Part shown: piece by piece, positions 1-64,000 of the stretch
Layout of the letters: every line of letters begins with the position of its first letter
How positions within the stretch are numbered: position 1 is the stretch's first letter
DNA from: Halobacteriovoraceae bacterium
GTDB taxonomy: Bacteria; Bdellovibrionota; Bacteriovoracia; Bacteriovoracales; Bacteriovoracaceae
NCBI GenBank assembly: GCA_963719505.1
Contig: CAVRCF010000001.1
Coordinates: 256,001 to 320,000, forward strand
Reading direction: 5' to 3'
DNA length: 64,000 bases
Notes under the pieces: model-generated
The model's database searches: none
The model's input: only the letters and a program-made list of their open reading frames with translations
What the model was told of the DNA's origin: nothing
Made by a program: the position numbers and the translations under genes

Positions 1-303
1 TCAATTGCAATCTCCAAACTTCAACACGAACGAGTTATTGGTGAAGATGGGACCACTTTTGAAGAGCATTATCACAAATCAATTGGAGAGATTGGGACTA
101 AGGTCTCTAAAACGAAGCTCGATAAAGAGCAATCCTCTGGTGTTTTGGCTCAAGCAAAATCAATTAAAGAAAGACTATCTGGAGTGTCAATAGATGAAGA
201 AACGGCCAATATGGTTAAGTTTCAACATGCCTATGATGCTTCTGCTAGAATGATAAAAACGGCTGATGAGATGTTCGATTCAGTTCTTGGAATGATGAGG
301 TAG
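1..303 (+). CDS. flgK: Flagellar hook-associated protein FlgK, C-terminal part (runs off window)
   Basis: Frame 1 translates to ...ERLSGVSIDEETANMVKFQHAYDASARMIKTADEMFDSVLGMMR*, the typical FlgK C-terminus; lies directly upstream of flgL. Confidence 0.93.
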   Translation, partial: SIAISKLQHERVIGEDGTTFEEHYHKSIGEIGTKVSKTKLDKEQSSGVLAQAKSIKERLSGVSIDEETANMVKFQHAYDASARMIKTADEMFDSVLGMMR

Positions 304-311
304 ATAAATAA

Positions 312-1466
312 ATGAGCAGAGTTTCAGAAGCTAGTTCATTTCACGCAATTAAGCATGCTGTTGGCAAAACAAAGTCAAGGCTTGAAGACTTGCAGATAAA
401 AGGGTCAAACCTTAAAGGGATTCAAAAGCCCTCAGATAATCCTGTGGGAAATGTTGAACTTCTTAGTATAAGATCTCAAAATGTAGATTCTGAACAATAT
501 TTGAGAAACGTCAGTTATGCCAAAACGCAATTAACATTCGCAGAAAACTCTATTGAGGAGCTGACTGATATTGTCAGTAAAGCCAAAGAAATTGCCATAG
601 GTCAGTCCTCCAACATCTTTGATGTGGAAGTAAGGCGAGCAGTCGCGGAAGAAGTTTCACAGCTAAAAAAGCAAGCGCTAGCCATTGGTAATAGAAGAAT
701 AGGAAATAAGTATATTTTTGGTGGTTATAAAAATACTGAAAGACCATTTAATGAGAAAGGTGAATATCTAGGTGATGACAACCAGGTAAAGCTAGAAGTT
801 TCAAAAGATTTCTATGTCCCTACTGGATTTCCAGGAAGTCATATCTTTTTTGAAAAAGATAGCTCGCGACTTTTAAATTCAGATCCTATGGGTGATGGAA
901 ACCTGATCGATCCCACAAAAGCTCTCGATCAGAAAAACTCAGAACAAGATATCGTCATCAACCGACTTCCCGCCGCTCAGAAACAAGAAAATGTTGCATT
1001 CGAAAGAGATATCATTCTTGGCCAACCACAACCTAGAACCTCCGGTGAGGTTGAAGGGTTTGAAGATGATATTATACAAGACAGATCAGCAGGAAGACTC
1101 AATGATAAAGGTACGGAACTGACTAAAGATACTCGTTCTCTTTTTGAGGAACTGCAATCTTTAGAAAATGCTTTAAAAACTGGAAATCATGAAATAATTC
1201 AAGATCTTCTTCCAAGACTTGACCAAAGTATGGATAAACTTATTCAAATTCGTACTAAGATTGGTTCGGTAATGAACTCTGTCGATAACTCTGAAAACTC
1301 TATTGAGAAAACCAAGCTGGCCAACGCTGAGTATACTAGTAAAATTGAAGATGCTGATGTGGCTGAGCTCTTCACAGACCTATCGCGTCAACAAAATGTA
1401 CTTAATGCTACCTACAAAGCAAGTGCACAGATGATGGGTAACAGCTTGATGGACTTTATTCGCTAA
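312..1466 (+). CDS. flgL: Flagellar hook-associated protein 3 FlgL
   Basis: Flagellin-like N-terminus (KPSDNPVG, GNKYIFGG), C-terminal EDADVAE..LSRQQNVLNATY...SLMDFIR; flgK-flgL-csrA-fliW synteny. Confidence 0.93.
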   Translation: MSRVSEASSFHAIKHAVGKTKSRLEDLQIKGSNLKGIQKPSDNPVGNVELLSIRSQNVDSEQYLRNVSYAKTQLTFAENSIEELTDIVSKAKEIAIGQSSNIFDVEVRRAVAEEVSQLKKQALAIGNRRIGNKYIFGGYKNTERPFNEKGEYLGDDNQVKLEVSKDFYVPTGFPGSHIFFEKDSSRLLNSDPMGDGNLIDPTKALDQKNSEQDIVINRLPAAQKQENVAFERDIILGQPQPRTSGEVEGFEDDIIQDRSAGRLNDKGTELTKDTRSLFEELQSLENALKTGNHEIIQDLLPRLDQSMDKLIQIRTKIGSVMNSVDNSENSIEKTKLANAEYTSKIEDADVAELFTDLSRQQNVLNATYKASAQMMGNSLMDFIR

Positions 1467-1717
1467 ATCACTACCCTCTTAAAAAATAACTCAATTTATT
1501 TTCTCTATATTATGGCGGATTTTCTGACTTTTCCACTAGGTAAAATAGACCAACCTATTGATTTTAATTATATATAGTATAATTTAGTAATATATACAGG
1601 ATTATACAAATTGAAATTATTTACTTGCATTTTCAGGCCTTCAATAATATATGAATGTCCCGTAGGTAAATAGAAAACTACCTTAATGAGGTTTTCTGTA
1701 ATTGAAGGATTAAGAAC

Positions 1718-1948
1718 ATGCTAGTTCTAACAAGGAAGCTTGGAGAAAGCATTGCCATAGACGATAATATCAAAATAGTTGTAGTCCAAATAAAAGGAAA
1801 ACAAGTACGTCTAGGTATAAAAGCGCCAAAAGAAACAAAAATTCACCGTGAAGAGGTTTATCAAGCTATTCAAGACCAAAACACGGAAGCCTCACAGTCT
1901 ACACCCGCTGATATAGCGAGACTTAGCGACGCGTTAACAAAGAAATAA
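1718..1948 (+). CDS. csrA: Carbon storage regulator CsrA
   Basis: MLVLTRKLGESIAI...VRLGIKAPKETKIHREEVY. Confidence 0.97.
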   Translation: MLVLTRKLGESIAIDDNIKIVVVQIKGKQVRLGIKAPKETKIHREEVYQAIQDQNTEASQSTPADIARLSDALTKK

Positions 1949-2034
1949 ATTCCACCTTGCAAATCATAATAATTGACTGATACCATCATAGAAGGTAGAA
2001 ATTATCCTACCACTACTTTTATTCGGAGGACGAT

Positions 2035-2601
2035 TTGAAAGTCAACACAACACGATTTGGAGAACTTCAAGTAAATAAAGAAGATATCATCAGTTTCCAG
2101 GAAGGATTATTAGGCTTTGAAAATCTAAATAAGTTCTTCGTTGTTGATCCGGGTGACAGTACTCTTATTCTTTGGTTACAATCTATAGATGATGGAAAAA
2201 TTGCTTTTCCAATTATCGAGCCAAAAATCTTTAAACCAGACTATGTCGCAAAATTACTCCCTGGAGATATGAAAAGTGTTGAGTTAGAAACACTTTCTCA
2301 AGCTAAAATCTACAGTATTCTTACAATACCAAGTGACATCACAACTATGAGCGCAAACTTAAAAGCTCCTGTCGTTATTAATAATGACAAAAAAGTTGCA
2401 AAGCAAATCGTTCTTCAAGATTCAAAGTTGAATGTTAAGCACGAAATGTATAAAGAATTAAAAAGCTATATCGTAGCCTTTGCATCTGACGACTCAAAAA
2501 GAACAAACGTTGAAGCTGCTGCTACTGAATCAAATGAGACAGTGGACACTTCTAAGAGTCAAGCTCACAACACATCTGCTGAAAGATCTAAAGAAGCTTA
2601 A
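2035..2601 (+). CDS. fliW: Flagellar assembly factor FliW (CsrA antagonist)
   Basis: TTRFG...GLLGFE...WLQS...SANLKAPVVIN...KQIVL; adjacent to csrA. Confidence 0.93.
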   Translation: MKVNTTRFGELQVNKEDIISFQEGLLGFENLNKFFVVDPGDSTLILWLQSIDDGKIAFPIIEPKIFKPDYVAKLLPGDMKSVELETLSQAKIYSILTIPSDITTMSANLKAPVVINNDKKVAKQIVLQDSKLNVKHEMYKELKSYIVAFASDDSKRTNVEAAATESNETVDTSKSQAHNTSAERSKEA

Positions 2602-2626
2602 ATTAAAAAGAAATTTTCAAAATAAG

Positions 2627-2654
2627 AAAGCCTTCAATTTGAAGGCTTTTTTTT
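2627..2654 (+). terminator. Intrinsic terminator, probably bidirectional
   Basis: aaagccttca-att-tgaaggcttt followed by a T run, between convergent fliW and the TPR gene. Confidence 0.8.
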
Positions 2655-2678
2655 ATTTAAAAATTTGTTTCGCTTTAT

Positions 2679-3419
2679 TTACGAGTGGAGTGAAGTCTCA
2701 GTCGCTGAACTCGACAGGTTCATATACATTACAAGTTCTTCATTATGGGGCTCTTTTTGGAGAGCATTTTGCCATTCCGTCTGCGCCTCAAGAACGTTAC
2801 CTGAACCATAATGAAGGAGTCCAAGTGCTACACGCGCTGGAATATAGCCTGGCTTCTCAGACTTAAGACGCCTAAGCTCTTCAATTGCCTTAGAAATATA
2901 GCCTTTTTTAGAATAAACTTTTGCGATTTTAATCCTAATTTCGAGATCTTCTGGGTTTAAACTAATCGCCTTGTTATATTCAAACAATGCCTCTTCATAT
3001 CTATTGTACGAGAAATACATTTCGGCAATTTCAAAGTGCTTCTTAGAAAACTTTGTATTGATGTGTGGGTCGTTGATTCCACTAGATTCATTTTTTACTT
3101 TCTTATTGGCCTTTTCAAAGACCTCTTGAGCCTGCTCATACTTGCCAATATCATTCAATATAACTGAAAGGCTTATCGAGGCATCAGTATGGTTCGGATC
3201 GAGCTCTAACACCCTATTAAAGGCTTTAATCGCCTTACCTAGCTGTCCCTTGATATGAAAGATGTTACCAAGGTAGAAATAGGCTTCAAAATTTGAAGGA
3301 TTTATTTCAGTCGCCTCTTCAAAAGCTGCAAAGGCCGCCTTGAGACTATTCTTATTGAATAATTCTTTACCTCGGGCCAATAATCTTTGCTCTTTAGAAG
3401 TTTCCAAATCAATCTCCAA
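2679..3419 (-). CDS. Tetratricopeptide repeat protein
   Basis: Several TPR-like repeats (AYFYLGNIF...AIKAFNRVLELDPNH). Confidence 0.85.
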   Translation of the reverse strand: MEIDLETSKEQRLLARGKELFNKNSLKAAFAAFEEATEINPSNFEAYFYLGNIFHIKGQLGKAIKAFNRVLELDPNHTDASISLSVILNDIGKYEQAQEVFEKANKKVKNESSGINDPHINTKFSKKHFEIAEMYFSYNRYEEALFEYNKAISLNPEDLEIRIKIAKVYSKKGYISKAIEELRRLKSEKPGYIPARVALGLLHYGSGNVLEAQTEWQNALQKEPHNEELVMYMNLSSSATETSLHS

Positions 3420-3425
3420 TAAAAA

Positions 3426-4172
3426 CTATTTAAGTTCTTTTTTACATTCAGCTTTTAACGACTCAAGTGTAAGTTTATCTTCTTTTTCAAGGAATTGAAA
3501 ATATCTATCCGAGTAAGCCATACATTTTTCATACTCGCGAAGGTTTTTAGAGCTCTCAACAACCCTTAGCATGGCGTGTTTTCGAACTTTCTTTTGTTCA
3601 ATATTTTCCAGTATATCTAGATATCTCCACCTTGCGGCTTTAAATTTTTCAGTTTTAAAGTAAAAATCAGCAACATACTTCTCTTTACCAATCAGCATTT
3701 TCTGACACTTATTAATTCGCTCTTTTGCATCTTTAGTGTATGCGCTTGAACTATAGCTTGTAAGAATTTCTCTGTAGTACTTGATGGCCTCTACCGCACT
3801 TTGGAGATCCCTGTCCTCAGTCTCTGGCACTTGAGCATAATAAGACTCTGCTATTCGATAGATGACGTAGGGTATTTGCTCATGCTTTGGGTGAAAATCT
3901 CTAAAAAGTAAATAAGCTGCCGCAGCTTCAATAAAGTTTTCCTGTTCAAAAAGAATATCAGCCTGGAGAAGTTCTGCTGGAGTTGCAAAGAAACTATAAG
4001 GGTATCGATTCTTTAATTGATTAAGTTTTTCTGTAGCGAGAATGTATCTTTCGTCTTTCACTAAGGACTTTGCCTCTTTAAATAGAACTTCTGCTTCCGT
4101 CTTTCCCTCTGGAGTTTCCGTAGCACAAGATAAAATTCCTAAAAATAAAGCAACTAAAAGTAATGATTTCAT
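3426..4172 (-). CDS. bamD: Outer membrane protein assembly factor BamD (lipoprotein)
   Basis: Lipobox LSC; YPYS..A..AEL..AD; FRDFHPKH...YVIY; DRD...E.YVADFYFK..KF.AA..RY. Confidence 0.85.
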   Translation of the reverse strand: MKSLLLVALFLGILSCATETPEGKTEAEVLFKEAKSLVKDERYILATEKLNQLKNRYPYSFFATPAELLQADILFEQENFIEAAAAYLLFRDFHPKHEQIPYVIYRIAESYYAQVPETEDRDLQSAVEAIKYYREILTSYSSSAYTKDAKERINKCQKMLIGKEKYVADFYFKTEKFKAARWRYLDILENIEQKKVRKHAMLRVVESSKNLREYEKCMAYSDRYFQFLEKEDKLTLESLKAECKKELK

Positions 4173-4212
4173 CTCTTTAATTTACATCAGACTCAGGCCT
4201 GCCGTCAAAAGC

Positions 4213-5259
4213 TTAACGCCTACTCGTATAAATTTCTAAGTAAACTTGGCGAATAAACAATTGAAAAAATGCAGCAAGTGGAATTGATATAATCATACCA
4301 ACGATACCTGCAACCTGAGAACCAATTATGACGCTTATCACAACGATTAACGGGTGAAGGTTAACTATTTTTGAAACCAGTAAAGGAAAGACAATGGCAA
4401 GATCAATAACATTTGCCACGACATACAAAACAATCATCGCCCCCAAAGTAGATTGAGGATTCTGATCAATCAGTCCAATAACAAGAGCGGGAGCAAATCC
4501 TAAAATAGGACCAATATAAGGTAGAATATTTGTAATTGCTGCCACAACACCTAGTAAGAAGGCAAAAGGATAACCAATAATGGCCAAGCCTGCGGTAATC
4601 ACAGATCCAACAATGACAGCCTCGATAAACTTAGCAAAAATATAGTCACCAAACTTTCTATTAAACTGATGAAAGAGATAATAAGCCCTCTCCACAATAT
4701 TATTAGGAATGATTTTTAAGAATTTAAAACGAATCTTTCTACCATCTCTCAAGATAAAGAAAATAAACAAAGGAATGACAAACCCCCACTCTAAAAGTGA
4801 GGTCAAGATATAGGGCACATAGGTCAAGACCGTTTTGGTACTTTCTTGTCCATACTGAAAAATTGTATCAACAGGGTTTGCTTCTATCTCATAGCTAAAA
4901 CGATCCTTAACTTCAGTCTTAAGTACTTGATACTTTTCACGAAGGTACTGCTCCAATTTTGGTATGTAATATTCGATTTTGTGTGATTCGTCTTTGATTG
5001 TCTTAATTCCCTCTACGACGGGATAAACAAATATAAAACTAACCATGATTGCCATAAGAATAGCAGCCGTTCTCTTTCGCAAACTCACCGAGCCCATTGC
5101 TCGCCTTAACGGCTGGACGATTAGGGTAAAGATATAAGCGATACCAAAAGGTATGATGATTCGACTAAGAGTCAACACGCCAATAAAAATAAAAGCAATT
5201 GTAACAAGAAAGAATATTAGCTGTGCTTTGTTTCCTTTGTAGGCCCGTCTATCAGTCAT
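4213..5259 (-). CDS. AI-2E family transporter
   Basis: Multi-TM protein with NILPYIGP and LHPLIVVISVIIG..AGIVGMIISIPLAA motifs. Confidence 0.88.
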   Translation of the reverse strand: MTDRRAYKGNKAQLIFFLVTIAFIFIGVLTLSRIIIPFGIAYIFTLIVQPLRRAMGSVSLRKRTAAILMAIMVSFIFVYPVVEGIKTIKDESHKIEYYIPKLEQYLREKYQVLKTEVKDRFSYEIEANPVDTIFQYGQESTKTVLTYVPYILTSLLEWGFVIPLFIFFILRDGRKIRFKFLKIIPNNIVERAYYLFHQFNRKFGDYIFAKFIEAVIVGSVITAGLAIIGYPFAFLLGVVAAITNILPYIGPILGFAPALVIGLIDQNPQSTLGAMIVLYVVANVIDLAIVFPLLVSKIVNLHPLIVVISVIIGSQVAGIVGMIISIPLAAFFQLFIRQVYLEIYTSRR

Positions 5260-5866
5260 CTTGCATACTTTCTGCTAGTCGATCTTTGGTTATCTTTAAT
5301 TCGCCTGCCATCAGTTGAAGTCGCTTTGCAACGACATAGGAAAGCGCTTTTATAAACTTTGCTGCGACAACTGGATGTTCTTCAATCAACTCTTCAAGGT
5401 CAGGTTTATAGATGGCCAACAGAGTAGTTTTCTCTAATGAAATTGAACTGGCATTTCTTCTATTTTGATCTTCTAAAAGCGATAGTTCACCAAAGTAGTT
5501 ATAGCGTTCTAGAGTTGTTAAAAACTTTATTTTAAAGTCGGGATCCTTAATTTGGTGCTTTTCGCAAAGGCTTATTCCAACTGATCCTTCAAAGATAATA
5601 TAAAAGCCAAATCCGCCCTCTCCCCTTGTGAAAACGACTTCATTAGCATCGTACTCTCTTATATGAAGAAACTTTGAGAAAGTGTAGAGTTCAAGGTCGG
5701 AGAAATCGTCAAAAGCTGGAATCTTTCTAAAAAAGCTTTGAACGTTCTTCTTTCTAGAACCAGTTAAGGGACTTGCTTGCCAGAAATATTTAATAATTGG
5801 AATCTTAAGTCGCTTGGACTTTGAATGAGCTTTTTTTTCTGTATTTGTTTCATTTAAGTCACTCAT
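5252..5866 (-). CDS. Cyclic nucleotide-binding domain protein
   Basis: VFTRGEGG.GFYIIFEGSV...YFGELSLL....RNAS. Confidence 0.85.
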   Translation of the reverse strand: MSDLNETNTEKKAHSKSKRLKIPIIKYFWQASPLTGSRKKNVQSFFRKIPAFDDFSDLELYTFSKFLHIREYDANEVVFTRGEGGFGFYIIFEGSVGISLCEKHQIKDPDFKIKFLTTLERYNYFGELSLLEDQNRRNASSISLEKTTLLAIYKPDLEELIEEHPVVAAKFIKALSYVVAKRLQLMAGELKITKDRLAESMQDD

Positions 5867-6510
5867 AGCTCTTTAATTCCTTCTTTCTGAATCCATCCTT
5901 GATGGCTTAGCGGATATTCTACCCTAACCCAATCATCTAGACGATCTTTTATAATAAAGATCATCCCCTTTGGTACCTCTTGGACCTGCTCAAACATCGT
6001 TGAAGGTCCGCGTAAAACTTTCGTCGTATCGACAGCGATAAACCTTTCATGCCCACTAACACTTACATAGAAGTAGACTACGGGAAGCGTAGCAATGAAA
6101 ATAAAGAGAGTTTTAAGTAACGGATTCATCTTTTTCACCACAGCTGAGATGATCAAAATCAAACTAACGCTCAAAAAAACGTCAAACTGAGTTGTGGACA
6201 GTTGCGTTTGAATTTTTTCAATGCGAGAAGATGGTCTCTCAATGGAGCTTACCCCCATCTTTTCTTTAACAATAGAGAGACTTTTGAGGGTTTGATTTGA
6301 TTCAAGCCCAAGATCTATAGATTTTTCGAAATTGATCCTCGCCAGGACAAGCTCATCCTTTGCAAGATAGATAGAACCAAGATTATAGTGAAACACAGCC
6401 TCATCAAATAAGACCTTATTTTCTTGTAAAACAAGCAAAGCTTGATCGAACTGCTTCGCCTCAAACTTTTCTTTAAATACGGATAAGATGCTCTTTGAAT
6501 TCTTAGTCAT
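5863..6510 (-). CDS. TPR + transmembrane + SH3-like protein (BatE-like)
   Basis: HYNLGSIY TPR, two TM helices, C-terminal RGPS...DWVRV...GWI SH3b-like domain. Confidence 0.65.
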   Translation of the reverse strand: MTKNSKSILSVFKEKFEAKQFDQALLVLQENKVLFDEAVFHYNLGSIYLAKDELVLARINFEKSIDLGLESNQTLKSLSIVKEKMGVSSIERPSSRIEKIQTQLSTTQFDVFLSVSLILIISAVVKKMNPLLKTLFIFIATLPVVYFYVSVSGHERFIAVDTTKVLRGPSTMFEQVQEVPKGMIFIIKDRLDDWVRVEYPLSHQGWIQKEGIKEL

Positions 6511-6555
6511 AAAGCATATTATGATATTCTATTAAAAAGAAAGCAAGGGACTTTA

Positions 6556-7320
6556 GTGACTAGCACAACGCAAAAGCAGGAAAACAAGAACGAAAACCCT
6601 GTGGATTTTTCTAAAGCTATTTTCTCAAGTGCTCACTTGAGAAAGCCCAAATTGGAGAACACCAACTTTGGAAATATCACCGATGCACTTGGTCCTTTTA
6701 TCCAAGATGATCATGGTAATATCTTTTATGATTTACGTTTTAATTCTGAAAAACCATTTTGGGGACACTCTCTGCCTTTGACTCTAAAATATAGCTTTAA
6801 GGCTTTGGAGGAATTACCAAAAGAGGTCATCTCGTTTAATAACCTCAATCAACAAAGGGACTTAAAAAAATCGTATCTAGTGAAAGACGTCTTTTTTTCC
6901 GAGGATCAGCTTCTGCCAAAAGAGCTCGCTAATCTAGAGACTCTTTTTCTCTACTTCTCTCCTGAGATTATTTTAGAGTATTCAGAAAATAAAATAATTT
7001 GCCAAACGCCCCCTCAAGAAAAACTCGTCTCTTATATCGAAACAGTTTTGATCCGTGGAAAAAGAATACAAGATATCCAATCACAAATTAAAATCTTTAG
7101 TGAGGGCCATGCAAATATCACTGCTCGAGGGCTCAATATTATTATAAAAGATAGCAAAGCCACTCCAGAGGATTTTGCTAACGAGTGTCTATATATCAAC
7201 GAATCCAATTACATCAAGAACCAACTTTACCTTAGTTTTCCAACCAGTTTTACAAAAGTTTCGATAACTGATCTTTTTGAAAGAATCAGCCACGTTTTAA
7301 GGAAGATAGAATGTTTATAA
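6556..7320 (+). CDS. Hypothetical protein with degenerate class III aminotransferase-like N-terminus
   Basis: GPFIQDDHGNIFYD...WGHSLP resembles G.yl.D.dG..YlD...lGH.hP; short, with no PLP-lysine motif; overlaps astA. Confidence 0.45.
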   Translation: MTSTTQKQENKNENPVDFSKAIFSSAHLRKPKLENTNFGNITDALGPFIQDDHGNIFYDLRFNSEKPFWGHSLPLTLKYSFKALEELPKEVISFNNLNQQRDLKKSYLVKDVFFSEDQLLPKELANLETLFLYFSPEIILEYSENKIICQTPPQEKLVSYIETVLIRGKRIQDIQSQIKIFSEGHANITARGLNIIIKDSKATPEDFANECLYINESNYIKNQLYLSFPTSFTKVSITDLFERISHVLRKIECL

Positions 7321-8327
7321 TGAGAAATGTCATCGAAAGTGACTTAGAGGATTTATTTGAACTTAGTTCAAAAGTCGTTTTTATCAATCTTCCCCATGAT
7401 AAAAAGATTATCAAAGATAAAATTTCAAAGTCTATAAAAAGCTTTAACTCTCCATCTAAGAACCTGGCAGACAACTATTATATCTTCGTGCTTGAGGATA
7501 CAGACTCTAGCCGTGTCGTAGGCGTCTCGATGATTCATGCTCAACACGGAACAGAACAAGAGCCTCATTTCTTTCTAAGAGTGTCTCATGAAAATAAATT
7601 CTCAACGACAATCAACACGGGCTTTGTTCACGGAACTCTAAAGCTTGGGCTTGATACCAATGGCCCTACTGAGATAGGTGGTCTTATTCTTCACCCTGAT
7701 TACAGGGGAAATGATCTAAAGCTCGGTAAGCAAATCTCATTTGTCAGATTCCTCTATATTGGTCTCAATCCTGAAAGATTTAAAGAAGAAGTCCATTCAG
7801 AATTAATGCCTCCTTTTGACAAGGAGGGAAAAGCTCCGCTTTGGGAAGCCATAGGACGAAGGTTTATGAATATGGAGTATCAAGAGGCAGACATTCTATC
7901 ACGCTCAAATAAAGAATTTATATTAAGCCTTTTTCCTAATGATAATATCTACATGACTCTTCTTCCAATGAAAGCCAGAGATGCTATTGGAAATGTTGGT
8001 TCCGATACAGCTCCTGTTAAGAAAATGCTTGAATCCATAGGTTTTGAATATACTCAAGAGGTCGATCCATTTGACGGTGGTCCCCATTATCGTTGTAAGA
8101 CCAGCCTTATAAAACCCATTAGAGAAATGAGAAAGCTAAAAGTGTTCAAAGCTTCTACGGAAAAATTAGAAACAAGAGTATTAGTTAATCTAGACAATCT
8201 AGGTCTTCAATTTGCCAGCGCAATGCTTGCTTGCGAAGTAGTGGAAGATAAAATCTATATCTCAGAAAAAGATTTGAATAAATTAAAGATTATTGAGAAT
8301 AAACCACTCGATGTTATTTTTCTTTAA
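7311..8327 (+). CDS. astA: Arginine N-succinyltransferase
   Basis: Y.FVLED...G.TEIGGL.L.P.YR...RFLYI...P.F...WEAIGRRF..M.Y.EAD...KEFI..LFP...D.FDGGP. Confidence 0.9.
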   Translation: MFIMRNVIESDLEDLFELSSKVVFINLPHDKKIIKDKISKSIKSFNSPSKNLADNYYIFVLEDTDSSRVVGVSMIHAQHGTEQEPHFFLRVSHENKFSTTINTGFVHGTLKLGLDTNGPTEIGGLILHPDYRGNDLKLGKQISFVRFLYIGLNPERFKEEVHSELMPPFDKEGKAPLWEAIGRRFMNMEYQEADILSRSNKEFILSLFPNDNIYMTLLPMKARDAIGNVGSDTAPVKKMLESIGFEYTQEVDPFDGGPHYRCKTSLIKPIREMRKLKVFKASTEKLETRVLVNLDNLGLQFASAMLACEVVEDKIYISEKDLNKLKIIENKPLDVIFL

Positions 8328-8956
8328 GAAGTCTTTGTATTGATTAAAATTCCAGAGGAACCTGAGATTGTGTACTCCTCCTCTTCTTCAGGATCTTTAG
8401 TCATCAGCTCCTGGGTTGCGCTTTTTCTGTATTCAAAGATCGCCATAAGACTGGAGATCTTCTCCTTTGATTCGCGAAGCTTCTCTCTTTCAGTTAACAG
8501 AAAAACCGATGTTGAATCTTTTGATTGATTTTTTATCTCTTGAATAAGTCTCTGTTCATCTAGGATCTCTTTACTAGATTTTAAGCCCAAGTCCCTTAGT
8601 GTGTTCATGGACTTCTTTTTGTCATGATTGAGATTTTTATCCTTTTTTTCAGGAAGGTGTTGAATAGCAATGGGAATATTTTCCAGCTTTATTGTTTCAT
8701 TGATCGGTATAATTTTGGCTTTAGTCTGACTTGTGTCTTCGTTAGAACTTGGCTCATCGCTTTCATCTTCAACGGATGGAACGAGTTTAGGCGTAAATTT
8801 TTCACGAGGATGATCAAAAGGCTCAAATCCTTCTGCTCCGGCGGCTATTTTTGTAACTTGGCCTTCTTCGTAAATGGAGTCCGTATATCTCTCAATCTCA
8901 CTAGGCGTTAAAACCCGGAGAATAGACATAATCGTTGAACCCATGGGTCCTAGCAT
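8324..8956 (-). CDS. Hypothetical acidic protein (C-terminal GILINTKTS)
   Basis: 210-aa ORF with RBS (ggag) upstream; no recognisable family. Confidence 0.6.
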   Translation of the reverse strand: MLGPMGSTIMSILRVLTPSEIERYTDSIYEEGQVTKIAAGAEGFEPFDHPREKFTPKLVPSVEDESDEPSSNEDTSQTKAKIIPINETIKLENIPIAIQHLPEKKDKNLNHDKKKSMNTLRDLGLKSSKEILDEQRLIQEIKNQSKDSTSVFLLTEREKLRESKEKISSLMAIFEYRKSATQELMTKDPEEEEEYTISGSSGILINTKTS

Positions 8957-9119
8957 AAACGCTCCTATCTCTGACTAAACTTGTCGGTTAATTTTACCAC
9001 GAACTTGAAAGAGTTTTAGCTATATTTAGGTTTATTTTCATTATTTTAGCTACTTAGATAGTAAAAAGGACTAGACAGAAGAATGATTTGACCTTATAAA
9101 TATTCTTACAGATTTCAAC

Positions 9120-9194
9120 TGGAATGTGGCGCAGTGGTAGCGCAGTAGACTGTTAATCTATTGGTCGTGGGTTCGAATCCCTCCATTCCAGCCA
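9120..9194 (+). tRNA. tRNA-Asn (GTT)
   Basis: Acceptor stem tggaatg/cattcca, anticodon arm gtaga-ctGTTaa-tctat, T-loop gttcgaatc, G73 and encoded CCA. Confidence 0.96.
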
Positions 9195-9210
9195 TTTAAT
9201 ACTGTAAATT

Positions 9211-9242
9211 AAAACCCTGTCTAACCCACAGGGTTTTTTTTT
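9211..9242 (+). terminator. Intrinsic terminator after the tRNA
   Basis: aaaaccctgt-ctaaccc-acagggtttt plus T run. Confidence 0.8.
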
Positions 9243-9257
9243 GACCAAAATTACTGA

Positions 9258-10799
9258 TTATTGAGGTTTTGAGATTCTGTTGAGGATACTTTGCATTTCA
9301 TTTGCCGGCATCAGGTCTCCCAGCTTTGAAGCGATTTCTATGCCAGAGACTAGGGTCTCTTTGGCCAATTCATTTTGATTAAGATTCATTTGAGACTTTG
9401 CTAATGCGAGGTAAGCCACAGAATATTTTGGATCAGCACTTATCGCCTTTTTTAAGTGCTCAGAAGCTTTTTGATAATTCTCTCGCTCATTCTCTAATTC
9501 ACCAAGACCAAAGTTTGCCAAGGCATCCTCTGGATCAATCTCTAAAACTTGATGAAACATTGACTCACGTTTTTCCTTATCTGCTTTTTGCTGAGCTTCT
9601 ACCTTTGATTTTTGATCACGCTTATCCGCCTCAATACCAAACTGCTCAAACTGCTTGAGAGTAGCTTCAGCTTTATGCATTTCCGCTGTCTCCTTATCAC
9701 CCAGTTGCATGTAGTACATAGATAAATTGGTCTGGGCCATAACGGAAGTCTTATCAACCTGCGCGAGGGTTTTCATCACCTCGATGGCATCTTCAAATTT
9801 CTTCTCTCTGCCCAGGATCACTCCTAAAGACTCATAAGCATCGGCATAACCTGGATTTAAATCTATAAGGTATCTTAAATATCTTTTTGATTTTTCGCTT
9901 TCATCTACTTGAAAAAGTCTTACCGCTTCATCAAAAATTTCTTCGGACATTTTATCTAAAGACTGGTTTATGAGTGGGAAATTTTTAACTAAGTAGTCAC
10001 TTCCCTCAATCTCAAGACTCTTGCCTTCGATTCGATTTTCTCTATTTAACATAGCATAATAGAAGTAGGTGTCACCGACCTGTAAGTGTTGAATAATTTT
10101 TCCAATTTTTTTATTCTCTATCACAAGCTCTTCAGCGCCAATTAGATTGTCTCCAATGAGAGCCACCGGAAAGAGAGCAGCGCCTCTATTATTAACAATT
10201 TTGCTTATTGTTTCCTGTCCTGGATAACAACCTTTTTTAAAATCTATAGCGGACTCAGCTAAATATGTGTTGGTGATAAGCTCTCCATGCTTGGCATGAA
10301 CACCCATCTCAACAAAACCACTAGCGAATTTCAAAAGTGCATGAGAAGAATCATCCAACAACTCCAAATTGGGCTTTGAGAAGCCTATCTTTGCCGGTAA
10401 GCCACAGTAGGAACCATCGAAGTCATCTTTGATATTTGAAAAGTCATTTATTTTTATAAAGACTGTCCTACTGGCAAGATTAAACTCGACATCTTCAGAG
10501 ATGAGAAACTTATTAAGCCTCTTTAAAAGTTCGTCCTGAATGTATTTTTTAGCAATAATAAAGTATTTTTCAGAACTACTTTTGGCCAAAAAAAAGGAGC
10601 TCACGAGCTTTCCTTTTTCATCAACAATAGCAGACTCTTTAAAGCTAGAGATTTTCTGATTGAGAACATTAGTAGTGAGTTGATTTGAAAGAAAGCTTTC
10701 GGAGTCTTGCCCTAAAACTTCTATAACAAAAGAGTCTTTTAGCTCAACATATGATGCACGAGTTCTGTGCTCTAAAAGGTAAGCGGATAGATTTATCAT
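9258..10799 (-). CDS. ygfZ: YgfZ/Iba57-like folate-binding Fe-S maturation protein fused to C-terminal TPRs
   Basis: G.D...FL..Q.T and the KGCYPGQE signature; C-terminal TPR repeats. Confidence 0.82.
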   Translation of the reverse strand: MINLSAYLLEHRTRASYVELKDSFVIEVLGQDSESFLSNQLTTNVLNQKISSFKESAIVDEKGKLVSSFFLAKSSSEKYFIIAKKYIQDELLKRLNKFLISEDVEFNLASRTVFIKINDFSNIKDDFDGSYCGLPAKIGFSKPNLELLDDSSHALLKFASGFVEMGVHAKHGELITNTYLAESAIDFKKGCYPGQETISKIVNNRGAALFPVALIGDNLIGAEELVIENKKIGKIIQHLQVGDTYFYYAMLNRENRIEGKSLEIEGSDYLVKNFPLINQSLDKMSEEIFDEAVRLFQVDESEKSKRYLRYLIDLNPGYADAYESLGVILGREKKFEDAIEVMKTLAQVDKTSVMAQTNLSMYYMQLGDKETAEMHKAEATLKQFEQFGIEADKRDQKSKVEAQQKADKEKRESMFHQVLEIDPEDALANFGLGELENERENYQKASEHLKKAISADPKYSVAYLALAKSQMNLNQNELAKETLVSGIEIASKLGDLMPANEMQSILNRISKPQ

Positions 10800-11135
10800 T
10801 TAGACTGAAAAAGATTCCCCGCAACCACAAGTATTTTTGGCATTTGGATTTTCAAAAACAAATCCTTTTCCATTCAGTCCATCTTTAAAATCTAAGACGA
10901 TTCCTTTTAAATAAATTGAAGATTTTGGATCCATTATGACCTCAAAGCCATCGTGAACTATAGTATTATCTTTTTCTTTCTTCTCAGAAAATTCTATTTT
11001 GTATTGAAGGCCAGAACATCCACCACCAATTACGGCGAGCCTGAGTCCTTTATTAGAATTTGAACTGTCTCCATCAAAAATTCTTTTGATTTCCGCAATT
11101 GCCTTGTCTGTTAACTCTACTAAATTTGATTCCAT
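10800..11135 (-). CDS. iscA: A-type Fe-S carrier protein (IscA/ErpA/HesB)
   Basis: GGGCSGLQY ... F.NPNA..TCGCGESF. Confidence 0.93.
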   Translation of the reverse strand: MESNLVELTDKAIAEIKRIFDGDSSNSNKGLRLAVIGGGCSGLQYKIEFSEKKEKDNTIVHDGFEVIMDPKSSIYLKGIVLDFKDGLNGKGFVFENPNAKNTCGCGESFSV

Positions 11136-11308
11136 AATTACCTCTCCATCTAAGTATACGATATTTAGCTAAAAAACCAGCATTTTTATGGTTTATCAAA
11201 GTGATTTTAAAGGCTTAGACTATTCATAATTGACCCGAAACGTCCGAAAAGATTTACAAGGTATGGACTGCACTGTAAATTTAATGAAGTTGATTTAAGG
11301 ATAACCAT

Positions 11309-12049
11309 TTGAAAATATTTGTTGCCATTGTTGATGCGAAGGGCAAAAAGTCTACTTTTGCACTGAGGGAGAAGCCAATTATAATCGGCCGCTCATCTAA
11401 GGCGCATGTTTGTATATCAGATGAATTAGCAAGCTCTAACCATTGTCTTATATATCTCAAAGACAACTGTGTCTTTATAGAAGACACTAAATCTAAAAAT
11501 GGTCTTTTTCTCAACGGTATCAGAGTGTTTAAACAAAGAATCTATCTTGATGATAAGGTAAAAGTTGGCGGCTCTTATCTCTACTTTGATCACGATAGGC
11601 TAGAAGCAAAGGTAAAAAAGCTTTTACAACCCTCTGGCGCTGGAAATAGAGTCGCAAGAGAAGTCACTTTAGAACTCGAAAAAAGTCATAAAGTTTATGA
11701 AAAAGAAACACCTATAAACGATAAGTTATTTGAGGGTGTTGAAAAAACAAATAAAAAACTTGAAAAGGGCTTTAATAGAAAACTTCTTTTTGTTCGAGAG
11801 AAGATTGCTGTAACAATTGATTTTATTTTGTCTCTGGCATTTCTTGCGACTGGTTTTGTAGCCTTTTACTATTATGATAAAAAAGAATTTCAAACCCTTT
11901 TTGTCGATAAGAACCCAATTGAAGCCCTAAGCACTGACATAACATTAATTTTAGCTGGGGTTGGATTGGTAGCGACCTACGTTTTTTACAAAATCAACCG
12001 TGGAAAAACTAAAACAAGTATCGGTGAGAAATTTATGGGACTCAACTAA
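11309..12049 (+). CDS. FHA-domain membrane protein
   Basis: IIGRSS...S.NHC...D..SKNG.FLNG FHA motifs; two C-terminal TM helices. Confidence 0.82.
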   Translation: MKIFVAIVDAKGKKSTFALREKPIIIGRSSKAHVCISDELASSNHCLIYLKDNCVFIEDTKSKNGLFLNGIRVFKQRIYLDDKVKVGGSYLYFDHDRLEAKVKKLLQPSGAGNRVAREVTLELEKSHKVYEKETPINDKLFEGVEKTNKKLEKGFNRKLLFVREKIAVTIDFILSLAFLATGFVAFYYYDKKEFQTLFVDKNPIEALSTDITLILAGVGLVATYVFYKINRGKTKTSIGEKFMGLN

Positions 12050-12618
12050 GGAATCCACAGGATCTCTTCTCTTCCAAGTTTTGCATTCACATAGCGAGAG
12101 ACAATAAATAAAAAGTCAGAGAATCGATTCATAAACTTTATCGCGTTAACAGGTAACTCATCTGGATTATGATTATCAAATCTAACAAGGCTTCTTTCGA
12201 CTCTTCTACAAACAGTTCGACAAATGTGGAATCTGCTCGCAATCTCTTCCCCACCAGGCATAATAAAATGTTTTAAGGGTTTCAGAGAACTGTTTAGTTG
12301 ATCAATTGTCTTTTCCATTTTAACTATTTCATCATCGCTTATTTGGGGAAGCTTGTATTTTTCTTGAAGGTTTTTTTCACATGCGAGGTTAGATCCTAAA
12401 TCAAACAATCTCGACTGCAGGCTCAAGATATACGAATGCAACTCGGAATCTATTTTTAATTTTTCTAGTTCTGAACAAGCAAAACCTAAAAATGAGTTTA
12501 GCTCATCAACCTCTCCATAGAGATCTATTCTTTCATCACCTTTACTAATTCTGTTACCAGAGACTAAGCTCGTTTGTCCCTGGTCTCCACCTCTTGTATA
12601 TACGCTCGCCTTATCCAT
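12046..12618 (-). CDS. PduO-type ATP:cob(I)alamin adenosyltransferase
   Basis: VYTRGGDQGQTSL...YGEVDELNS...FIMPGG...RTVCRRVER...NRFSDFLF. Confidence 0.95.
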   Translation of the reverse strand: MDKASVYTRGGDQGQTSLVSGNRISKGDERIDLYGEVDELNSFLGFACSELEKLKIDSELHSYILSLQSRLFDLGSNLACEKNLQEKYKLPQISDDEIVKMEKTIDQLNSSLKPLKHFIMPGGEEIASRFHICRTVCRRVERSLVRFDNHNPDELPVNAIKFMNRFSDFLFIVSRYVNAKLGREEILWIP

Positions 12619-15600
12619 TACATATTCCTTCTGTATTTTCCACCGACTTTATACAGCTCTTCGGTTATTTGACCTAGTGAACAGTATCTTACCGCTTCCA
12701 AAATGTGCTCAAAAATATTTTCATCTTTTAGTGCAGCCTCTGTAATATTACTCAGGCACTGAGCTCCTTTATCAGGATTCGCTTTTTGAAAGGATCTAAG
12801 CCTATCGATCTGTGCCTCTTTTTCCTCATAGCTTGAACGAGTGAGCTCTATGTCTTGTTCCATCTGTGCATCGACGTCTTTGGCCAAATAAGTATTTACT
12901 CCGATAATAGGAAATTCACCGCTATCTTTAAGCGTCTCATAATAAAGAGACTCTTCTTGAATTTTTGACCTTTGGTACATCGACTCCATGGCCCCAAGAA
13001 CACCACCTTTATCAGAAATATTTTCAAACTCAGTGAGTACAGCATCTTCAACGATCTCACAAAGTTCATCGACGATGTAGGATCCTTGCATTGGATTATC
13101 GGTTTTATTTAATCCAAACTCTTTGTTTATAATCATCTGAATGGCCATAGCACGTCTCACCGACTCTTCTGTTGGAGTCGTAATAGCTTCATCATAAGCA
13201 TTTGTATGAAGAGAGTTACAATTGTCACTCAAAGCGAGAAAAGCTTGTAAAGTCGTTCTGATATCATTGAAGTCTATCTCCTGGGCGTGAAGAGATCGAC
13301 CAGAAGTTTGAATATGATACTTTAGCTTTTGAGATTTCTCATTAGCCCCGTATCTGTCTCTCATAGCTGTCGCCCAAATCTTTCTCGCAACTCTTCCAAT
13401 AACTGTATATTCAGGGTCAAGTCCATTGCTAAAGAAGAATGAAAGGTTCCCGGCAAACTCATCGATGCTCAATCCTCGAGATAAGTAGTACTCAACAAAA
13501 GTAAAACCATTCGAAAGAGTCAATGCCAATTGGGTGATAGGGTTAGCACCGGCTTCAGCAATATGATAACCACTAATAGAGACTGCGTAATAATTTTTGA
13601 TATTATTTTGACAGAAAAATTCCTGCACATCTCCCATTAGTTTCATGGAAAACTCCAAAGAGAAAATACAGGTGTTTTGAGCCTGATCTTCTTTTAAGAT
13701 ATCTGCTTGAACTGTTCCACGAACTTGTCTCATGATTTCAATTTGTTTATCTTTGTCCTCTCTATCTGCTCCTGTTAACGATCCTTCAATTGCCGTATTC
13801 ATATACATTGCCAGAAGAATTGGAGCTGGACCATTGATCGTCATAGAGACAGAAGTTGATGGACTGGTAAGCTCGAATCCTTCAAACAGGTCTTTCATAT
13901 CTTGCAGAGTTGCTATACTAACACCAGCTTCTCCAACCTTTCCAAAAATATCAGGTCTATGATCTGGATCTTCACCATATAAAGTGACCGAATCAAAGGC
14001 TGTTGACAGTCTTTTGGCTGGATCATCTTTTGAGAGGTAGTGAAAGCGTTTGTTAGTTCTTTTAGGACCGCCCTCACCAGCAAACATTCTTTTAGGGTCT
14101 TCATCTTTTCTTTTAAAAGGAAAGATTCCTGTAGCGTAAGGGAAAAAACCTGGAAGATTTTGAGATCTAATAAACTCAATTTTATCACCGAGGTTTTTAA
14201 ACTTTGGAAAGCCTACTCTAGAAATTGCTTGGTGGGATAATGAAATGTATTTTGTCTCAACACTAATTTCCTTATCTCTAACTGAGTAAGAAAACTTACC
14301 GCTTTTAAATTGTTCAATTGAATCATCGAAGGATTCTATCAAGGAGAGATTATCTTCCCCTATTTTTTCTTTAAGCTCTTTACAAATTTTGGTGATCTCG
14401 GACTTGAAAGTCTCATTATCAGAGAGCTCTCCAGACTTTAAGCATGCATCGTATTGACGACAAAGCTCAGTTAATATCTTTGTTTTTTCATTATAGTCTT
14501 TGACTGTTTTGGCTATATCTCTAAGGTATTGGATCTGTCCGGCTGGAATTATAGCTTTCTTGCTCTTTGAGGCTTTGTCACAAATAAGATCAAGATCTTC
14601 GGTGTTAAAATCAAATGATTTTGCAATATCAACAAATAATGAGTTAACTCCGGTGTCATTAAACTTTGATGCCATCGTTCCGTAAATTGGAAGTCCTTCA
14701 TCATCTGGAGATCCAGGATGTCCTGCAAATAATTTATGATTTCTTCTATACTGCTTTCTAATATCGCGAAGGGCATCTTCACTTCTTGGTTTCTCAAACT
14801 TATTGACGACAATAAAGTCTGCAACTTCGATCATTTCAATTTTCTCTAATTGAGAAGCTGCTCCGTACTCTGGAGTCATAACATACGTGCATTTATCTGA
14901 AATCGTTGTAATTGAATCAGATGCTTGACCTATACCTGAGGTCTCTACAATAATTAAATCGAAAGACTGGGACTTTAAAAATTTAACAACATTGACAATT
15001 TGTGGTGAGAGTTCATTTTTAGAGTTTCGAGTCGCAAGAGATCTTATAAAAATATTCTCAAACCCAGCAGAACCTAAGCGGATTCTATCCCCAAGAAGTG
15101 CACCTTGAGTCTTTTTCTTTGTTGGATCAACAGAAATGAGAGCAATTCTCTGCTTTGGAAAATGACGACAAAACCTAAGTAAGAGCTCATCAATTAGAGA
15201 GGATTTTCCGGCGCCCCCGGTCCCCGTGATACCTAGAACAGGGACTTTGAAGTCTGAAACCTCAAAGGGCAGTTTGCCTTTATCTTCAATATGAGTAATC
15301 ACCTTAGCAATTTCGATATCGGTTAGGTTTTCTTTTTTTGAAAAGTCGTAACCGTCTAAAATATCATAGTCGGCTTTGGCAATCATGTCGTCGATAATGC
15401 CTTCAAGCCCAAGATTCATTCCATCTTTTGGATGATAAATTTTTGTTATCCCAATTTCTTCGAGAGCTTTAATTTCTTTCAAAGTGATGACACCGCCGCC
15501 GCCTCCGAAAATTTTTACATGTTCAGCCCCGGCTTTATCCAGCAATTCTCTGACGTACTTAAAGTATTCATTGTGGCCACCTTGATAGGAGCTAATTGCC

Positions 15601-15776
15601 ACAGCGTGTGCGTCTTCACTAATGGCAGCAGAGGCAACCTCTTGAGCAGATCTATTATGGCCTAGGTGGATGACTTCGACTCCTTTTGACTGGAGCAATC
15701 GCCTCATTATATTAATTGATACATCATGCCCGTCAAACAGACTTGCAGCAGTTACAAAGCGCAGTTTATTTTTCAT
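12618..15776 (-). CDS. icmF: Fused isobutyryl-CoA mutase / MeaB-like GTPase IcmF
   Basis: N-terminal B12-binding FDGHD motif, GTGGAGKSS P-loop, mutase domain (RMFAGEG, RLSTAFDSVTLYGEDP, QTSGRSLHAQE). Confidence 0.95.
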   Translation of the reverse strand: MKNKLRFVTAASLFDGHDVSINIMRRLLQSKGVEVIHLGHNRSAQEVASAAISEDAHAVAISSYQGGHNEYFKYVRELLDKAGAEHVKIFGGGGGVITLKEIKALEEIGITKIYHPKDGMNLGLEGIIDDMIAKADYDILDGYDFSKKENLTDIEIAKVITHIEDKGKLPFEVSDFKVPVLGITGTGGAGKSSLIDELLLRFCRHFPKQRIALISVDPTKKKTQGALLGDRIRLGSAGFENIFIRSLATRNSKNELSPQIVNVVKFLKSQSFDLIIVETSGIGQASDSITTISDKCTYVMTPEYGAASQLEKIEMIEVADFIVVNKFEKPRSEDALRDIRKQYRRNHKLFAGHPGSPDDEGLPIYGTMASKFNDTGVNSLFVDIAKSFDFNTEDLDLICDKASKSKKAIIPAGQIQYLRDIAKTVKDYNEKTKILTELCRQYDACLKSGELSDNETFKSEITKICKELKEKIGEDNLSLIESFDDSIEQFKSGKFSYSVRDKEISVETKYISLSHQAISRVGFPKFKNLGDKIEFIRSQNLPGFFPYATGIFPFKRKDEDPKRMFAGEGGPKRTNKRFHYLSKDDPAKRLSTAFDSVTLYGEDPDHRPDIFGKVGEAGVSIATLQDMKDLFEGFELTSPSTSVSMTINGPAPILLAMYMNTAIEGSLTGADREDKDKQIEIMRQVRGTVQADILKEDQAQNTCIFSLEFSMKLMGDVQEFFCQNNIKNYYAVSISGYHIAEAGANPITQLALTLSNGFTFVEYYLSRGLSIDEFAGNLSFFFSNGLDPEYTVIGRVARKIWATAMRDRYGANEKSQKLKYHIQTSGRSLHAQEIDFNDIRTTLQAFLALSDNCNSLHTNAYDEAITTPTEESVRRAMAIQMIINKEFGLNKTDNPMQGSYIVDELCEIVEDAVLTEFENISDKGGVLGAMESMYQRSKIQEESLYYETLKDSGEFPIIGVNTYLAKDVDAQMEQDIELTRSSYEEKEAQIDRLRSFQKANPDKGAQCLSNITEAALKDENIFEHILEAVRYCSLGQITEELYKVGGKYRRNM

Positions 15777-15858
15777 AAGTCCTCTTATTAAATATTTTTA
15801 GTTTTCTATCATATTAAGATAAGTTTTTCCATATCCAAAACACGGTAAATTCAAGTAC

Positions 15859-16563
15859 TTAGCGTTTATCTGAGGAAAGTATAGCCCTTCTTTTGGTGAT
15901 GAGGACGGCCACAATTAGACCAACAGATATAGCTTGAGATGTAGAGAGGCCCATAAATTGCCCTCGAATTTGATCTGATCGTAGAAACTCTAGGAAAAAT
16001 CTAAGCACAGCATAGGAGACAAGATAGAAAGAGATTATTCCCTCTCCCTCTTTAAATTTCTTAAAAGCGATAAATGTTATTACGAAAACGAATGTAGATT
16101 CTATCAATTGCACCGGTGTGTGAAAGTCTACTCTTTCAAATTCAATCACCACGCCATGACAACAGCCAGCTAAAAAACACCCAATCCGTCCAAGGCCATG
16201 ACCTATACCCAGAGGTATTATTAAAAATGAAAGTGAGTTTATAGGAATGTTTTTTACCTTAGAGTAAAGAAAGGTGAAGGACAAACCAAAAATAAGTCCA
16301 CCGTAAAAAACGAATCCACCACCTAACCAAAAATTTGAATTTGTCACAAACTCAGACTTATCAATAAACTCAGAGGTTAAAAGAAAGAAAATTTTTGCAC
16401 CAATCCAGGATGAAGAGAATATACCTAAAAGTATGAAGTTGAGGTTCTTTATATTTTTTGGACAGAGCTTATGGGCAACGCTATAAGCGATCCCCCATGC
16501 AAGACCCATCATGAGGGGATATAAGTAAACGGTACGACCTAAAAATTCAAAACTAGGCAGCAT
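15859..16563 (-). CDS. lgt: Prolipoprotein diacylglyceryl transferase
   Basis: GG.VFYGG, GRIGCFLAGCC.G, P.QL.ES, RFFLEF.R. Confidence 0.9.
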   Translation of the reverse strand: MLPSFEFLGRTVYLYPLMMGLAWGIAYSVAHKLCPKNIKNLNFILLGIFSSSWIGAKIFFLLTSEFIDKSEFVTNSNFWLGGGFVFYGGLIFGLSFTFLYSKVKNIPINSLSFLIIPLGIGHGLGRIGCFLAGCCHGVVIEFERVDFHTPVQLIESTFVFVITFIAFKKFKEGEGIISFYLVSYAVLRFFLEFLRSDQIRGQFMGLSTSQAISVGLIVAVLITKRRAILSSDKR

Positions 16564-17050
16564 TTACTTTTTTTTCTCTACTTCTCTCTCTAAAATAGTC
16601 GATAATAAGAAGACCGGCAGCAACAGAGATAGCACTATCAGCGACATTAAAAACTGAAAAGTGGCTTTTACCATAGTAGAAGTCAAAAAAGTCGATAACG
16701 TAGTCCAATCTAAACCTATCAATTAAGTTTCCAATAGCACCTGCTAAGATTAATGCGTATGCACTGCTTAAAAGTAGTTTATCTTTATACGATTTAATAA
16801 GGAGAACAAAAAGCCATACACAAGCAATCACTGGAAGGGCACGAAAAATCGTGTAACGAATCCAATCCTGAAATGCACCACCAAAACCGAATGCTGCACC
16901 GGTGTTTCTCACGTAGGTAAAGTTCATAAGTCCATCTATGACTTTTATGCTTTCGCCAACGTAGAAGTTATTGGCCACATAAATCTTAGACCACTGATCG
17001 ACCACAATAATAACGACAATAGATAAAAGTAGAAAAATAAGTTTTTTCAT
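16553..17050 (-). CDS. lspA: Signal peptidase II
   Basis: DQWSK, RNTGAAFG, GAIGNLIDR, VIDF, FNVADSAI. Confidence 0.96.
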   Translation of the reverse strand: MKKLIFLLLSIVVIIVVDQWSKIYVANNFYVGESIKVIDGLMNFTYVRNTGAAFGFGGAFQDWIRYTIFRALPVIACVWLFVLLIKSYKDKLLLSSAYALILAGAIGNLIDRFRLDYVIDFFDFYYGKSHFSVFNVADSAISVAAGLLIIDYFRERSREKKVNAA

Positions 17051-17051
17051 T

Positions 17052-18542
17052 TTAATAGTACTCTTTAGGATTAATTTCGTACTTTTCTATCTTCCTTAAA
17101 AGTGTTTTCTTTGGAATATTAGCGTTTAGAGCAGTTTGATTAATCTTACCTCTATTAAGCTTTAAAGCCTGAACTATAAATTCATTTTCAAATTTATCTT
17201 TTGCAGCTTGAAAATCCATTTTAATTTGATCTCCCTCTTTCGTTGCAAAGACAAATTGGTACTGAGAATCATCGACTTCTGAGGGATCTTTATCTAAAAC
17301 TGAATTTTTAATTCCTTTAAAATCAATGACTGCATCTTGAGTACTATCTTCTTTCACGATGGTCTCTGAGCCATCTTGAATCTTCATAGGGATAGCATCT
17401 AAAGTAACGTAGTCAGACGACTCCATGATAAAACAATGTTCAATTGTATTTCTCAGCTCTCGAATGTTTCCAGGCCAAGAAAAGTTTTGAAGAGCTTCCA
17501 TTGCATCAGGCTTAACCCCTCTAACTTCTAAATTATGAACTTCATTAAAATAGTTAACGTAATAATTAACCAAGTGAGGAATATCTGTTTTTCTCTCTCT
17601 AAGAGGTGGAAGGTAGACTGGAAGAACGTTCAACCTATAAAAAAGGTCTTCTCTAAATGTTCCATCTTTAATCATTTCTTCAAAAGGCTTATGAGAGGCT
17701 GCAATAATTCTCACGTCGACAGAGATTTCTCTGTTGGCACCAACAGGTGTGAATTTTTTCTCTTGAAGAACTCTTAGAAGCTTAACTTGCATTTGAGGAG
17801 AGATATCACCGATCTCATCAAGAAAAAGTGTTCCTCCATCAGCGTATTGAAACTTTCCAATTTTTCTTGCATCTGCACCTGTAAAGGCACCTTTTTCGTG
17901 ACCAAAAAGTTCGGACTCAATGAGGTTTTCTGAAATGGCTCCACAGTTTACCGCAACAAACTTATTATCTTTTCTAGGACCGTTGTAGTGAATGGCTTTT
18001 GCAACAAGCTCTTTACCTGTCCCCGACTCTCCTCGAATTAAAACAGGAGTGTTAACTTTTGCTAGTTTACTGATAACATCAAAAACTTTTTTCATCGAGT
18101 TTGATTCACCAACAAACTTATCATCTCCATCTTTTCCCAAAGATAGGGTTGGAGCAGAAAATGCTGTTGTCTCAACCATTGAGCGTGCTTTTAAGGCTCG
18201 CTTAATTAGAGCCACTAGATTATCTGATGTTATTGGCTTTTCTAAATAGTTGAATGCTCCCTCTTTAACAGCTTTTACAGCGTCAGAGACATTTGAGTAT
18301 GCCGTCAAAATTAAGACTATAATAGACGGGTCATGTTTTTTAATCTCAATGAGAGCCTCAATACCATCCATCTCAGGCATATTGACATCCATGACTACCA
18401 AGTCGTAATTTTCACGATAAACAGCCGCAACAGCTTCTTTACCATTGTCGGCGACATCAACGTCAAAATGATGGAAAACTAATGCTTGCTTTACGGACTG
18501 CTGTAAAACTTTATCATCATCAACTACTAGTACCTTATGCAT
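17052..18542 (-). CDS. Sigma54-dependent response regulator (NtrC family)
   Basis: Receiver domain, GESGTGKE, GAFTGA, FLDEIG, WPGNIREL, C-terminal HTH. Confidence 0.96.
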   Translation of the reverse strand: MHKVLVVDDDKVLQQSVKQALVFHHFDVDVADNGKEAVAAVYRENYDLVVMDVNMPEMDGIEALIEIKKHDPSIIVLILTAYSNVSDAVKAVKEGAFNYLEKPITSDNLVALIKRALKARSMVETTAFSAPTLSLGKDGDDKFVGESNSMKKVFDVISKLAKVNTPVLIRGESGTGKELVAKAIHYNGPRKDNKFVAVNCGAISENLIESELFGHEKGAFTGADARKIGKFQYADGGTLFLDEIGDISPQMQVKLLRVLQEKKFTPVGANREISVDVRIIAASHKPFEEMIKDGTFREDLFYRLNVLPVYLPPLRERKTDIPHLVNYYVNYFNEVHNLEVRGVKPDAMEALQNFSWPGNIRELRNTIEHCFIMESSDYVTLDAIPMKIQDGSETIVKEDSTQDAVIDFKGIKNSVLDKDPSEVDDSQYQFVFATKEGDQIKMDFQAAKDKFENEFIVQALKLNRGKINQTALNANIPKKTLLRKIEKYEINPKEYY

Positions 18543-18559
18543 GAATTCTCCTAATGAAT

Positions 18560-20449
18560 TTATTCATTCTTTAATTTAATTATAAATTTTGTTCCTTCAC
18601 CCAAAACGCTACTTGCCGTAATTGTTCCGTTGTGAAGTTCGATAAAGTATTTTACCAAATAAAGGCCCAAGCCCGAACCTTTTATTTTGTGACTATCGTC
18701 ATTTTTTACTCGATAAAACTTATCAAATATATGTTCAAGGTCCTCTTGCTTTATACCTTTTCCATTATCGCTTATTTCTATAGTGACCCACTGCTCATCA
18801 TCCCATGTTTTTATATAAATCTCTTTTCCCTCGCCAGCGTACTTTATAGCATTCCCTATAAGGTTTGCTAAGACTCTATTCACCAAGACAATATCGACCT
18901 TAATCGGATAAAGGGGATCTAAATCCTTTTTAATCGTCATTTCTTTTTCACGGGCTTCATACTTTAGCTTCTCAATAGTATCTTCAATAAGGGTATTGAC
19001 GTCTTTATTGTCGAGATTGAGATCCAAGTTTCTAGATTCAATTTTAGTAAGGTCCAAGATTGAGGTAATAAAGTTATTTAACTCTTTAGTTGAGTGAACA
19101 ACATCATCTAGTAGCTCTTTTTGTCTAGGTTCATTTTCATACTGGACTCTTAAAATGTCAGCAATTCCTGCAATTTTTGCTACCGGTGTTTTCAAATCAT
19201 GACTCATCAGACTGATGAAGTTTGCTTTTAGCTTATCTACTTTTTTAAGAACCTTCGTCTCTTCTTGAATAGCATATCTCGTTTGATACTCACCGATGGC
19301 CCTAAACGGGACCCAAATATAGTAGACGACAAAAATACTGAGAATGATATGAGATAACTTAAACCAGATCCCCAATCCAACAAATGAGAAATAAGCCACA
19401 ATAAACATAGAGATTAAGATAACCATCGTTATCAAAAGACCTTTAGTCGGTTGTACTTTTGAAATGAGAAAAGACAAAAAGATAGCAAGGAGAATAGAAA
19501 TAACATCAGTCACCCAATCAGGAACGCGATAGATTGTTTTCTCGGTAATGAGTGATGAGATAATTTGGGCGTGAACATTTATTTTAGGAGCTTTTGCTCC
19601 ATCTTTTCCAAATGGAGTGTAGATGAAGTCACCAATATTAGACAGATACTGGGGCCCCACGAGAACGACCTTATTAAAGAAATACCCTCGAGGAAAGTTT
19701 CCAACAACAACTCGATGAAAGGGAATTGTTCTTATTTGTTTATAGAAGTTAGGGTTTGATCCATAACGAAAGAGTCCAAAGGTTGCATCTGCTTCACGGT
19801 CGTAGTAAGCCCCTTGAAATTCTGAAGCTTCAATACGTGCCATACCCTTTTTTTGACGGTATTTATTGGCAACCCAAAGATGCAAGGAGTCTTCCCCAGA
19901 AATATTCAAGATAACTCTTCTGGTGACGTCATCTTTTGCAAAAACGTTTCCATCCTTATTGATAATTCCAAGAGAATATCCAATATCTCTCATCCCCTCC
20001 GGCGGTACTTGTTCTCCCCATGCATCCTTATCAGTACCAAAACGAAAAGCACCACCAATAGTTTGATATGACTGAATTTTTTGATGAAGCGAGGTCATAT
20101 TTTCTTGATCGACCATGTTTTCAGGCTCTAGCATGGGAACAAGGTAAGATATAATACTTGGTCGATCAGCTGACAGTCTTGTCATGAGTCTGTTATGAGT
20201 GGCATAGGTGTAGGGGTATATTTCACCTAAGAACTGATCACTTTCTTCATCCATTGTTATAACGACAAGGTTATCTTGAGACGCTGTACCGAAGTCTCCT
20301 CTGGTCCACAAATCGTAAAAGATGGCATCTAGAGAATTGAAGGAGTATTGAATAAGGATGAGGATAAAGATGATTGTAAAAAACAAAGGGTACAAGTTGT
20401 TGTATTCAATATTTTTTAGTCTTTCTCTAATATTCATTTTGCCCCTCAT
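18560..20449 (-). CDS. CHASE2-domain sensor histidine kinase
   Basis: Periplasmic domain with KVVLVG...TPF...VHAQII, three TMs, SHDLKTP H-box, N/G boxes. Confidence 0.9.
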   Translation of the reverse strand: MRGKMNIRERLKNIEYNNLYPLFFTIIFILILIQYSFNSLDAIFYDLWTRGDFGTASQDNLVVITMDEESDQFLGEIYPYTYATHNRLMTRLSADRPSIISYLVPMLEPENMVDQENMTSLHQKIQSYQTIGGAFRFGTDKDAWGEQVPPEGMRDIGYSLGIINKDGNVFAKDDVTRRVILNISGEDSLHLWVANKYRQKKGMARIEASEFQGAYYDREADATFGLFRYGSNPNFYKQIRTIPFHRVVVGNFPRGYFFNKVVLVGPQYLSNIGDFIYTPFGKDGAKAPKINVHAQIISSLITEKTIYRVPDWVTDVISILLAIFLSFLISKVQPTKGLLITMVILISMFIVAYFSFVGLGIWFKLSHIILSIFVVYYIWVPFRAIGEYQTRYAIQEETKVLKKVDKLKANFISLMSHDLKTPVAKIAGIADILRVQYENEPRQKELLDDVVHSTKELNNFITSILDLTKIESRNLDLNLDNKDVNTLIEDTIEKLKYEAREKEMTIKKDLDPLYPIKVDIVLVNRVLANLIGNAIKYAGEGKEIYIKTWDDEQWVTIEISDNGKGIKQEDLEHIFDKFYRVKNDDSHKIKGSGLGLYLVKYFIELHNGTITASSVLGEGTKFIIKLKNE

Positions 20450-21215
20450 TAAATAGACAATTCTCTAAAAGGGGAAAGCTCTCTAGATATCCAATCAAAC
20501 CTGTATTCAACCCATGATCAGCTTCAAGATGGTTGAGCATAAATTCAAAAAAGGTTTTGTGATAACTATCTTTTGTTATAAGCAAATAAACGGGTTTTAG
20601 TTCCGGGTCGCAAATGATGTTTTCTTTATTCGTTGAAAGAGAAAGTATTGATTCTAAAAGCGGCTTCATCATTATAAAAGACATGAAGATACCCGTTTTA
20701 AAAAACGTATTTTCCCTACCAAAGCTTAATTTTTTCCAAAAGCTATAGGTGAAAAAAATTAGTGTAGAGGTTACACCCATTCCTATCGTTTGAGACTTAC
20801 ACCCCGACTTTTTCTTACTGTGAATTAAAAATTTTATAAGGGCTTTTGTTTGATTAAGATCCAATCTCTCTACTAATTGTCTATCAAGAACAATACTCCA
20901 CGAGTTTCTAAGGCTAAAAACAAAAGGCTTTGCTCCAACCCCGTTATACAAATACACTGTTGGTTTATCTTCAAGTTCTTTGTAAACTTCAGTTTTTAGA
21001 ATTTGAAAGAAATCGTGCTGATCAAAGTCGGTAATTTCTCGAGCTCCCAAAAAAAGGAGAATAACCTTGTCACTAAAAAGGGTTAGAAGGAATACTCCAA
21101 CCAAAATCAGAATAATAAGCGCAACTCTAAGGAATCCACTAAAAGTGAGATAGGTAAACATGACGGGAAATAACGCCACAAGTAAATATATTAATATCGC
21201 TTTTGTTCTATACAT
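20427..21215 (-). CDS. Membrane protein with HtpX/M48-like layout but no HExxH
   Basis: N-terminal TMs, SDKVILLFLGAREI, P.VY..; zinc motif absent. Confidence 0.45.
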   Translation of the reverse strand: MYRTKAILIYLLVALFPVMFTYLTFSGFLRVALIILILVGVFLLTLFSDKVILLFLGAREITDFDQHDFFQILKTEVYKELEDKPTVYLYNGVGAKPFVFSLRNSWSIVLDRQLVERLDLNQTKALIKFLIHSKKKSGCKSQTIGMGVTSTLIFFTYSFWKKLSFGRENTFFKTGIFMSFIMMKPLLESILSLSTNKENIICDPELKPVYLLITKDSYHKTFFEFMLNHLEADHGLNTGLIGYLESFPLLENCLFNEGQNEY

Positions 21216-21343
21216 AATTCAACTAGTTACAACCAGTATAGATTAAATTTTTATATTATCTAGTATGAAACACTTTGTTCCCTATCATTATTACATAAAC
21301 CACGCATCGCCCTAGACAATTTTCCAGGTTAGAGCTATAAAGC

Positions 21344-21625
21344 TTGAGCTTCGATACAAAACAAAAACACTCGGAATCGCCCGTGAATGAAGATGAACTA
21401 GATGATTATGAGCTAGAAATTCTCCGCGCTGGGGAGCGTAAAGAATTATTAAATGATGATGTTCTGATTTGTGAGTGTTTATGTGTGAGTGTCGCTGATA
21501 TAAGAAAGTTTTTTAACAAGAACCAAAAAGTTGATTTAGAAGCTTTAAGAAAAGAGTTTCATTTAGGTGCTGGGTGTTCAAGTTGTGTTAGATCGTTTTC
21601 ACAATGGAAAGATCAGATCTTTTAA
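21344..21625 (+). CDS. BFD-like [2Fe-2S]-binding protein
   Basis: ICECLCVS...LGAGCSSC. Confidence 0.8.
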   Translation: MSFDTKQKHSESPVNEDELDDYELEILRAGERKELLNDDVLICECLCVSVADIRKFFNKNQKVDLEALRKEFHLGAGCSSCVRSFSQWKDQIF

Positions 21626-21664
21626 GCATTATTTTTGGGAATTTAAATAGGAAGGAGTACGTCA

Positions 21665-22501
21665 ATGTCATTTGATAAGCTATTATTCGGAACTGCTGGT
21701 GTGCCAAACTCAACTGCTAAGAAAAACAGCCCGGTTGAAGGTGTTCAAAGAATTCATGAGTTAGGGTTGGACTGTATGCAACTTGAGTTCGCTCATGGAG
21801 TAAGAATGAAGGAAGAGGTTTCTTCCGCTTTAAGAAAAGTTTCTTATGAGCTGAATATTCCACTTACCTCTCATGGACCTTATTATATTAATTTAAATGC
21901 TCGTGAACAAGATAAGATTGACTCATCTGTTGAAAGAATCATTCAAACTGCTAAGATCTCTGATCTTTGTGGAGCAGAGTCTATGACTTTTCACGCCGCT
22001 TTTTATATGAAAGATTCTCCATATGATGTTTTTGATCTTGTAGAAAAATCAATGAATGTAATTGAAGAAAGACTTTCAAGATTAGATATCGAAATTGAAT
22101 TAAGACCTGAGCTTACTGGTAAAACATCTCAGTTTGGTTCACTCGAGGAATTAATTACTCTTACTAAGAACGTTGGAAGTGTTAAACCTTGTATGGATTT
22201 TTCACACCTTTTTGCTAGAACTGATAAGTATAACTCTTATGAGGAAATGACGGCTGTTCTTGATAGATTAGAAGTTGAAATTGGTGCTACCGCTCTTAAA
22301 AATATGCACGTTCATGTTTCTGGAATTAGCTCAAACTCTAAAGGTGACCTTAAACATTTAAACCTTGAGAAGTCTAAGTTTAATTGGAAAGATATGCTTA
22401 AGGCGCTTAAAGACAAAGGCTGTGGTGGTTATATTATTTGTAACTCTCCCAACTTAGAAGAAGATGCTATCATGATGAAAAAGTACTACATGGCTCTTTA
22501 A
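21665..22501 (+). CDS. Endonuclease IV / AP endonuclease 2 family TIM-barrel protein (archaeal-like type)
   Basis: FGTAGVP, HGPYYINLNA, FHAAFY, RPELTGK.SQFG, DFSH..AR. Confidence 0.85.
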   Translation: MSFDKLLFGTAGVPNSTAKKNSPVEGVQRIHELGLDCMQLEFAHGVRMKEEVSSALRKVSYELNIPLTSHGPYYINLNAREQDKIDSSVERIIQTAKISDLCGAESMTFHAAFYMKDSPYDVFDLVEKSMNVIEERLSRLDIEIELRPELTGKTSQFGSLEELITLTKNVGSVKPCMDFSHLFARTDKYNSYEEMTAVLDRLEVEIGATALKNMHVHVSGISSNSKGDLKHLNLEKSKFNWKDMLKALKDKGCGGYIICNSPNLEEDAIMMKKYYMAL

Positions 22502-22528
22502 AACACGAAAATTAAATTTATCTGATAT

Positions 22529-22556
22529 AAAGCCTCACATATGTGGGGCTTTTTTT
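22529..22556 (+). terminator. Intrinsic terminator
   Basis: aaagcctcac-atat-gtggggcttt plus T run between convergent genes. Confidence 0.75.
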
Positions 22557-23409
22557 ATTGAGACAGTCTTGCCGGCAACCACATTAAAGGATCATTAAGG
22601 ACTTCGTCCGAGACATATTTAGTCGGCATTTCCAATCTAATCACTCTTCTTTTTTTCACTCCAAACCTCTGGAAGGCATCAGCAAAGTTTTTCCAAAAAA
22701 GTTCATAGTATTTTGTCTCACTTTGTAGAGTTTTTAACCCTTCTGTTAGTCTTTTTGCAAGTAGTGGATTATTTTTGGTGACATAAATGTAGCTTGGCAA
22801 ATCGTAGCGAAGGAGCAGGTTTTCCTCTACCACTAGGTCAAAGGCTCTAGAGGAACCTGTTTCATTGAGAACCTCATTCAAGCTCCTTGAGAAACACACC
22901 TTTTTATTTATAACAGCTAAATTCACTACGCCATCATAGCTTTCAGCCTCTAGCACATCCAAATTATTATGAACCATAACCTCTTTATCAGACCATGACT
23001 TACCAACCGCAAATTTAATACCAAACTTTTTAAAATCAGAGAGCTTTCTGATGGCTGCAAAAAGCAGCTGATCTTCTGCATGGATAAGGCAGACTCTAAG
23101 GCCTAAAATTCCGCGAGAAATTGGAATTGGAATTTCTATAAGTTCTTGTCTTCTTTCATTTGTTGGGGCAAAGGTGGCGAGCTGAATTTCATCCCCTACA
23201 ATCAGTCTTTTGTAGGCCTCTTCGTGCGAGAAACTAGAGGAAGGCACTAGCTCAGCTTTGCCATATTTTTTTTCCGTAAGCTTCAGGGATTCTACTAGCA
23301 CTTTTAAGTAGAAAGGATTATCTTTTATTCGCTCCCAAACGACGATTTTCTTCACCTCAGCGTGACTAACTGGTAGTAAAAGTATAAGAATATAAATAAA
23401 TCTTAACAT
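22555..23409 (-). CDS. Periplasmic substrate-binding-protein-like protein
   Basis: Signal peptide; IPISRGILGLRV, G..W.D, FSRS..E, LL.Y..P.Y.YV...N..LA.RL..GL. Confidence 0.7.
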   Translation of the reverse strand: MLRFIYILILLLPVSHAEVKKIVVWERIKDNPFYLKVLVESLKLTEKKYGKAELVPSSSFSHEEAYKRLIVGDEIQLATFAPTNERRQELIEIPIPISRGILGLRVCLIHAEDQLLFAAIRKLSDFKKFGIKFAVGKSWSDKEVMVHNNLDVLEAESYDGVVNLAVINKKVCFSRSLNEVLNETGSSRAFDLVVEENLLLRYDLPSYIYVTKNNPLLAKRLTEGLKTLQSETKYYELFWKNFADAFQRFGVKKRRVIRLEMPTKYVSDEVLNDPLMWLPARLSQ

Positions 23410-23452
23410 TTTTTAATCCCCAAGATTGATTAAGAAAGGATAGACTAAATAG

Positions 23453-24601
23453 ATGTCTTACACAACAATAGCGACTTCCATTATTGCACTACTGGTTATG
23501 ACTCTTGTCGTTAAAAACATAATGCTTTTTAGCCTTAATAACCAAAGCAAGACTCAGAAACTTCTTGTTCTTCTTTCGGATTTCTCAGCATTTATAACGG
23601 CTCTCTATTTTTATCTCCTCATTTCAAAAAGGATTTTTAGTGCACCTTTTATGCTTTATTTTGGTGGATTCTCTTTTGTTCTCTACAGCCTGTTTCCTTT
23701 TCTTTATCTGCTTTATACCACTAAACCAGCCAAGAAAAAACTCTATACACTTCTAGGGACAGCTGTCTTTGTTGTCACTGCTATTGCAAATCTTTTTCTT
23801 AACGAGTTTGATTTTATCAAACGTATCGACTTGGTGTATTTAAGTATTCCATCTATTAAGTCGGTGACATTGCTATTTTTACAAGTCGCTTTTACAGCTT
23901 TAGTCTCACTTCTAGGCCTTAAAATCATTGAAGAAACGCAGCTAAAAGCCAAACAAATTTTTTCTTCCACTCAAAAGTTCCAGTTTTCGTGGTTATGCAT
24001 TCATTTTAGAGCACTTATTGGGTTCTCAGTCGTTACAACTCTTGCTTTCACAGTTGGAAGTGAATACTTATTTACAAGTGAGTATTCAAAGCAGTTAACG
24101 CTCATAGGCTTTATTTATCTCGTTGTTCTTATCACTACGATCGACTGCATCAAGCAGGCTCCCATCACTGATGAAGACATTGAAGTGTTTAGTGATTTCG
24201 AAGGGGAGTTTCTGGAACCTCAGACTATCCCAAAACAATTGGATGATCTGGATCAATGCGAAGAGATTGTTGATTCAGTTATCGCAAAGGTCAAGGAAGA
24301 CAATTTATACTTAGATTCAGATTTAAAGCTCAGTTCGCTTTCCTCAAAGTGTGGAATTCCAAGTTATCAAATCTCCAGGTCAATAAATTTTGTTTTAAAC
24401 AAGAATTTTAATGAATTTATCAACGATTTTCGAATTATTGAGGCGAAAAAGAAACTCACTTCTGAGGAATTTGAAAATGTCACTATCTTGGCCATAGCAC
24501 TAGAATCGGGGTTTAATTCCAAATCAAGTTTTAACGCGCAGTTTAAAAAGAGAGAAAACACTACTCCCAATGAGTATAGAAGTACTTATTCATCAAAATA
24601 G
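23453..24601 (+). CDS. Membrane-bound AraC-family transcriptional regulator
   Basis: About 7 TM helices then YLD.DL.L..L...NFNEFINDFRI.EAK...IALESGFNSKSSFN..FKK...TP.EYR. Confidence 0.92.
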   Translation: MSYTTIATSIIALLVMTLVVKNIMLFSLNNQSKTQKLLVLLSDFSAFITALYFYLLISKRIFSAPFMLYFGGFSFVLYSLFPFLYLLYTTKPAKKKLYTLLGTAVFVVTAIANLFLNEFDFIKRIDLVYLSIPSIKSVTLLFLQVAFTALVSLLGLKIIEETQLKAKQIFSSTQKFQFSWLCIHFRALIGFSVVTTLAFTVGSEYLFTSEYSKQLTLIGFIYLVVLITTIDCIKQAPITDEDIEVFSDFEGEFLEPQTIPKQLDDLDQCEEIVDSVIAKVKEDNLYLDSDLKLSSLSSKCGIPSYQISRSINFVLNKNFNEFINDFRIIEAKKKLTSEEFENVTILAIALESGFNSKSSFNAQFKKRENTTPNEYRSTYSSK

Positions 24602-24690
24602 GTCATCTTTTCTAATTAAGGTCGTCTTAATTTATTAAATAAAGTCTCATATTCTTTCAGAATAACAGATGATTAACCCAGGAAAATAAC

Positions 24691-25092
24691 TTGGAGTTAA
24701 AAACTGTGAAAATGATAAGGTCAAAAAGTATTAAATTTTTATTAAGTCAGGCACTAAAGCCTGTCTTAGAAAATGATAATTCTAAGCCAAACACTGTTTT
24801 TCAACATCCAATCAATAGTTTGCTAAACCAGATCTCAATAAAAGTTGATGAGACACAAAAGTTAAATGCTAAATCATACCAGTTAACCGCTCTAAATGCT
24901 CAAGTTAAAGTTCATTCTCATTACAGTCTCAATAAACTAGTCCCTGTTAAATGTTCACGTTCTAAATACAGCTCCCGTTCAAGTTCATGCAGATTTTCAA
25001 GTTCAAGTTCAAATTTTAACAAAAGGCTGGGTGTATTTACCCAGCCCATTTGTTCAAATTTAAAAAGGAGTTCAAAGTGGAAAGACATCTAA
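24691..25092 (+). CDS. Hypothetical protein; C-terminus uncertain (possible +1 frameshift)
   Basis: ORF downstream of the AraC gene; an alternative frame gives a more coherent ending at 25063. Confidence 0.3.
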   Translation: MELKTVKMIRSKSIKFLLSQALKPVLENDNSKPNTVFQHPINSLLNQISIKVDETQKLNAKSYQLTALNAQVKVHSHYSLNKLVPVKCSRSKYSSRSSSCRFSSSSSNFNKRLGVFTQPICSNLKRSSKWKDI

Positions 25093-25709
25093 AAAAATCA
25101 CTCAACCGGTCAACCATTGTTCTCAGTTTATTAGCTGTGGTGGCATCCGTTTATATTATTAAATTAAATCTTAATTTTGAAAAAGCTCACTTTACTAATG
25201 ATCTGGCCAGACTTGTAAACTTAGATTTTGCACAGATCGAAAGTAAAAATGCACAGGCAGATCAACAATTTTCCCAAGCCATCGATAAATACAATCTTAT
25301 AGCAGGAGATCGTTTTAGCATTAGTTCCACAGAAATATTTGACTCAAATGAATCTGGGGATTTCGTGTTTGCCTCAGTTGGAGACAGACAGGTGAGATTT
25401 AAAGTTCAAGTTCTCAACTCTTACTTCGTTGAGCGAGTTATCGGAATGGGACTATTAGCCTTCTTAACATTCTCCCTCATGATATACCTCGTGAGACTTG
25501 TATTTGTTAAACTCGTCCTGCAAGATATTTTGTTATCGAACAAGCTTCTCAATGAAATTCTTGATGTTTCTTATGCGCAAAATCTCACCCAAGAGGAGTT
25601 TATTAAAAAGGCGCAAGCGATAAAAAATCAACATATTGTTCCGAATCAGCTTTGTACCATTCATAGAGTGTTAAGAAGAATTGTTAGACTACCAACTTCA
25701 AGAACCTGA
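25077..25709 (+). CDS. Hypothetical membrane protein (two TM helices)
   Basis: RBS aaggag at 25065-25070 then GTG at 25077, in frame with ORF 25050..25709. Confidence 0.6.
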   Translation: MERHLKKSLNRSTIVLSLLAVVASVYIIKLNLNFEKAHFTNDLARLVNLDFAQIESKNAQADQQFSQAIDKYNLIAGDRFSISSTEIFDSNESGDFVFASVGDRQVRFKVQVLNSYFVERVIGMGLLAFLTFSLMIYLVRLVFVKLVLQDILLSNKLLNEILDVSYAQNLTQEEFIKKAQAIKNQHIVPNQLCTIHRVLRRIVRLPTSRT

Positions 25710-27269
25710 AAGTCCATAATTTGGAAGAACTCTTGCCGAAGGGTCTAAGACATCGCAATTTTCCCATTCTTTATTAGGCATCCAAAATGAAAGAATCAAT
25801 TTTCCAAGTCCTGGATAAAACTTCTCAAAGAGCTCTCTGTACATAAGTGACTCCTTGGTAAAAGGCTTACCATGAGTGAATTGAGAACAACTAAAATGGT
25901 ACTCTTCCCCTTGGTACTTTTCTTCGGCAAAGTCTTTTATACAGTCAACAAGAGAGTGTCCTACGGCATCAGAAAAAGCTGCTTTTTCACGGTATAAGAT
26001 TGACTGTGGAAGGTAATCCCCTTCAAAAGCTTTTCGCAAAAGATACTTCCCAACTTTATAGGAGTTCATTTTTAAAGCGGGATCAATTGCCATGACATAA
26101 TCAACAAACTCACGGTCCGAAAATGGAACTCTGGCTTCCAAAGAATGAGAACTTATACAGCGATCTGCTCTTAAAACATCGTAGATATAAAGTTCTTTAA
26201 TTCTTTTTGAGGCTTCCTTTTGAAACTCTGCTGGGTTTGGAGCATAGTCAGTGTATTTATAACCGAAAAGTTCATCTGATACCTCTCCTGTCATCAATAC
26301 TTTTATCTCTGTTTTTTCCTTAATATGTTTACAAACGAGGCTCATTCCTAGGCTGGCCCTAATTGTTGTAATATCCCAGGTCTCTAAGGATTCAACGACA
26401 TCTTCAAGGGCTTCAAGAACATCAGACCTATCAATGATAACCTCAGTGTGGTCTGAGCCAATGAACTCTGCAACTTCTTTTGCATATTTTAAATCAATTG
26501 CATCTTCACTCATTCCGATGGCAAAAGTTTTAATAGGCACATCAGACATTTTTTGAGCAATAGAACACACGAGACTTGAATCAAGACCTCCACTTAGTAA
26601 AAAGCCTATTTGGGCGTCAGCTTGCATCCTTTTTCTAACAGCACTTTCTAGTTTTATTCGTATATTTTTTGTCACCTCAGTCAGTGACTCTTTTGAGAAA
26701 CTTGGCACCTCGGAGTGGTCATGAAATTTTTTAAAACTTCCATCGTAATAGAAACCAGGGGGAAATGCTGTAATCTCATTGCAAACACCTGCTAGAGCTT
26801 TTACCTCAGATGCAAAGCAAATCTTCCCATCACTCTTAGAGAATCCGTAAAACAGAGGTCTTATTCCCATTGGATCTCTTGCTGCAAAGACTCTTTGTGC
26901 TTGAGAGTCGTAAATAACCAGGGCGTATTCCCCATCTATTTCACCAACAATTTTTTCTATTCCCCCTTTTTGAAAAAGAGGAATAAGAACTTCACAGTCA
27001 CTTTGGGACTTAAATGAATATTCTTCGTAAGCTTTATGAATGTCTAAATGGTTATAGATTTCGCCATTGCACATGTAGTATGTTTTATGGTCCACAAAAG
27101 GTTGGTCACCGGCACTTGAAAAATCGTTTATCGCCAATCTTGTAAAGCCCATAAACTTTTCAGCGACGATCATCTCTTTTTGCGAATCAGGCCCACGGTG
27201 ATAAAGCTTACTCAAAGCTTTTTTCCCCTCTAGCGCTGAACTCCCTGATAAAAATAAAATACCACACAT
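25698..27269 (-). CDS. asnB: Asparagine synthetase B (glutamine-hydrolysing)
   Basis: MCGI N-terminal nucleophile (ATG at 27269), HRGPD, NGEIYNH, LSGGLDSS, LEARVPF.D. Confidence 0.96.
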   Translation of the reverse strand: MCGILFLSGSSALEGKKALSKLYHRGPDSQKEMIVAEKFMGFTRLAINDFSSAGDQPFVDHKTYYMCNGEIYNHLDIHKAYEEYSFKSQSDCEVLIPLFQKGGIEKIVGEIDGEYALVIYDSQAQRVFAARDPMGIRPLFYGFSKSDGKICFASEVKALAGVCNEITAFPPGFYYDGSFKKFHDHSEVPSFSKESLTEVTKNIRIKLESAVRKRMQADAQIGFLLSGGLDSSLVCSIAQKMSDVPIKTFAIGMSEDAIDLKYAKEVAEFIGSDHTEVIIDRSDVLEALEDVVESLETWDITTIRASLGMSLVCKHIKEKTEIKVLMTGEVSDELFGYKYTDYAPNPAEFQKEASKRIKELYIYDVLRADRCISSHSLEARVPFSDREFVDYVMAIDPALKMNSYKVGKYLLRKAFEGDYLPQSILYREKAAFSDAVGHSLVDCIKDFAEEKYQGEEYHFSCSQFTHGKPFTKESLMYRELFEKFYPGLGKLILSFWMPNKEWENCDVLDPSARVLPNYGLSGS

Positions 27270-27402
27270 ATCCAATCCTCCTTACTATATTATCGGTCAT
27301 CTGCGACTTCTACTCAACAATCAATAGTAATTTGGTTAATTTTCAGGAATATGGTACTTAATTATCACTTTCAGTGATAATATAACAAAAGGGGTTTCAA
27401 AA

Positions 27403-27882
27403 ATGAACAATAAATATGAAATTGATAATCTTGATAGGCAAATCTTGACCATATTACTTAACGAAGCAAGGACTCCCTTCATCGAAATTGCGAGAAGCCT
27501 CAGTGTATCTGGAGGTACAGTCCACCAAAGAATGGATAGGATGAAAGCTTCGGGACTCGTCAAGGGAAGTAGCTTGAGCCTCGACCTAAGTGTCTTGGGT
27601 TTTGATGTAACAGTTTTTCTTGGTATCCATTTAATTTCCAGTAAAGACACTAATAGAGTTATTAAAAGTCTTGAGCTTCTTGATGAAGTAGTAGAAGCCT
27701 ACTACACGACAGGAAATTATGCTTTGCTAGTCAAAGTGCACACCAAAAGCATTAAAGACTTTCATCACTTTCTTATCAATAAGCTTCAAGCTATCGATGA
27801 AATTCAAGCAACAGAGTCCTTCATAAGTTTAAGTCAGCCAATAAGTCGATCTATAAGTGTTAGTGAGCTTCAAGGTTATTGA
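27403..27882 (+). CDS. asnC: Lrp/AsnC family transcriptional regulator
   Basis: IDNLDRQIL..L...ARTPF.EIA..L.VS.GTVH.R...EVVEAYYTTGNY; divergent from asnB. Confidence 0.88.
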   Translation: MNNKYEIDNLDRQILTILLNEARTPFIEIARSLSVSGGTVHQRMDRMKASGLVKGSSLSLDLSVLGFDVTVFLGIHLISSKDTNRVIKSLELLDEVVEAYYTTGNYALLVKVHTKSIKDFHHFLINKLQAIDEIQATESFISLSQPISRSISVSELQGY

Positions 27883-28567
27883 TAAAAGCGTTGTGAAATT
27901 TCTCTATTAAATCCTCAGAGGTCTTACTTAGAACTTGATCAACACTTGTGTACACCTCTGGCGCCATTCCACAAGGGCTCGTCTTATTGACTTCATCAAA
28001 CATTTCTTTATCATGCAAAATGTTTAAAGCAAGCCCGTGTTCAGTGACAAAGCGAGAAGCGCCAATCCCAATTGAGGCAAGCTTCTGCTTATTTCTCCAC
28101 ACTCCCATAAGCTTAGTGGCGGTAATAACATGATCTATTTCAAGGTCTTCACTCAAGGTTCGTTGAACCTTTTTTAATAACCAGCAGGTGAGATCATTGA
28201 GTGACAGTGATTCTTTTAAGGCAACAATCGGATAAAAAATCCACTGACCTGGGTAATGAAAGGTCAAACCTCCACCGCGGTGGATATGAAAAAGAGGAAA
28301 CTTTAAATTTTGCGCCTGTTCCTTTTCAAAAGGAACTAAAGAGTCATCACCTCTTTCATTTCCACGCCCCATTGTGAAACAGTGTGGATGATTAGTGAAA
28401 ATATAAACTTTAAGTTTTCTATTATTTTGAATAAATTTCTGGGCCCGTTTTTGAAATTCAAGGCACTGGGAATACTGCCAATTCCATTTGGTTAATTTTA
28501 AGACGTTTTGGTCCCAATCGACAGTACAGTCTAGAGGTAACTCTAGCTCAGAAAAAGGATTAGTCAT
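27860..28567 (-). CDS. lipB: Lipoyl(octanoyl) transferase LipB
   Basis: H...FTMG, RGGGLTFHYPGQ...YP, K.ASIG, HGLALN, PCG. Confidence 0.92.
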   Translation of the reverse strand: MTNPFSELELPLDCTVDWDQNVLKLTKWNWQYSQCLEFQKRAQKFIQNNRKLKVYIFTNHPHCFTMGRGNERGDDSLVPFEKEQAQNLKFPLFHIHRGGGLTFHYPGQWIFYPIVALKESLSLNDLTCWLLKKVQRTLSEDLEIDHVITATKLMGVWRNKQKLASIGIGASRFVTEHGLALNILHDKEMFDEVNKTSPCGMAPEVYTSVDQVLSKTSEDLIEKFHNAFINNLEAH

Positions 28568-29471
28568 TTTTAGACTCTAGGTATTTGAAGTAGTCAGCCG
28601 CTTTGTATGAGCTTCTTACCATTGGGCCACTGGCCACAAATTCAAAACCAATATCGTAAGCCAATTTTTTTAAATGATCGTACTCATCTAGCTCATAATA
28701 TTTCTGAACTTCTAAATGGGCCAAAGTTGGTCTGAGATATTGACCAAAAGTGATAACACTTACACCGGCAGCCTTTAAGTCCATCATAGTTTCTACCAGC
28801 TCCTCTTTTGTCTCACCAAGACCGACCATAATAGAGCTTTTAGTTGCAATAGAAGGATAGTTCTCTTTATAAAACTTTAAGGCATTTAAGGTTTTTTCAT
28901 AACCGGCTCTTCTATCTCTCACTGGATGAGTTAATCTTTTTACAGTTTCAATATTTTGGGCAATGACAAAAGGATTACTTTTAGCAAGGGTATGCATGTG
29001 TTCTGGAACAACTGCAAAGTCTGGAATTAAGACTTCAACCTTAACATTTGGATGATCCTGATTCACTTGCTTTACAACCTGTGCAAACTGACCAGCTCCA
29101 AAGTCAGGCAAATCATCGCGGTCGACACTTGTGATAACAATATAATCAAGACTCATTAGTTTAACCATCTCAGATGCTTTCTTGGGCTCATCAGGATCTA
29201 ATAAACCTTTTGGATTTCCAGTCTTAACATTACAGAATTTACAAGCACGCGTGCAAGTATCACCAAGGATCATCATAGTGGCAGTTTTGTCAGCCCAACA
29301 TTCAGAGAGGTTAGGACACTTTGCCTCCTCGCATACTGTAAACAAGCCTTTTTCACGAAGACTTCTTTTGACTTGGACGTAATTGTCGCCCTTGGGAATC
29401 TTGCTTTTTAAAAAGCTTGGTTTTCCACTAAGATTTTTCTTACCATATTTATTAAAGACAGTTTTTTCCAT
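28560..29471 (-). CDS. lipA: Lipoyl synthase
   Basis: TVCEEAKCPN..ECW, CTRACKFC, TSVDRDDL, SGPMVRSSY. Confidence 0.97.
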   Translation of the reverse strand: MEKTVFNKYGKKNLSGKPSFLKSKIPKGDNYVQVKRSLREKGLFTVCEEAKCPNLSECWADKTATMMILGDTCTRACKFCNVKTGNPKGLLDPDEPKKASEMVKLMSLDYIVITSVDRDDLPDFGAGQFAQVVKQVNQDHPNVKVEVLIPDFAVVPEHMHTLAKSNPFVIAQNIETVKRLTHPVRDRRAGYEKTLNALKFYKENYPSIATKSSIMVGLGETKEELVETMMDLKAAGVSVITFGQYLRPTLAHLEVQKYYELDEYDHLKKLAYDIGFEFVASGPMVRSSYKAADYFKYLESKND

Positions 29472-29516
29472 ACTCTTTGTTTAACATCTTTTGCTGAATC
29501 GTGCCAGTGGTAAGGT

Positions 29517-29846
29517 TTATGCGACGTTTAGATCTAAGAGATTTGACACTTTTACATCTAACTGAAGAGTTTCATCGTAAGCGGTGACGATAGAGACAGA
29601 CTCAAGAGTCCCAAGGCCAACTTCGGGCTCTAAGACTTCTAAAAGGTGCTTTGGAAAGAATACCTCTCCACTTGTATTGCTTGTCAAACAGGACCAATTA
29701 CTAGGAATTTCAAAATGAAGACCATTGAGGGTTATCTCGTAAGCCATTGATTTCTGGTTATATGTGGCAATAAACTTACCAGATGCCTCGAGGGTTTCCT
29801 CGACCATCATTTCTATTAAATTTGAATCTAGAACTTTATCATCCAT
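29517..29846 (-). CDS. Hypothetical protein
   Basis: 109-aa ORF in a co-oriented run. Confidence 0.55.
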   Translation of the reverse strand: MDDKVLDSNLIEMMVEETLEASGKFIATYNQKSMAYEITLNGLHFEIPSNWSCLTSNTSGEVFFPKHLLEVLEPEVGLGTLESVSIVTAYDETLQLDVKVSNLLDLNVA

Positions 29847-29891
29847 ACTAGACGTATCGGATATATAGTTAAAAAAACTTAATAATAATTT

Positions 29892-30335
29892 TTACTCTTC
29901 AATCAAGGGGTTAATCGGCTCTGTCGAATCGTGAAAAGTCTTTATATTCTTAACATCTGAGAGCTTCCAAGACTCACCCTCTTTTATGACTTCAGCGATC
30001 TTTTTGACTTCAGTCTCAAACGCTTTCTTTCCGCCTGACTCAGTTTTGTATTTTATAATATAAGTCACTATGCACTTATCGCCTTCGCAGTTTTTTGTCT
30101 GAATATCGACATCAACATCACTTATTGGCCCAAGACCCGATCCGTCTAGCTCTTCTTCAGAAAGATCAACTGAGGCAGCTAAAAGTGTGCCAGTGGTATA
30201 TTCAGCATAGTAGTCTTTATCTGCTTTGCCAGCGACACTATCCTTTACGAACTTTTCAATAAGACCCTCGGGTGTAGAAGCCCCATTATTACAACCAACA
30301 GCTACCAATATCAAACATAACAATAAAAATTTCAT
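29892..30335 (-). CDS. Lipoprotein of unknown function
   Basis: Lipobox AVGC; NTF2-like ending (K..E.WK..DV). Confidence 0.7.
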   Translation of the reverse strand: MKFLLLCLILVAVGCNNGASTPEGLIEKFVKDSVAGKADKDYYAEYTTGTLLAASVDLSEEELDGSGLGPISDVDVDIQTKNCEGDKCIVTYIIKYKTESGGKKAFETEVKKIAEVIKEGESWKLSDVKNIKTFHDSTEPINPLIEE

Positions 30336-31051
30336 TTCAAATACTCCACTTGAAAACCTTGGTCCGAGATAATTTTAATAAACTCACCCCAATTTAAAAT
30401 AGTATCACTTCCATTTCTCATAAATTTTAACCCTATTCCGCCATTAATGCCTTTGGAGGCAATCTTTGCATCTTGGAAAAATTCACAGCCATCAAAATCT
30501 ATGCGAACAGTGTCAACATTTCCCTCCAGGACTTCTGAGGTATAAATAAAGCAACTGACTTCATCCCAGTTGGTCAAATACCCCTCCCCTTTTACCTCAC
30601 CCTCGAACAAAACTGAGGCTCGAATTTTATAAAGCATGGGATCAAAAAGCTCATGTTCGGTATACTTTGGATTGAGGTAAGCGCGCATTAGTTCAGTATA
30701 AAGCTCAAGTAAAAAATAATAAGAAAAAAGAATATAAAAGAAAAACATCAGAAGGATCAATTTGTCGAAGTTAAGATACAGATCTGTGACAAAGCTGCCC
30801 CCGACAAAAATGAGAAGAGCAGCTGCTAAAGCAAAGCTAAACTTCCTCAAACTATAGAGACTTAAAATAGAAACGGCAAAAAGACCCAAAAGAAACCTAT
30901 TTCCACTGAGAAAGCTTTTAAAAAAGGACATGTCCAAAGCCGTCTTTTCTAAAGAAAGAGCTTTTTCAGCATAGAGAAAGAAAAAGGCCAGTACCGTAAA
31001 GCCTATAATATTCCATACGACGGAACTTCTGTAGATTATTTTCAGTTTCAT
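30332..31051 (-). CDS. Membrane protein with C-terminal degenerate PilZ-like domain
   Basis: Four TM helices then GYLTNWD..SCFI...GGIGLKF. Confidence 0.5.
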   Translation of the reverse strand: MKLKIIYRSSVVWNIIGFTVLAFFFLYAEKALSLEKTALDMSFFKSFLSGNRFLLGLFAVSILSLYSLRKFSFALAAALLIFVGGSFVTDLYLNFDKLILLMFFFYILFSYYFLLELYTELMRAYLNPKYTEHELFDPMLYKIRASVLFEGEVKGEGYLTNWDEVSCFIYTSEVLEGNVDTVRIDFDGCEFFQDAKIASKGINGGIGLKFMRNGSDTILNWGEFIKIISDQGFQVEYLK

Positions 31052-31088
31052 TGTATACTAGTTTAACACCATCTTCAGGGAAGTAAAT

Positions 31089-31277
31089 ATGACAGAGACT
31101 TTTCAAATATCAAAGACGTGTATCAGCTGTGACTCTTGTCGTTTGATCTGTCCCGAAAACTCCATCATCACAAACGGTAGAGAATATGCCATTGATTCTT
31201 GGAGTTGTACTCTTTGTGGAATTTGCACGGAGGTTTGTCCAGTCGACTGCATTAAGTTAATCGAAGCTGGGGACTAG
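31089..31277 (+). CDS. 2[4Fe-4S] ferredoxin
   Basis: CISCDSCRLICP and CTLCGICTEVCP. Confidence 0.92.
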   Translation: MTETFQISKTCISCDSCRLICPENSIITNGREYAIDSWSCTLCGICTEVCPVDCIKLIEAGD

Positions 31278-32189
31278 ATCTTCTGAGTCACCTGATATAA
31301 TAGAAGCACGAATTGAAGCATTTATTTTGGTCGGCGCAAGATAGATGGTGTTTTCTTGGTGCGTAGTATTTTTACCCAAATCAATAACTCCACTAGGAGC
31401 ATCGTAACCACCAAGCCCTATTTTCTTTTCATCAATAGCTCCAGACTTTTTTAGAAAACTGATAAAGACATCGTTTTCACCTTTATTTAATGAATTTAGG
31501 ATGGAGAACATGGAATCGTAGTATCGCCTTAAAGTCCCAAAATCCCAATAGCGGCTCGATTTAATATTGAGTGTTCTGATATTCATCTTTGCAGGAACTG
31601 CTACACTTTCAAAAAACTTACTTTCCCCTTGCACTGGCTTTAGGCTCTCTAGATTAATGCAAGACATTCCAGTATAAGTTTCACATGTCGCTTCTTCGAT
31701 TTTTTCGTTTGGAACAATACCATTTAATTTATTATCAATTGTACTTAGAGCGTTATAGCCATCCTTAGTTGGTACTGTGTAGGATAAAAGGCATACGTCA
31801 GATGTTTCCATTTTACTTGAAAACTCTTCCTTAACTCTATCGTCTAAAATAATGAACTGATCGCTATTGATGACAAGTAGCTTTCCCTTGTAGTCGACTT
31901 TTGAGGCGATATTGTGAATGGCTCCCCCGATATCTAAAACACTATTCTCTTTAACAATAGTGATCTCGTTTTCCATTTTTTTAGAGAGAATTTCTTTTTC
32001 GATAAAGTCTTTTCTATGAAAGAGATTGATAAAGATCTCTTTAGGGTTAAACTGATTGGCATAGGCTATCTCTAGCTCGAGAAGTGTTTTTTCAAAAATA
32101 GGCCATAAAACTTTTGGGATACTTCGTCCAACCTCTCCCATCCGAGTCCCCTTGCCAGCGGCAAGAATCAATACATAATCAACTTGCAT
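31257..32189 (-). CDS. murU: Sugar-phosphate nucleotidyltransferase (MurU-like)
   Basis: LAAGKGTRM...PK.L.P; W.D.GT; downstream of the amgK-like gene. Confidence 0.7.
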   Translation of the reverse strand: MQVDYVLILAAGKGTRMGEVGRSIPKVLWPIFEKTLLELEIAYANQFNPKEIFINLFHRKDFIEKEILSKKMENEITIVKENSVLDIGGAIHNIASKVDYKGKLLVINSDQFIILDDRVKEEFSSKMETSDVCLLSYTVPTKDGYNALSTIDNKLNGIVPNEKIEEATCETYTGMSCINLESLKPVQGESKFFESVAVPAKMNIRTLNIKSSRYWDFGTLRRYYDSMFSILNSLNKGENDVFISFLKKSGAIDEKKIGLGGYDAPSGVIDLGKNTTHQENTIYLAPTKINASIRASIISGDSEDLVPSFD

Positions 32190-33201
32190 AGTAGCTTCCG
32201 AACAGTGTCTTTCTTAGTTCGTTATAGTCAGGGTTTGCCAGCATAATCTTTTTAATCTTCTCCATAGCGAATCCGATATATTTTACGTATCGTTCGTCTT
32301 TTCTATGCTCAAAGATATAAGAAAAGCTTCCAATGGCTTTAAAAACTCTTTGAATTGCGACAAGATCGTAGAGTCTTTTGAATTCCTCAAAGCTTGATTG
32401 ATCCTCAAGTTTGTCTTTCATTTCGTCGTAGTAATAAAGGAGCAGTTTCTCTTTGTTCTCCATATTAAGTTCATAGTAACAATCGTCTAAAAGTGAAGCT
32501 AAGTCATACTGCGGAATACCCATTCTAGCGTCCTGGAAGTCTATAATTATTAACTCTCCATTTTTCACCATTATATTTCGCGAGTGAAAATCTCTATGAG
32601 TAAGAACCATGCTTCGAGATGAAATTTCTCGACAAATCTTTTCAAACTCAGTATTAAGTTTTGAGATAGGTGCAAGCTCTTTAATCTTTAAAAATTTTTT
32701 ATAAAAGTATCTCAAACTAAAATCGATTTCTTCCATATATTTTGTAAAGTCAAATTTCAAATTAAACAGCTGACTATCCTCAATCTTTTGAGGGCTTGTT
32801 TTGTGAATTTTTATGAGTTCATCAATTATTTTCTTATAGATATCGAACTCTTGGGACAGGCTTTCTATATTGACCATCTCTTGAATTAAAGTTTGGTCGC
32901 CAAGATCTTCCTCAAGAATATATCCTTTAGAAGGATTGCTATCTAGGACAAGGGGGACTCTTATTTTCTCACGATGAAAGAAGTTTTGTTTTTTTACAAA
33001 ATCATTATCATCTTGGCTTGGATTATCAAGACAAACCACATAACTAATCTTTGTACAGAAGACTCTATAATACCTTCTTGTTGAGGCATCTCCCGTTAAC
33101 CTTTCAATGGATTCTATTTTTTCAATCTCTATTTTATTGTCTTTAACTGACTGTCTAAACAGATCTTCGATGAATAGGCGCTCTGACATTTCTGGCTTCA
33201 T
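32179..33201 (-). CDS. amgK: Anomeric MurNAc/GlcNAc kinase (AmgK-like phosphotransferase)
   Basis: GDASTRRYYR, LEEDLGD, HRDFHSRNIM, IDFQDARMG..YDLASLL. Confidence 0.82.
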   Translation of the reverse strand: MKPEMSERLFIEDLFRQSVKDNKIEIEKIESIERLTGDASTRRYYRVFCTKISYVVCLDNPSQDDNDFVKKQNFFHREKIRVPLVLDSNPSKGYILEEDLGDQTLIQEMVNIESLSQEFDIYKKIIDELIKIHKTSPQKIEDSQLFNLKFDFTKYMEEIDFSLRYFYKKFLKIKELAPISKLNTEFEKICREISSRSMVLTHRDFHSRNIMVKNGELIIIDFQDARMGIPQYDLASLLDDCYYELNMENKEKLLLYYYDEMKDKLEDQSSFEEFKRLYDLVAIQRVFKAIGSFSYIFEHRKDERYVKYIGFAMEKIKKIMLANPDYNELRKTLFGSYYAS

Positions 33202-33203
33202 AC

Positions 33204-33980
33204 TTACCTTTTAATATTTCTAATAAATCTATAAAATCCGCGAGAGGATCCTGCGTGATATTTTACAGATTTCTTATCTGTATTTTTAATAATAAATGCT
33301 TTAAATAATGCTTCTTCTCGCGAAATAACGCTTAGGTCTCCCAGTTGCATTGAAAAATCTACTGAGTTTCTGTTTTGTATTTGGAGCCAAGATAGATAGT
33401 TATCTGTATCGATCCCAATTCTTTTTAACAGATAGAAAGCCCACTTATGAATCTCTACTTTATCGCTAATACCAAGCCTCATTGTAGACAACATCCTCTG
33501 CGTTGAATAATGTCCAGTAGGAATAACGATCTGCTTTCTATAGATACCTTTTTCTGCTCTTATGAGTTCATAGATTACTAGGCAGTAAAGGAGTTTTTCA
33601 CTTTTAATATATTTATTAACAAGCCCACTTGAGACAAAAATACTTTTACCTGGCAAAGAAAAATGAAAAGGGACCTCGCTGTCAATAACTGTGAGACTTG
33701 GTTCAATTTGGTCGTTAAAGAATAGTTCATTATTTTTTTGAATTTGATTTATAATACTTTTGAAATAAGAAGTACTTTGATTTGAGAGATCAACAGTTTT
33801 AATTTCATCTGTTTTGAGATAAGACTTCTTCAATGACTTCATCTGGTCGAGATAATCTTTTTTTAAATATTGAGCCTTATCCGACAGGTCGACGAGTTCG
33901 AGTTCTTCTTGATCAGAACTTTTCCAAAGGCTGCATCCACTCAGGATGATAAAAAATAGGGTTACAATAATTGCTTTCAT
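33204..33980 (-). CDS. Lipoprotein, M48-peptidase-like but lacking HExxH
   Basis: Lipobox LSGC; FSLPG..IFVSSGL; YELIR where HE..H is expected. Confidence 0.55.
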   Translation of the reverse strand: MKAIIVTLFFIILSGCSLWKSSDQEELELVDLSDKAQYLKKDYLDQMKSLKKSYLKTDEIKTVDLSNQSTSYFKSIINQIQKNNELFFNDQIEPSLTVIDSEVPFHFSLPGKSIFVSSGLVNKYIKSEKLLYCLVIYELIRAEKGIYRKQIVIPTGHYSTQRMLSTMRLGISDKVEIHKWAFYLLKRIGIDTDNYLSWLQIQNRNSVDFSMQLGDLSVISREEALFKAFIIKNTDKKSVKYHAGSSRGFYRFIRNIKR

Positions 33981-33991
33981 TGATCCTGAAT

Positions 33992-34015
33992 AAAAAACAG
34001 GCCTAAAAAGGCCTG
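33992..34015 (-). terminator. Intrinsic terminator after the LysM gene
   Basis: caggcct-4 nt-aggcctg hairpin followed by T6 on the minus strand. Confidence 0.65.
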
Positions 34016-34041
34016 CTCTTCTCTATATGTTCTTCTTTTAT

Positions 34042-34728
34042 TTAAAGATCATTTGTGTTGTTGGCAACATCTCTTCCCTCAATAATTGGAGTGAAAATAG
34101 TAAAGCCTGCGAAAATTTTATTTGGATTTTTTATCAATGGCTTATTGTTATTCCAAATATCTTTCCAATATTTAACAGTTCCGTACGATGTATCAGATAT
34201 TGATCCAAGTGTGTCGCCGTTTTTAATTAAGTATTTATTTCCCTCAGGAGCCCAAGTAAATACTTCAAGAGGTCTTTCATATTTTAATACGGTCCCCTCT
34301 TTAATCATTTTTACTCCACCATTTTGAGCTGAGATTTTTCTCCACATAGAATAGTCTCCATAGATTTTAAATGCGACCATCATAAGTGTTTCATTCTTTT
34401 CAACTGTGTACTCACCCATACCACCAACTTCGTCGATCATTGGCGCAGATGCAGCTGTGTCCATCATCATTGGATCAGTCATCATCGGTTCAGTTTTCAT
34501 TCCCATAGGTGCAGGCGGTGCATCGCTTGAAGCCAAGCTTTCATCGAACGACTCCATCGTTAAATCAGTGTTATCACCAACCACATCAGAAGAGCCAGTG
34601 TCCTCTGTAAATTCATTTGAATCTGTTAATTCAATTCCTGCATCAACTTCATCTAAGTCTGAAGATGACTTTGATCCAGAACATGAGACAAGCCCCATCA
34701 ATAACGACATTAGTACTAATAATTTCAT
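34042..34728 (-). CDS. LysM peptidoglycan-binding lipoprotein (two LysM domains)
   Basis: Lipobox LVSC; YTVEKNETL..VA.KIYG and YLIKNGDTLGSIS...YG...W..I...N. Confidence 0.88.
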   Translation of the reverse strand: MKLLVLMSLLMGLVSCSGSKSSSDLDEVDAGIELTDSNEFTEDTGSSDVVGDNTDLTMESFDESLASSDAPPAPMGMKTEPMMTDPMMMDTAASAPMIDEVGGMGEYTVEKNETLMMVAFKIYGDYSMWRKISAQNGGVKMIKEGTVLKYERPLEVFTWAPEGNKYLIKNGDTLGSISDTSYGTVKYWKDIWNNNKPLIKNPNKIFAGFTIFTPIIEGRDVANNTNDL

Positions 34729-34819
34729 TTCTATCTCCTCAATATGATTTTGAAAATGATTTTAAGAAATTATAACATGTCTTTTAAAAATGTGAGCATC
34801 GGAAAAAATTTATTAGTAA

Positions 34820-35494
34820 TTAGTATTGAAAAAACATTTCCTGTTGATCAATTGACTCATGTATTCTCTTCACCAGCTTATCAAAGTGATCTTCATTTTC
34901 GAGAAAATCTAGATCATCGGTGTCAACTATTAGAGACTTTCCAAGGTCGTAATTGTCATACCACTCATCGTAATACTGATTTAGCTTAGTGAGGTAGTCT
35001 ACTGGTATAGCTTGTTCGTAATCTCTCCCACGCAGTTTTATTCTCTCGCATAGCTTTGGTACTGATCTCTTTAAAAAGATCATCAATGTTGGGGGTGAAA
35101 GGTACTGAATCATTGATTCATAAAGGTTGCAGTAATTTTCGTAATCTCGAGCATCGAGGTCACCTTGTTCAAACAAAGATTTTGCAAAAATATTTGCATC
35201 TTCGTAAATAGATCGATCTTGAATGGAGCTTCCCATTCCTGACTCAATCATTTTATGAGTATTAAATCTGTGGGTAAGAAAATAAACCTGCAGAGGAAAA
35301 CTCCAGCGACTCATATTTTCGTAAAAATCGGCAAGGTATGGATTATCTTGAACAGACTCAAAGTAAGGTTTCCAGTTTAATTTTTCTGATAGCTTATTTG
35401 TTAAGGTCGTTTTACCGCTTCCGATATTTCCAGCGACAACAACAAACATTTTATTGTTACCACTAGATAGCTCCTTATATGCGTGCTCAGACAT
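34820..35494 (-). CDS. Deoxynucleoside kinase
   Basis: AGNIGSGKTT, NPYL.DFY....W.F.LQ.YFL, QDRSIYED, RGRDYE; start chosen after the ggagg RBS. Confidence 0.93.
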   Translation of the reverse strand: MSEHAYKELSSGNNKMFVVVAGNIGSGKTTLTNKLSEKLNWKPYFESVQDNPYLADFYENMSRWSFPLQVYFLTHRFNTHKMIESGMGSSIQDRSIYEDANIFAKSLFEQGDLDARDYENYCNLYESMIQYLSPPTLMIFLKRSVPKLCERIKLRGRDYEQAIPVDYLTKLNQYYDEWYDNYDLGKSLIVDTDDLDFLENEDHFDKLVKRIHESIDQQEMFFQY

Positions 35495-35581
35495 GCTTCC
35501 TCCCCAATATGTTGTGTTCTTCATAGATAGCAAAAACTTAGTGAAAGAGTCAATCAATGCTATATTTTTTTAGAAAGTCTC

Positions 35582-36646
35582 TTGATTGATTTATTTACGG
35601 AGGCCTATAAGTTCTATAAAATAGGCAGATATATGTTATTGCACAAAGTTAGATCCATTAAAGTTTTCATGCTCCTGCTTCTTTGCGCGGCGAGTATAAA
35701 TAATTCTTACTCACAGGATCTTGTTAACGATATTAGCTCCGGAGTCACCCTGGGAGACTCCCAAGAGATGTTCACAGAGACTATTAGGATCATCGGTCGC
35801 TCAAGAAAAGTTTTCGTTATCACTAATACCAATCAAATGCTTTTCAAAGGCGACTTCATTACAATTGTTCTCGACGAAAGGGAAGCTGTTGCAAGAGCCG
35901 TCGTAGCAAAAAACCAAAATGATTTAGTTGGAATAAAAATTCTAAGAATTTATTCTTTGAAAAACTGGAAGAGAATTCGCAAAGACCTCGATGTAAAAAT
36001 TTTAAAAGGTGACGATAGTTGGCTCTTTAAAAAAGAAGAACCAAAAGTTGAGACAAACCCTGATGCGGGTATAAAAATCAATAGCGAAGAAGACTTGTAT
36101 GACGAAGACACTCTCCTCAATCAAGACTTAGATTCTTTTGGCAAGGATACAAGACTCATCAAGCCCGATAATATTGTCAGTGCCGCTTATGCCCGTTACA
36201 GTTTAGATAATCCTTTTGCCAATGGTGGTGAGGGTGAAGTTGAGGCTTTTAACGAGTTCAATGGTTCGTGGGCTTACCAATTTGCTGATAATATTTGGGT
36301 CGAAGGGACAGTGGGATTTGTCACCATGGACAATGTTCCAGCAAACTCTACTCAAACAGTTCTCACTGACCTGATTGTGAGACTTAAGTATACTTTTCAA
36401 GCCCCTCTCTACTCTTACTTTCAACCTTATATCGGTTACCAATACCAAACTGTTTCCAGCCCTAATGCAGGGAAAGCAGAAAATAACGAAGCTTTAAATG
36501 AGAGGGAACTAGATTTTATTGATCAACTTCCAGAGAGTCGAGTTGTTGTGGGCGTTACCGTACTTCGACGTCTTGTTCCGGGCTGGTTTCTCAAAGGAGA
36601 CCTTGGTACTGATATTTTAGCAATAGGATTTGGTATTGAATTTTAA
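35582..36646 (+). CDS. Secreted or outer-membrane protein with C-terminal beta-barrel-like region
   Basis: Signal-like N-terminus; alternating beta pattern; ends GFGIEF (beta-signal-like). Confidence 0.55.
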   Translation: MIDLFTEAYKFYKIGRYMLLHKVRSIKVFMLLLLCAASINNSYSQDLVNDISSGVTLGDSQEMFTETIRIIGRSRKVFVITNTNQMLFKGDFITIVLDEREAVARAVVAKNQNDLVGIKILRIYSLKNWKRIRKDLDVKILKGDDSWLFKKEEPKVETNPDAGIKINSEEDLYDEDTLLNQDLDSFGKDTRLIKPDNIVSAAYARYSLDNPFANGGEGEVEAFNEFNGSWAYQFADNIWVEGTVGFVTMDNVPANSTQTVLTDLIVRLKYTFQAPLYSYFQPYIGYQYQTVSSPNAGKAENNEALNERELDFIDQLPESRVVVGVTVLRRLVPGWFLKGDLGTDILAIGFGIEF

Positions 36647-36773
36647 AATTATTTTTCTCATATTTTCTCTTATCTTTTTTATCGGTTGTGGCTTAAAAAA
36701 TAAGCCAAAAGCTAAAAAAGGAAAATCTCTACCGTCGGTTTCTTCTAAGTATATTAAAAAGATTAGTAAGTAG
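36636..36773 (+). CDS. Small lipoprotein (45 aa), missing from the ORF track
   Basis: TTG start; MNFKIIFLIFSLIFFIGCGLKNKPKAKKGKSLPSVSSKYIKKISK; lipobox FIGC; fills the gap before folK. Confidence 0.65.
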   Translation: MNFKIIFLIFSLIFFIGCGLKNKPKAKKGKSLPSVSSKYIKKISK

Positions 36774-36775
36774 TA

Positions 36776-37252
36776 ATGAGCTTAGTCCTTGCAACAGGAA
36801 GTAATCTCCACGATAAGCTTCAAAATCTAATAGACGCCAAAAATGTTTTACAAGAAATGTTTGACCTCAAAGCTGAAAGTGATGTGTTTGAGTCAGTCGC
36901 GGTTGACTACACTAACCAACCCGACTTTTATAATCAAGTGCTAGAGTTCACCATACCCGAGGATTTTTCACCGCAAGAAGTCATGCTAAAACTTTTAGAA
37001 ATTGAAAAGCTAATGGGAAGAACGAGAGATATCGATAAGGGACCCAGAACTGTCGATATTGATATTATTTTCTGGGATTTAGCGGCAATAAGGGAAGAAA
37101 ACTTGATCATTCCCCACCCTCGTTGGCAAGATAGAAGCTTTGTTGTCCGACCGTTGCAACAGTTACCGTTCTTTAAAAAAATTGAGAAATGTTTTAAAAT
37201 ACCCCATGGATTTGAAGTAGATGCAAAACCCATACAAAGGATAGATAAATGA
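36776..37252 (+). CDS. folK: 2-amino-4-hydroxy-6-hydroxymethyldihydropteridine diphosphokinase
   Basis: GSNL, Q.DFYNQV, IE..MGR.R...GPRT.DIDI, PHPR...RSFV..PL. Confidence 0.95.
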   Translation: MSLVLATGSNLHDKLQNLIDAKNVLQEMFDLKAESDVFESVAVDYTNQPDFYNQVLEFTIPEDFSPQEVMLKLLEIEKLMGRTRDIDKGPRTVDIDIIFWDLAAIREENLIIPHPRWQDRSFVVRPLQQLPFFKKIEKCFKIPHGFEVDAKPIQRIDK

Positions 37253-38388
37253 ATTTTGAATTAACTCAGGATCAAAAAGACATGCAAGAGATGGCGTTAA
37301 AGTTTGCTAAAAACGAACTTATCCCCGTTGCAGCAAAATATGACGAAGAGGGAATTTTTCCTATGGAAGAATTCAAAAAAGCTTGGGAGCTTGGACTCAT
37401 CAATACATGTATTCCAGCTGAATATGGTGGGGCTGGGTTTTCTGAAGTTGAAGCAGTCATGATCGGCGAAACTATGGCTTATGGTTGCATGGGGATAAAC
37501 ACTTCTTTTATGGCCAATGACCTCGCACTTTTACCGATAAAAATTGCTGGTACCCACGAGCAAAAAGAAAAATTTCTAAGACCCTTCACAGAAGAATTTA
37601 AGATCGCTTCGTTTTGCTTGACTGAACCAAGCAATGGATCTGATGCTGCAGGAATTCAAACCACAATTAAAGAAGATGGTGACCACTGGGTTATCAACGG
37701 AGAGAAAATGTGGATTACAAATGCAGGTCATGCCGACCAGTTTGTCGTGTACGGAACAATAGATCCCGCACTAAAGCATAAAGGAATTTCAGCTGTTGTT
37801 GTTCCCGCTGGTACGGAAGGAATTATTCTTGGAAAAAAAGAAGATAAAATGGGTCATCGTTCAAGCGATACCCGTGGAGTTAGATTTGAAAATGTAAGAG
37901 TGCCAAAAGAAAATATGTTAGGCGCACCTGGAGAAGGATGGCTCATTGCCATGAAAACTCTAGATTATTCTAGACCATTAGTTGCCTCTGCAGCACTCGG
38001 TGGTTCTCAAAGAGCTCTTGACGAGTCTTTAAAATACGCGAAAGAGAGAAAGCAATTCGGCGTTGAAATCGCAAAGCATCAAATGATTCAACAAATATTA
38101 GCTGATATGGCCATGAAAGTTGAAGCTTCTAGACTCCTCGTCTACAAAGCGGCGTGGCAAGTTGACAAAGGAATTAGAAACACTGAAGTTGCAAGTTATG
38201 CCAAAGCTTTCGCCAGTGATTCGTGTATGCAAATCACCACCGATGCGGTACAACTATTTGGCGGATACGGCTACAGTAAAGAGTACCCTGTGGAAAAGTT
38301 AATGCGGGATGCAAAACTTATTCAGATTTATGAAGGCACAAGTCAAATCCAAAGACTAGTAATAGCAAGAGAAATACTAAAGAGATAA
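37249..38388 (+). CDS. Acyl-CoA dehydrogenase
   Basis: FCLTEP..GSD, NG.KMWITN, ER.QFG, GGYGY..EYPVEK..RDAK..QIYEGT. Confidence 0.96.
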   Translation: MNFELTQDQKDMQEMALKFAKNELIPVAAKYDEEGIFPMEEFKKAWELGLINTCIPAEYGGAGFSEVEAVMIGETMAYGCMGINTSFMANDLALLPIKIAGTHEQKEKFLRPFTEEFKIASFCLTEPSNGSDAAGIQTTIKEDGDHWVINGEKMWITNAGHADQFVVYGTIDPALKHKGISAVVVPAGTEGIILGKKEDKMGHRSSDTRGVRFENVRVPKENMLGAPGEGWLIAMKTLDYSRPLVASAALGGSQRALDESLKYAKERKQFGVEIAKHQMIQQILADMAMKVEASRLLVYKAAWQVDKGIRNTEVASYAKAFASDSCMQITTDAVQLFGGYGYSKEYPVEKLMRDAKLIQIYEGTSQIQRLVIAREILKR

Positions 38389-38411
38389 TTAACTAACTTA
38401 AAGGAGTATGT

Positions 38412-39206
38412 ATGAACATTTTTGTCTGTGTAAAACAAGTTCCGGATACGGAAACAAAAGTTCAGCCAAATGGTGATGGAACTTTTATCGAAACAAGCTC
38501 AATAAAATGGATTATGAATCCCTATGATGAATTTGCTGTTGAACAAGCTCTTCTTGTAAAAGCTGCGAATGCTGGATCAACTGTTACTGTCGTTAGAGTC
38601 GGTGGTGTTAAAGATACTGAAGCCCTTAGAACAGCAATGGCGATGGGTGCTGATGAAGCGATCTTAGTTGAAGCTGAAGATAACCTTAGACTCTTATTCA
38701 ATCGCAAAAGCACTTAAAGGTGCTATTGAAAAGTCTGGAAAGTCTGCAGATCTTATTCTTTGTGGTAAACAAGCAATCGATGATGACTGTCTTCAAGTTC
38801 CACAGATTCTAGCGCAGATGATGAGTCTTCCTTCTGTTGCTGTTATTGTCGGATTTGAGCAAAACGGCGAAGCAATTACAGTAAAAAGAGAGATCGAAGG
38901 TGGAGCACTTGAAGTTTATGAGTTAAACACTCCGTGTGTTCTAGCGACGAATAAAGGAATAAATACTCCAAGATACGCTTCACTTCCTGGAATCATGAAA
39001 GCAAAAAGAAAACCACTTCAACAATTAAGTCTATCATGATGTTGGTGTTGAAGCTGATGATAGAAGAGTTGCTTATTCAGATTTTACATTTACCTCCTGA
39101 GAAACCAGCAGGTAAAACATTTGATGCAATGGATGAGGCAAATCAAGCAAGTGTAGTTGCAGAGGTTGTTGGACTATTAAGAAACGAAGCGAAAGTTAAG
39201 ATATAA
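38412..39206 (+). pseudogene. etfB: Electron transfer flavoprotein beta subunit, split by three +1 frameshifts (probably sequence errors)
   Basis: VCVKQVPDT, NPYDEFAVE, CGKQAID, PRYASLPGIMKAK and a final ...LLRNEAKVKI* recovered by removing single bases near 38685, 39037 and 39090. Confidence 0.85.
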
Positions 39207-40169
39207 TGGCAAAAGTATTAGTTTATTCAGAATTAAATAAAGGGAAAGTAAAACCCGTTACTCTAGAGATTCTTGGAAGATTAAGTGGTCAAGATGCTGA
39301 CGTGGTTTTTGTTGGCGAAGAAGTAGCAGCTGATCAGATAACTGTTCTTGGCGAGTATGGAGCAAATAAAATCCATGATTTAAAAGGTGATAAGTTAGAT
39401 AAATATACTCCTGAGGGTTATTCAAATGCTCTTCACGGTTTTATCTCAAGTGCAGTCTTATGACTATGTTCTTGCAGGTGCTACAAGTGCAGCTAAGGAT
39501 TTTATACCAAGACTTGCGACAAAGTTTGATGCAGGACTTGCAAGTGATTGTACAAACTTTCTTTTTGAAGGAGACACATTTCACGGAACAAGACCGCTGT
39601 TTGCTGGTAAGTGTTTAGCCAAAGTAAATCTTCAAGGACCAAAACCACATTTTGCAACTGTTAGACCAAATGCTCTTGGTATGCCAGAGACAAAGTCTGC
39701 TGGTGCAGGTGAAAAGAATGAAGTTTCAGCAGATGCTGGTGAAATAAAAGCTATGATCAAAGAGATCGTTGCTGCTGCAAGTGAAAAAGTTGATCTTACA
39801 GAGGCAAATATTATTATCTCCGGTGGACGTGCGATGAAAAACTCTGAGAACTTTGCGATTCTTGATGAGTGTGCAGCTGTTCTTGGAGCAACTGTTGGTG
39901 CAAGTCGTGCTGCTGTTGACTCAGGTTATGCCCCAGCAAATATGCAAGTCGGTCAAACAGGTAAAACTGTTTCTCCTTCACTTTATATTGCTTGTGGTAT
40001 TTCAGGAGCTATTCAGCATCTAGCTGGGATGAGAACATCAAAAGTTATTGTTGCTATCAACACTGACCCAGATGCTCCAATCTTCACAAAAGCTGACTAC
40101 GGTATCGTTGGTGACCTTTATAAAATTGTTCCTCTACTTACTGAAGAATTTAAAAAAGTAATGGATTAA
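39206..40169 (+). pseudogene. etfA: Electron transfer flavoprotein alpha subunit, one +1 frameshift near 39450 (probably a sequence error)
   Basis: ORFs 39206..39463 and 39426..40169 join; SGGR, VGASRAAVD, QVGQTGK.V.P.LYIACGISGAIQH. Confidence 0.88.
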
Positions 40170-40182
40170 ATTAAATAGATAC

Positions 40183-40209
40183 GGGGGAGTTGTCATACTC
40201 CCCCTTTTT
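40183..40209 (+). terminator. Intrinsic terminator after etfA
   Basis: gggggagt-tgtcat-actccccc-ttttt. Confidence 0.85.
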
Positions 40210-40214
40210 ATGTC

Positions 40215-40814
40215 ATGAAAACTCGTCTCATTTCTTTTCTCGCTTCCCTATTATTTCGAATACTGAAGTTAACCTATACATATAAGCTCGATTTTCAAGA
40301 TGAAGATCAAACCTCACTTTTAAAAAGTAAATCTCCTGATCCAAACCTTCAATACTTAATCGCATTTTTTCATCAAGACGAATTAGCACTCATTCCATAC
40401 TTTATCGATTCTAATCATGCAGCTTTAGTTTCCCTTTCAAAAGATGGAGAGATCATGAGTCGCGCTATCAAGAATCTTGGACTCACACCCATAAGGGGGT
40501 CTTCATCCCGCGGAGCTGTGTCGGGTTTAATTGCGGCCATAAGAAAAGTGAAAGAGGGTTATACCCTGGCCTTTGCTGTCGATGGTCCCCGTGGGCCAAT
40601 TTATAAAGTGAAAGAGGGATTATCAAAAGTTTCTCAAAAGACTGAAGTTAAAATTCTTCCCCTCAGGGCCAATGTCGACAAAGAATATATTTTCGAAAAA
40701 GCTTGGAACAAAGCTAAGCTGGCAAAGCCTTTTGCAACCATAACCATTAAGGTTGGCAAACTTGACTTTTATACTCCAGAACAATTGGAGCAAAAGCTCC
40801 TAAACTTAAACTAA
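40215..40814 (+). CDS. DUF374 / lysophospholipid acyltransferase family protein
   Basis: S.SKDGE...RGSSSRG...AVDGPRGP. Confidence 0.85.
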   Translation: MKTRLISFLASLLFRILKLTYTYKLDFQDEDQTSLLKSKSPDPNLQYLIAFFHQDELALIPYFIDSNHAALVSLSKDGEIMSRAIKNLGLTPIRGSSSRGAVSGLIAAIRKVKEGYTLAFAVDGPRGPIYKVKEGLSKVSQKTEVKILPLRANVDKEYIFEKAWNKAKLAKPFATITIKVGKLDFYTPEQLEQKLLNLN

Positions 40815-40852
40815 AGCTGATTATTTTCCGATAAGTTCTCAAAGGATTAAAA

Positions 40853-41575
40853 ATGGAACCAATTAACTACTCATGGGATGAAGGTGAAGAATCATTTAGC
40901 GATGAAGAATCCTTCATCAACGAATCCTCCCTAGAAAGTGAGGTGGAACTTCCCAGTAGAAAAAACCTGCAACTTGCAAGAAGACTCTTTCACGTTGGAA
41001 ATGGTGTGGCCGTTGCAACACTTTACTGGATATCATTTTCTCACTCTCAGATGGTTCATGCTCTTGGGATGATTGCCTGTTTACTCTACGTTTTTGAGCA
41101 AATTAGAATTAGCTATCCTGAAGCTCAAAGCAAGTTTCTTCCTATGACACGTTTTATTATGCGGGCTGAAGAACAACTTAAAGAATCAGCAATGGTTCCT
41201 TATGCTTTTGCCGTTTTACTTACCATTATAACTTTTCCAAAACCTATTGCTCTTATTGCAATTTATACACTCGCTATTTCAGATCCGCTTTCAGCGATTA
41301 TTGGAATTCAATTTGGAAAAAGAAGAATAGTTCCGCACAAAAGTTTAGAAGGTTCTGCGGCATTTTTTGTATCTTCTTTCATCATCTGTGTTTTTGTCTT
41401 AGGTGTAACGACAGGAGAGGTAAGCGGACTCGTGCTGATTGTCTCATTACTGGTATCTTTTATGACCAGTGCTTTTGAAATGCTACCACTTCGTATTGAC
41501 GACAATTTAACAATACCACTTTTCTCAGCAATTATGCTTTGGATATTTTGTGAAACATTCGGGATTTATCTTTAA
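40853..41575 (+). CDS. CTP-dependent diacylglycerol/polyprenol (phytol/dolichol-type) kinase family protein
   Basis: [31 protein letters not shown]. Confidence 0.85.
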
Positions 41576-41577
41576 TT

Positions 41578-42966
41578 ATGTCTATTAGTGTATTTGATAT
41601 TTACTCCATCGGAATCGGCCCTTCAAGCTCTCACACAGTGGGACCTATGAAAGCTGCCTTTGATTTTTTACAGAGCCTCTCTCAAGAAGAACTTGAAAAA
41701 GTAAAGACGATCAAGGCTGACCTCTATGGCTCTTTAGCTTTAACAGGAAAAGGACACGGAACTGACAAAGCTATTATCTTGGGTTTCATGGGTTATATTC
41801 CAGAGACTATTGATTCAAACAAAACAGAAGACTATATAGCAAGTTGCAAAAAAGATAAAATAATTTTAGTTCAAGCTTTTAATAAAGAGTACAAGATCGC
41901 CTTTAAAGTCAGAGATGATATAAAATTTCACAGACGTGTCTCTTTGCCTTTTCATCCAAATGGGATGGCGTTTGCGGTTTTCGCTTCTGATAACTCACAA
42001 ATTAAAAAGGAAGTTTACTACTCAATTGGTGGTGGATTCATTCTTACAGAAGATGAAGCAAAGATGAGTACAACTACTCAACAGCACACAGAAAAAGTTG
42101 AATTTCCATTTAACTCTGCTGACGAGCTTTTAAAAATTTGTAAAAAGAATAACCTCACTATTCCACAACTTATGATGAGAAATGAACTAACCTGGAGAAA
42201 AGAGGAAGATGTAAAAGAAGGAATCTTAAAATTTTGGAATATCATGGAGGCATGTGTTCAACGTGGCTTTATGAACGAAGGTATACTGCCTGGCGGACTC
42301 AAAGTAAAAAGAAGAGCACCTGCTGTCTATCAAAGCCTAATAACGAACCCAGAAAAAAATCTCTCAGATGTTTTATCCACCATGGACTGGGTTAACCTTT
42401 ATGCTCTTTCGGTAAACGAAGAAAATGCAGCGGGTGGGCAGGTCGTAACCGCTCCCACAAATGGAGCGGCAGGAATAATTCCAGCAGTTCTCCACTACTA
42501 CGTTCGGTTTTCTAACAAATATACTGAACAAGGAGTCATAGACTTTCTTTTAACGGCAGGTGCGATTGCGATGCTTTATAAAAAGAATGCTTCTATAAGT
42601 GGAGCCGAGGTTGGGTGCCAAGGTGAAGTTGGTGTCGCCTGCTCAATGGCTGCAGGAGCTCTCACCCAAGTCCTTGGAGGAACTATTGATCAAGTTGAGA
42701 ATGCTGCTGAAATAGCAATGGAGCACAATCTAGGTCTTACCTGTGACCCCATCGGAGGACTCGTTCAAATTCCTTGTATAGAGAGAAATGCAATGGGTGC
42801 TATAAAAGCTATAAACGCCACAAGAATTGCACTCAAAGGCGATGGAACTCATTTTGTTTCACTGGACAAAGTGATAAGAACGATGAAAAAAACCGGCATG
42901 GATATGAAGAAACATTATAAAGAAACAAGCAAAGGTGGATTAGCAGTCAATATCACGGAGTGCTAA
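41578..42966 (+). CDS. sdaA: L-serine ammonia-lyase (Fe-S dependent)
   Basis: [57 protein letters not shown]. Confidence 0.97.
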
Positions 42967-43151
42967 ACGTATTGTGAAATAACCCTAAGACATATGTAAC
43001 AAACTAAAATTCCAAAAAGACTATAACCTATCTTTGACCAAATCCCCATATCAGGGCTAGGAGTTAAAATCTTTGGAAAGACTCCCCTTCTGGCAAGGAA
43101 GACAAATGCAATATAGAGAATGATCGTAATAGCAAAAAATAGTAATTTCAT
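42963..43151 (-). CDS. Small two-TM membrane protein
   Basis: 62 aa with two hydrophobic segments; 7 bp downstream of the 43159..43761 gene. Confidence 0.55.
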
Positions 43152-43158
43152 AGATCTA

Positions 43159-43761
43159 TTATGACTTTACTTTCACCCAGTGTCTATTATCGACTTGAAT
43201 AATTCTTCCTTCTCCACCAAAATGTTCTGAAGTTTCTGGCTTTTTATAAATAGCCACAATTCTTTCGGGAAAGTCCCTCTTCTCTTCGAGAGTTATCTCT
43301 GTTAGATCACCGTTTTCGTTATTTGTCAGTGGCGTCCCTGAAGGATATTTTTTATCAACGTAAGCTAAAACCCAACCGGAAACGGCGATGGGAACTTCTC
43401 TTTCAAAACGCCCACTTCCTACGACCATGCCAAAGGTATCGGAGGCAATTCCTATCACACTGAGCTGGCAACGAGAAGAACAGATTTCAGCCCCCTCATA
43501 AGTATCCACATAACACTTACCTGGAATGAGTTCTCCTTTAAGTTGTTGGAAATCTGCATAGTCATTCCAAAGAGCATTCCAGACACCATCTTGAACATGG
43601 AGTTGGGCTGTCCCAGCTGCATTCCAGATACCGAGGTGGTTTCCCGTATCAGATGGGGACCAGTTTCCCGTTCCAGCGGTATAAGTCCCCTTCTCGATCG
43701 CTATCTCTGAGGCACCAGTACCAAAAGTTATCTTATTTAATTTATCAGATAAAATACCCAT
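43159..43761 (-). CDS. Phage tail-fibre/tailspike C-terminal chaperone-like protein (peptidase G2-like)
   Basis: WNDYADF...VIGIASDTFG...PIAVSG.V...W.KV pattern recognised from phage fibre C-termini; not searched. Confidence 0.55.
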   Translation of the reverse strand: MGILSDKLNKITFGTGASEIAIEKGTYTAGTGNWSPSDTGNHLGIWNAAGTAQLHVQDGVWNALWNDYADFQQLKGELIPGKCYVDTYEGAEICSSRCQLSVIGIASDTFGMVVGSGRFEREVPIAVSGWVLAYVDKKYPSGTPLTNNENGDLTEITLEEKRDFPERIVAIYKKPETSEHFGGEGRIIQVDNRHWVKVKS

Positions 43762-43763
43762 AT

Positions 43764-44990
43764 CTATTTCTCCGCCTTTTTCTCAAGTTCAAGAAGTCTT
43801 TTTTCAAGATCATCTTGTCTTTTATTAAGCTCTTTAATCTGAGTGGACTTTGATTGATTTTCTTTATCTACTTCTTTTAAAGCCTGAAGTAAGACCGCAG
43901 TCAACTGAGGGTACTTCACTACCAGGTAACCATCACTGGCAATACTTACCAGAGATGGAAACTGCTTTTTTATCTCTTGGGCAATAACACCAATATCATC
44001 TTGATCATTTGATCTCCATTTATAAGAGACACCTCGAAGCTTCTTAACCTTAGCAAGAACACCTTTTAAAGTGTGAACATCCCACTTCAAACGTCTGTCT
44101 GACTTAAGCTCCACAGTGTGTGTGTCCTCGATGACTAAGTCGCCATCAATTGTTGTTCCCCCAAATATATTTGTCACTCCATTAATGGTCGTCTGTCCAT
44201 TGACAGCAAAGGTGCCGTCTATTTGAACGGGACCATATAATTCAGCCCCCGTATTATTTGTTGGTGGAGGAAGAACAGGAGTTATAAAAGGCTTCGATAA
44301 GACAGCTCGCCCATTGGGAGCCAAGTCATAGCAGTCACCACCACCATCTCTTCCCGAAGGCAGGAAGGTTCCACCAATACTTTTACATACGTAATCTGCA
44401 ATTGTAGGAAGACTATTACCAGTTGCAGCTGTTGAACACTCAACAATAACGGGATCACCTGAGCCATCATCAATCGTTCTTACATTTAAAAGAATCTTTT
44501 TTGTAATTTCCTTAGCTCCAAAGACATCATCAGTTCTATCGAGGGTGACTTCGAAGTGTGTCCTACCTGTATCACCGGCATTAATATTGGCTGCTGGTGC
44601 CACAGAAGAATCAAGGGCAAAGCTTAAAATTTTCACTCTTGTACTGCCAATCATAGAGGTTGTACCAGCTGTAAAAACTGGTGTTCCATCAGCATTTAAG
44701 ATTTCTGTGATTACTCCCGCTGGAACATTATTTGGGTTGTGAACACCTGATGTTGGAATACTCGCGGGTAAAATTGGACCAAAAGTTTGTCGACAAGCTT
44801 CTTTGTCTCCAAGGACACTTCTAATATTATTGATGATCTCTATTGAATCAAATTTAACTTCTGTGGTTTTGGCACTTTTATTTTGAGTTTCTGACATCTT
44901 CATCATTGCAAGTTGGGCAATTGCCATAATTGCAAGGCTAATCATAACTTGAACAAGTGAAATCCCGGCCTGTGAGAGCTCTTTTTTCAT
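43764..44990 (-). CDS. Type IV pilin-like protein fused to a C-terminal peptidase S74 intramolecular chaperone (trimeric fibre/adhesin)
   Basis: AG|ISLVQVMISLAIMAI prepilin-like N-terminus; SDRRLK.DV...L.GV.YKW...IGVIAQE....P.LV...V.Y..L..VL..A.KE plus coiled coil. Confidence 0.8.
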   Translation of the reverse strand: MKKELSQAGISLVQVMISLAIMAIAQLAMMKMSETQNKSAKTTEVKFDSIEIINNIRSVLGDKEACRQTFGPILPASIPTSGVHNPNNVPAGVITEILNADGTPVFTAGTTSMIGSTRVKILSFALDSSVAPAANINAGDTGRTHFEVTLDRTDDVFGAKEITKKILLNVRTIDDGSGDPVIVECSTAATGNSLPTIADYVCKSIGGTFLPSGRDGGGDCYDLAPNGRAVLSKPFITPVLPPPTNNTGAELYGPVQIDGTFAVNGQTTINGVTNIFGGTTIDGDLVIEDTHTVELKSDRRLKWDVHTLKGVLAKVKKLRGVSYKWRSNDQDDIGVIAQEIKKQFPSLVSIASDGYLVVKYPQLTAVLLQALKEVDKENQSKSTQIKELNKRQDDLEKRLLELEKKAEK

Positions 44991-45029
44991 AGTTTTAAAC
45001 CTCAATTAATTTTATGGTACAATAATAAC

Positions 45030-45368
45030 ATGGATCATTATAGAAGAAAGTTTTTATTTAAGTCGTTGGTTTTATTAGTAACGCCGACGTTGGCATTTTC
45101 CAAAAAGAAAAAACCTCGCCCAATAAAAGGCTCACTTTTAGAGACTGAAAACATAGTTTCTGACTCAGGCATTTACACATTTCCGTCAAATCCTACTACC
45201 AATCAGGTGGTTCACATAAAAATTGAAAATATTCAAAACAGTAAATTTGCAAAGATTAAGTATCAAGGTGTTCCTATTCTCAACGAAAGAGAAGACTTAG
45301 AACTGGATACCCTCTCAATAGTAAAGTTTGTCTACAAAGACAAAAACCAAGGATGGGTTCTTGCATAA
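45030..45368 (+). CDS. Small Tat-signal protein with a phage fibre-like domain
   Basis: YRRKFL twin-arginine signal; TFPSNP...V.I.....G.PI....EDL.LD.....FVY.D..QGW. Confidence 0.55.
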   Translation: MDHYRRKFLFKSLVLLVTPTLAFSKKKKPRPIKGSLLETENIVSDSGIYTFPSNPTTNQVVHIKIENIQNSKFAKIKYQGVPILNEREDLELDTLSIVKFVYKDKNQGWVLA

Positions 45369-46895
45369 TTAATTGAGATAGTTTTCTTCAATTAATTCTT
45401 TGAGACTCTTTAATTCTTCATACTGGTTTTCTAAAAGAGTAGAGAAAAATTGCTTTTCTTCTTGAGTATAGAAGTCTTGATCTTGGATAGTCTCTAAAAC
45501 CTTAGGTCGATCTATATCGTTTATAAACTCTAACGCACAAAGAAGAGTACCTCTCTCTTTCAAAAATATGAAGAGCTCCATAACGCTCTGGCATCGATTT
45601 CGAGTGTTACTTATCAAAACTCCACTTCCAAAGTTATTCTCAATAAGCACATCACAACACAGTTCAATCTTTCCCTCTTTATTCCTCTGTCCATTATCAA
45701 AGACTATTCTTATGGACTGTGCATCTCGAAATGAGTTCGCAATCAGATGATCAAAAAGAAGCATTTTTGTGAAAAACGTTGACTCATTCCTTTCAACATA
45801 AAGGTTTAATTCATCAAGAAGAATGTCCATGCTCTTTTCTTGTTTTTCAATTCTGTTTTCACTGAGATAGGCCAGAGGGTCCATCTTATAGATTCTGTCT
45901 ATCCCTCGAATATCATCCGTTAATAAAAATAAAGTCTCATTAAATTTAACCAATTCACTCTTTTGAGTTATAAGACCAAGTTGTGTGGCAATTAAACTTC
46001 CTAAATGTTGGCATTTTATATATTCAATCTTTTGAGTAAAGTCCCTAAAAGGTGTACCAATTTTTTTCAAATGATAGACTCTGTTTGAGGTAGACTCTAC
46101 GACTTGTATATAATCTGTTTCAGCATCAATAGTGTTCTTGAAAAGGGGGGGAATACGAACATAATCTTTCTCTTGTATTCTAATAACAGCTGGAAATTCA
46201 TCATGATAATTTCCAGTTATTGCTTTATGTTTTGGTAGGTTAAGTTTACAGTCCTGATAGTACTCAAGCCATAACTGCGCAAAACGAGGCTCTACCCGAT
46301 TCGTTAGACAAATTCCATTTGTGTAGTGAATACCTACAGGTGGCTCTAGTTGGTTTTGTTCGCCAACAAGATAATTCCAGTTTTTAGGAAGACATCCAAT
46401 ACTTTCAAGGCTTGGAAGCCAAACGAATTGGTGGAGATCTAAACCACTTGCTTCATTAATATATTTAGGGGTTAGACTTTTGCATTCTCCGCAGTTGAAA
46501 AGCATGAGGCTTGACCAATTTTTAAATTGATAATCTTCCTGTAAACAAGCATCTTTTTTCACTTTCTGAAGTGGGACATAGTCGTGCTTACAGACCATTA
46601 AGCTGAATTTTTCATCAGCGAAATCAAAGATTTTAGTTATATCTTGCGTGAAGATAAAGTCACAGTCGCAATAAAGACTCCAACCTTCATAATTTGACAG
46701 GTATGGGACCAAAAAGCGAGTTAATGAAAAATCCGAGGATTCATGCTTCGTCTTTGGTCTAGAATATTCAGGCAACTGTTTCTTCAAAATTGGTGTGATA
46801 GACAACGGTTCTTTTGAGTTTTGAAGAAGGCTCTGTATCAAAGCATGTAATGCTGGTGCTTCAGATTCATCATACCCTATAAAAATTTTTTTCAT
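45369..46895 (-). CDS. GT-A (GT8-like) glycosyltransferase fused to a degenerate HipA/PI3K-like kinase region
   Basis: KIFIGYD..E, S.DFS.TRFLVPYL.NYEGW..YCDCD (DxD), KNWSS.MLFN, WNYLVGE; C-terminal LFDHLIAN..R. Confidence 0.7.
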   Translation of the reverse strand: MKKIFIGYDESEAPALHALIQSLLQNSKEPLSITPILKKQLPEYSRPKTKHESSDFSLTRFLVPYLSNYEGWSLYCDCDFIFTQDITKIFDFADEKFSLMVCKHDYVPLQKVKKDACLQEDYQFKNWSSLMLFNCGECKSLTPKYINEASGLDLHQFVWLPSLESIGCLPKNWNYLVGEQNQLEPPVGIHYTNGICLTNRVEPRFAQLWLEYYQDCKLNLPKHKAITGNYHDEFPAVIRIQEKDYVRIPPLFKNTIDAETDYIQVVESTSNRVYHLKKIGTPFRDFTQKIEYIKCQHLGSLIATQLGLITQKSELVKFNETLFLLTDDIRGIDRIYKMDPLAYLSENRIEKQEKSMDILLDELNLYVERNESTFFTKMLLFDHLIANSFRDAQSIRIVFDNGQRNKEGKIELCCDVLIENNFGSGVLISNTRNRCQSVMELFIFLKERGTLLCALEFINDIDRPKVLETIQDQDFYTQEEKQFFSTLLENQYEELKSLKELIEENYLN

Positions 46896-46908
46896 CCTTC
46901 CCTCCATC

Positions 46909-47829
46909 TCAAAGCACTGTATTGTCTATAAGATTTCGATAGCCATTACATGAATAATCAACAGATTTTACCTCCCGGTAATGCTCTGTTAAGCAGTGAC
47001 CCAAGTAATCACAATTCGAACAAAATTGATTAGAACGCACACGATTTTTTTCTTTTTCACACCAAGTTTCATAGTCTTTAAATTTATCTAACTCTAAAAA
47101 GAATTCTTTATCTGAATTATCAAATTCTAAAACTGCGAATTTTCCTCTGGGTGTAATATAAATATGATTATCAGAAAAAGAATTATTAGCTTTTTGTTTA
47201 GCCTGACGAATTAAATCTAAATTTACAAACTGAAAGTTCTTTTTTACTGGGCACTCAATCCACTTTGTGACAAATTTTTCAAATTCTAAATCGCTTACAC
47301 TGAAAGCATTGGCTTGATTAGTAGAATAAGGTTTTATTTCAACTGAGCTGATATTTCCTATGGAGTTAAAGGTTCGAATCATTTGCTCAACATCCTTTTG
47401 TATGAGCTTCTCTGAGGCCAGCATAAGAATAGATACATTTTTGTCGAGACTCAAAATATTTGAAAGAACTTTTTCGGATTTCTCCCTTGCATCAAAGTCA
47501 AACGAAACCGAGAGGCTAACATGCTTGTTTAGAAAAAATGGATTTATGATTGAGAGATTTGTAATAATATTAACGGCAGGGTCTCCAAACTCCAATAAAA
47601 TGTTATCAATTTTCTGAAGATACTCATTTTTTAACAAGGCAATTTCACCGCCGTATAGATCAACTTGTTCTATCTCATAGCCTGCACTTACAATCTCATG
47701 AAACATTCCTGAGAGTAAATTTATATCAAGCTTTTCTTTATCTGCTAGCTCGCTTGTGGTCAAGTAACAGAACTCACAACGAAAATTACACAAATAAGTA
47801 GGATTAAGAGAGACAAAAATTTTCTTCAT
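46909..47829 (-). CDS. Radical SAM protein with truncated SPASM-like C-terminus (rSAM-1)
   Basis: CNFRCEFC, LYGGEI, C-terminal CSNCDYLGHCLTEH...C. Confidence 0.92.
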   Translation of the reverse strand: MKKIFVSLNPTYLCNFRCEFCYLTTSELADKEKLDINLLSGMFHEIVSAGYEIEQVDLYGGEIALLKNEYLQKIDNILLEFGDPAVNIITNLSIINPFFLNKHVSLSVSFDFDAREKSEKVLSNILSLDKNVSILMLASEKLIQKDVEQMIRTFNSIGNISSVEIKPYSTNQANAFSVSDLEFEKFVTKWIECPVKKNFQFVNLDLIRQAKQKANNSFSDNHIYITPRGKFAVLEFDNSDKEFFLELDKFKDYETWCEKEKNRVRSNQFCSNCDYLGHCLTEHYREVKSVDYSCNGYRNLIDNTVL

Positions 47830-48829
47830 TACTCTCTCTTTGTGCAAGTTTTAATATTTGTGGCTCTAAGGTTTTCATAAGTGAACAGTGCTGTTCGACC
47901 ATATTGTGATTTTTGTGATCACTGATTGTCTTTTTACATCCGTTACAGATATCAAACATTGGGCAGCTTAGGCACTCATTTTTCATACTAAAAATACTTG
48001 GTTCATTTTTAAGGGGCGTGACGAGGTCTCCGCTCATTTCATTTTCAAAGTCAATAGAATACTCTTTATCGTCCCCGAAGGCGCCACAACTATAGTAGTC
48101 CCCGTCCGGTTGCAGGCACCTAATACCAGAGTCACAACTTCTATTTCTTGGACAAACTGTTTTTTTATTTTTGACTGTTTTCATTAACTCTTTACTATTG
48201 AATTCCCAATTAAATAAATTTAAATCTATAATCTCAAGGTATGTTTTATATATTTTCGAAAGTTGATAAGGTTTAGACTCTCTTCCACTAGCCATTGAGT
48301 AATTTAATTTGCACTCAATATTTAAACTCTTAGCCAGTCTTACATTATTAATGGCAAGGTGTTCATCCTCATCCGTAACAACACTTATAAAGTCAGGGTA
48401 GTAGCCAAGATAAGATTTAAATTTTTTCATAACATCGAGAAAAATTTCTTCAGTATAGATTTTTTTCTTACTAATCCTCCTCCCATTTCCGTAGTTAAAG
48501 GATGTAGCAATATTCACTCTTGGGTGACGAAAGAGATCTATCCATTTTTCAGGTTTTTTATAAAAGTCCCACAAGTTACTGGTAAAACTTATAGACGTTC
48601 TCATTTCTTTTTTATCTAAAAAATTGATAATCTTCCAATAATAGTCAGGGGAAACCATAAGCGGCTCTCCTCCGTTAACTATAATGGTATTGGTTTGCGG
48701 AAACCGATCTAAAAACTGATTTATTCTGCTTAAATCAAGTAAAGTTTTTTTGTCCTCGGCCAGCGTCGGTGAGCTACAAAAGGTGCAGGCAAAATCACAA
48801 ATGTCGGTTGGCTTTATAATTAAATCCAT
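47804..48829 (-). CDS. Radical SAM/SPASM protein (rSAM-2)
   Basis: CDFACTFC, NGGEPL, C-terminal C..C...PDGD.YSC...CLSCPMFDICNGC...C. Confidence 0.93.
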   Translation of the reverse strand: MDLIIKPTDICDFACTFCSSPTLAEDKKTLLDLSRINQFLDRFPQTNTIIVNGGEPLMVSPDYYWKIINFLDKKEMRTSISFTSNLWDFYKKPEKWIDLFRHPRVNIATSFNYGNGRRISKKKIYTEEIFLDVMKKFKSYLGYYPDFISVVTDEDEHLAINNVRLAKSLNIECKLNYSMASGRESKPYQLSKIYKTYLEIIDLNLFNWEFNSKELMKTVKNKKTVCPRNRSCDSGIRCLQPDGDYYSCGAFGDDKEYSIDFENEMSGDLVTPLKNEPSIFSMKNECLSCPMFDICNGCKKTISDHKNHNMVEQHCSLMKTLEPQILKLAQRESNEENFCLS

Positions 48830-48833
48830 AGCA

Positions 48834-49451
48834 TTACTCTACTTTTATTTTAATATCAATTCCAATGGATATTCTATCAGTTCTTGACGCAAGTGGGTGA
48901 ACCCAGTGATTTAGATAGGATGGAAAGATTAATAGCATTCTCTCCTCTGGCTTTATATTTACTTTCTCCATATTCCCAAAAGGAAGAGACATCCCCATGC
49001 CGGGAACTGGATTAAGGAATTCTATGGTCCCACCTATCCCCTTTGTTTGTGGAATTTGGCAGAAATATGTACAAGTAAAAGTTGATTGGGGATGAACATG
49101 AGGCACAACATAGTCTCTATCTTTTTGTACAAGGGCCCATCCTGTCTTTTTTATCTCAGTATTATTTACCATCGAATCATCGATCACTGGGTCTTCATGA
49201 GCTGAGAATTCATCTTCCTTTGTCCAAAAAGAGTAGAGTACATTAAAGTGCTCATTAATGATTGCATTAAGTTTTTCTATACACTTTGGTGGTTTAACAA
49301 GAAGATCGTGTTTTGAGATCCAAGCTTTAGACTTATCCTTCGACTCAAGAGCCTCTTTCATCAAAAGGTACTCCTTAATCTCTTCGTTTAAATAAGCTGG
49401 CACAATCTCTTTTTCAATAAGAATAGCAGTCGGAAAAAAAGTTTTAATCAT
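48834..49451 (-). CDS. Putative 2OG-Fe(II) oxygenase (TIGR02466-like)
   Basis: W..V......PHVHP....TY......G.IEF..P...P....L.IFPS.L.H.V.....RISI. Confidence 0.82.
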   Translation of the reverse strand: MIKTFFPTAILIEKEIVPAYLNEEIKEYLLMKEALESKDKSKAWISKHDLLVKPPKCIEKLNAIINEHFNVLYSFWTKEDEFSAHEDPVIDDSMVNNTEIKKTGWALVQKDRDYVVPHVHPQSTFTCTYFCQIPQTKGIGGTIEFLNPVPGMGMSLPFGNMEKVNIKPEERMLLIFPSYLNHWVHPLASRTDRISIGIDIKIKVE

Positions 49452-49452
49452 C

Positions 49453-50478
49453 TCAAGTGACCTCGTTATAAAATTCTTTCAGAAAACAATCTACCGTATT
49501 CCTCTGCCTAGAGGCAAAGTCAGCTGCTACGAAGCAATACAATCCACATCGGTCTAGGTTTTCACAAGATAAGCAACCTTGTGAACTTAGGAACCGTTCA
49601 GCCATCTCACCAACTGTATCTTTATTTGGTAAACCAAGGAAACTCTTAGGGTTGTAATCTAGATACTGACAATTAGAGATAGAGTTGTCAGCAGCGATTA
49701 ATATCCTATTTTCTGAACAGCATTGAATATCATTCGTCTCGTTTTCTAAATATCCTTTTATAGGGTGAGATTCAGGATAATATTTTGCCAGATAAAGTAG
49801 GGCTTGCTTACAGTCTAAATCGCTTGGATGAAAAATATTACTATTTTTTAAGTCCGGAACATACCAATCAAAATTAACCGGAAAGTTTTCATAACAATAG
49901 TCAAAAAGGTGATCCCTTTTTTTGAGCATCGATTGAATCGATAATTTGTGAAGTGTTACAGATATTGAGGCTATATAGTCTGAAAAAATATCTAAGTTAT
50001 CTCGAAAAACAGCTTTTTGTCTTTCGTCCCAACTCCTACCTGCAAAGTCAAAAGATGTTTGCAAGGTTATATTAATTTTATGTTCTCGAAATCCATCGAG
50101 GAACGCAAGAACCCTATCTGTTTTTTCGAATATTAAATTCGATGTGAAACTAAATACAACTTTTTTATTTTCTAGTAATGAATTTATTTTAAAAACAAAT
50201 CTTTTATATTCATTGAACCAACTGTCACCATACTGGTCTTGAAAAAGCTCTCCCCCCATCAAGTTAACAGAAAAACTGTCCCAAGCGTTTCTCTTTTTTG
50301 CTATGAATCTTTCAACAAGTAGATATTTTTCATCAATCGTTACTCCTTCAACCCCTTTCATGCTGTGGTCTTGACAACAGAAAGAGCATGAAAGATTACA
50401 GTCTTCAAACAAGTGAATTTCTATCTCAATTGTACTTGAGTGTTTCTTTGATAGAATTTTATTTGTTACATATGACAT
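49453..50478 (-). CDS. Radical SAM/SPASM protein (rSAM-3)
   Basis: LFEDCNLSCSFCCQDH, NLMGGELF, C-terminal CLSCENLDRCGLYC...C. Confidence 0.92.
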   Translation of the reverse strand: MSYVTNKILSKKHSSTIEIEIHLFEDCNLSCSFCCQDHSMKGVEGVTIDEKYLLVERFIAKKRNAWDSFSVNLMGGELFQDQYGDSWFNEYKRFVFKINSLLENKKVVFSFTSNLIFEKTDRVLAFLDGFREHKINITLQTSFDFAGRSWDERQKAVFRDNLDIFSDYIASISVTLHKLSIQSMLKKRDHLFDYCYENFPVNFDWYVPDLKNSNIFHPSDLDCKQALLYLAKYYPESHPIKGYLENETNDIQCCSENRILIAADNSISNCQYLDYNPKSFLGLPNKDTVGEMAERFLSSQGCLSCENLDRCGLYCFVAADFASRQRNTVDCFLKEFYNEVT

Positions 50479-50479
50479 A

Positions 50480-50998
50480 TTATTTTTCCAACTCAGGTGC
50501 AAAGAAGTCAAAGCTCAATAATCTTCTCTCCTGACTTGTCGCAACAACTCGATGTTCAAAGTTTTTCGACTGATTTAAGAGAACTAACATTTCTGGCTTT
50601 GGATAAACCTCACAAAAAGTGTCAAGACTTCTCACTTGCAAAGATCCGCCGCTATCTTTGTCCATATCATCTAAATAGAAAAGGCATGTTAAGTTAAACT
50701 TTTTGCTTTTTAAGTAATCGTTATGCCAGTTGTGTGAGTTTTGATCAATGCCTTTCCAAAGGCCAAAAGAATGGGGCTTTATATCCTTGAAATGTAATTT
50801 TAAATAGTTATCAAGTAAATAATCTTGAACTTTTTCAAGGCCAGATCTTTCAAGAGCACTTATATTTTTCTGAGAAAAACTTTCGCGTGCATTTGTAAAG
50901 ACACAACTTTTTAAATCGATCAATTGTGAAATTGAACTATCTTGAGCACAGTAGAGTCCCTCTATAATAAATTGGTTAAAATTTTCTATAAAGTTCAT
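50480..50998 (-). CDS. 2OG-Fe(II) oxygenase (prolyl-hydroxylase-like)
   Basis: WHND...LFYL......GG.L......P......L....FEH.V.....R (HxD...H...R). Confidence 0.85.
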   Translation of the reverse strand: MNFIENFNQFIIEGLYCAQDSSISQLIDLKSCVFTNARESFSQKNISALERSGLEKVQDYLLDNYLKLHFKDIKPHSFGLWKGIDQNSHNWHNDYLKSKKFNLTCLFYLDDMDKDSGGSLQVRSLDTFCEVYPKPEMLVLLNQSKNFEHRVVATSQERRLLSFDFFAPELEK

Positions 50999-51020
50999 AA
51001 ATCCGCATCAATCCTTTTAC

Positions 51021-51048
51021 TTGTAAATGCTGTTATCTTGCCTATAAT
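51021..51048 (+). promoter_or_regulatory. Putative sigma70 promoter of the (CHxS)3-protein operon, within a divergent intergenic region
   Basis: TTGTAA-16 nt-TATAAT about 40 bp upstream of ORF 51089. Confidence 0.5.
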
Positions 51049-51088
51049 AATAGTATTAACCAGTTCTTAATGTAAATAAAAGTAAGGA

Positions 51089-51646
51089 ATGAACCATATG
51101 CCAGCTCCTACGAAAGCTTATATCATTAGTCGCTTCAACTCAGTGGTAGCTTCACTACCTTCACGTAACAACGCAACCTATCATGCAGGAAACTTTCCCA
51201 ATATCGCACAACGGACAAGACTTGGAGCTTTTCCACTTGGCTCGAGAACAGAGCCAAATAAAACTGTTGCTGATATAGGTGTTACTGGAATGATGGCGAC
51301 AAATATATTTGAAATACTACACAACCTTGCGATGGAACTAACACGCGTCAGAAAAGCGAGGAATGTGCACTTAGTTGACAACAGATCTGACAATGGGGCT
51401 GTTCATGCAGTTGTAGGCTCACCCACACTAACGGCTCTACATCCAAGGCATGCTCAGTACTTTGACTTTCCAGGAAGTCATAAAAACGTCGGAGACCAAA
51501 TAAATCTTTCAGAAATTGAATCTTTTCTAAGTAGTCTTAGAACACGAGTACAGTACATAAGAAGCAGTGATGATCATTTATTTGAAATCGTCTCTTGCCA
51601 CTCAAGTTGTCACTCTAGTTGCCACGGTTCAAGAGCGAGAAGGTAG
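51089..51646 (+). CDS. Putative precursor/substrate protein with C-terminal SCHSSCHSSCHGSRARR
   Basis: Three tandem Cys-His-x-Ser units at the extreme C-terminus; first gene of an operon within the radical SAM cluster. Confidence 0.75.
   Translation: MNHMPAPTKAYIISRFNSVVASLPSRNNATYHAGNFPNIAQRTRLGAFPLGSRTEPNKTVADIGVTGMMATNIFEILHNLAMELTRVRKARNVHLVDNRSDNGAVHAVVGSPTLTALHPRHAQYFDFPGSHKNVGDQINLSEIESFLSSLRTRVQYIRSSDDHLFEIVSCHSSCHSSCHGSRARR
51593..51631 (+). repeat. 12-bp coding repeat x3 encoding (C-H-x-S)3
   Basis: tct-tgccactcaagt-tgtcactctagt-tgccacggttca; differences mostly synonymous. Confidence 0.85.
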
Positions 51647-51649
51647 AAA

Positions 51650-52378
51650 ATGCAAATGACTCACACAACAGCACCTTTATCAATGGAGCTTGTAAAAGAA
51701 CAATTTGAAAACAAAGAAATGACTTTTGTTATCAACTACAAAGAAAGTGAGCTTCAAGGAAAAAACCTTCTTGTCTATATTTCAAATCTTGAGCTCAATT
51801 GTGAAATTGATTTTCATTCGTGCTCTTTTGACAAAAGAGAAGAACTTATAAAAGAGTTTCTAAATGTTAATTGTATCAATAATATTAATTCACTTCGCCT
51901 CAATGCGGCTCATATTATTTTAGAGTTTATGGGTGTTGATTTCTCTGAAGAGATTCTCAACCCAGCTTTCTCAAAAAGTGAGATTCAAATTTTTATAAAA
52001 AATAATAAAGAAACTCTAGAAAAATGGAAAACATTTCTCCAATCAACTATGGTTTATAACCTTACATCTGTTAGTGCCGTTAATGAGGAATACAAGTTCG
52101 ATCAGATTTTCGAGACAGTTGATGACCCTTTTTATATCGGAAGAAATGTCGTCACACTCCTCTCTATTCCGACTTTTATGGAAAGGGTATACTCGATACC
52201 AGTGGAACAGGAGCTTTTTTATTTCAAGCAACAGTTTGAGGAGTGTATGTTTAAAGGCGAAAGTCTCTTTTATTATTTTTGTAACGAAGCAAACACTCCC
52301 TTTCTCATCTACAATATGCTCTTGACGGGTGATATGAGCATAGAAGAGCTTGAAGCAATTAAAACCCTAAAAGGCTAA
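51650..52378 (+). CDS. Hypothetical protein (cluster accessory)
   Basis: 242 aa; starts 3 bp after the precursor stop. Confidence 0.7.
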   Translation: MQMTHTTAPLSMELVKEQFENKEMTFVINYKESELQGKNLLVYISNLELNCEIDFHSCSFDKREELIKEFLNVNCINNINSLRLNAAHIILEFMGVDFSEEILNPAFSKSEIQIFIKNNKETLEKWKTFLQSTMVYNLTSVSAVNEEYKFDQIFETVDDPFYIGRNVVTLLSIPTFMERVYSIPVEQELFYFKQQFEECMFKGESLFYYFCNEANTPFLIYNMLLTGDMSIEELEAIKTLKG

Positions 52379-52379
52379 A

Positions 52380-53474
52380 ATGTTCAATCTTTTTAACGGT
52401 ATCTATCTAGATCTGGCAGATCGGTTTACATCTAAATACGACTACCTAACTGTTTCGACGACCAAAACCTTTCACCCCGCTGCAAAATACATAGAACAAG
52501 ACTTTGGTGAATCTCCCGCTTTTGATGACTATCTTGAAGAGAATTTTGATGCAGATGAAGATCGCTTTTGGCAATCACTTATAAACAAAGAAAAAAAGAA
52601 AAGCTTTGTCATCTATACTGACAGTGAGCTCTACCACCGGCTTCAACTTACCTTTTTTAAGAATATCTTTCCAAAAAGTGAAATAGATCAACTGCATAGA
52701 CTCTACAATTTCTATGTTTACAACGAACATATTCGCTCTAAGTTACAAGAAAAAAGAGGGGGAGAAAACCTAAGAGTCGATACGAAACACCTTCCTCACT
52801 ATACAGAAGAGGAATTTGAGCAGAAGTTGAAACAGCTTCCGAAACATAAATCTCTCTACTCCATGGATAAAGCATCACTTTGTTTTGAATTTTTGTTCTT
52901 ACAATATGTCATAGAAAGAGACTGCGTTTATTCTGCATATTTTTTAAAAAGAGTAAAAGACTTGTCTTGGAAAAATTGGTTCGAAGAAATTGGAGAGATC
53001 AGAACAGAAATCATTAACGGATTCTATCAACTCGACAAGATTTTAGATGATTCAAAGTTTAGTCTCGATGAAAACCTAGACTCTTTTCTTGCTAAAAATA
53101 ATCTAGAATGGATCTCTGACCTGAATCTTTACGGAGTTAACCCCGATTACTTCAAAAGAACATACAAGCCCGATGACTTTCTTAAGATTATCAATGCAAA
53201 AGATAAAATTGAATTTTCTTCAGATCAAGACTTCTCGGATCGCCTCACTAATAACTTCAAGACGAAAATGGAATACCTTTTCAGCGAGCGCTATGAAGAT
53301 CTTCTTTTGCTAGATGTGAAAGATTCTATTGGATGCTCCTTTACCAAAGGACAAATGCAAGCCAAAGTTAACACCTTACTTTTAAGTTACTTGTATTCAG
53401 TGGTCGATGGAAGGAATAGTTTTTTTGGTGAGACTCTCACTCTATCTGAAACAAAGTTGAGTCAAGATGAGTAA
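52380..53474 (+). CDS. Hypothetical protein (cluster accessory)
   Basis: 364 aa; tightly coupled on both sides. Confidence 0.7.
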   Translation: MFNLFNGIYLDLADRFTSKYDYLTVSTTKTFHPAAKYIEQDFGESPAFDDYLEENFDADEDRFWQSLINKEKKKSFVIYTDSELYHRLQLTFFKNIFPKSEIDQLHRLYNFYVYNEHIRSKLQEKRGGENLRVDTKHLPHYTEEEFEQKLKQLPKHKSLYSMDKASLCFEFLFLQYVIERDCVYSAYFLKRVKDLSWKNWFEEIGEIRTEIINGFYQLDKILDDSKFSLDENLDSFLAKNNLEWISDLNLYGVNPDYFKRTYKPDDFLKIINAKDKIEFSSDQDFSDRLTNNFKTKMEYLFSERYEDLLLLDVKDSIGCSFTKGQMQAKVNTLLLSYLYSVVDGRNSFFGETLTLSETKLSQDE

Positions 53475-54471
53475 TCCTGTTATCCTACAAAAAAAATCTG
53501 GAGATGGTGAGCTATTCGTCAATCTTTTTGAATGGTGCAACTTGAATTGCGATTTTTGTTGGCAGGATCATAATGACTGGAGTGGAATTGAAACCATTGT
53601 AGAAAGAAGCGTTGATATATTAAGCGCTATACGCAGTAGCAAAGAACCTCATTTTATTGTTAACCTTATGGGCGGCGAGCTTTTTGCCGATAAAATCCCA
53701 GATCAAACAATTTATGATTATTACAATATGGTTGAGGCTGTCTTCACGCAGTTGCCACCGAAAAAAACTATTGAAGTAAACTGGGTCACGAACCTTGTCT
53801 TCACAAAACTAGAAAGACTACAAGAGCTAGTCAATAAAACTCGAGCACTTGGCATTCAAAGCCGTATAACCACCAGCTTTGATTTTACTGGTAGATTTAG
53901 AAAAGCTTCGCGTCTTCTTTTTGAAAATAATATTAGAAAACTTGGATCAGAGGTGGGGACTATTTCCGTTGTCCTTACAAAACCTAATATAGAGAAGATG
54001 ATAAAAAACGATGATTCTTTATTCAAGGAACTTTACGCCCAAGGATTCTATTTTTATTTTGATTACTACTCACCAGAGAATAATTTCAAAGAGATGCTTC
54101 CCACCGATACACAACTTCAAGAGGGCTTATTATTTCTTCTTAGAAACTATCCAAATGTGAATCCCATTCAATCTTGGATTAAAAATGAATCAAACCCCAT
54201 GAGTTGTCAGTCCTCTATCGTCATAGACAAAGATGGTGTTAAAGGCAAATGTAAATCACTCGTTCCAGAAAGCATTAAAGTTGTATTAAAAAGTGAAAGT
54301 CACGACAATACCAATGCTGTTATGGAAGATCGTTTTAGTAACAAATACGACTGCATTAGTTGTGAATTCTACAAACGCTGTGGCATGGGATGTTTTTTGC
54401 AGCATGACTTCGATGGTTTTGAAACTCTTAGTGAATGTCTTTATAAAGAAATTTTTAGGAATATAACTTAA
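53467..54471 (+). CDS. Radical SAM/SPASM protein (rSAM-4), paralogue of rSAM-3
   Basis: LFEWCNLNCDFCWQDH, NLMGGELF, C-terminal CISCEFYKRCGMGC...C. Confidence 0.92.
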   Translation: MSNPVILQKKSGDGELFVNLFEWCNLNCDFCWQDHNDWSGIETIVERSVDILSAIRSSKEPHFIVNLMGGELFADKIPDQTIYDYYNMVEAVFTQLPPKKTIEVNWVTNLVFTKLERLQELVNKTRALGIQSRITTSFDFTGRFRKASRLLFENNIRKLGSEVGTISVVLTKPNIEKMIKNDDSLFKELYAQGFYFYFDYYSPENNFKEMLPTDTQLQEGLLFLLRNYPNVNPIQSWIKNESNPMSCQSSIVIDKDGVKGKCKSLVPESIKVVLKSESHDNTNAVMEDRFSNKYDCISCEFYKRCGMGCFLQHDFDGFETLSECLYKEIFRNIT

Positions 54472-55073
54472 TGTTTAATAAAGAGGCCGTCGAAATTCAA
54501 TATAACTCAAATGGCACCGTCGAAGAATCCTTTCGAACTCGTTCAAAAGTTGGAGAAGAGCTCTTAACACAGGCTCTAGCTCGCTGCTGTCAATTCGCGA
54601 TAGATAAAAAAGAAATAGAACTTATCTCCTATGCACCAAATGATGATTTGTCCGTCAAAGACCAAGCAATAGCACTCGTTTTTAACTCCGCAATTAGACA
54701 GAGTTCCCACCTAAGTGACTACCACGTCATAAAAGTAATGAATAATAATGAGAGTGTCTTAAAATGCTATGACAATGATTTTTGGAGACACCCAAACATA
54801 CCTCTACCAGTAAACGCCAGGCTTGCCCAACAGTTCGGCATTGGATTTTATCCTGATAACGAGGAGATTGACATCTATGACATGTACTTTTTTCATCACT
54901 CCCTTGAGGCGGTAGAAGATCACTTTAACCTTAATCTTAACCTACCAGATTTTGTTAAGGCTTATGGCTTCGGCCTCTATGGTGTTAGTTACAACTCAAA
55001 TTTAGAGGCTTTAAAATTGAAGAGATATTTTTACCCAAGTGACCCGCAGCTCAATAATCCTCAAGACCTATAG
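54471..55073 (+). CDS. Hypothetical protein (cluster accessory)
   Basis: 200 aa; TAATG stop-start overlap with rSAM-4. Confidence 0.7.
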   Translation: MFNKEAVEIQYNSNGTVEESFRTRSKVGEELLTQALARCCQFAIDKKEIELISYAPNDDLSVKDQAIALVFNSAIRQSSHLSDYHVIKVMNNNESVLKCYDNDFWRHPNIPLPVNARLAQQFGIGFYPDNEEIDIYDMYFFHHSLEAVEDHFNLNLNLPDFVKAYGFGLYGVSYNSNLEALKLKRYFYPSDPQLNNPQDL

Positions 55074-55673
55074 CAATCGAACTCCGACACTAAGTGTATA
55101 TCGATCTTTTTCAAAAGAATGAAAAGGTGTAGTTTTATGTTGAATATTCGATTTGCTTAAGTCCATCACGATAACATCAAAGTCAGCTGGAAGAAAACTA
55201 ACCTCTAGTCCTGTTGATTTGTCTCTAAAGGAAATGATGCCACCATCCTTTTTTTCGAGTGCAATTGGAATATGATAAATTAAAATCGTAAAGTCATCAG
55301 TAAATCTATCCCTACCATCGTTATCTGAATGCCACTCATTTCCAGCAGAACCATTCCAAACAGTTACACCCGATATTGTGTATCTTTTTAGGCCTATAAA
55401 TGTTGACGCATGTTTCTTTAAAAATTCCTCTACCCACCCTATAAAAGATGCATCTAGGTTTTTATCCTGAATAGAATCTAAGTCTGATTTATCCATTAGC
55501 GCTGCTAACTCAAAAGTTGATACAGGCACAGACTTCAGGTTAAACAAAGGAGATGATATCCACACGGAGGGATTAAAGAGTCCCCTAAATTTGCCTCTAT
55601 CCTCCAAGGGTAACCTGTAACGTGAATGTGCTAAATTTTTTACATCTTCAATAAGTTCCATCTTGTTTCCCAT
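55068..55673 (-). CDS. 2OG-Fe(II) oxygenase
   Basis: EWHSD...TILIY......GG.I.F......F.P......MD.....QH.......RY; start uncertain (55673 or 55661). Confidence 0.78.
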   Translation of the reverse strand: MGNKMELIEDVKNLAHSRYRLPLEDRGKFRGLFNPSVWISSPLFNLKSVPVSTFELAALMDKSDLDSIQDKNLDASFIGWVEEFLKKHASTFIGLKRYTISGVTVWNGSAGNEWHSDNDGRDRFTDDFTILIYHIPIALEKKDGGIISFRDKSTGLEVSFLPADFDVIVMDLSKSNIQHKTTPFHSFEKDRYTLSVGVRLL

Positions 55674-55729
55674 GTGTCCTATTATTGCATGAATTAGGGA
55701 ATATTGATATATTCTAAAAAAAGAGGGAT

Positions 55730-56806
55730 ATGCGCTTAGCCAAAGATATACAAATTTATTTAAAAACAACTGAGACCTGTAATCTTAACTGTAGTCATTG
55801 TTTCACAAGTGGAAGCAAAGGAAAAAAGATTTTCTTTAACCCCATAAAAACAGCGTCCTTTATTAAAAGTTTAAATAAGTCTGAGAATCTAAATTCGATG
55901 AGGATACTCTTTCATGGGGGAGAGCCTCTTTTAGCTCCAATAAAAGATCTTTATAATTTCTACGAAGAACTTCAAGACATCAAAAATATATCATTTGGTA
56001 TTCAAACAAACTTAGTATACAAGCTTAATCCCAAGAGGTTAAATTTTTTTAAAGATGTTTTAAAGCTAGAGGGGATTGGAACTTCATGGGATCCCAATAT
56101 TCGTTTTGGTTCAAATGGGTTAACAACAAAGGAACATGACCTTCACCTTTGGGAAACAAATATTAAAACTCTGGTAGATCTGGGTGCAGAAATAACCCTA
56201 ATGGTATCTCTATCAAGAGACGTAGTTGAATATTATGAGCCCAAGCAAATAATTGATTATGCTATTGAGCTTGGAATAAAGTATATACTTTTTGAAAGAA
56301 TAACGTTCGATGGGAATTCACAGGATAATGAAAATGTTCTTCCTTCCAACAAGAATTTAGACTTATGGATGCTTACTATGTACAAGCAAACACTAGAAGA
56401 TGATCGATTCTTAAAAATTGGAAATATGTTCCTAGACGAAATTGCTAGAAGCTATCTTCACGGAAACCACGTAGCGAATAGATGTAGAGGGTGTGAGCAA
56501 AAACTTATCACCATCAACGCCGATGGCACCCTCTCTGGTTGCCCCAACTCTGCCCCAACAAGTATTTGGGGTAGAATAGAAAAAGACCCAACCACCTTTA
56601 TTGCTTCACCTAAACGCACAGAGGCAATATGCAAAGAACAAATACGAAATTCCGTTTGCCTTACTTGTGAAGTAAATGACTTATGCAATGGCGACTGTTA
56701 CAAATTAAAATGGGATAAAGATATTTGTTCAGCTCCAAAAAGCTTATTTCAATTTCTCAAGACAACCGAAGGCTCTAAAAATTGCTCTAAGGTTCTCCTA
56801 ATATGA
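55730..56806 (+). CDS. Radical SAM/SPASM protein (rSAM-5)
   Basis: CNLNCSHC, FHGGEPLL, QTN, C..C...INADG..SGC...CLTCEVNDLCNGDC...C. Confidence 0.93.
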   Translation: MRLAKDIQIYLKTTETCNLNCSHCFTSGSKGKKIFFNPIKTASFIKSLNKSENLNSMRILFHGGEPLLAPIKDLYNFYEELQDIKNISFGIQTNLVYKLNPKRLNFFKDVLKLEGIGTSWDPNIRFGSNGLTTKEHDLHLWETNIKTLVDLGAEITLMVSLSRDVVEYYEPKQIIDYAIELGIKYILFERITFDGNSQDNENVLPSNKNLDLWMLTMYKQTLEDDRFLKIGNMFLDEIARSYLHGNHVANRCRGCEQKLITINADGTLSGCPNSAPTSIWGRIEKDPTTFIASPKRTEAICKEQIRNSVCLTCEVNDLCNGDCYKLKWDKDICSAPKSLFQFLKTTEGSKNCSKVLLI

Positions 56807-57255
56807 AAGAGTGGAAGTTAAGACAACAAATTTTTTCTCGTATTTTTTCAGATAAAAACCTAGGGGATAATCTCGACGAACAAGTTATCATTGAAGAGTT
56901 TGACCAGGAATCTATTCTTAAAAGAGCTTTAGAATATCCTTTTTCGAACAATGCGATTTGCCACTATCCAGGCAAGTCTTTTGCTATTGCTATTATCTTT
57001 TCTCTTTTGCTAGAAAAGCACTTCGGCGATTCTAGATTTAGCTATCTCTCAGACCCTAACCTTTTTATGGGAGAGGACCCTTACTTCATACCCTATACTG
57101 ATAGTAGGGATCTTTACGATAAGATCCTGGAAAGTTTTCCGGTAGAGTCGATAGATAGACCTGAGTCTTATGGACAAGACTTCCAAAAGACAGTGAATTA
57201 TTTTATGATGGAGTACTTGTTTCATGATGACACAAAAATGTTCGCCCCTTCTTAG
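56803..57255 (+). CDS. Hypothetical protein (cluster accessory)
   Basis: 150 aa; start overlaps the rSAM-5 stop region. Confidence 0.7.
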   Translation: MKEWKLRQQIFSRIFSDKNLGDNLDEQVIIEEFDQESILKRALEYPFSNNAICHYPGKSFAIAIIFSLLLEKHFGDSRFSYLSDPNLFMGEDPYFIPYTDSRDLYDKILESFPVESIDRPESYGQDFQKTVNYFMMEYLFHDDTKMFAPS

Positions 57256-57784
57256 TCCTAACCTCATTGATCAAATATTTTCTGATTCATGGCTCTATTC
57301 TGTTAATAGTTTTTTTATAATTGAGCCTCAGACAGGTTCTTATGATGAAAGGTTATTGAATGATAAAACTATGGTAGAGCAGGCTCAGCTGATCAAAGCA
57401 CAGTTTCTCTTAGGCTCAACGATAATAGTTAAAAACATCGAATCTTTTACTACCGAATTGAAGCGAAAATGTGAAGTCCTCGGCAAGGGGTCTATGGTTG
57501 ATGCACATATGTATTTGAATAAATTTAAAGAGTCTCTGTCTTTTGATTTCCACACTGACGAGACCGACGTTATCATCCACTTGGCTTATGGATTCAAAAA
57601 AATTGAAATTATCAAAGATGACATTGTTTCAACCCATACTCTTGCAGCTGGGGATGAATTATTCATTCCTAAAGGCTTAAAACACCGAGCGATTAATCTA
57701 GCACCATCTTGCTCTTTTAGTTTCGGTATCAAGGAAGATTCATTTTTTATTCCGGGAGGAATCACAAAGGATGACTTTTTTTAG
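57224..57784 (+). CDS. JmjC/cupin-4-like Fe(II)/2OG hydroxylase
   Basis: AHMY......F.FHTD..DVII....G.K......L..GD.LFIPKG..H.A. Confidence 0.78.
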   Translation: MMTQKCSPLLSPNLIDQIFSDSWLYSVNSFFIIEPQTGSYDERLLNDKTMVEQAQLIKAQFLLGSTIIVKNIESFTTELKRKCEVLGKGSMVDAHMYLNKFKESLSFDFHTDETDVIIHLAYGFKKIEIIKDDIVSTHTLAAGDELFIPKGLKHRAINLAPSCSFSFGIKEDSFFIPGGITKDDFF

Positions 57785-57789
57785 GTATT

Positions 57790-57819
57790 AAAAAGCTTCT
57801 CCTAAAAGAGAAGCTTTTT
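57790..57819. terminator. Bidirectional intrinsic terminator at the right edge of the island
   Basis: aaaaagcttctc-ctaaaa-gagaagcttttt. Confidence 0.8.
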
Positions 57820-57820
57820 A

Positions 57821-58720
57821 TTAAAATTGATATTCAGATTCTGTCGGTATTTGCTCAGATTCATTTCTAGCAAACTCTTCAGCAACCATGTCATCTTGAA
57901 AGTCCGCTTGGTTCTCAACCTGTACCTGGTCAAGCCTAACTTCTGGTGCAATATTCTGCACTGGCTGCGCTTGAGAGTATTCATCTTGAGATTGTTGCTG
58001 ATTCTGCTTGTCCATCTCCCAACTCTCCTGTGCTGTATAATAGTCATCACTATAAGCAACAGCTGTTTCACCGGCTTTAAACTCAAGTCTTGCTCCTGAG
58101 AATTGAGAATCATTTGTCAGTGTAATCATGTATGTTCCTTTTTTTACTTCATAGAACATTCCACTTTTCATCTCTCTTGTTTGTGGGTCTTCGTATTTAA
58201 AAACGTTACCAGCCATTCTCTCACGAGTATTAATCTCAATCGTTTTTCCACCTGGAAGATTGACATAGATTTCTTCAATTACTCCATCAACAGTTTTAGC
58301 TGATCCAGAGAAAGATCCCTTCTTCAGTGGTTTCTTATGGAAGACATTAGATAATTCAAGATCCATGTCACCTTTAATCGCTGGCTCAGGCATAATAGTC
58401 GTTTGTGCAACAGCCTTTACAGCTTTCTTCATTTTTCTTTCTGCTTTTTTAAACTTACCAGCAGCGATCGCTTTATTAGCTTTTACAATTTTCTTTTCAG
58501 CTTTCTTATTAAAGTTCGTCCAAGGAATACTAGATGCAGCCATCCTTCCTATAACGATCTCACCTCTTATCTCATCAAGTCTTTTTGTAAAGCTGATGCC
58601 CGAAGAGTCGGCCATGAAAGTATCATCTCCCATAATCATAGAATTATAACTCCCCATCGCTATCGCAGCAATAAGACTCAATGTTACAGTCCCTAGACTT
58701 AGTTTGTTTAATGCTCTCAT
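57821..58720 (-). CDS. Hypothetical secreted or membrane-anchored protein with acidic Gln-rich tail
   Basis: N-terminal hydrophobic helix; RBS gaggag; sigma54-type promoter upstream. Confidence 0.65.
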   Translation of the reverse strand: MRALNKLSLGTVTLSLIAAIAMGSYNSMIMGDDTFMADSSGISFTKRLDEIRGEIVIGRMAASSIPWTNFNKKAEKKIVKANKAIAAGKFKKAERKMKKAVKAVAQTTIMPEPAIKGDMDLELSNVFHKKPLKKGSFSGSAKTVDGVIEEIYVNLPGGKTIEINTRERMAGNVFKYEDPQTREMKSGMFYEVKKGTYMITLTNDSQFSGARLEFKAGETAVAYSDDYYTAQESWEMDKQNQQQSQDEYSQAQPVQNIAPEVRLDQVQVENQADFQDDMVAEEFARNESEQIPTESEYQF

Positions 58721-58746
58721 TTTTCTCTCCTCGTTGCTTTATATGA

Positions 58747-58763
58747 TGCAACGAGCATGCCAA
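58747..58763 (-). promoter_or_regulatory. Sigma54 (-24/-12) promoter
   Basis: Minus strand TTGGCATGCTCGTTGCA with exact GG-N10-GC spacing. Confidence 0.75.
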
Positions 58764-58900
58764 GAAATATGATATTTTTTTGAGGTGTAAGTTACTGGAT
58801 TTATATAGTTTTCAGTAGCTAGAGTGTAAATTTTCTAGCTACTGTCTATTTTTTAGACAAATTTGGGGTGGTCAGTTTTAGTTAAAAATAAGGCTCGGTC

Positions 58901-59092
58901 TTAAGGAAAATCGAGTTTAATTTTCATATAGTCTGCATGACTTGCTCTAAATCTCTTGATGGCTACGGCCACTAGATCTTCAACTTTGATCCCACTGTTG
59001 TCCGACATAAGTTGTAAATCTTCAACTAACTTCTTTTCAATTTTAACATTCAGGTCTGTTAATTCACCCTCATTGTGCGTTTGATCTTTCAT
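58901..59092 (-). CDS. Small protein, possibly ribbon-helix-helix
   Basis: 63 aa; LNVKIEKKLVEDL...SGI...DLV..AI. Confidence 0.5.
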   Translation of the reverse strand: MKDQTHNEGELTDLNVKIEKKLVEDLQLMSDNSGIKVEDLVAVAIKRFRASHADYMKIKLDFP

Positions 59093-59094
59093 CT

Positions 59095-59643
59095 CTATTC
59101 CTTATTTTTTAGCACTCTTAGTGCTTTCTTTTTCCGCAAACTTACTAATGCATTAGTAATCTCATAATCGATGAGAGTACTTTTTGAATACACATCTTCA
59201 ACTCTATTAACATCTGAGAGAGTTTTCAAGAGTGAAAATTCTGTTGCATCGACTTTTTCACCATTTGCAATAAAGCCGGGCTCTATAAGAATTTTTAAAT
59301 TCCCTGGTGGCTTTTGCTCTTTAGCAGACCTGTACTTTTCAACAACCTCAACAATCTTTCTTTTGAGGACACTATAAGGATAGTGAATAGTCTCAAGTCT
59401 TTGGTCTATCACTTCAGGCTCTACAATATATTTTAGGTTTTTGACATCGAACTCATCTATACACAGGTTAAAAAAACCTTTCAATGATTGAGATCCCTTA
59501 TAAGAGCAGTCAATAATCTTGCCATCTTTCAAAAATATCGAGCCTAAGATTTGAGATGTTTTAGAGTCTAAAGCGTTGACCTTTCCGGTAAACCCAACTG
59601 AGACCTGTTCATCTAAAATATAAATCAAATGCTCTTTACTCAA
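59095..59643 (-). CDS. DUF4388/PATAN-like protein
   Basis: FTG.VN......G.IFL.DG.II.C. Confidence 0.5.
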   Translation of the reverse strand: MSKEHLIYILDEQVSVGFTGKVNALDSKTSQILGSIFLKDGKIIDCSYKGSQSLKGFFNLCIDEFDVKNLKYIVEPEVIDQRLETIHYPYSVLKRKIVEVVEKYRSAKEQKPPGNLKILIEPGFIANGEKVDATEFSLLKTLSDVNRVEDVYSKSTLIDYEITNALVSLRKKKALRVLKNKE

Positions 59644-59645
59644 GT

Positions 59646-60800
59646 TTATTTATCCTTTTTAAATATTTTTGAAAGTAAACTCTTCTTCTTAGTATCTGAT
59701 GGGTTGAAATAACTGTCTACCTTGGAAGCAATTTCCTGATAGGCATTCCAAACTGTTTTACCTTCGAACTTATTTTGAGACATATAAGGAGTACCAAAGT
59801 CAGCTCCTTTTCTAAGTGCTAACTCTATTGGAATTTTTCCTAAATAACCAACACCCAACTCACTTGAAGCCGCCAAAACACCATTTGTTCCATAGATAAA
59901 ATGTTCTTTATCGCAGTTATCACAAATAAAAGAACTCATGTTCTCAACCATTCCCATGACATGGAGACCTAGTTTATCAAACATATGAAGTGCTTTTCTT
60001 GCATCCAAAAGGGCTATATCCTGAGGCGTTGATACAATAATAGCAGTATCAACTTCTAAGTTTTGCATCATTGAAAGTTGAACATCACCTGTACCAGGAG
60101 GAAGATCTAACAGAAGGTAGTCAAGTTCTCCCCAGTGAGTTTCAAAGAAAAATTGATTAAGGACTCCCCCAAGCATAGGCCCACGCCAAACGACAGGCTC
60201 ATCCTCATGGATAAAATTTCCAAAACTAATAAACTTAACCCCATAGTTCTCTAGAGGAATTATCTTTTTATCTTCAGTAGCCTCAGGCTTCTCTTTTCGT
60301 TTATCAAATAGCATAGGAATTGACGGTCCATAGATGTCAGCATCAATAACTCCAACTTTATGTCCAGCATTTGCAAGTGTCACAGCAAGGTTAGAGGTAA
60401 AAGAAGACTTACCAACTCCACCTTTTCCAGAGCCTATAGCAATGATATTTTTAACACCAGAGATAGGCTTTTTATCCATAACTTGTCCGTGGCCAACTTT
60501 TATTTGAGCTGGATTTTTTGCTTCCGGAACTGGTTTAGAGCCAATAGATCCATAGACCTCAGCACTTGCTTTGGACTCAGAGAGAATATAAAGATTGTCT
60601 TCATTTACGACACCCTTTAAGGCCTCTGTCATGTAGTCTTCCAGATGTTTTTTATCTGCCGGTGAAATCCCCTCTCTATTATATTTAATGTGGACGTCAT
60701 CACCTTTTTTATCAATATCTATGATTCTGTTTGATGAGCCTAGAGTCGTACCATCTTCATCAATTTTTATTGCTGATAGAATCTCTTTAATTTCGTTCAT
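59646..60800 (-). CDS. mrp: Mrp/NBP35 (ApbC) Fe-S cluster carrier ATPase
   Basis: SGKGGVGKS, DADIYGPS, WRGPML, DLPPGTGD, ENMS.F.C..C. Confidence 0.95.
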   Translation of the reverse strand: MNEIKEILSAIKIDEDGTTLGSSNRIIDIDKKGDDVHIKYNREGISPADKKHLEDYMTEALKGVVNEDNLYILSESKASAEVYGSIGSKPVPEAKNPAQIKVGHGQVMDKKPISGVKNIIAIGSGKGGVGKSSFTSNLAVTLANAGHKVGVIDADIYGPSIPMLFDKRKEKPEATEDKKIIPLENYGVKFISFGNFIHEDEPVVWRGPMLGGVLNQFFFETHWGELDYLLLDLPPGTGDVQLSMMQNLEVDTAIIVSTPQDIALLDARKALHMFDKLGLHVMGMVENMSSFICDNCDKEHFIYGTNGVLAASSELGVGYLGKIPIELALRKGADFGTPYMSQNKFEGKTVWNAYQEIASKVDSYFNPSDTKKKSLLSKIFKKDK

Positions 60801-60969
60801 TTTATTCGCCTTTGATTAAATTTGCCCTTTTATACCAAAGCTCTTCTAACTTGATAATTGAAAAGGAGTGAGATTAGGTTTAAAAAGAGGACTTTTTTTC
60901 CTTATCTGGTAACAGGCTGCAACGTATATCATAATGATTTTAGTACATTAGGAACATTAGGGGTTTATT

Positions 60970-61521
60970 TTGGCCGTTTATAAAAGAACTATTTTCGTAA
61001 TTAATCCGAAATTTCAATATTACTTTGCATTTGTTATATGCTCATTGGTCTTTATCGCATCGTTGATCTACCCCATCACCATTTACGATATCTATGCAAA
61101 GGTCATCTCACAGCAGCCTGGGCAAGCCGAACAACTTACTCAAAACAGAGAAGATCTCCTTATGCTTTTGTTTGCTTTGCAAGCCGCTTTTATAGGTGTT
61201 GTTTTTGTTGTCTGTATATTTCTCTCCCACAAAATTGCCGGTCCTTTATATAAGTTAAAAAACTATCTTATCAATATTCGCTCTGGTGGAGATATCACCC
61301 CCCTCTATTTTCGAAAAGGCGACAACTTTCACGATGTGGCTGAGGAAGTTACCGAAACTATGGAATTTCTTAATACTCAAAGGGCACAGGATTTTGAATA
61401 TTTAGATGAAGTTTCATCATACATAGCAAATTTGTCCCTAGTCGTTCCAGAGGATAAGAAGCCCGTACTCAATGAAATACAGCGTAAGTTATCGGAAATT
61501 CAAAACAGGTACCAAAACTGA
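60970..61521 (+). CDS. Membrane protein with HAMP-like region
   Basis: INPKFQ, two TMs, SHKIAGPLY.L......FRKGD. Confidence 0.7.
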   Translation: MAVYKRTIFVINPKFQYYFAFVICSLVFIASLIYPITIYDIYAKVISQQPGQAEQLTQNREDLLMLLFALQAAFIGVVFVVCIFLSHKIAGPLYKLKNYLINIRSGGDITPLYFRKGDNFHDVAEEVTETMEFLNTQRAQDFEYLDEVSSYIANLSLVVPEDKKPVLNEIQRKLSEIQNRYQN

Positions 61522-61597
61522 CAAAGGGCTTGGCTTTTTCTATGAGAATGATACACTAAGTTACTAAGTTATTTCGATCAGTTAGCATGGAGGCTAT

Positions 61598-63541
61598 TTG
61601 ATAAAAAGATTTTTTCTTACATTTCTCATAGCAACAAGCCTGTGTTATTCGCAAGGCACTACTACGAGCACAAAAGAAGACTCTCCATACTCTACTAGTA
61701 TTAATTTAAACATTAAAAAACAAGATCTTGATGCTGCTAAAGAGTTGGCCAAGTTGAAATATCAGGTCAATAGTAATTCTGCCAAGCTTGAGCTTGCAAA
61801 ATCAACGTTAAAGGCGATTAAGAGTAGAAAGATATTTAGCCATTTCATCCCTTGGAACGAATCCGTTATCAAGGTTCTTTCAGAAAATAAAGCGGCTAAG
61901 CACTTTAAGCTTTGCCAAGTTATAGACTCAGAGCTTACGAGATTTTGTCTTGAAACCTTTTTTGATAAATATAGTAAAACAGATCTGAGCCACTATTTTG
62001 ACAGCAGCACGAGCTTTATCTTATCAAACATGAAAGCGAAAACACTTTCAAACTTTCTTAAAAATGCAAAAGAGATTAAAAAGATATCTCAGTCTTTTTT
62101 GAATGAGTTTAAAAGTGACCCTAAGTTAATGAACAGGTTAATTATTCAAAACCTTTACCATAGTAAAGAGTTAACTCTTTTAGTACAAAAGTCTAAGTTC
62201 TTTGAGTCAAACTATATTTTTAAAAAGCTCGTAAGAACCAAGATTAATGACATTTACTTGCGCCTGGATGAAAATAAAGAGTACAAAGAAAAGTTAACTG
62301 AGCTTCTTCAATACACAAAAGATATCCATCAAGACGTAAACACTCAAATTATTTACAAGTCTCTTTTTGTTATGGGTAAAACATTTAGCCAAAAGAAGGA
62401 TTTTAAATCCGCTAGGATCGTTTTCTCAACGCTAATGGATCTGGGGCTTGGAAGTCGCTCATCTTTGTATTTCGAAAGTATGTGGAGCTATATCCTTGAA
62501 GGTAAACTTGACGACGCATTTGAAATCTATGCAGAAGACGAAGCAATCCTAAGCGAGATGAAAAGTTTTGAAGATGATCGAATTAATTTTTGGCTTGCAC
62601 ACTTATATGGAGAAAATGGAAAAGAGAGTAAAGCTCACGAGCTCTATAAGAAAATTATCTACGACTCTCCTCTTTCCTACTATTCAATCATGAGTGCTAA
62701 AAAGCTAAGTAAATCAAAAGACGTCGACTTTACTGACTCATACCTCAGTAACCTAAAGAACAAAGAGTTAAAGACCAACCCTATTATTACCTATCATGAG
62801 GATGAAACTGACAAGCTCCTCAGAATAAAGATTTGGGATAAAATTCGGGCAAGACAACTTTTGAGAAAAGAGAAGAACCTCTATCTAAAGGGCGGGTTTA
62901 CGAATCCGTATTTAAAAATATCAAAATTTTTCTATGATGATGGAAACTACCTGGAAGGCTTCAAATCTATATACAGAGGAATCAATGTCAATGTAGAGAC
63001 ACTCAATCCTTTAAGCTTGACCTATTTATATCCAACGCAGTACCTCGATCGTTTACAAAAAGTTTCCTCGGATTTTGATCCTATTATTGCCCTCTCGCTC
63101 ATCAGGCAGGAGTCGGCTTTTAATGAACGGGCTAGAAGTCATGTGGGAGCGAGAGGTTTAATGCAAATCATGCCCAACACCGGTAAGAGATTTCACCGCT
63201 CTCTTAGAACACACCAGTTGTACAATCCAAAAGTTAATATCAAAATTGGAACTAAATATTTAAAAAAGTTACTCAATCGGTACGACGATAACTTAGTCTA
63301 CACTCTTGCCGCTTACAATGCTGGAGAATCAAGAGTTAAGCGCTGGAAGAGAGATTTATTTAACGATGATTCAATTCTAGAGAATATTGAAAAAATTCCA
63401 TTTCTTGAAACGAGAAAGTACGTAAAGTTGATTTTTAGAAATATATTCTTCTATAAACTTTTGAATAAAAATCAAAAAGCCAGCAGAGCGCTGGCTTCAA
63501 ATGATCAAAATTATCTCTACGATGTGTACTTGGGTTTTTAA
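61598..63541 (+). CDS. Soluble lytic murein transglycosylase (Slt family)
   Basis: Signal peptide; IRQESAF..A.S..GA.GLMQIMP, AAYNAG, IPF.ETR.YV. Confidence 0.92.
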   Translation: MIKRFFLTFLIATSLCYSQGTTTSTKEDSPYSTSINLNIKKQDLDAAKELAKLKYQVNSNSAKLELAKSTLKAIKSRKIFSHFIPWNESVIKVLSENKAAKHFKLCQVIDSELTRFCLETFFDKYSKTDLSHYFDSSTSFILSNMKAKTLSNFLKNAKEIKKISQSFLNEFKSDPKLMNRLIIQNLYHSKELTLLVQKSKFFESNYIFKKLVRTKINDIYLRLDENKEYKEKLTELLQYTKDIHQDVNTQIIYKSLFVMGKTFSQKKDFKSARIVFSTLMDLGLGSRSSLYFESMWSYILEGKLDDAFEIYAEDEAILSEMKSFEDDRINFWLAHLYGENGKESKAHELYKKIIYDSPLSYYSIMSAKKLSKSKDVDFTDSYLSNLKNKELKTNPIITYHEDETDKLLRIKIWDKIRARQLLRKEKNLYLKGGFTNPYLKISKFFYDDGNYLEGFKSIYRGINVNVETLNPLSLTYLYPTQYLDRLQKVSSDFDPIIALSLIRQESAFNERARSHVGARGLMQIMPNTGKRFHRSLRTHQLYNPKVNIKIGTKYLKKLLNRYDDNLVYTLAAYNAGESRVKRWKRDLFNDDSILENIEKIPFLETRKYVKLIFRNIFFYKLLNKNQKASRALASNDQNYLYDVYLGF

Positions 63542-64000
63542 TTAAACATTAAACCTAAAGTGCATAACATCGCCATCTTTTACAACGTATTCTTTTCCTT
63601 CCATCTTAAGCTTTCCAGCCTCTTTTAACTTTGCTTCTGTCTTTAATTCAAACAGATCATCACAATGATAAACATCAGCTTTAATAAATCCTTTTTCAAA
63701 GTCAGTGTGGATTACACCCGCACATTGAGGAGCCTTCATTCCCTGGGTAAATGTCCAAGCTCTGACTTCTTTTTCACCGGCTGTGAAATAAGTTTTTAAG
63801 CCTAAAATTTTATAACCAGCTTTAATAAGGAGATTAAGACCAGACTCTTTTAACCCCATATCGGCCAAAAATTCTTTTTTCTCTTCATCGCTTTCAAGTT
63901 GAGCAATTTCTGATTCTATCTTTCCGCAAATTTTTACAACACTTGCGCCTTCTTTTTGAGCAACTTCTCTTACAGCTTTAACATGATCGTTATCTTCGTG
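63542..64000 (-). CDS. ychF: Redox-regulated ATPase YchF, C-terminal part (runs off window)
   Basis: TYFTAGEKEVRAWT...APQ.AGVIHTDFEKGFI...EGKEYVV.DGD.MHFRFNV. Confidence 0.97.
   Translation of the reverse strand, partial: HEDNDHVKAVREVAQKEGASVVKICGKIESEIAQLESDEEKKEFLADMGLKESGLNLLIKAGYKILGLKTYFTAGEKEVRAWTFTQGMKAPQCAGVIHTDFEKGFIKADVYHCDDLFELKTEAKLKEAGKLKMEGKEYVVKDGDVMHFRFNV

Follow-up and report, generated by a model that had tools for sequence, protein, structure and literature searches.

We propose that a cassette of about 15 genes in a Halobacteriovoraceae bacterium encodes a set of enzymes dedicated to maturing a folded carrier protein by crosslinking and hydroxylating its C-terminal tail, a reading to which we assign a probability of roughly 0.6. 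The cassette lies at positions 45369 to 57784 of the window, the whole 64,000-nt stretch of DNA that was analyzed (GCA_963719505.1, CAVRCF010000001.1, 256,001 to 320,000, forward strand), and all coordinates given here are positions in that stretch (Table 1). We observed its anatomy directly, together with a nearly invariant tail, an obligate two-way linkage of tail and enzyme genes, and a distribution that spans predatory bacteria and large phages. The status of the tail as substrate, the chemistry it undergoes, and the biological role that results are inferred. A preliminary description of this DNA had proposed a "RiPP-like or protein-modification" system acting on the tail; its overall interpretation is supported, with the action of the enzymes on the tail still an inference. 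Protein maturation is a more apt description than RiPP, since the presumed substrate is a folded protein of 185 residues and the cassette has neither a protease nor an exporter.

Translation of the open reading frames confirmed that all 15 claimed genes are present at their coordinates. One is the gene for the tail protein and four encode orphans; the remaining products are five radical SAM enzymes with a CX3CX2C motif, two clear 2OG oxygenases and a third that is probable, a JmjC protein, and a GT8-like fusion. The tight coupling that had been claimed (gaps of 0 to 4 bp or overlaps) is evident from the coordinates, with gaps of 1, 4, 1, 3, and 1 nt and overlaps of 44, 32, 8, 1, 4, and 32 nt, and the reported divergence at the tail gene corresponds to a 90-nt intergenic region between 50998 and 51089, directly upstream of it.

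Table 1. Genes of the cassette and its conserved neighbors, in window coordinates
Feature	Position	Strand	Basis or remark
Fiber-like protein (413 aa) and p200 (200 aa)	43159..45005	-	Conserved Bdellovibrionota neighbors of the cassette
GT8-like glycosyltransferase with unassigned C-terminal half, 512 aa	45369..46907	-	phrog_28018, E 1.8e-35
rSAM1, 312 aa, core	46909..47847	-	Partial SPASM or twitch-like Cys-rich C-terminus
rSAM2, radical SAM/SPASM, 341 aa, core, best conserved	47804..48829	-	Pfam Radical_SAM, 39 bits
2OG_a, 2OG-Fe(II) oxygenase, 205 aa	48834..49451	-	PF13759, 56.9 bits (cut-off 27)
rSAM3, radical SAM/SPASM, 352 aa, rSAM4 paralogue	49453..50511	-	Motifs; 33% identity to rSAM4
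2OG_b, P4H-type 2OG-Fe(II) oxygenase, 172 aa	50480..50998	-	PF13640, 31.8 bits (cut-off 27)
Tail protein, 185 aa, presumed substrate	51089..51646	+	Translation; folded residues ~1-169 plus C-terminal tail
orf8, 242 aa, orphan core, candidate substrate chaperone, role unknown	51650..52378	+	phrog_20767, E 7e-58
orf9, 364 aa, orphan core, directly downstream of orf8	52380..53474	+	phrog_36207, E 2.6e-9
rSAM4, radical SAM/SPASM, 334 aa	53467..54471	+	Motifs; phrog_1802, E 7e-43
orf11, 200 aa, orphan, poorly conserved accessory	54471..55073	+	Family in 9 loci only
orf12, 233 aa, probable divergent 2OG-Fe(II) oxygenase	55068..55769	-	Weak BLASTP match to 2OG_b
rSAM5, canonical seven-Cys SPASM, 358 aa, core	55730..56806	+	TIGR04085, 29.9 bits (cut-off 27)
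orf14, 150 aa, orphan core	56803..57255	+	phrog_20737, E 2.3e-27
JmjC/cupin oxygenase, 186 aa, ribosomal-oxygenase-like	57224..57784	+	PF08007 JmjC_2, 32.3 bits (cut-off 22)

The tail protein has the C-terminus SCHSSCHSSCHGSRARR, its gene product finishing in ...EIVSCHSSCHSSCHGSRARR, and these 16 residues are laid out as C170-HSS-C-HSS-C-HGS-RARR185. Its family comprises 885 representative clusters; among the best 150 of these, 143 finish in (CHxx)3-4-RxRR and 6 in variants with RxRR, and Ser occupies the His+2 positions in 123, 108, and 129 of the 143 (~84%). In an alignment of 61 sequences with a mean column identity of 14%, the only invariant residues are M1, C170, H171, C174, H175, C178, H179, R182, R184, and R185. 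The tail is always terminal, as a stop codon directly follows the pattern in 31/31 viral-contig matches. A degenerate form of the pattern was found at 15 sites in 13 of 401 Bdellovibrionota genomes and a reversed control pattern at none in the same genomes; the matches exceed chance. Certain lineages have lost Cys (CHSSHSSHSSHSSRGRR, CHSNHCSHSNHGSRGRR) and others have replaced Ser (CHMDCHHARGRR, CHADCHYARGRR), and one fixed chemistry is therefore impossible for all members. The locus of CHSSHSSHSSHSSRGRR, a pure fourfold HSS repeat with one Cys, retains all four radical SAM families, and this variant points to His-x-Ser as the putative unit acted on.

AF2 returned a pLDDT of 88.3 and a pTM of 0.83 for the tail protein. 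Because the prediction is confident for residues 1 to 169 but the tail scores only 53 to 58, we interpret the tail as an exposed extension. Searches of solved structures detected no PDB relative, and the domain has no Pfam match. As modeled, the conserved and well-folded N-terminal domain suggests that the protein does not serve merely as a leader but functions in its own right. This bears on whether the tail could instead be excised to yield a small molecule, a redox cofactor or secreted RiPP made in the manner of PQQ or mycofactocin, with the 170-residue body as an oversized leader. A near-invariant core accompanied by a large enzyme set, as seen here, is the signature of peptide-derived cofactors such as PQQ and mycofactocin; moreover, the SPASM enzymes, 2OG-type tailoring, and glycosyltransferase resemble cofactor pathways, and the product-determining residues sit at the extreme C-terminus. 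However, the conserved core has no peptidase or transporter, known leaders are not confidently folded and conserved in this way, the scores for PqqE (27.7 bits; cut-off, 381) and MftC (16.2 bits; cut-off, 265) are far too low, and it is not obvious what a phage would gain from a new diffusible cofactor when no partner enzyme accompanies it. We consider excision distinctly improbable.

The linkage of tail and enzymes holds in both directions. Cassette genes accompany the tail gene in 30/30 viral tail loci and lie within 8 kb of it in 33 of 38 genuine genome loci, with 2 of the remaining 5 showing them upon extension, so that every tail gene with sufficient flank has the enzymes close by. Conversely, 79 of 80 orf8-seeded viral loci carry a canonical tail and 1 a variant, as do 13 and 4, respectively, of the 17 orf8-positive genomes among the 401 from Bdellovibrionota, the variant tails adjoining orf8; the tail pattern without orf8 was found in none of the 401. 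The linkage is obligate both ways. The preliminary description would have been refuted had the enzymes routinely occurred without a tailed partner, which is not the case in any of the 80 viral loci or the 17 genomes, or had they belonged to a known cofactor or nucleotide pathway, whereas no specific NCBIfam model is matched at its cut-off. orf8 is the obligate neighbor of the tail gene, which stops at most 60 nt upstream of it for 110 of 140 family ORFs; it is modeled with a pLDDT of 93.4, and no solved-structure relative of orf8 was detected. By local iterative profile, the orf9 family is present in 80/80 orf8-seeded viral loci, starting within 60 nt of the orf8 end in 99 of 126 members. A local profile places orf14 in 61/80 viral loci, with homologues in RSL2, Atu_ph07, and DT01. 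No match to orf11 was found in Pfam, NCBIfam, or PHROG.

The cassette is syntenic in the jumbo phages RSL2, RSF1, FLC6/8, S13, Atu_ph07, Phosso, and DT01, bearing out the unverified suggestion in the preliminary description that large tailed phages carry similar cassettes, and the order JmjC-rSAM5-tail-orf8/orf9-rSAM3/4-rSAM2-rSAM1-2OG-orf14 is repeated in RSL2, Atu_ph07, and DT01. Bdellovibrionota carry a separate chromosomal clade flanked by housekeeping genes. In the portions available, the papers on FLC6 (PMC8066314), S13 (PMC11898562), and DT01 (PMC8541153) give annotations only, and the cupin, Fe-S oxidoreductase/radical SAM, and 2OG oxygenase genes listed there are the cassette. Phage 332-Vera, to which DT01 is one of the two most similar genomes, is described in the available part of its paper as having eight radical SAM genes, a "highly unusual" number (PMC12390700); these genes were left out of our comparison. 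The passages on these genes in the four papers mention no tail protein, motif, or substrate, and the cassette appears to be undescribed in the literature.

These neighborhoods are also where a different reading draws support, namely that the tail is a metal- or Fe-S-binding element and the enzymes act elsewhere or merely assist assembly. The protein could be a structural tail, fiber, or baseplate component, for example, a trimer stacking Cys and His around metal ions, or it could donate clusters or metal to the many Fe-S enzymes. Cys/His arrays can bind metals unmodified, phage fibers and spikes with His-coordinated metal ions are known, and the Cys-His pairs are spaced regularly, like classic metal ligands. 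A giant "T4-like structural protein" adjoins the cassette in Atu_ph07, a "central spike protein" lies near it in DT01, one tail-protein family member has an N-terminal Gly_rich_2 domain, and a gene for an Mrp/NUBPL Fe-S transfer ATPase is 1.9 kb away. The accessible text on 332-Vera likewise places its radical SAM genes "in the large cluster of structural genes" (PMC12390700). In Bdellovibrionota, the cassette is linked to a fiber-like gene, whose product is pilin-like at its N-terminus and carries an S74 intramolecular chaperone domain (PF13884, 51.9 bits) at the other end, and to p200. The p200 gene occurs in 22 of 401 Bdellovibrionota genomes, among them 14 of the 17 with orf8; in 13 of these 14, it shares a contig with orf8 at a distance of 4 to 14 kb, and in the remaining one, it is on the contig of the tail gene. 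The pair adjoins the cassette in six loci, and both proteins are possibly part of the system in this phylum. However, the full enzyme set is retained in lineages whose tails have only one or two Cys, and a structural site leaves unexplained the inseparability from four radical SAM families and the conservation of both the RxRR terminus and the His+2 Ser. No virion proteomics or oligomer data back the structural version, and we regard metal binding by an unmodified tail as unlikely, though not negligible.

Maturation, the reading we prefer, also draws on the class of the enzymes. All five radical SAM proteins had been called SPASM-like. The CX3CX2C motif is indeed present in each, starting at residues 20, 11, 38, 24, and 17 in rSAM1 to rSAM5, respectively, but a CX2CX5CX2-3C SPASM-type motif is found in only four; rSAM1 lacks it and has five Cys beyond residue 200 (263, 276, 279, 285, and 300). 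All five match phrog_1802 (E 2e-30 to 5e-56; rSAM1, 2e-38), whereas the Pfam Radical_SAM gathering score (29.5 bits) is passed by rSAM2 alone, the others reaching 19.6 to 28.6 bits, and the generic SPASM model TIGR04085 by rSAM5 alone. The orthologues of rSAM1 (CNFRCEFC) in RSL2, Atu_ph07, and DT01 are 45 to 51% identical, and those of rSAM2 (CDFACTFC, with CLSCPMFDICNGC at 286) in phages 49 to 53%; the two are found in 70/80 and 71/80 viral loci, respectively. rSAM3 (CNLSCSFC, CLSCENLDRCGLYC at 313) and rSAM4 (CNLNCDFC, CISCEFYKRCGMGC at 296) share 33% identity (E 3e-53) and both match a single phage gene (rSAM4 at 36 to 37% in RSL2 and Atu_ph07); judged by this similarity, one of the five genes is a lineage-specific duplicate. 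In phages, the rSAM5 gene immediately precedes the tail gene, and its family retains CX3CXHC and seven SPASM Cys, with C17, C21, C24, C255, C271, C310, C313, C319, C323, and C333 invariant across 38 sequences. Against the PDB, the family profile matched only ChlB (the best match, E 1e-8), anSME, and CteB, all of which modify peptides or proteins; the best NCBIfam matches of rSAM5 are anSME (71 bits; cut-off, 349), PapB, DarE, YhhB, and DynA. In agreement with the earlier statement that the gene set matches no class recognized by its author, no cassette protein reached the NCBIfam cut-off of a specific curated radical SAM maturase family, and no reaction type can therefore be transferred by homology.

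Three 2OG oxygenases had also been reported. Two of these pass Pfam models, but orf12, which has no match in Pfam, NCBIfam, or PHROG, is only probable: it aligns weakly with 2OG_b (E 4e-4; HxD...H as WHSDND/WHNDYL and IQHKT/FEHRV), and a local profile fuses the two families, with 200 ORFs in common. 2OG_a matches phrog_81 (E 2.8e-26) and scores 43.2 bits on TIGR02466, below 62.5; 2OG_b matches phrog_19592 (E 4e-12) and has two tandem homologues in RSL2. The JmjC assignment held; the translation contains FHTDETD ... LKHRA, the gene is directly upstream of rSAM5 in phages, and a local profile places the family in 72/80 viral loci. By these matches, the oxygenases are assigned to protein-hydroxylase families, namely, P4H-type PF13640 and JmjC_2. 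The glycosyltransferase fusion is backed by its PHROG match, but its GT8 domain (PF01501, residues 31 to 137) scores 17 bits, below the cut-off of 24.3; with homologues beside the cassette in two loci only and in 0/80 viral loci, it is, as far as these matches indicate, a lineage-restricted accessory.

The enzyme families also speak to a role in nucleic acid, lipid, or sugar modification, such as phage DNA hypermodification, with the tail protein as a regulator or nucleic-acid-binding accessory. Large phages often have DNA-modification clusters, a basic tail with His and RxRR would suit a nucleic acid binder, and the best NCBIfam match of rSAM1 is viperin-like, although its 41.5 bits fall short of the 180-bit cut-off. 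On the other hand, the core lacks nucleotide-metabolism domains, among structures and families, the radical SAM enzymes come closest to maturases of peptides or proteins, the oxygenases belong to types that hydroxylate proteins, and a bacterial chromosomal clade exists among housekeeping genes. This possibility seems to us very remote.

Known protein-modifying systems offer partial parallels. Radical SAM/SPASM enzymes that form triceptides, or three-residue cyclophanes (XyeB, GrrM, FxsB, YhhB, and ChlB), modify repeated aromatic-x-x motifs, a pattern that His-x-Ser fits, and ChlB is the PDB match noted above for rSAM5. However, cassette scores are far below the curated cut-offs (YhhB, 51 versus 445; FxsB, 44 versus 370; XyeB, 16 versus 450), the substrate would be a folded protein, and each cassette combines several radical SAM families with oxygenases. 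QhpD, a radical SAM/SPASM enzyme, acts with QhpG to introduce several crosslinks made by radical SAM chemistry and a hydroxylation that are kept in the working gamma subunit of quinohemoprotein amine dehydrogenase, likewise a small protein subunit and not a released peptide. The cassette differs in its score (42 bits; QhpD cut-off, 453), in the absence of dehydrogenase subunits nearby, and in its tail motif and carrier fold.

The nearest characterized analogue is the HXS anti-phage system. The preliminary description was right that the cassette is not a member, as no cassette protein matched an NCBIfam Hxs model at cut-off, but in setting HxsA-D aside, it passed over the closest working comparison. 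According to the available parts of the HXS study, the radical SAM enzymes HxsB/C, with HxsD, mature an effector bearing basic HxS repeats; the modification adds 8 Da on SHRSS, the product binds DNA, HxsA has a peptidoglycan-binding domain and undergoes N-terminal processing and export, and 99.7% of the systems are in Pseudomonadota, as defense (PMC13128918). On that partial account, and with modification of the cassette's tail inferred, both cases involve a ribosomally made protein and not a short peptide, basic-rich tandem His-x-Ser repeats, modification on the HxS motif, a mature product that stays a protein, and dedicated radical SAM enzymes with a small partner protein. HXS relies on a pair of radical SAM enzymes and lacks oxygenases, whereas the cassette combines four or five enzymes of the SPASM type with three or four oxygenases and no fewer than three orphan proteins; its tail protein has a domain different from that of HxsA, its repeats are Cys-punctuated, at the extreme C-terminus, and RxRR-ended, and it is carried by phages and Bdellovibrionota.

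In the mechanism we propose, the substrate would be the flexible 16-residue (Cys-His-x-Ser)3-Arg-x-Arg-Arg terminus of a carrier of ~190 residues; presenting or holding this substrate would most likely fall to orf8 and orf9, always 3' of the tail gene. The rSAM5, rSAM3/4, rSAM2, and rSAM1 families, mostly SPASM, would make crosslinks or C-C/C-S bonds on His, Ser, and Cys; the likely forms are Cys thioethers and, as in Hxs or triceptide products, bridges from His to residue+2. The P4H-type 2OG and JmjC oxygenases would hydroxylate tail residues, His or Arg being the likeliest targets, and in this lineage, the GT8-like enzyme may add a sugar to a hydroxylated residue. Since radical SAM enzymes are oxygen sensitive and 2OG/JmjC oxygenases require O2, a simple serial pathway needs explaining. 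Co-occurrence establishes a functional link and not the identity of the substrate, and there are no biochemical or mass-spectrometric data for any member. Pfam and NCBIfam searches of the cassette proteins detected no RiPP recognition element, protease, or transporter; because the cassette lacks a protease and an exporter, the product is expected to remain on the protein, where it would form an appendage that is rigid, cationic, and rich in His and Arg. With HxsA as the analogue, this appendage probably binds nucleic acid or metal in phage infection or bacterial predation.

Between positions 45369 and 57784, the window holds 15 closely packed genes in three transcription blocks. According to the gene coordinates, neighboring genes are separated by gaps of 1 to 4 nt or overlap by 1 to 44 nt, and the two main blocks diverge at a single gap of 90 nt. 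Two outward-facing, 10-of-12 promoter-like sites lie in this gap; they were given no evidential weight. The promoter and terminator scan as a whole found sites no more commonly than in shuffled sequence (47 versus 49.6; 9 versus 10.7). With first start codons as called, orf12 (TTG start) and rSAM5 are divergent genes that share 40 nt of their 5' ends at 55730-55769, and at least one of the two true starts probably lies further inward.

Features of the cassette and its surroundings (window positions; lower coordinate of single genes in parentheses)
Feature	Position	Strand	Content
Minus-strand block	50998 down to 45369	-	oxygenase gene 2OG_b (50480), radical SAM gene rSAM3 (49453), oxygenase gene 2OG_a (48834), radical SAM genes rSAM2 (47804) and rSAM1 (46909), GT8-like fusion (45369)
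Divergence point	50999-51088		gap between the two main blocks
Plus-strand block	51089 to 55073	+	tail protein (51089), orphan genes orf8 (51650) and orf9 (52380), radical SAM gene rSAM4 (53467), orphan gene orf11 (54471)
Third block	ends 57784	orf12 -, others +	putative oxygenase gene orf12 (55068), then radical SAM gene rSAM5 (55730), orphan gene orf14 (56803), JmjC (57224)
Fibre-like gene	43764-45005	-	pilin-like N-terminus and C-terminal S74 intramolecular chaperone domain
p200	43159-43761	-	well-conserved 200-aa protein; its homologs in three coded families within the phylum are 53-72% identical
Mrp/NUBPL-type Fe-S cluster transfer ATPase	59646-60800	-	PF10609, 309.6 bits; 1.9 kb past the cassette
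tRNA-Asn (GTT)	9120-9194		sole tRNA of the window, far from the cassette

The gene composition claimed in the preliminary description was borne out with nuances. A CX3CX2C motif is present near the N-terminus of all five radical SAM proteins; of the five SPASM-like C-termini claimed, four carry a SPASM-type CX2CX5CX2-3C motif, whereas the Cys-rich end of rSAM1 is shorter. Two of the three supposed 2OG oxygenases, 2OG_a and 2OG_b, passed Pfam thresholds (PF13759 and PF13640), while orf12 is only weakly similar to 2OG_b (E of 4e-4, HxD...H aligned). The JmjC protein passed the threshold of PF08007, and the glycosyltransferase assignment of the GT8-like fusion rests on a strong PHROG match, its Pfam GT8 match being under threshold. 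The cassette oxygenases are of the P4H-type and JmjC ribosomal-oxygenase-like kinds, whose families are known chiefly for hydroxylating proteins. A single phage family matches each of the five radical SAM proteins, phrog_1802 (E of 2e-30 to 5e-56). The Pfam Radical_SAM threshold was passed by rSAM2 alone and the generic SPASM model TIGR04085 only by rSAM5 (29.9 versus a cutoff of 27), so that, together with the motifs, generic radical SAM/SPASM superfamily membership is met. The rSAM5 family keeps the Cys of the SAM cluster and seven SPASM Cys invariant across 38 sequences, and the PDB structures that its profile matched are all radical SAM enzymes that modify peptides or proteins (ChlB, anSME full length, and CteB). 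The paralogs rSAM3 and rSAM4 both match one single phage gene, and the five radical SAM enzymes therefore represent four conserved families.

The first gene of the plus-strand block encodes the 185-aa tail protein, which ends in SCHSSCHSSCHGSRARR. A word-index search returned 20 homologs whose bodies are 24 to 73% identical to the window protein (41 to 47% for P0003-P0010 and P0012), with near-identical tails. Aligning 61 sequences drawn from phage contigs, genomes, and metagenomes gives a mean column identity of 14%, and nothing is invariant except M1, three Cys-His pairs spaced four apart, R182, R184, and R185. When 1.84 billion representative proteins were searched with a profile, 885 tail-family clusters, counted at 50% identity, were retrieved at E ≤ 1e-3 (704 at E ≤ 1e-10). 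Among the best 150 of the 885, 142 end in (CHxx)3RxRR, one has four repeats, six are variants with an RxRR end, and one is incomplete; Ser occupies the His+2 position of the three repeats in 123, 108, and 129 of 143 tails (about 84%). Because the search profile included the tail columns, this sample cannot count as fully independent evidence for the motif. The last 16 residues define the tail proteins as a large, unnamed family.

Outside the tail, the protein resembles nothing recognizable in the collections searched. No Pfam, NCBIfam (0 matches at E ≤ 0.1), or PADLOC model matched it, and its PHROGs match is limited to the last 27 residues. AlphaFold2, supplied with the 61-sequence alignment, predicted residues 1-169 confidently (mean pLDDT, 88.3; pTM, 0.83) and the tail at a pLDDT of only 53 to 58. 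Foldseek against the PDB (best E, 0.6) and a wide VIA-align search (best Z, 4.1) gave no convincing solved relative, the profile had 0 matches to PDB sequences at E ≤ 1, and BFVD returned only uncharacterized phage homologs. The whole tail protein had no tblastn match in isolated phages because phage homologs are too divergent outside the tail; they were found via orf8, rSAM5, and the motif instead. One metagenomic representative of 453 aa (P0193) carries an N-terminal Gly_rich_2 domain (PF21722, 43 bits) ahead of the tail-protein domain; a Pfam domain is absent from the other nine longer family forms tested.

The tail gene and the cassette enzymes accompany each other obligately, whichever of the two is taken as the starting point. 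On 30 IMG/VR contigs, 31 matches to a degenerate DNA pattern of the tail were found, all followed by a stop codon, in open reading frames (ORFs) of 172 to 319 aa. All 30 stretches hold cassette genes (rSAM5-like in 28, orf8-like in 27); many of them are interrupted by contig ends. In 185,579 species genomes, a relaxed pattern yielded 46 stretches, 8 of them chance or low-complexity matches and 38 genuine, and cassette genes were seen inside the fetched 8 kb in 33 of the 38. Three of the remaining five belong to one Rhodobacteraceae bin, in which two extended contigs carry tandem tail genes about 5 kb upstream of an rSAM5-rSAM2-rSAM1-orf14-rSAM3/4 array. The tail proteins of this bin are short (125 to 140 aa), and orf8 is undetectable there by BLAST. 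Two tandem tail-protein genes were seen in some loci (L010, L040, L048, L050, L059, L076, L154, and L155).

In the reverse direction, orf8 relatives were found on 132 viral contigs, and a canonical tail ORF is present in 79 of the best 80 of these; the 80th carries a variant tail, CHYSCFTSSCHFSRGRR, directly upstream. Among 401 genomes sampled from the window's phylum, orf8 occurs in 17 and the strict tail pattern in 13, all within the 17, while a reversed control pattern had zero matches. The other four orf8-positive genomes carry variant tails (CHSNHCSHSNHGSRGRR; CHSSHSSHSSHSSRGRR; a two-repeat form; CNSNFICHSNCYTPPPKSRSRR), and the tail gene directly adjoins orf8 in three of them, with an extra radical SAM gene intervening in the fourth (G348). 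Enzymes routinely lacking a tailed partner, which would have refuted the preliminary description, were thus not encountered in the viral loci or the phylum sample. For 110 of 140 family ORFs, the tail gene ends no more than 60 nt from the orf8 start. Local iterative profiles placed orf9 (80/80 viral loci), the 2OG oxygenases (73/80), JmjC (72/80), and orf14 (61/80) in the core as well; these profiles, made from and run against the fetched loci alone, could drift, and ORFs were shared only among the three 2OG profiles.

Variant tails with retained enzymes are natural experiments on which residues matter. They lie in L161 (7562-8170), L162 (4310-4918), L163 (~10111), L164 (9294-9608), and L114 (9296-9985), and they include Cys loss or altered period (CHSNHCSHSNHGSRGRR, CHSSHSSHSSHSSRGRR), two repeats only, and a Pro-rich insert. 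One lineage has a pure His-Ser-Ser x4 tail with a single Cys and keeps all four radical SAM families. This lineage and the strong Ser preference at His+2 together suggest, by inference only, that the enzymes act on His-x-Ser as a unit and that Cys would add further links or ligate an auxiliary cluster. On the viral contig L114, a 642-aa ORF beside the cassette (5370-7298, minus strand) contains, by eye, glycosyltransferase-like and P4H-like segments, recalling the hydroxylase-glycosyltransferase pairing of the window cassette.

Taken together, these observations point to the tail as the substrate of the cassette enzymes, although this is inferred. A terminal, flexible, near-invariant tail on a divergent folded carrier, its inseparability from four radical SAM families of the peptide-maturase type and from protein-type oxygenases, and no means of release or export lead us to read the cassette as most likely a protein-maturation system acting on the tail, with the chemistry inferred. 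The radical SAM enzymes would install crosslinks on the tail and the oxygenases would hydroxylate it; in the window lineage, the GT8-like enzyme may add a sugar, and orf8 and orf9 could serve as substrate-handling partners. Complex prediction for the rSAM5 and tail-protein families scored 0.00 and was uninformative in either direction. The fold predicted for orf8 is confident (pLDDT, 93.4) and has no recognizable relative: Foldseek gave a best E of 0.31, VIA wide a best Z of 4.3 over residues 1-58 only, and a profile search 0 PDB matches, while similarities to radical SAM enzymes (ChlB, Z of 3.5; anSME, Z of 2.9; SuiB, probability of 0.47) are too weak for use. In the ESM Atlas, the best orf8 match (0.83, DUF3800-like) is under the useful range, and orf14 had no usable match. 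Heme attachment, considered for the CX3CH spacing of the tail, was dropped, as no signal peptide was seen by eye and no cytochrome maturation genes lie nearby.

The closest known system is HXS (HxsA-D), an anti-phage system published in 2026. In that system HxsA, a protein that carries five basic His-x-Ser repeats, is matured by HxsD together with a pair of radical SAM enzymes; an SHRSS motif gains +8 Da, and matured HxsA binds DNA and blocks phage DNA entry (PMC13128918). By analogy the cassette appears similar in kind, yet it fails every membership feature tested, in agreement with the absence of a fit to HxsA-D asserted in the preliminary description. The HxS motif itself is present in the tail, in three units, but the HxsA model (TIGR03979) did not match. 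The best HxsC (TIGR03977) score was 37.5 bits against a cutoff of 267.9, only on the N-terminal 83 residues of rSAM2, and HxsB (TIGR03978) was not among the matches listed (best 25 families for two proteins, all at or below 28 bits at that rank). No partner corresponding to HxsD (TIGR03976) was found, orf8, orf9, orf11, and orf14 having 0 NCBIfam matches, and no sign of the peptidoglycan-binding, exported effector of HXS was seen in the tail protein, which lacks a Pfam domain. The cassette also differs from HXS in how many enzymes it has and of what type, in its carrier domain, in how the repeats are arranged, and in which hosts carry it. A PADLOC scan of 10 proteins (PADLOC-DB 2.0.0 of 2023, older than the HXS paper) gave only weak pVip matches, of 42 bits or less, to radical SAM cores.

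Other radical SAM systems fit no better. The earlier exclusion of PQQ and mycofactocin stands (PqqE, 27.7 versus 381.35; MftC, 16.2 versus 265), with none of the PqqB/C/D and MftB/D/E partner families matched among the cassette proteins in NCBIfam. No specific NCBIfam maturase model came near its cutoff, the best being anSME (TIGR03942; rSAM5, 71 versus 349.45), PapB (57 versus 340), and DarE (54 versus 650). Pfam revealed no sulfatase among the ORFs examined, and CxPxR (anSME substrate motif, C/S-x-P-x-R) is missing from the tail. Triceptide maturase cutoffs were also unmet (YhhB, 51.3 versus 445; AmcB, 44.7 versus 425; FxsB, 43.7 versus 370; GrrM, 22 versus 310; XyeB, 16.1 versus 450); triceptide substrates bear repeated aromatic-x-x motifs that become cyclophanes, a pattern that the His-x-Ser motif of the cassette tail fits, crosslink formation there being inferred only. 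Finally, a classical RiPP cluster has a short leader-core precursor along with an RRE and its own protease, exporter, or both. The precursor here is 185 aa long and contains a domain with a confident fold prediction, and none of the 15 proteins had a Pfam match to a peptidase, an ABC transporter, or PqqD/RRE, although orf8 or orf9 could still hide a cryptic RRE.

The presence of similar cassettes in large tailed phages, put forward without verification in the preliminary description, was confirmed. The cassette is syntenic in the jumbo Ralstonia phages RSL2, RSF1, RsoM3USA, and FLC4-type, the Burkholderia phages FLC6, FLC8, and S13, Agrobacterium phage Atu_ph07, Sinorhizobium phage Phosso, and Pseudomonas phage pPa_SNUABM_DT01; the tails in three phage records are CHSSCHTSCHGSRGRR (RSL2), CHSSCHASCHNSRSRR (Atu_ph07), and CHTSCHTSCHSARGRR (DT01). 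Bdellovibrionota lineage titles stand on 26 of the 38 genuine genome matches. A maximum-likelihood tree of 38 rSAM5 sequences split into two groups. One, a clade of 13 rows (support, 99/93), comprises the window, 11 Bdellovibrionota-titled rows, and one row from an unclassified metagenome-assembled genome (MAG). The other, of 25 rows, comprises 21 viral contigs and four genome rows: a Rickettsiales MAG near-identical to a viral contig, Vicingus and Marinovum MAGs that each pair with a viral contig, and a long-branch Bacteriovoracaceae. Since the window copy falls in the Bdellovibrionota rSAM5 clade, the flanking genes examined are mostly housekeeping, and its genome has one tail gene, it is a chromosomal member of a bacterial cassette lineage, patchy in the phylum, and not a recent prophage. 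The housekeeping genes examined past the fibre-like/p200 pair include HPPK, acyl-CoA dehydrogenase, ETF, serine dehydratase, Mrp/NUBPL, and SLT; together with the separate clade, they led us to reject a prophage origin for the window copy. The Mrp/NUBPL ATPase may act as a cluster source for the five radical SAM enzymes, or it may be no more than a housekeeping gene. Cassette enzymes accompany tail genes on further contigs, those of Dysosmobacter segnis (L060), a Bacilli MAG (L065), a Methanobacteriota MAG (L078), and Bacteroidota MAGs (L070 and L033, the rSAM5 of L033 pairing with that of a viral contig); these contigs, assigned to Firmicutes, Bacteroidota, and an archaeal MAG, may derive from phages or prophages that were binned with their hosts.

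In Bdellovibrionota, the fibre-like gene and p200 are conserved neighbors of the cassette; in one source, a homolog takes its name from the peptidase G2 intramolecular-chaperone domain. p200 is found in 22 of the 401 phylum genomes, including 14 of the 17 with orf8, and eight p200 genomes have no detectable orf8. In 13 of the 14 shared genomes it lies on the contig of orf8, 4 to 14 kb away, and in G076 on that of the tail gene. Phage cassettes likewise adjoin structural genes. This context keeps alive the alternative of a structural role for the tail protein, as a metal-binding component of a fibre or baseplate apparatus, favored by the fibre-like and p200 linkage in bacteria and by the structural neighbors in phages. 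The same context also motivates a bolder extension of the maturation reading, which we regard as unlikely, namely, that HXS, a bacterial defense, has an offensive counterpart in large phages and predatory Bdellovibrionota. Here, four radical SAM/SPASM enzymes and several oxygenases would convert the Cys-punctuated His-x-Ser tail into a heavily crosslinked, protein-bound structure of undescribed chemistry, delivered with or mounted on a fibre or baseplate and acting on the envelope or the DNA-entry path of the attacked Gram-negative cell. The matured tail could then be a cationic or metal-holding "warhead" that might, for example, escort DNA, counter periplasmic gatekeepers, or exclude rivals.

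The literature searched yielded no account of the system and lacks the strings CHSSCHSSCH, SCHSSCHSSCH, and CHSSCHSSCHGSRGRR; subscription journals and supplementary files were outside its reach. In their accessible text, jumbo-phage genome papers carry cassette genes as annotations only (PMC8066314, PMC5468394, PMC11898562, PMC8541153, PMC12390700), virion-proteome terms do not occur in that of the S13 paper (PMC11898562), and the radical SAM gene count of 332-Vera is termed "highly unusual" by its authors (PMC12390700). The cassette would account for such counts, on which several jumbo-phage papers comment.

The cassette is real, widespread, and uncharacterized, most likely a case of radical-SAM-dependent maturation of a ribosomally made protein whose chemistry and biological role are inferred. 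The tail family is found in jumbo phages that infect plant and animal pathogens, in many uncultured phages from marine and freshwater habitats, and in predatory bacteria, and the central cassette proteins have no Pfam or NCBIfam model despite the size of the family. A near-invariant 16-residue target, four radical SAM families, and three or four oxygenases promise new chemistry on His, Ser, Cys, and Arg. A role for radical-SAM-matured protein effectors in phage-host conflict has only just been demonstrated, through HXS, and a richer system, related in kind and on the side of the attacker, in phages and predators, would offer a directly testable entry into the biology of that conflict.

Follow-up and report, generated by a model that had tools for sequence, protein, structure and literature searches.

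The window (the whole stretch of 64,000 nucleotides analysed here) carries a cassette of five radical SAM/SPASM paralogues (rSAM A to E), Fe(II)/2OG oxygenases, a JmjC cupin and two unknown families. Among these genes lies an open reading frame whose product ends in a short repetitive tail and is the candidate substrate of the enzymes. The genes and features of the island, in order of position, are:

43159..43761, minus strand: 200-residue protein without a family, adjoining the S74 fibre
43764..45005, minus strand: tail-fibre-like protein with a Peptidase_S74 intramolecular chaperone (residues 302-353)
45369..46907, minus strand: 512-residue protein (phrog_28018), its N-terminus weakly similar to GT8 (Pfam E 0.005, under the cut-off)
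46909..47847, minus strand: radical SAM paralogue A
47804..48829, minus strand: radical SAM/SPASM paralogue B, found with E in minimal phage cassettes
48834..49451, minus strand: 2OG-Fe(II) oxygenase (PF13759; phrog_81)
49453..50511, minus strand: radical SAM/SPASM paralogue C
50480..50998, minus strand: 2OG-Fe(II) oxygenase (PF13640), heading the divergent operon
51089..51646, plus strand: candidate tail-bearing substrate protein, 185 residues, with an N-domain and a C-terminal (C-H-x-S)3-R-A-R-R
51596..51643, plus strand: core tail CHSSCHSSCHGSRARR, residues 170-185
51650..52378, plus strand: phrog_20767 protein (E 7e-58), beginning 3 nt past the stop of the tail gene
52380..53474, plus strand: phrog_36207 protein, a variable cassette member
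53467..54471, plus strand: radical SAM/SPASM paralogue D, with CNLNCDFC and a Cys-rich C-terminus (phrog_1802, E 7e-43)
54471..55073, plus strand: 200-residue protein without a family, with homologues in some bacterial loci and two phage loci
55068..55769, minus strand: 233-residue protein without a family match, with a WHSDND (HxD) motif
55730..56806, plus strand: radical SAM/SPASM paralogue E, the enzyme linked most tightly to the tail gene
56803..57255, plus strand: 150-residue protein, phrog_20737
57224..57784, plus strand: JmjC-type cupin (Pfam JmjC_2, E 8e-8)

The N-terminus of the tail-fibre-like protein is hydrophobic and pilin-like. The 200-residue protein that adjoins it (43159..43761) has counterparts of 58-66% identity in four other bacterial loci, each time beside an S74 fibre, and the 512-residue protein is conserved across bacterial loci. 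Since its WHSDND motif is of the HxD type seen in the neighbouring 2OG oxygenase, the 233-residue protein may be another enzyme of the Fe(II)/2OG type, judged by motif alone. In the scanned cassette ORFs, the only peptidase or transporter family detected is the self-cleaving S74 domain that belongs to the fibre. The phrog_20767 protein is encoded by the next gene after the tail gene wherever downstream sequence exists. Its AlphaFold2 model (pLDDT 94.5) has no match in the PDB, and the ESM Atlas gave sub-threshold leads only (DUF3800, score 0.83). By hhalign, neither this protein nor the phrog_36207 protein is related to the rSAM E family, and the possibility that the two are degenerate half-barrels of the radical SAM type was rejected. 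A prophage origin of the window copy was likewise discarded, given housekeeping flanks without an integrase or a nearby tRNA. A promoter scan placed TTGTAA-16-TATAAT at 51021-51048, the total for the region being 4 sites against 2.9 ± 1.6 expected. A search of sequencing runs listed a single DNA run, which contained only a small part of the words, and RNA runs were absent from the list.

The tail protein and its family

The ORF at 51089-51646 terminates in SCHSSCHSSCHGSRARR, and the protein ends in EIVSCHSSCHSSCHGSRARR at the stop codon. Cysteines are found at residues 170, 174 and 178 (codons from 51596) and nowhere else in the protein, and every His of the tail is followed by x-Ser (HSS, HSS and HGS) with a period of four residues. 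The (C-H-x-S)3 tail described in the initial annotation, containing all three Cys of the 185-residue protein, is thus confirmed. The 12-nt units are, in order, TGCCACTCAAGT, TGTCACTCTAGT and TGCCACGGTTCA. Two synonymous third positions distinguish unit 1 from unit 2, while unit 3 contains Gly for Ser as its single replacement and draws a Ser codon from the other codon family. With one replacement only and otherwise synonymous differences, the repeat is therefore maintained at the peptide level, in agreement with the selection on the peptide that had been proposed. As for the start, AAGGA at 51084-51088 is immediately followed by the first ATG and precedes the ATG at 51098 by 9 nt, the gene call in the database (P0001) is the 182-residue form, and Met4 is conserved almost throughout the family alignment; therefore, the true start is probably 51098, giving 182 residues.

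Across the genome to which the window belongs (7,388,264 six-frame residues), the motif CH..CH..CH occurs once, and even CH..CH is found in frames of at least 80 residues only once genome-wide, in the tail ORF. Its occurrence there is far beyond chance. The protein has no Pfam match, NCBIfam gives none at E ≤ 0.01, its match to phrog_35144 covers the tail alone (residues 159-185), and no hydrophobic segment or export signal is visible on inspection of the N-terminus.

The family of the tail protein carries no annotation and comprises at least 103 clusters; the counts given here are based on the 118 proteins returned by homology searches. The pattern (C-H-x-[S/N/A])3-R-x-R-R stands at the exact C-terminus of 106 of the 118 members and an RR terminus is present in 113, with N-domain identity dropping to about 24% within the family. 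Among 20 sequences, residues C170, H171, C174, H175, C178, H179, G180, R182, R184 and R185 show no variation. Conservation of the tail in homologues had been named beforehand as a test; the tail is the family's most conserved part. The His-x-Ser repeats noted initially are real, but Ser is not strict: position 4 of the unit (n = 318) is Ser in 259 cases, Asn in 39 and Ala in 20, and never Gly. Position 3 tolerates Gly, the residues seen there being Gly, Ser, Asn and Ala. His is substituted by Tyr alone (in P0114 and in the G141 ORF). In 85 of the 118 members there is no Cys outside the tail. Nine members are long forms of 396-541 residues, with Pfam Gly_rich_2 in four of the seven scanned, and a Pro-rich spacer takes the place of the middle unit in P0031, P0036, P0077 and P0087.

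A further natural variant bears on the identity of the reacting residues. Four HxS units with a single Cys are found in P0129, P0131, P0132 and L087; one full-length one-Cys homologue (hhalign 98.4%) and three relatives end in CHSS-H[SR]S-HSS-HSS-RGRR. This lineage retains rSAM E, A, B and D, the cupin and the phrog_20767 protein (9.5-kb contig). The presence of four HxS units with only one Cys favours His/Ser, rather than Cys, as the conserved target, and strengthens the initial His-x-Ser reading. The near-invariance of Cys in most of the family is not explained by a reading centred on His/Ser.

By tblastn, the window protein found nothing at E ≤ 0.01 in 50,697 phage records. The family is nonetheless present among those records and was reached via the neighbouring gene. 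Viral scans with P0031, P0087 and P0131, a metagenome scan with P0131 and a viral DNA pattern scan returned no further variant-tail loci, and a metagenome pattern scan for such tails returned two, one of them already in the set.

The AlphaFold2 model of the tail protein has a mean pLDDT of 88.5 and a pTM of 0.84. The last predicted strand spans residues 165-170, and the low-confidence tail begins right after it, the last two 10-residue blocks averaging 57 and 56. This confident model supports the earlier proposal of a folded N-terminal part of about 165 residues. For the N-domain, Foldseek gave 0 matches in the PDB at E ≤ 0.001 and VIA-align a best Z of 3.8 against 48,161 chains. A PDB-sequence profile search with the family alignment returned chance-level matches (E ≥ 0.12), and the ESM Atlas held nothing usable for the tail protein. 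Matches in BFVD were exclusively uncharacterised family members, among them the Atu_ph07 protein. Prediction of a complex between rSAM E and the tail protein, run without controls, gave ipSAE values of 0.01 and 0.00 (mark 0.32).

Distribution and genomic linkage of the cassette

The cassette was recovered in 59 of 59 viral contigs, with the tail ORF in all 59. The gene for rSAM E lies directly upstream of the tail gene in 58 of these loci, the exception beginning at a contig end, and the phrog_20767 protein is present in 53, the six misses having at most 183 nt of downstream sequence. Proximity to radical SAM genes, which had also been set as a test, was thus found in 58/59 viral loci and in all bacterial loci long enough to judge. 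Gene order is identical in the cultured jumbo phages RSL2, Atu_ph07 and Phosso, where the cassette genes are annotated "hypothetical" or named generically, and rSAM E occurs in all three as well as in the bacterial loci; T4-like environmental phages also carry the cassette. Phage cassettes are located directly behind tail-fibre genes, the gene for the CHxS-tail protein sits among virion tail genes and not among early or moron genes, and the window cassette lies beside the S74-chaperone fibre. This embedding in phage tail-fibre modules was absent from the initial annotation.

In Bdellovibrionota, the cassette is patchy, occurring in about 4% of sampled genomes. Among 401 genomes of the window's phylum, 15 encode the tail protein and 17 the phrog_20767 protein; the two extra genomes have variant tail ORFs at the same position.

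All cassette types contain rSAM E and B; the larger ones also contain A and C/D. The 21 viral loci whose tails end in CHGS[I/L], without RxRR, have rSAM E in all cases (21/21) and the cupin or rSAM D/C in none (0/21); the six of them with about 10 kb of downstream sequence all contain B and lack A and D. Among viral loci with RxRR tails, the cupin is found in 35 of 38, and the three misses have at most 1.2 kb of upstream sequence. Among these viral loci the tail type thus tracks the enzyme set, in what is essentially one lineage contrast, resting on one or two lineages. Two bacterial loci (L066 and L068) speak against the pattern, having RGRR tails with no cupin found within 10 kb.

The enzymes compared with known systems

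A CX3CX2C motif and a Cys-rich C-terminus are readable in all five radical SAM translations, and the rSAM E family strictly conserves C17, C21, C24 and eight Cys of the C-terminus. The SPASM model TIGR04085 (cut-off 27) scores 29.9 bits with E, 26.4 with B and 20.8 with D. In addition, rSAM E aligns end to end with the anSME, PapB, DarE, YhhB and DynA models (E 1e-13 to 1e-19). By their sequences, the radical SAM enzymes of the cassette are of the peptide- or protein-modifying kind. All named radical SAM families score far under their curated cut-offs for the cassette enzymes, and the reaction type is therefore unreadable from homology.

The triceptide maturases XyeB, GrrM/OscB, FxsB, YhhB and AmcB are radical SAM/SPASM enzymes that act on repeated aromatic-x-x motifs. 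Read against this motif, the tail would have His (in rare cases Tyr) as the aromatic residue, and a residue with a C-beta (Ser, Asn or Ala) always fills the third position. Unlike the triceptide precursors, the candidate substrate is a folded protein of 180 residues with a Cys ahead of each unit. rSAM E matches the YhhB, AmcB and FxsB models with E 8e-14 to 2e-11, yet with 44-51 bits against cut-offs of 370-445.

The top named family for rSAM E is anSME (71 bits over residues 13-330 of 358; TIGR03942 cut-off 349.45), and its match to 4k36-4k39 in the PDB has E 2e-5. anSME acts on a Cys or Ser of a whole protein, without a separate leader-recognition domain, at the sulfatase motif C/S-x-P/A-x-R. 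The last tail unit, C-H-G-S-R, shares the C-x-x-x-R spacing of this motif; however, there is no sulfatase Pfam match, Gly or Ser occupies the position of Pro/Ala, and the Arg is absent from minimal phage tails.

SPASM enzymes also form Cys thioethers in peptides and, in the case of QhpD, in a small protein subunit. The tail has a Cys period of four residues in common with the CXXX-repeat, ranthipeptide and QhpD systems, but it contains no acidic acceptor residues and one sub-lineage has lost two of the three Cys. The CXXX model (TIGR04115) matches rSAM C with E 0.0015 and 18 bits against 350, and rSAM E scores 57 bits with PapB (cut-off 340) and E 4e-11 with QhpD. Compared to a classical RiPP, the would-be precursor is long (182-185 residues) and confidently folded, and, the S74 domain of the fibre aside, neither a protease nor an exporter was found in the scanned cassette ORFs.

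In the HXS system, characterised in 2026, the antiphage effector HxsA is an HxS-repeat protein matured by two radical SAM enzymes, HxsB and HxsC, in a system that also includes HxsD; it is reported (PMC13128918) that it binds DNA through its basic HxS repeats, has a peptidoglycan-binding domain and undergoes N-terminal processing/export. Both systems pair a folded protein carrying tandem His-x-Ser with two or more maturing radical SAM enzymes (here predicted), and the basic repeats of HxsA find a counterpart in the basic RxRR end of the tail protein. HxsA serves as a precedent for the maturation of an HxS-repeat protein by radical SAM enzymes. The resemblance pointed out in the initial annotation does not extend to membership of HxsABCD: among the 17 cassette proteins scanned with NCBIfam, none matches HxsA, HxsB or HxsD, and HxsC (cut-off 267.9) reaches 37.5 bits with rSAM B and 15.3 with rSAM A. 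In contrast to HXS, the units here lie at the extreme C-terminus and are usually Cys-spaced, two to five SPASM enzymes are accompanied by 2OG/JmjC oxygenases, HxsD and a peptidoglycan-binding domain are lacking, and the cassette is phage-borne, in tail-fibre modules.

A literature search found no paper that describes the tail motif or gives the cassette a function. In the portions available, phage genome papers merely list the cupin, Fe-S oxidoreductase, radical SAM and 2OG genes, and cassette genes are not among the annotation-based structural-protein lists of phages FLC6 and S13, which speaks against the reading favoured below. A radical SAM cassette common to large phages and predatory bacteria, with a CHxS tail as its probable target, is probably previously undescribed.

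Proposed role of the modified tail

We consider it fairly probable that the ORF encodes the protein substrate of a phage-type cassette, which is modified in place and keeps the product on its fold. We infer that a folded scaffold domain of about 165 residues bears, as the substrate, a short flexible tail of His-x-Ser type ending in R-x-R-R. The radical SAM enzymes would abstract hydrogen atoms from tail residues, leading to cross-links or oxidations; the likeliest products would be links from His to a C-beta, of the three-residue cyclophane type, and/or Cys-derived links, to which the Fe(II)/2OG oxygenases and the JmjC cupin may add hydroxylations. The modified tail would remain on the folded protein, without release, and the product would act with the tail-fibre-type adhesion apparatus, both in phages and in the Bacteriovoracaceae-like bacterium. 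The suggestion in the initial annotation of a modified protein rather than a released peptide appears reasonable, because the N-domain is predicted to be confidently folded and, beyond the S74 domain of the fibre, neither a peptidase nor a transporter family was detected in the scanned cassette ORFs. Some or all of the enzymes could instead modify the neighbouring tail-fibre protein or a giant structural protein.

A more far-reaching version, which we put forward only tentatively, is that large phages evolved a protein, associated with the virion or the tail fibre, whose tail is made into a covalently cross-linked warhead by up to five radical SAM enzymes and the oxygenases. Such a warhead could be metal-binding, reactive or polyanion-binding, and would come into play when the host is recognised or its envelope penetrated. 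The complete module, including an S74 fibre, would later have been taken over by predatory Bacteriovoracaceae for attack on prey.

Alternatively, the tail may be a metal site (Zn, Fe or Fe-S) instead of a substrate, and the protein a structural metalloprotein of the fibre or a redox or cluster partner of the enzymes. Cys at i, i+4 and i+8 and His at i+1, i+5 and i+9 are classic ligands, the other parts of the protein are Cys-free in the majority of members counted above (85/118), and the cassette is rich in Fe-S and Fe(II) enzymes. We nevertheless regard this as unlikely, since a stable one-Cys sub-lineage keeps both the HxS units and the enzymes, the middle unit can be replaced by a Pro-rich spacer, and a metal site would give no obvious reason for the rule of Ser, Asn or Ala but never Gly at position 4. 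Nor is the tail modelled as an ordered site, although AlphaFold2 does not model metals.

The invariant C-terminal cores of PQQ and mycofactocin precursors are processed by SPASM enzymes. The tail protein could similarly be a giant RiPP or cofactor precursor, with the N-domain as leader and the modified tail cut off as a small molecule. An invariant core at the extreme C-terminus and several SPASM enzymes with oxygenases agree with this; the absence of a detected peptidase or exporter family in the scanned cassette ORFs, the confident globular fold of the supposed leader and the poor fit of a tail-fibre-module location make it improbable. Furthermore, the N-domain takes large inserts, as in the nine long forms, and so looks like a displayed protein and not a leader. 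Least credible is an HxsA counterpart that would act as a nucleic-acid-binding effector blocking DNA entry, with which phages and predators would exclude superinfection or decoy an HXS defence: its HxS units and basic RxRR end recall HxsA, reported to be DNA-binding and matured by two radical SAM enzymes (PMC13128918), but there is no match to HxsA, HxsB or HxsD, PADLOC finds no defence system save a weak viperin-like radical SAM similarity, the protein has no peptidoglycan-binding domain or visible export signal, and the genes around it belong to the virion tail, not to the early or moron classes.

In the favoured account of a substrate modified in place, the target is an almost invariant 16-residue segment on a fold without a detected solved relative. 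Radical SAM maturation is known mainly from small bacterial peptides. Here, a logic related to that of HxsA, a protein of antiphage defence, appears on the phage side with a far larger enzyme set. For chemists of RiPPs and radical SAM enzymes, the cassette provides a defined substrate-enzyme set for reconstitution, with cultured, tractable carriers in the RSL2 group, Atu_ph07 and Phosso. To phage biologists, it offers an explanation for clusters of radical SAM and 2OG genes beside tail fibres, and it connects phage tail modules to the phage-like fibres of predatory bacteria. If the tail is indeed a cross-linked warhead, this would be the first case of radical SAM maturation in a structural protein of virions, and the HxS scaffold would carry post-translational chemistry of a new class.

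The tail protein and its family

The ORF at 51089-51646 (+) encodes 185 residues ending in ...EIVSCHSSCHSSCHGSRARR. Its only cysteines, Cys170, Cys174 and Cys178, are each followed by His-x-Ser, and translation thus bears out the initial annotation, which had placed all three cysteines in the C-terminal tail with each His followed by x-Ser. The 12-nt units encoding the tail (TGCCACTCAAGT, TGTCACTCTAGT and TGCCACGGTTCA) differ mainly at synonymous sites, which excludes a fresh slippage product, as that annotation had also held. Translation probably starts at 51098, since AAGGA at 51084-51088 touches the first ATG and lies 9 nt ahead of the ATG at 51098, the database gene call gives a 182-aa form, and Met4 is nearly invariant across the family. 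The gene is single-copy in its 3.69-Mb genome, where CH..CH..CH occurs only here among 7,388,264 six-frame residues.

The tail protein has no match in Pfam or NCBIfam, and in PHROGs only its last 27 residues match a family, phrog_35144 (unknown function). A word-indexed search yielded 20 relatives, and an exhaustive phmmer search yielded 103 cluster representatives at E <= 0.001, 35 of them at E <= 1e-10. C170, H171, C174, H175, C178, H179, G180, R182, R184 and R185 are invariant in the 20-sequence alignment, although identity to the query drops to 24%. Conservation of the tail in homologues, a check set beforehand, is evident from its C-terminal end in the pooled family.

Tail features in 118 family proteins pooled from the word-indexed and phmmer searches
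(CHxx)3RxRR as C-terminal end: 106/118
RR as C-terminal end: 113/118
Cys absent outside the last 17 residues: 85/118
Position 4 of the Cys-His-x-Ser (CHxS) unit: Ser 259, Asn 39, Ala 20 among 318 units; Gly never

Position 3 is unconstrained and often Gly (67/228 in 76 distinct tails), and Tyr is the sole replacement of His, in one protein (P0114). Other departures are four-unit tails (P0055, P0096), two units bridged by a Pro-rich spacer (P0031, P0036, P0077, P0087) and loss of the basic end (P0111, P0112). Nine long members (396–541 aa) contain large inserts yet retain both terminal regions and the tail, which fits a modular, displayed protein better than a leader peptide. Pfam Gly_rich_2 is found in four of seven long members scanned, and in P0119, P0122, P0124 and P0088 this insert separates the conserved N-terminal region from the C-terminal region and tail.

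The AlphaFold2 model of the tail protein (106 sequences) has a mean pLDDT of 88.5 and a pTM of 0.84. The tail begins directly after the last strand, and the last two 10-residue blocks have pLDDT values of 57 and 56. Foldseek found no PDB match at E <= 0.001, which is no proof of a new fold; the best VIA-align Z against 48,161 chains was 3.8, and matches in BFVD were only uncharacterised phage relatives. The protein encoded directly 3′, of the unknown family phrog_20767, is also predicted to be folded (pLDDT 94.5). No PDB structure matches its model (best Z 4.2, across 55 residues); the operon may hold two folds that lack a solved relative.

The cassette in the window and in phages

The tail gene opens a run of + strand genes; a divergent run occupies the − strand.

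Genes of the window cassette (rSAM A–E, radical SAM/SPASM paralogues)
43159-43761 (-): conserved 200-aa protein
43764-45005 (-): S74-chaperone fibre
45369-46907 (-): weakly GT8-like protein
46909-47847 (-): rSAM A
47804-48829 (-): rSAM B
48834-49451 (-): 2OG oxygenase
49453-50511 (-): rSAM C
50480-50998 (-): 2OG oxygenase
51089-51646 (+): tail protein
51650-52378 (+): phrog_20767 protein, 3 nt between the tail gene stop and its start
52380-53474 (+): phrog_36207 protein
53467-54471 (+): rSAM D
54471-55073 (+): 200-aa protein
55068-55769 (-): 233-aa ORF, no family match; WHSDND motif like the HxD of the adjacent 2OG oxygenase
55730-56806 (+): rSAM E
56803-57255 (+): phrog_20737 protein
57224-57784 (+): JmjC-type cupin

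The 233-aa ORF, read from the other strand, shares 40 nt with the start of rSAM E. All five rSAM proteins contain CX3CX2C and a Cys-rich C-terminus and match phrog_1802; within the rSAM E family the three cluster cysteines and eight C-terminal cysteines are invariant. rSAM E scores above the cut-off of the SPASM domain (29.9 bits vs 27). It aligns end to end with the models of anSME (71 bits, cut-off 349), PapB (57 bits), DarE (53.5 bits), YhhB (51 bits) and DynA (50 bits), in each case far below the cut-off. A P-loop Fe-S cluster carrier of the Mrp/NUBPL type is encoded ~2 kb away at 59646-60800 (-); the cassette requires many Fe-S clusters, but this gene may simply be housekeeping.

A scan of IMG/VR gave 59 viral loci, all with a tail-bearing ORF. 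The expectation that radical SAM genes accompany the homologues held: rSAM E is present in 58 of the 59, and the lone miss begins at a contig end. Of the 59 loci, 53 encode the phrog_20767 protein, the six misses having <=183 nt of downstream sequence. The usual order is cupin - rSAM E - tail protein - phrog_20767 - (phrog_36207) - rSAM D ... rSAM B - (2OG) - rSAM A - phrog_20737, as read from best matches; separate per-paralogue counts are upper bounds owing to cross-matching between paralogues.

The window tail protein has no tblastn match in the cultured-phage collection. The phrog_20767 protein as query retrieved 14 records there, from the Ralstonia RSL2/RSF1/FLC4 group, Burkholderia FLC6/FLC8/SURPRISE13, Agrobacterium Atu_ph07 and Sinorhizobium Phosso. 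All three phages inspected encode a tail protein between rSAM E and phrog_20767, annotated in each case as "hypothetical protein".

Tail proteins of cultured phages
RSL2: ORF068, 186 aa, ending ...CHSSCHTSCHGSRGRR
Atu_ph07: AUZ94952, 296 aa, ending ...CHSSCHASCHNSRSRR
Phosso: XYS97446, 306 aa, ending ...CHTSCHASCHSSRSRR

In all five viral loci with flanks scanned (L003, L006, L024, L028, L036), the cassette is preceded by a giant phrog_358 protein and by a gene with a C-terminal match to tail-fibre families (phrog_22593/phrog_19602). Baseplate-wedge and S74 tail-fibre genes flank it on both sides in L036, and in Atu_ph07 and Phosso a ~13-kb gene precedes it, with "virion structural protein" as its annotation. 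By gene neighbourhood, the putative maturation system sits in host-recognition modules.

Tail variants and the proposed modification

In 21 of the 59 viral loci, forming one related group, the tail ends ...EEFYCHSNCHGSCHGS[I/L] and lacks the basic RxRR end. These loci all retain rSAM E (21/21) and none has the cupin or rSAM D/C (0/21); the six with ~10 kb downstream all encode rSAM B (6/6) and none rSAM A or D (0/6). The cupin is present in 35 of the 38 RxRR loci, the three misses having <=1.2 kb of upstream sequence. From this contrast, which comes from one lineage, rSAM E and B are putatively assigned to the CHxS units, and the cupin, rSAM A, rSAM D and phrog_20737 to the basic end. Two bacterial RGRR loci (L066, L068) without a cupin within 10 kb are a counter-case to the link between cupin and basic end.

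In G327, a genome of the same phylum, the ORF ahead of phrog_20767, P0129, is homologous over its full length (hhalign 98.4%, 172 columns) and has the tail CHSS-HSS-HSS-HSS-RGRR. Two relatives (26–28% identity) end in CHSS-HRS-HSS-HSS-RGRR, and a fourth one-Cys tail occurs in locus L087. The 9.5-kb G327 contig retains rSAM E, A, B and D, the cupin and phrog_20737. Because the His-x-Ser (HxS) unit outlasts the loss of two cysteines, His/Ser is the more likely conserved target, and an interpretation as a metal site alone is weakened. In another genome, G141, the place between rSAM E and phrog_20767 is taken by an ORF of 103 aa (L084 10294-10605, -). This much smaller scaffold resembles the family in its tail alone (FICHSNCYTPPPKSRSRR); position and tail persist without the usual scaffold.

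The tail most likely represents a maturase substrate, because it is invariant, flexible and terminal, and because its genomic linkage to SPASM-type radical SAM enzymes is tight and universal; its variants also track the enzyme repertoire. The aromatic-x-(Ser/Asn/Ala) rule, the His-to-Tyr changes and the HxS-only lineage would fit three-residue cyclophane chemistry. The near-invariant cysteines could undergo additional chemistry (thioether or formylglycine) or later bind metal, and the oxygenases and JmjC cupin would probably carry out hydroxylation. Pfam JmjC_2 corresponds to the ribosomal-oxygenase type, with Arg and His as targets. The predicted folded scaffold, the inserts and the tail-fibre context speak for a product that stays a protein, as does the absence of protease and exporter families among the cassette ORFs scanned (apart from the self-cleaving S74 domain of the fibre). 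This is in line with the earlier proposal of a modified protein rather than a released peptide.

Related systems and occurrence in bacteria

In the HXS system, HxsB/HxsC act on HxsA, a 214-aa effector with five HxS repeats; maturation includes a +8 Da change on SHRSS, and the effector protects against entry of phage DNA (PMC13128918). The present cassette is proposed to work alike in outline; however, no sequence-based membership test places it in that system, and it differs in architecture, enzyme number and carrier. In their accessible portions, the genome papers of FLC6 (PMC8066314) and S13 (PMC11898562) list the enzymes merely as accessory genes, as does that of RP12/RP31 for its radical SAM cluster (PMC5468394); our phage search found no link between this cluster and the tail-protein family. 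Nishimura et al. described environmental T4-like genomes that carry as many as 12 radical SAM genes (PMC5332604). Our literature search found no description of the tail motif or cassette function; published virion proteomes, whose supplementary tables lie outside that search, may hold relevant data.

A scan of one genome per species identified nine bacterial loci, titled as seven Bdellovibrionota-lineage MAGs, one Flavobacteriaceae and one only "bacterium". The Flavobacteriaceae title (L062) disagrees with that genome's placement in the window's own family. The genome of L068, under the title Bacteriovoracaceae, belongs to this family as well, and that of L064 (titled Pseudobdellovibrio) to the same phylum; the window thus most likely derives from a Bacteriovoracaceae-like predator. 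The tail protein occurs in 15 of 401 sampled genomes of the phylum, the window's included (12 of 336 high-quality genomes), and the phrog_20767 protein in 17, namely the same 15 plus G141 and G327. Two of the 15 genomes with the tail protein carry tandem duplicates of its gene (G083:C5:88442-89567 and G090:C5:201897-203118).

The bacterial loci have in common the S74 fibre, the adjacent 200-aa protein and the GT8-like protein. This 200-aa protein (no family in Pfam, NCBIfam or PHROGs) is 58–66% identical in four other bacterial loci, always beside the S74 fibre, and is far more conserved than the remaining cassette. The S74 fibre-like protein has a pilin-like N-terminus (basic residues, then AGISLVQVMISLAIMAI...), which suggests a phage-type fibre whose anchoring or export resembles that of a type IV (pseudo)pilin. 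Its homologues lie alongside the cassette in other Bdellovibrionota loci and in seven viral loci. S74-type phage-like fibres are known as prey-recognition adhesins of Bdellovibrio (PMC10769870).

The window cassette is flanked on one side by acyl-CoA dehydrogenase, ETF and serine dehydratase genes and on the other by the Mrp/NUBPL ATPase and an SLT transglycosylase. A prophage origin was rejected, since these flanks are housekeeping and neither an integrase nor a nearby tRNA was found around the cassette; the window copy is thus an island.

Radical SAM maturation of a ribosomal product is a known general kind of process. Judged by its genes, the cassette is an undescribed, widespread, phage-borne putative protein-maturation system with a defined candidate substrate, shared with predatory bacteria.
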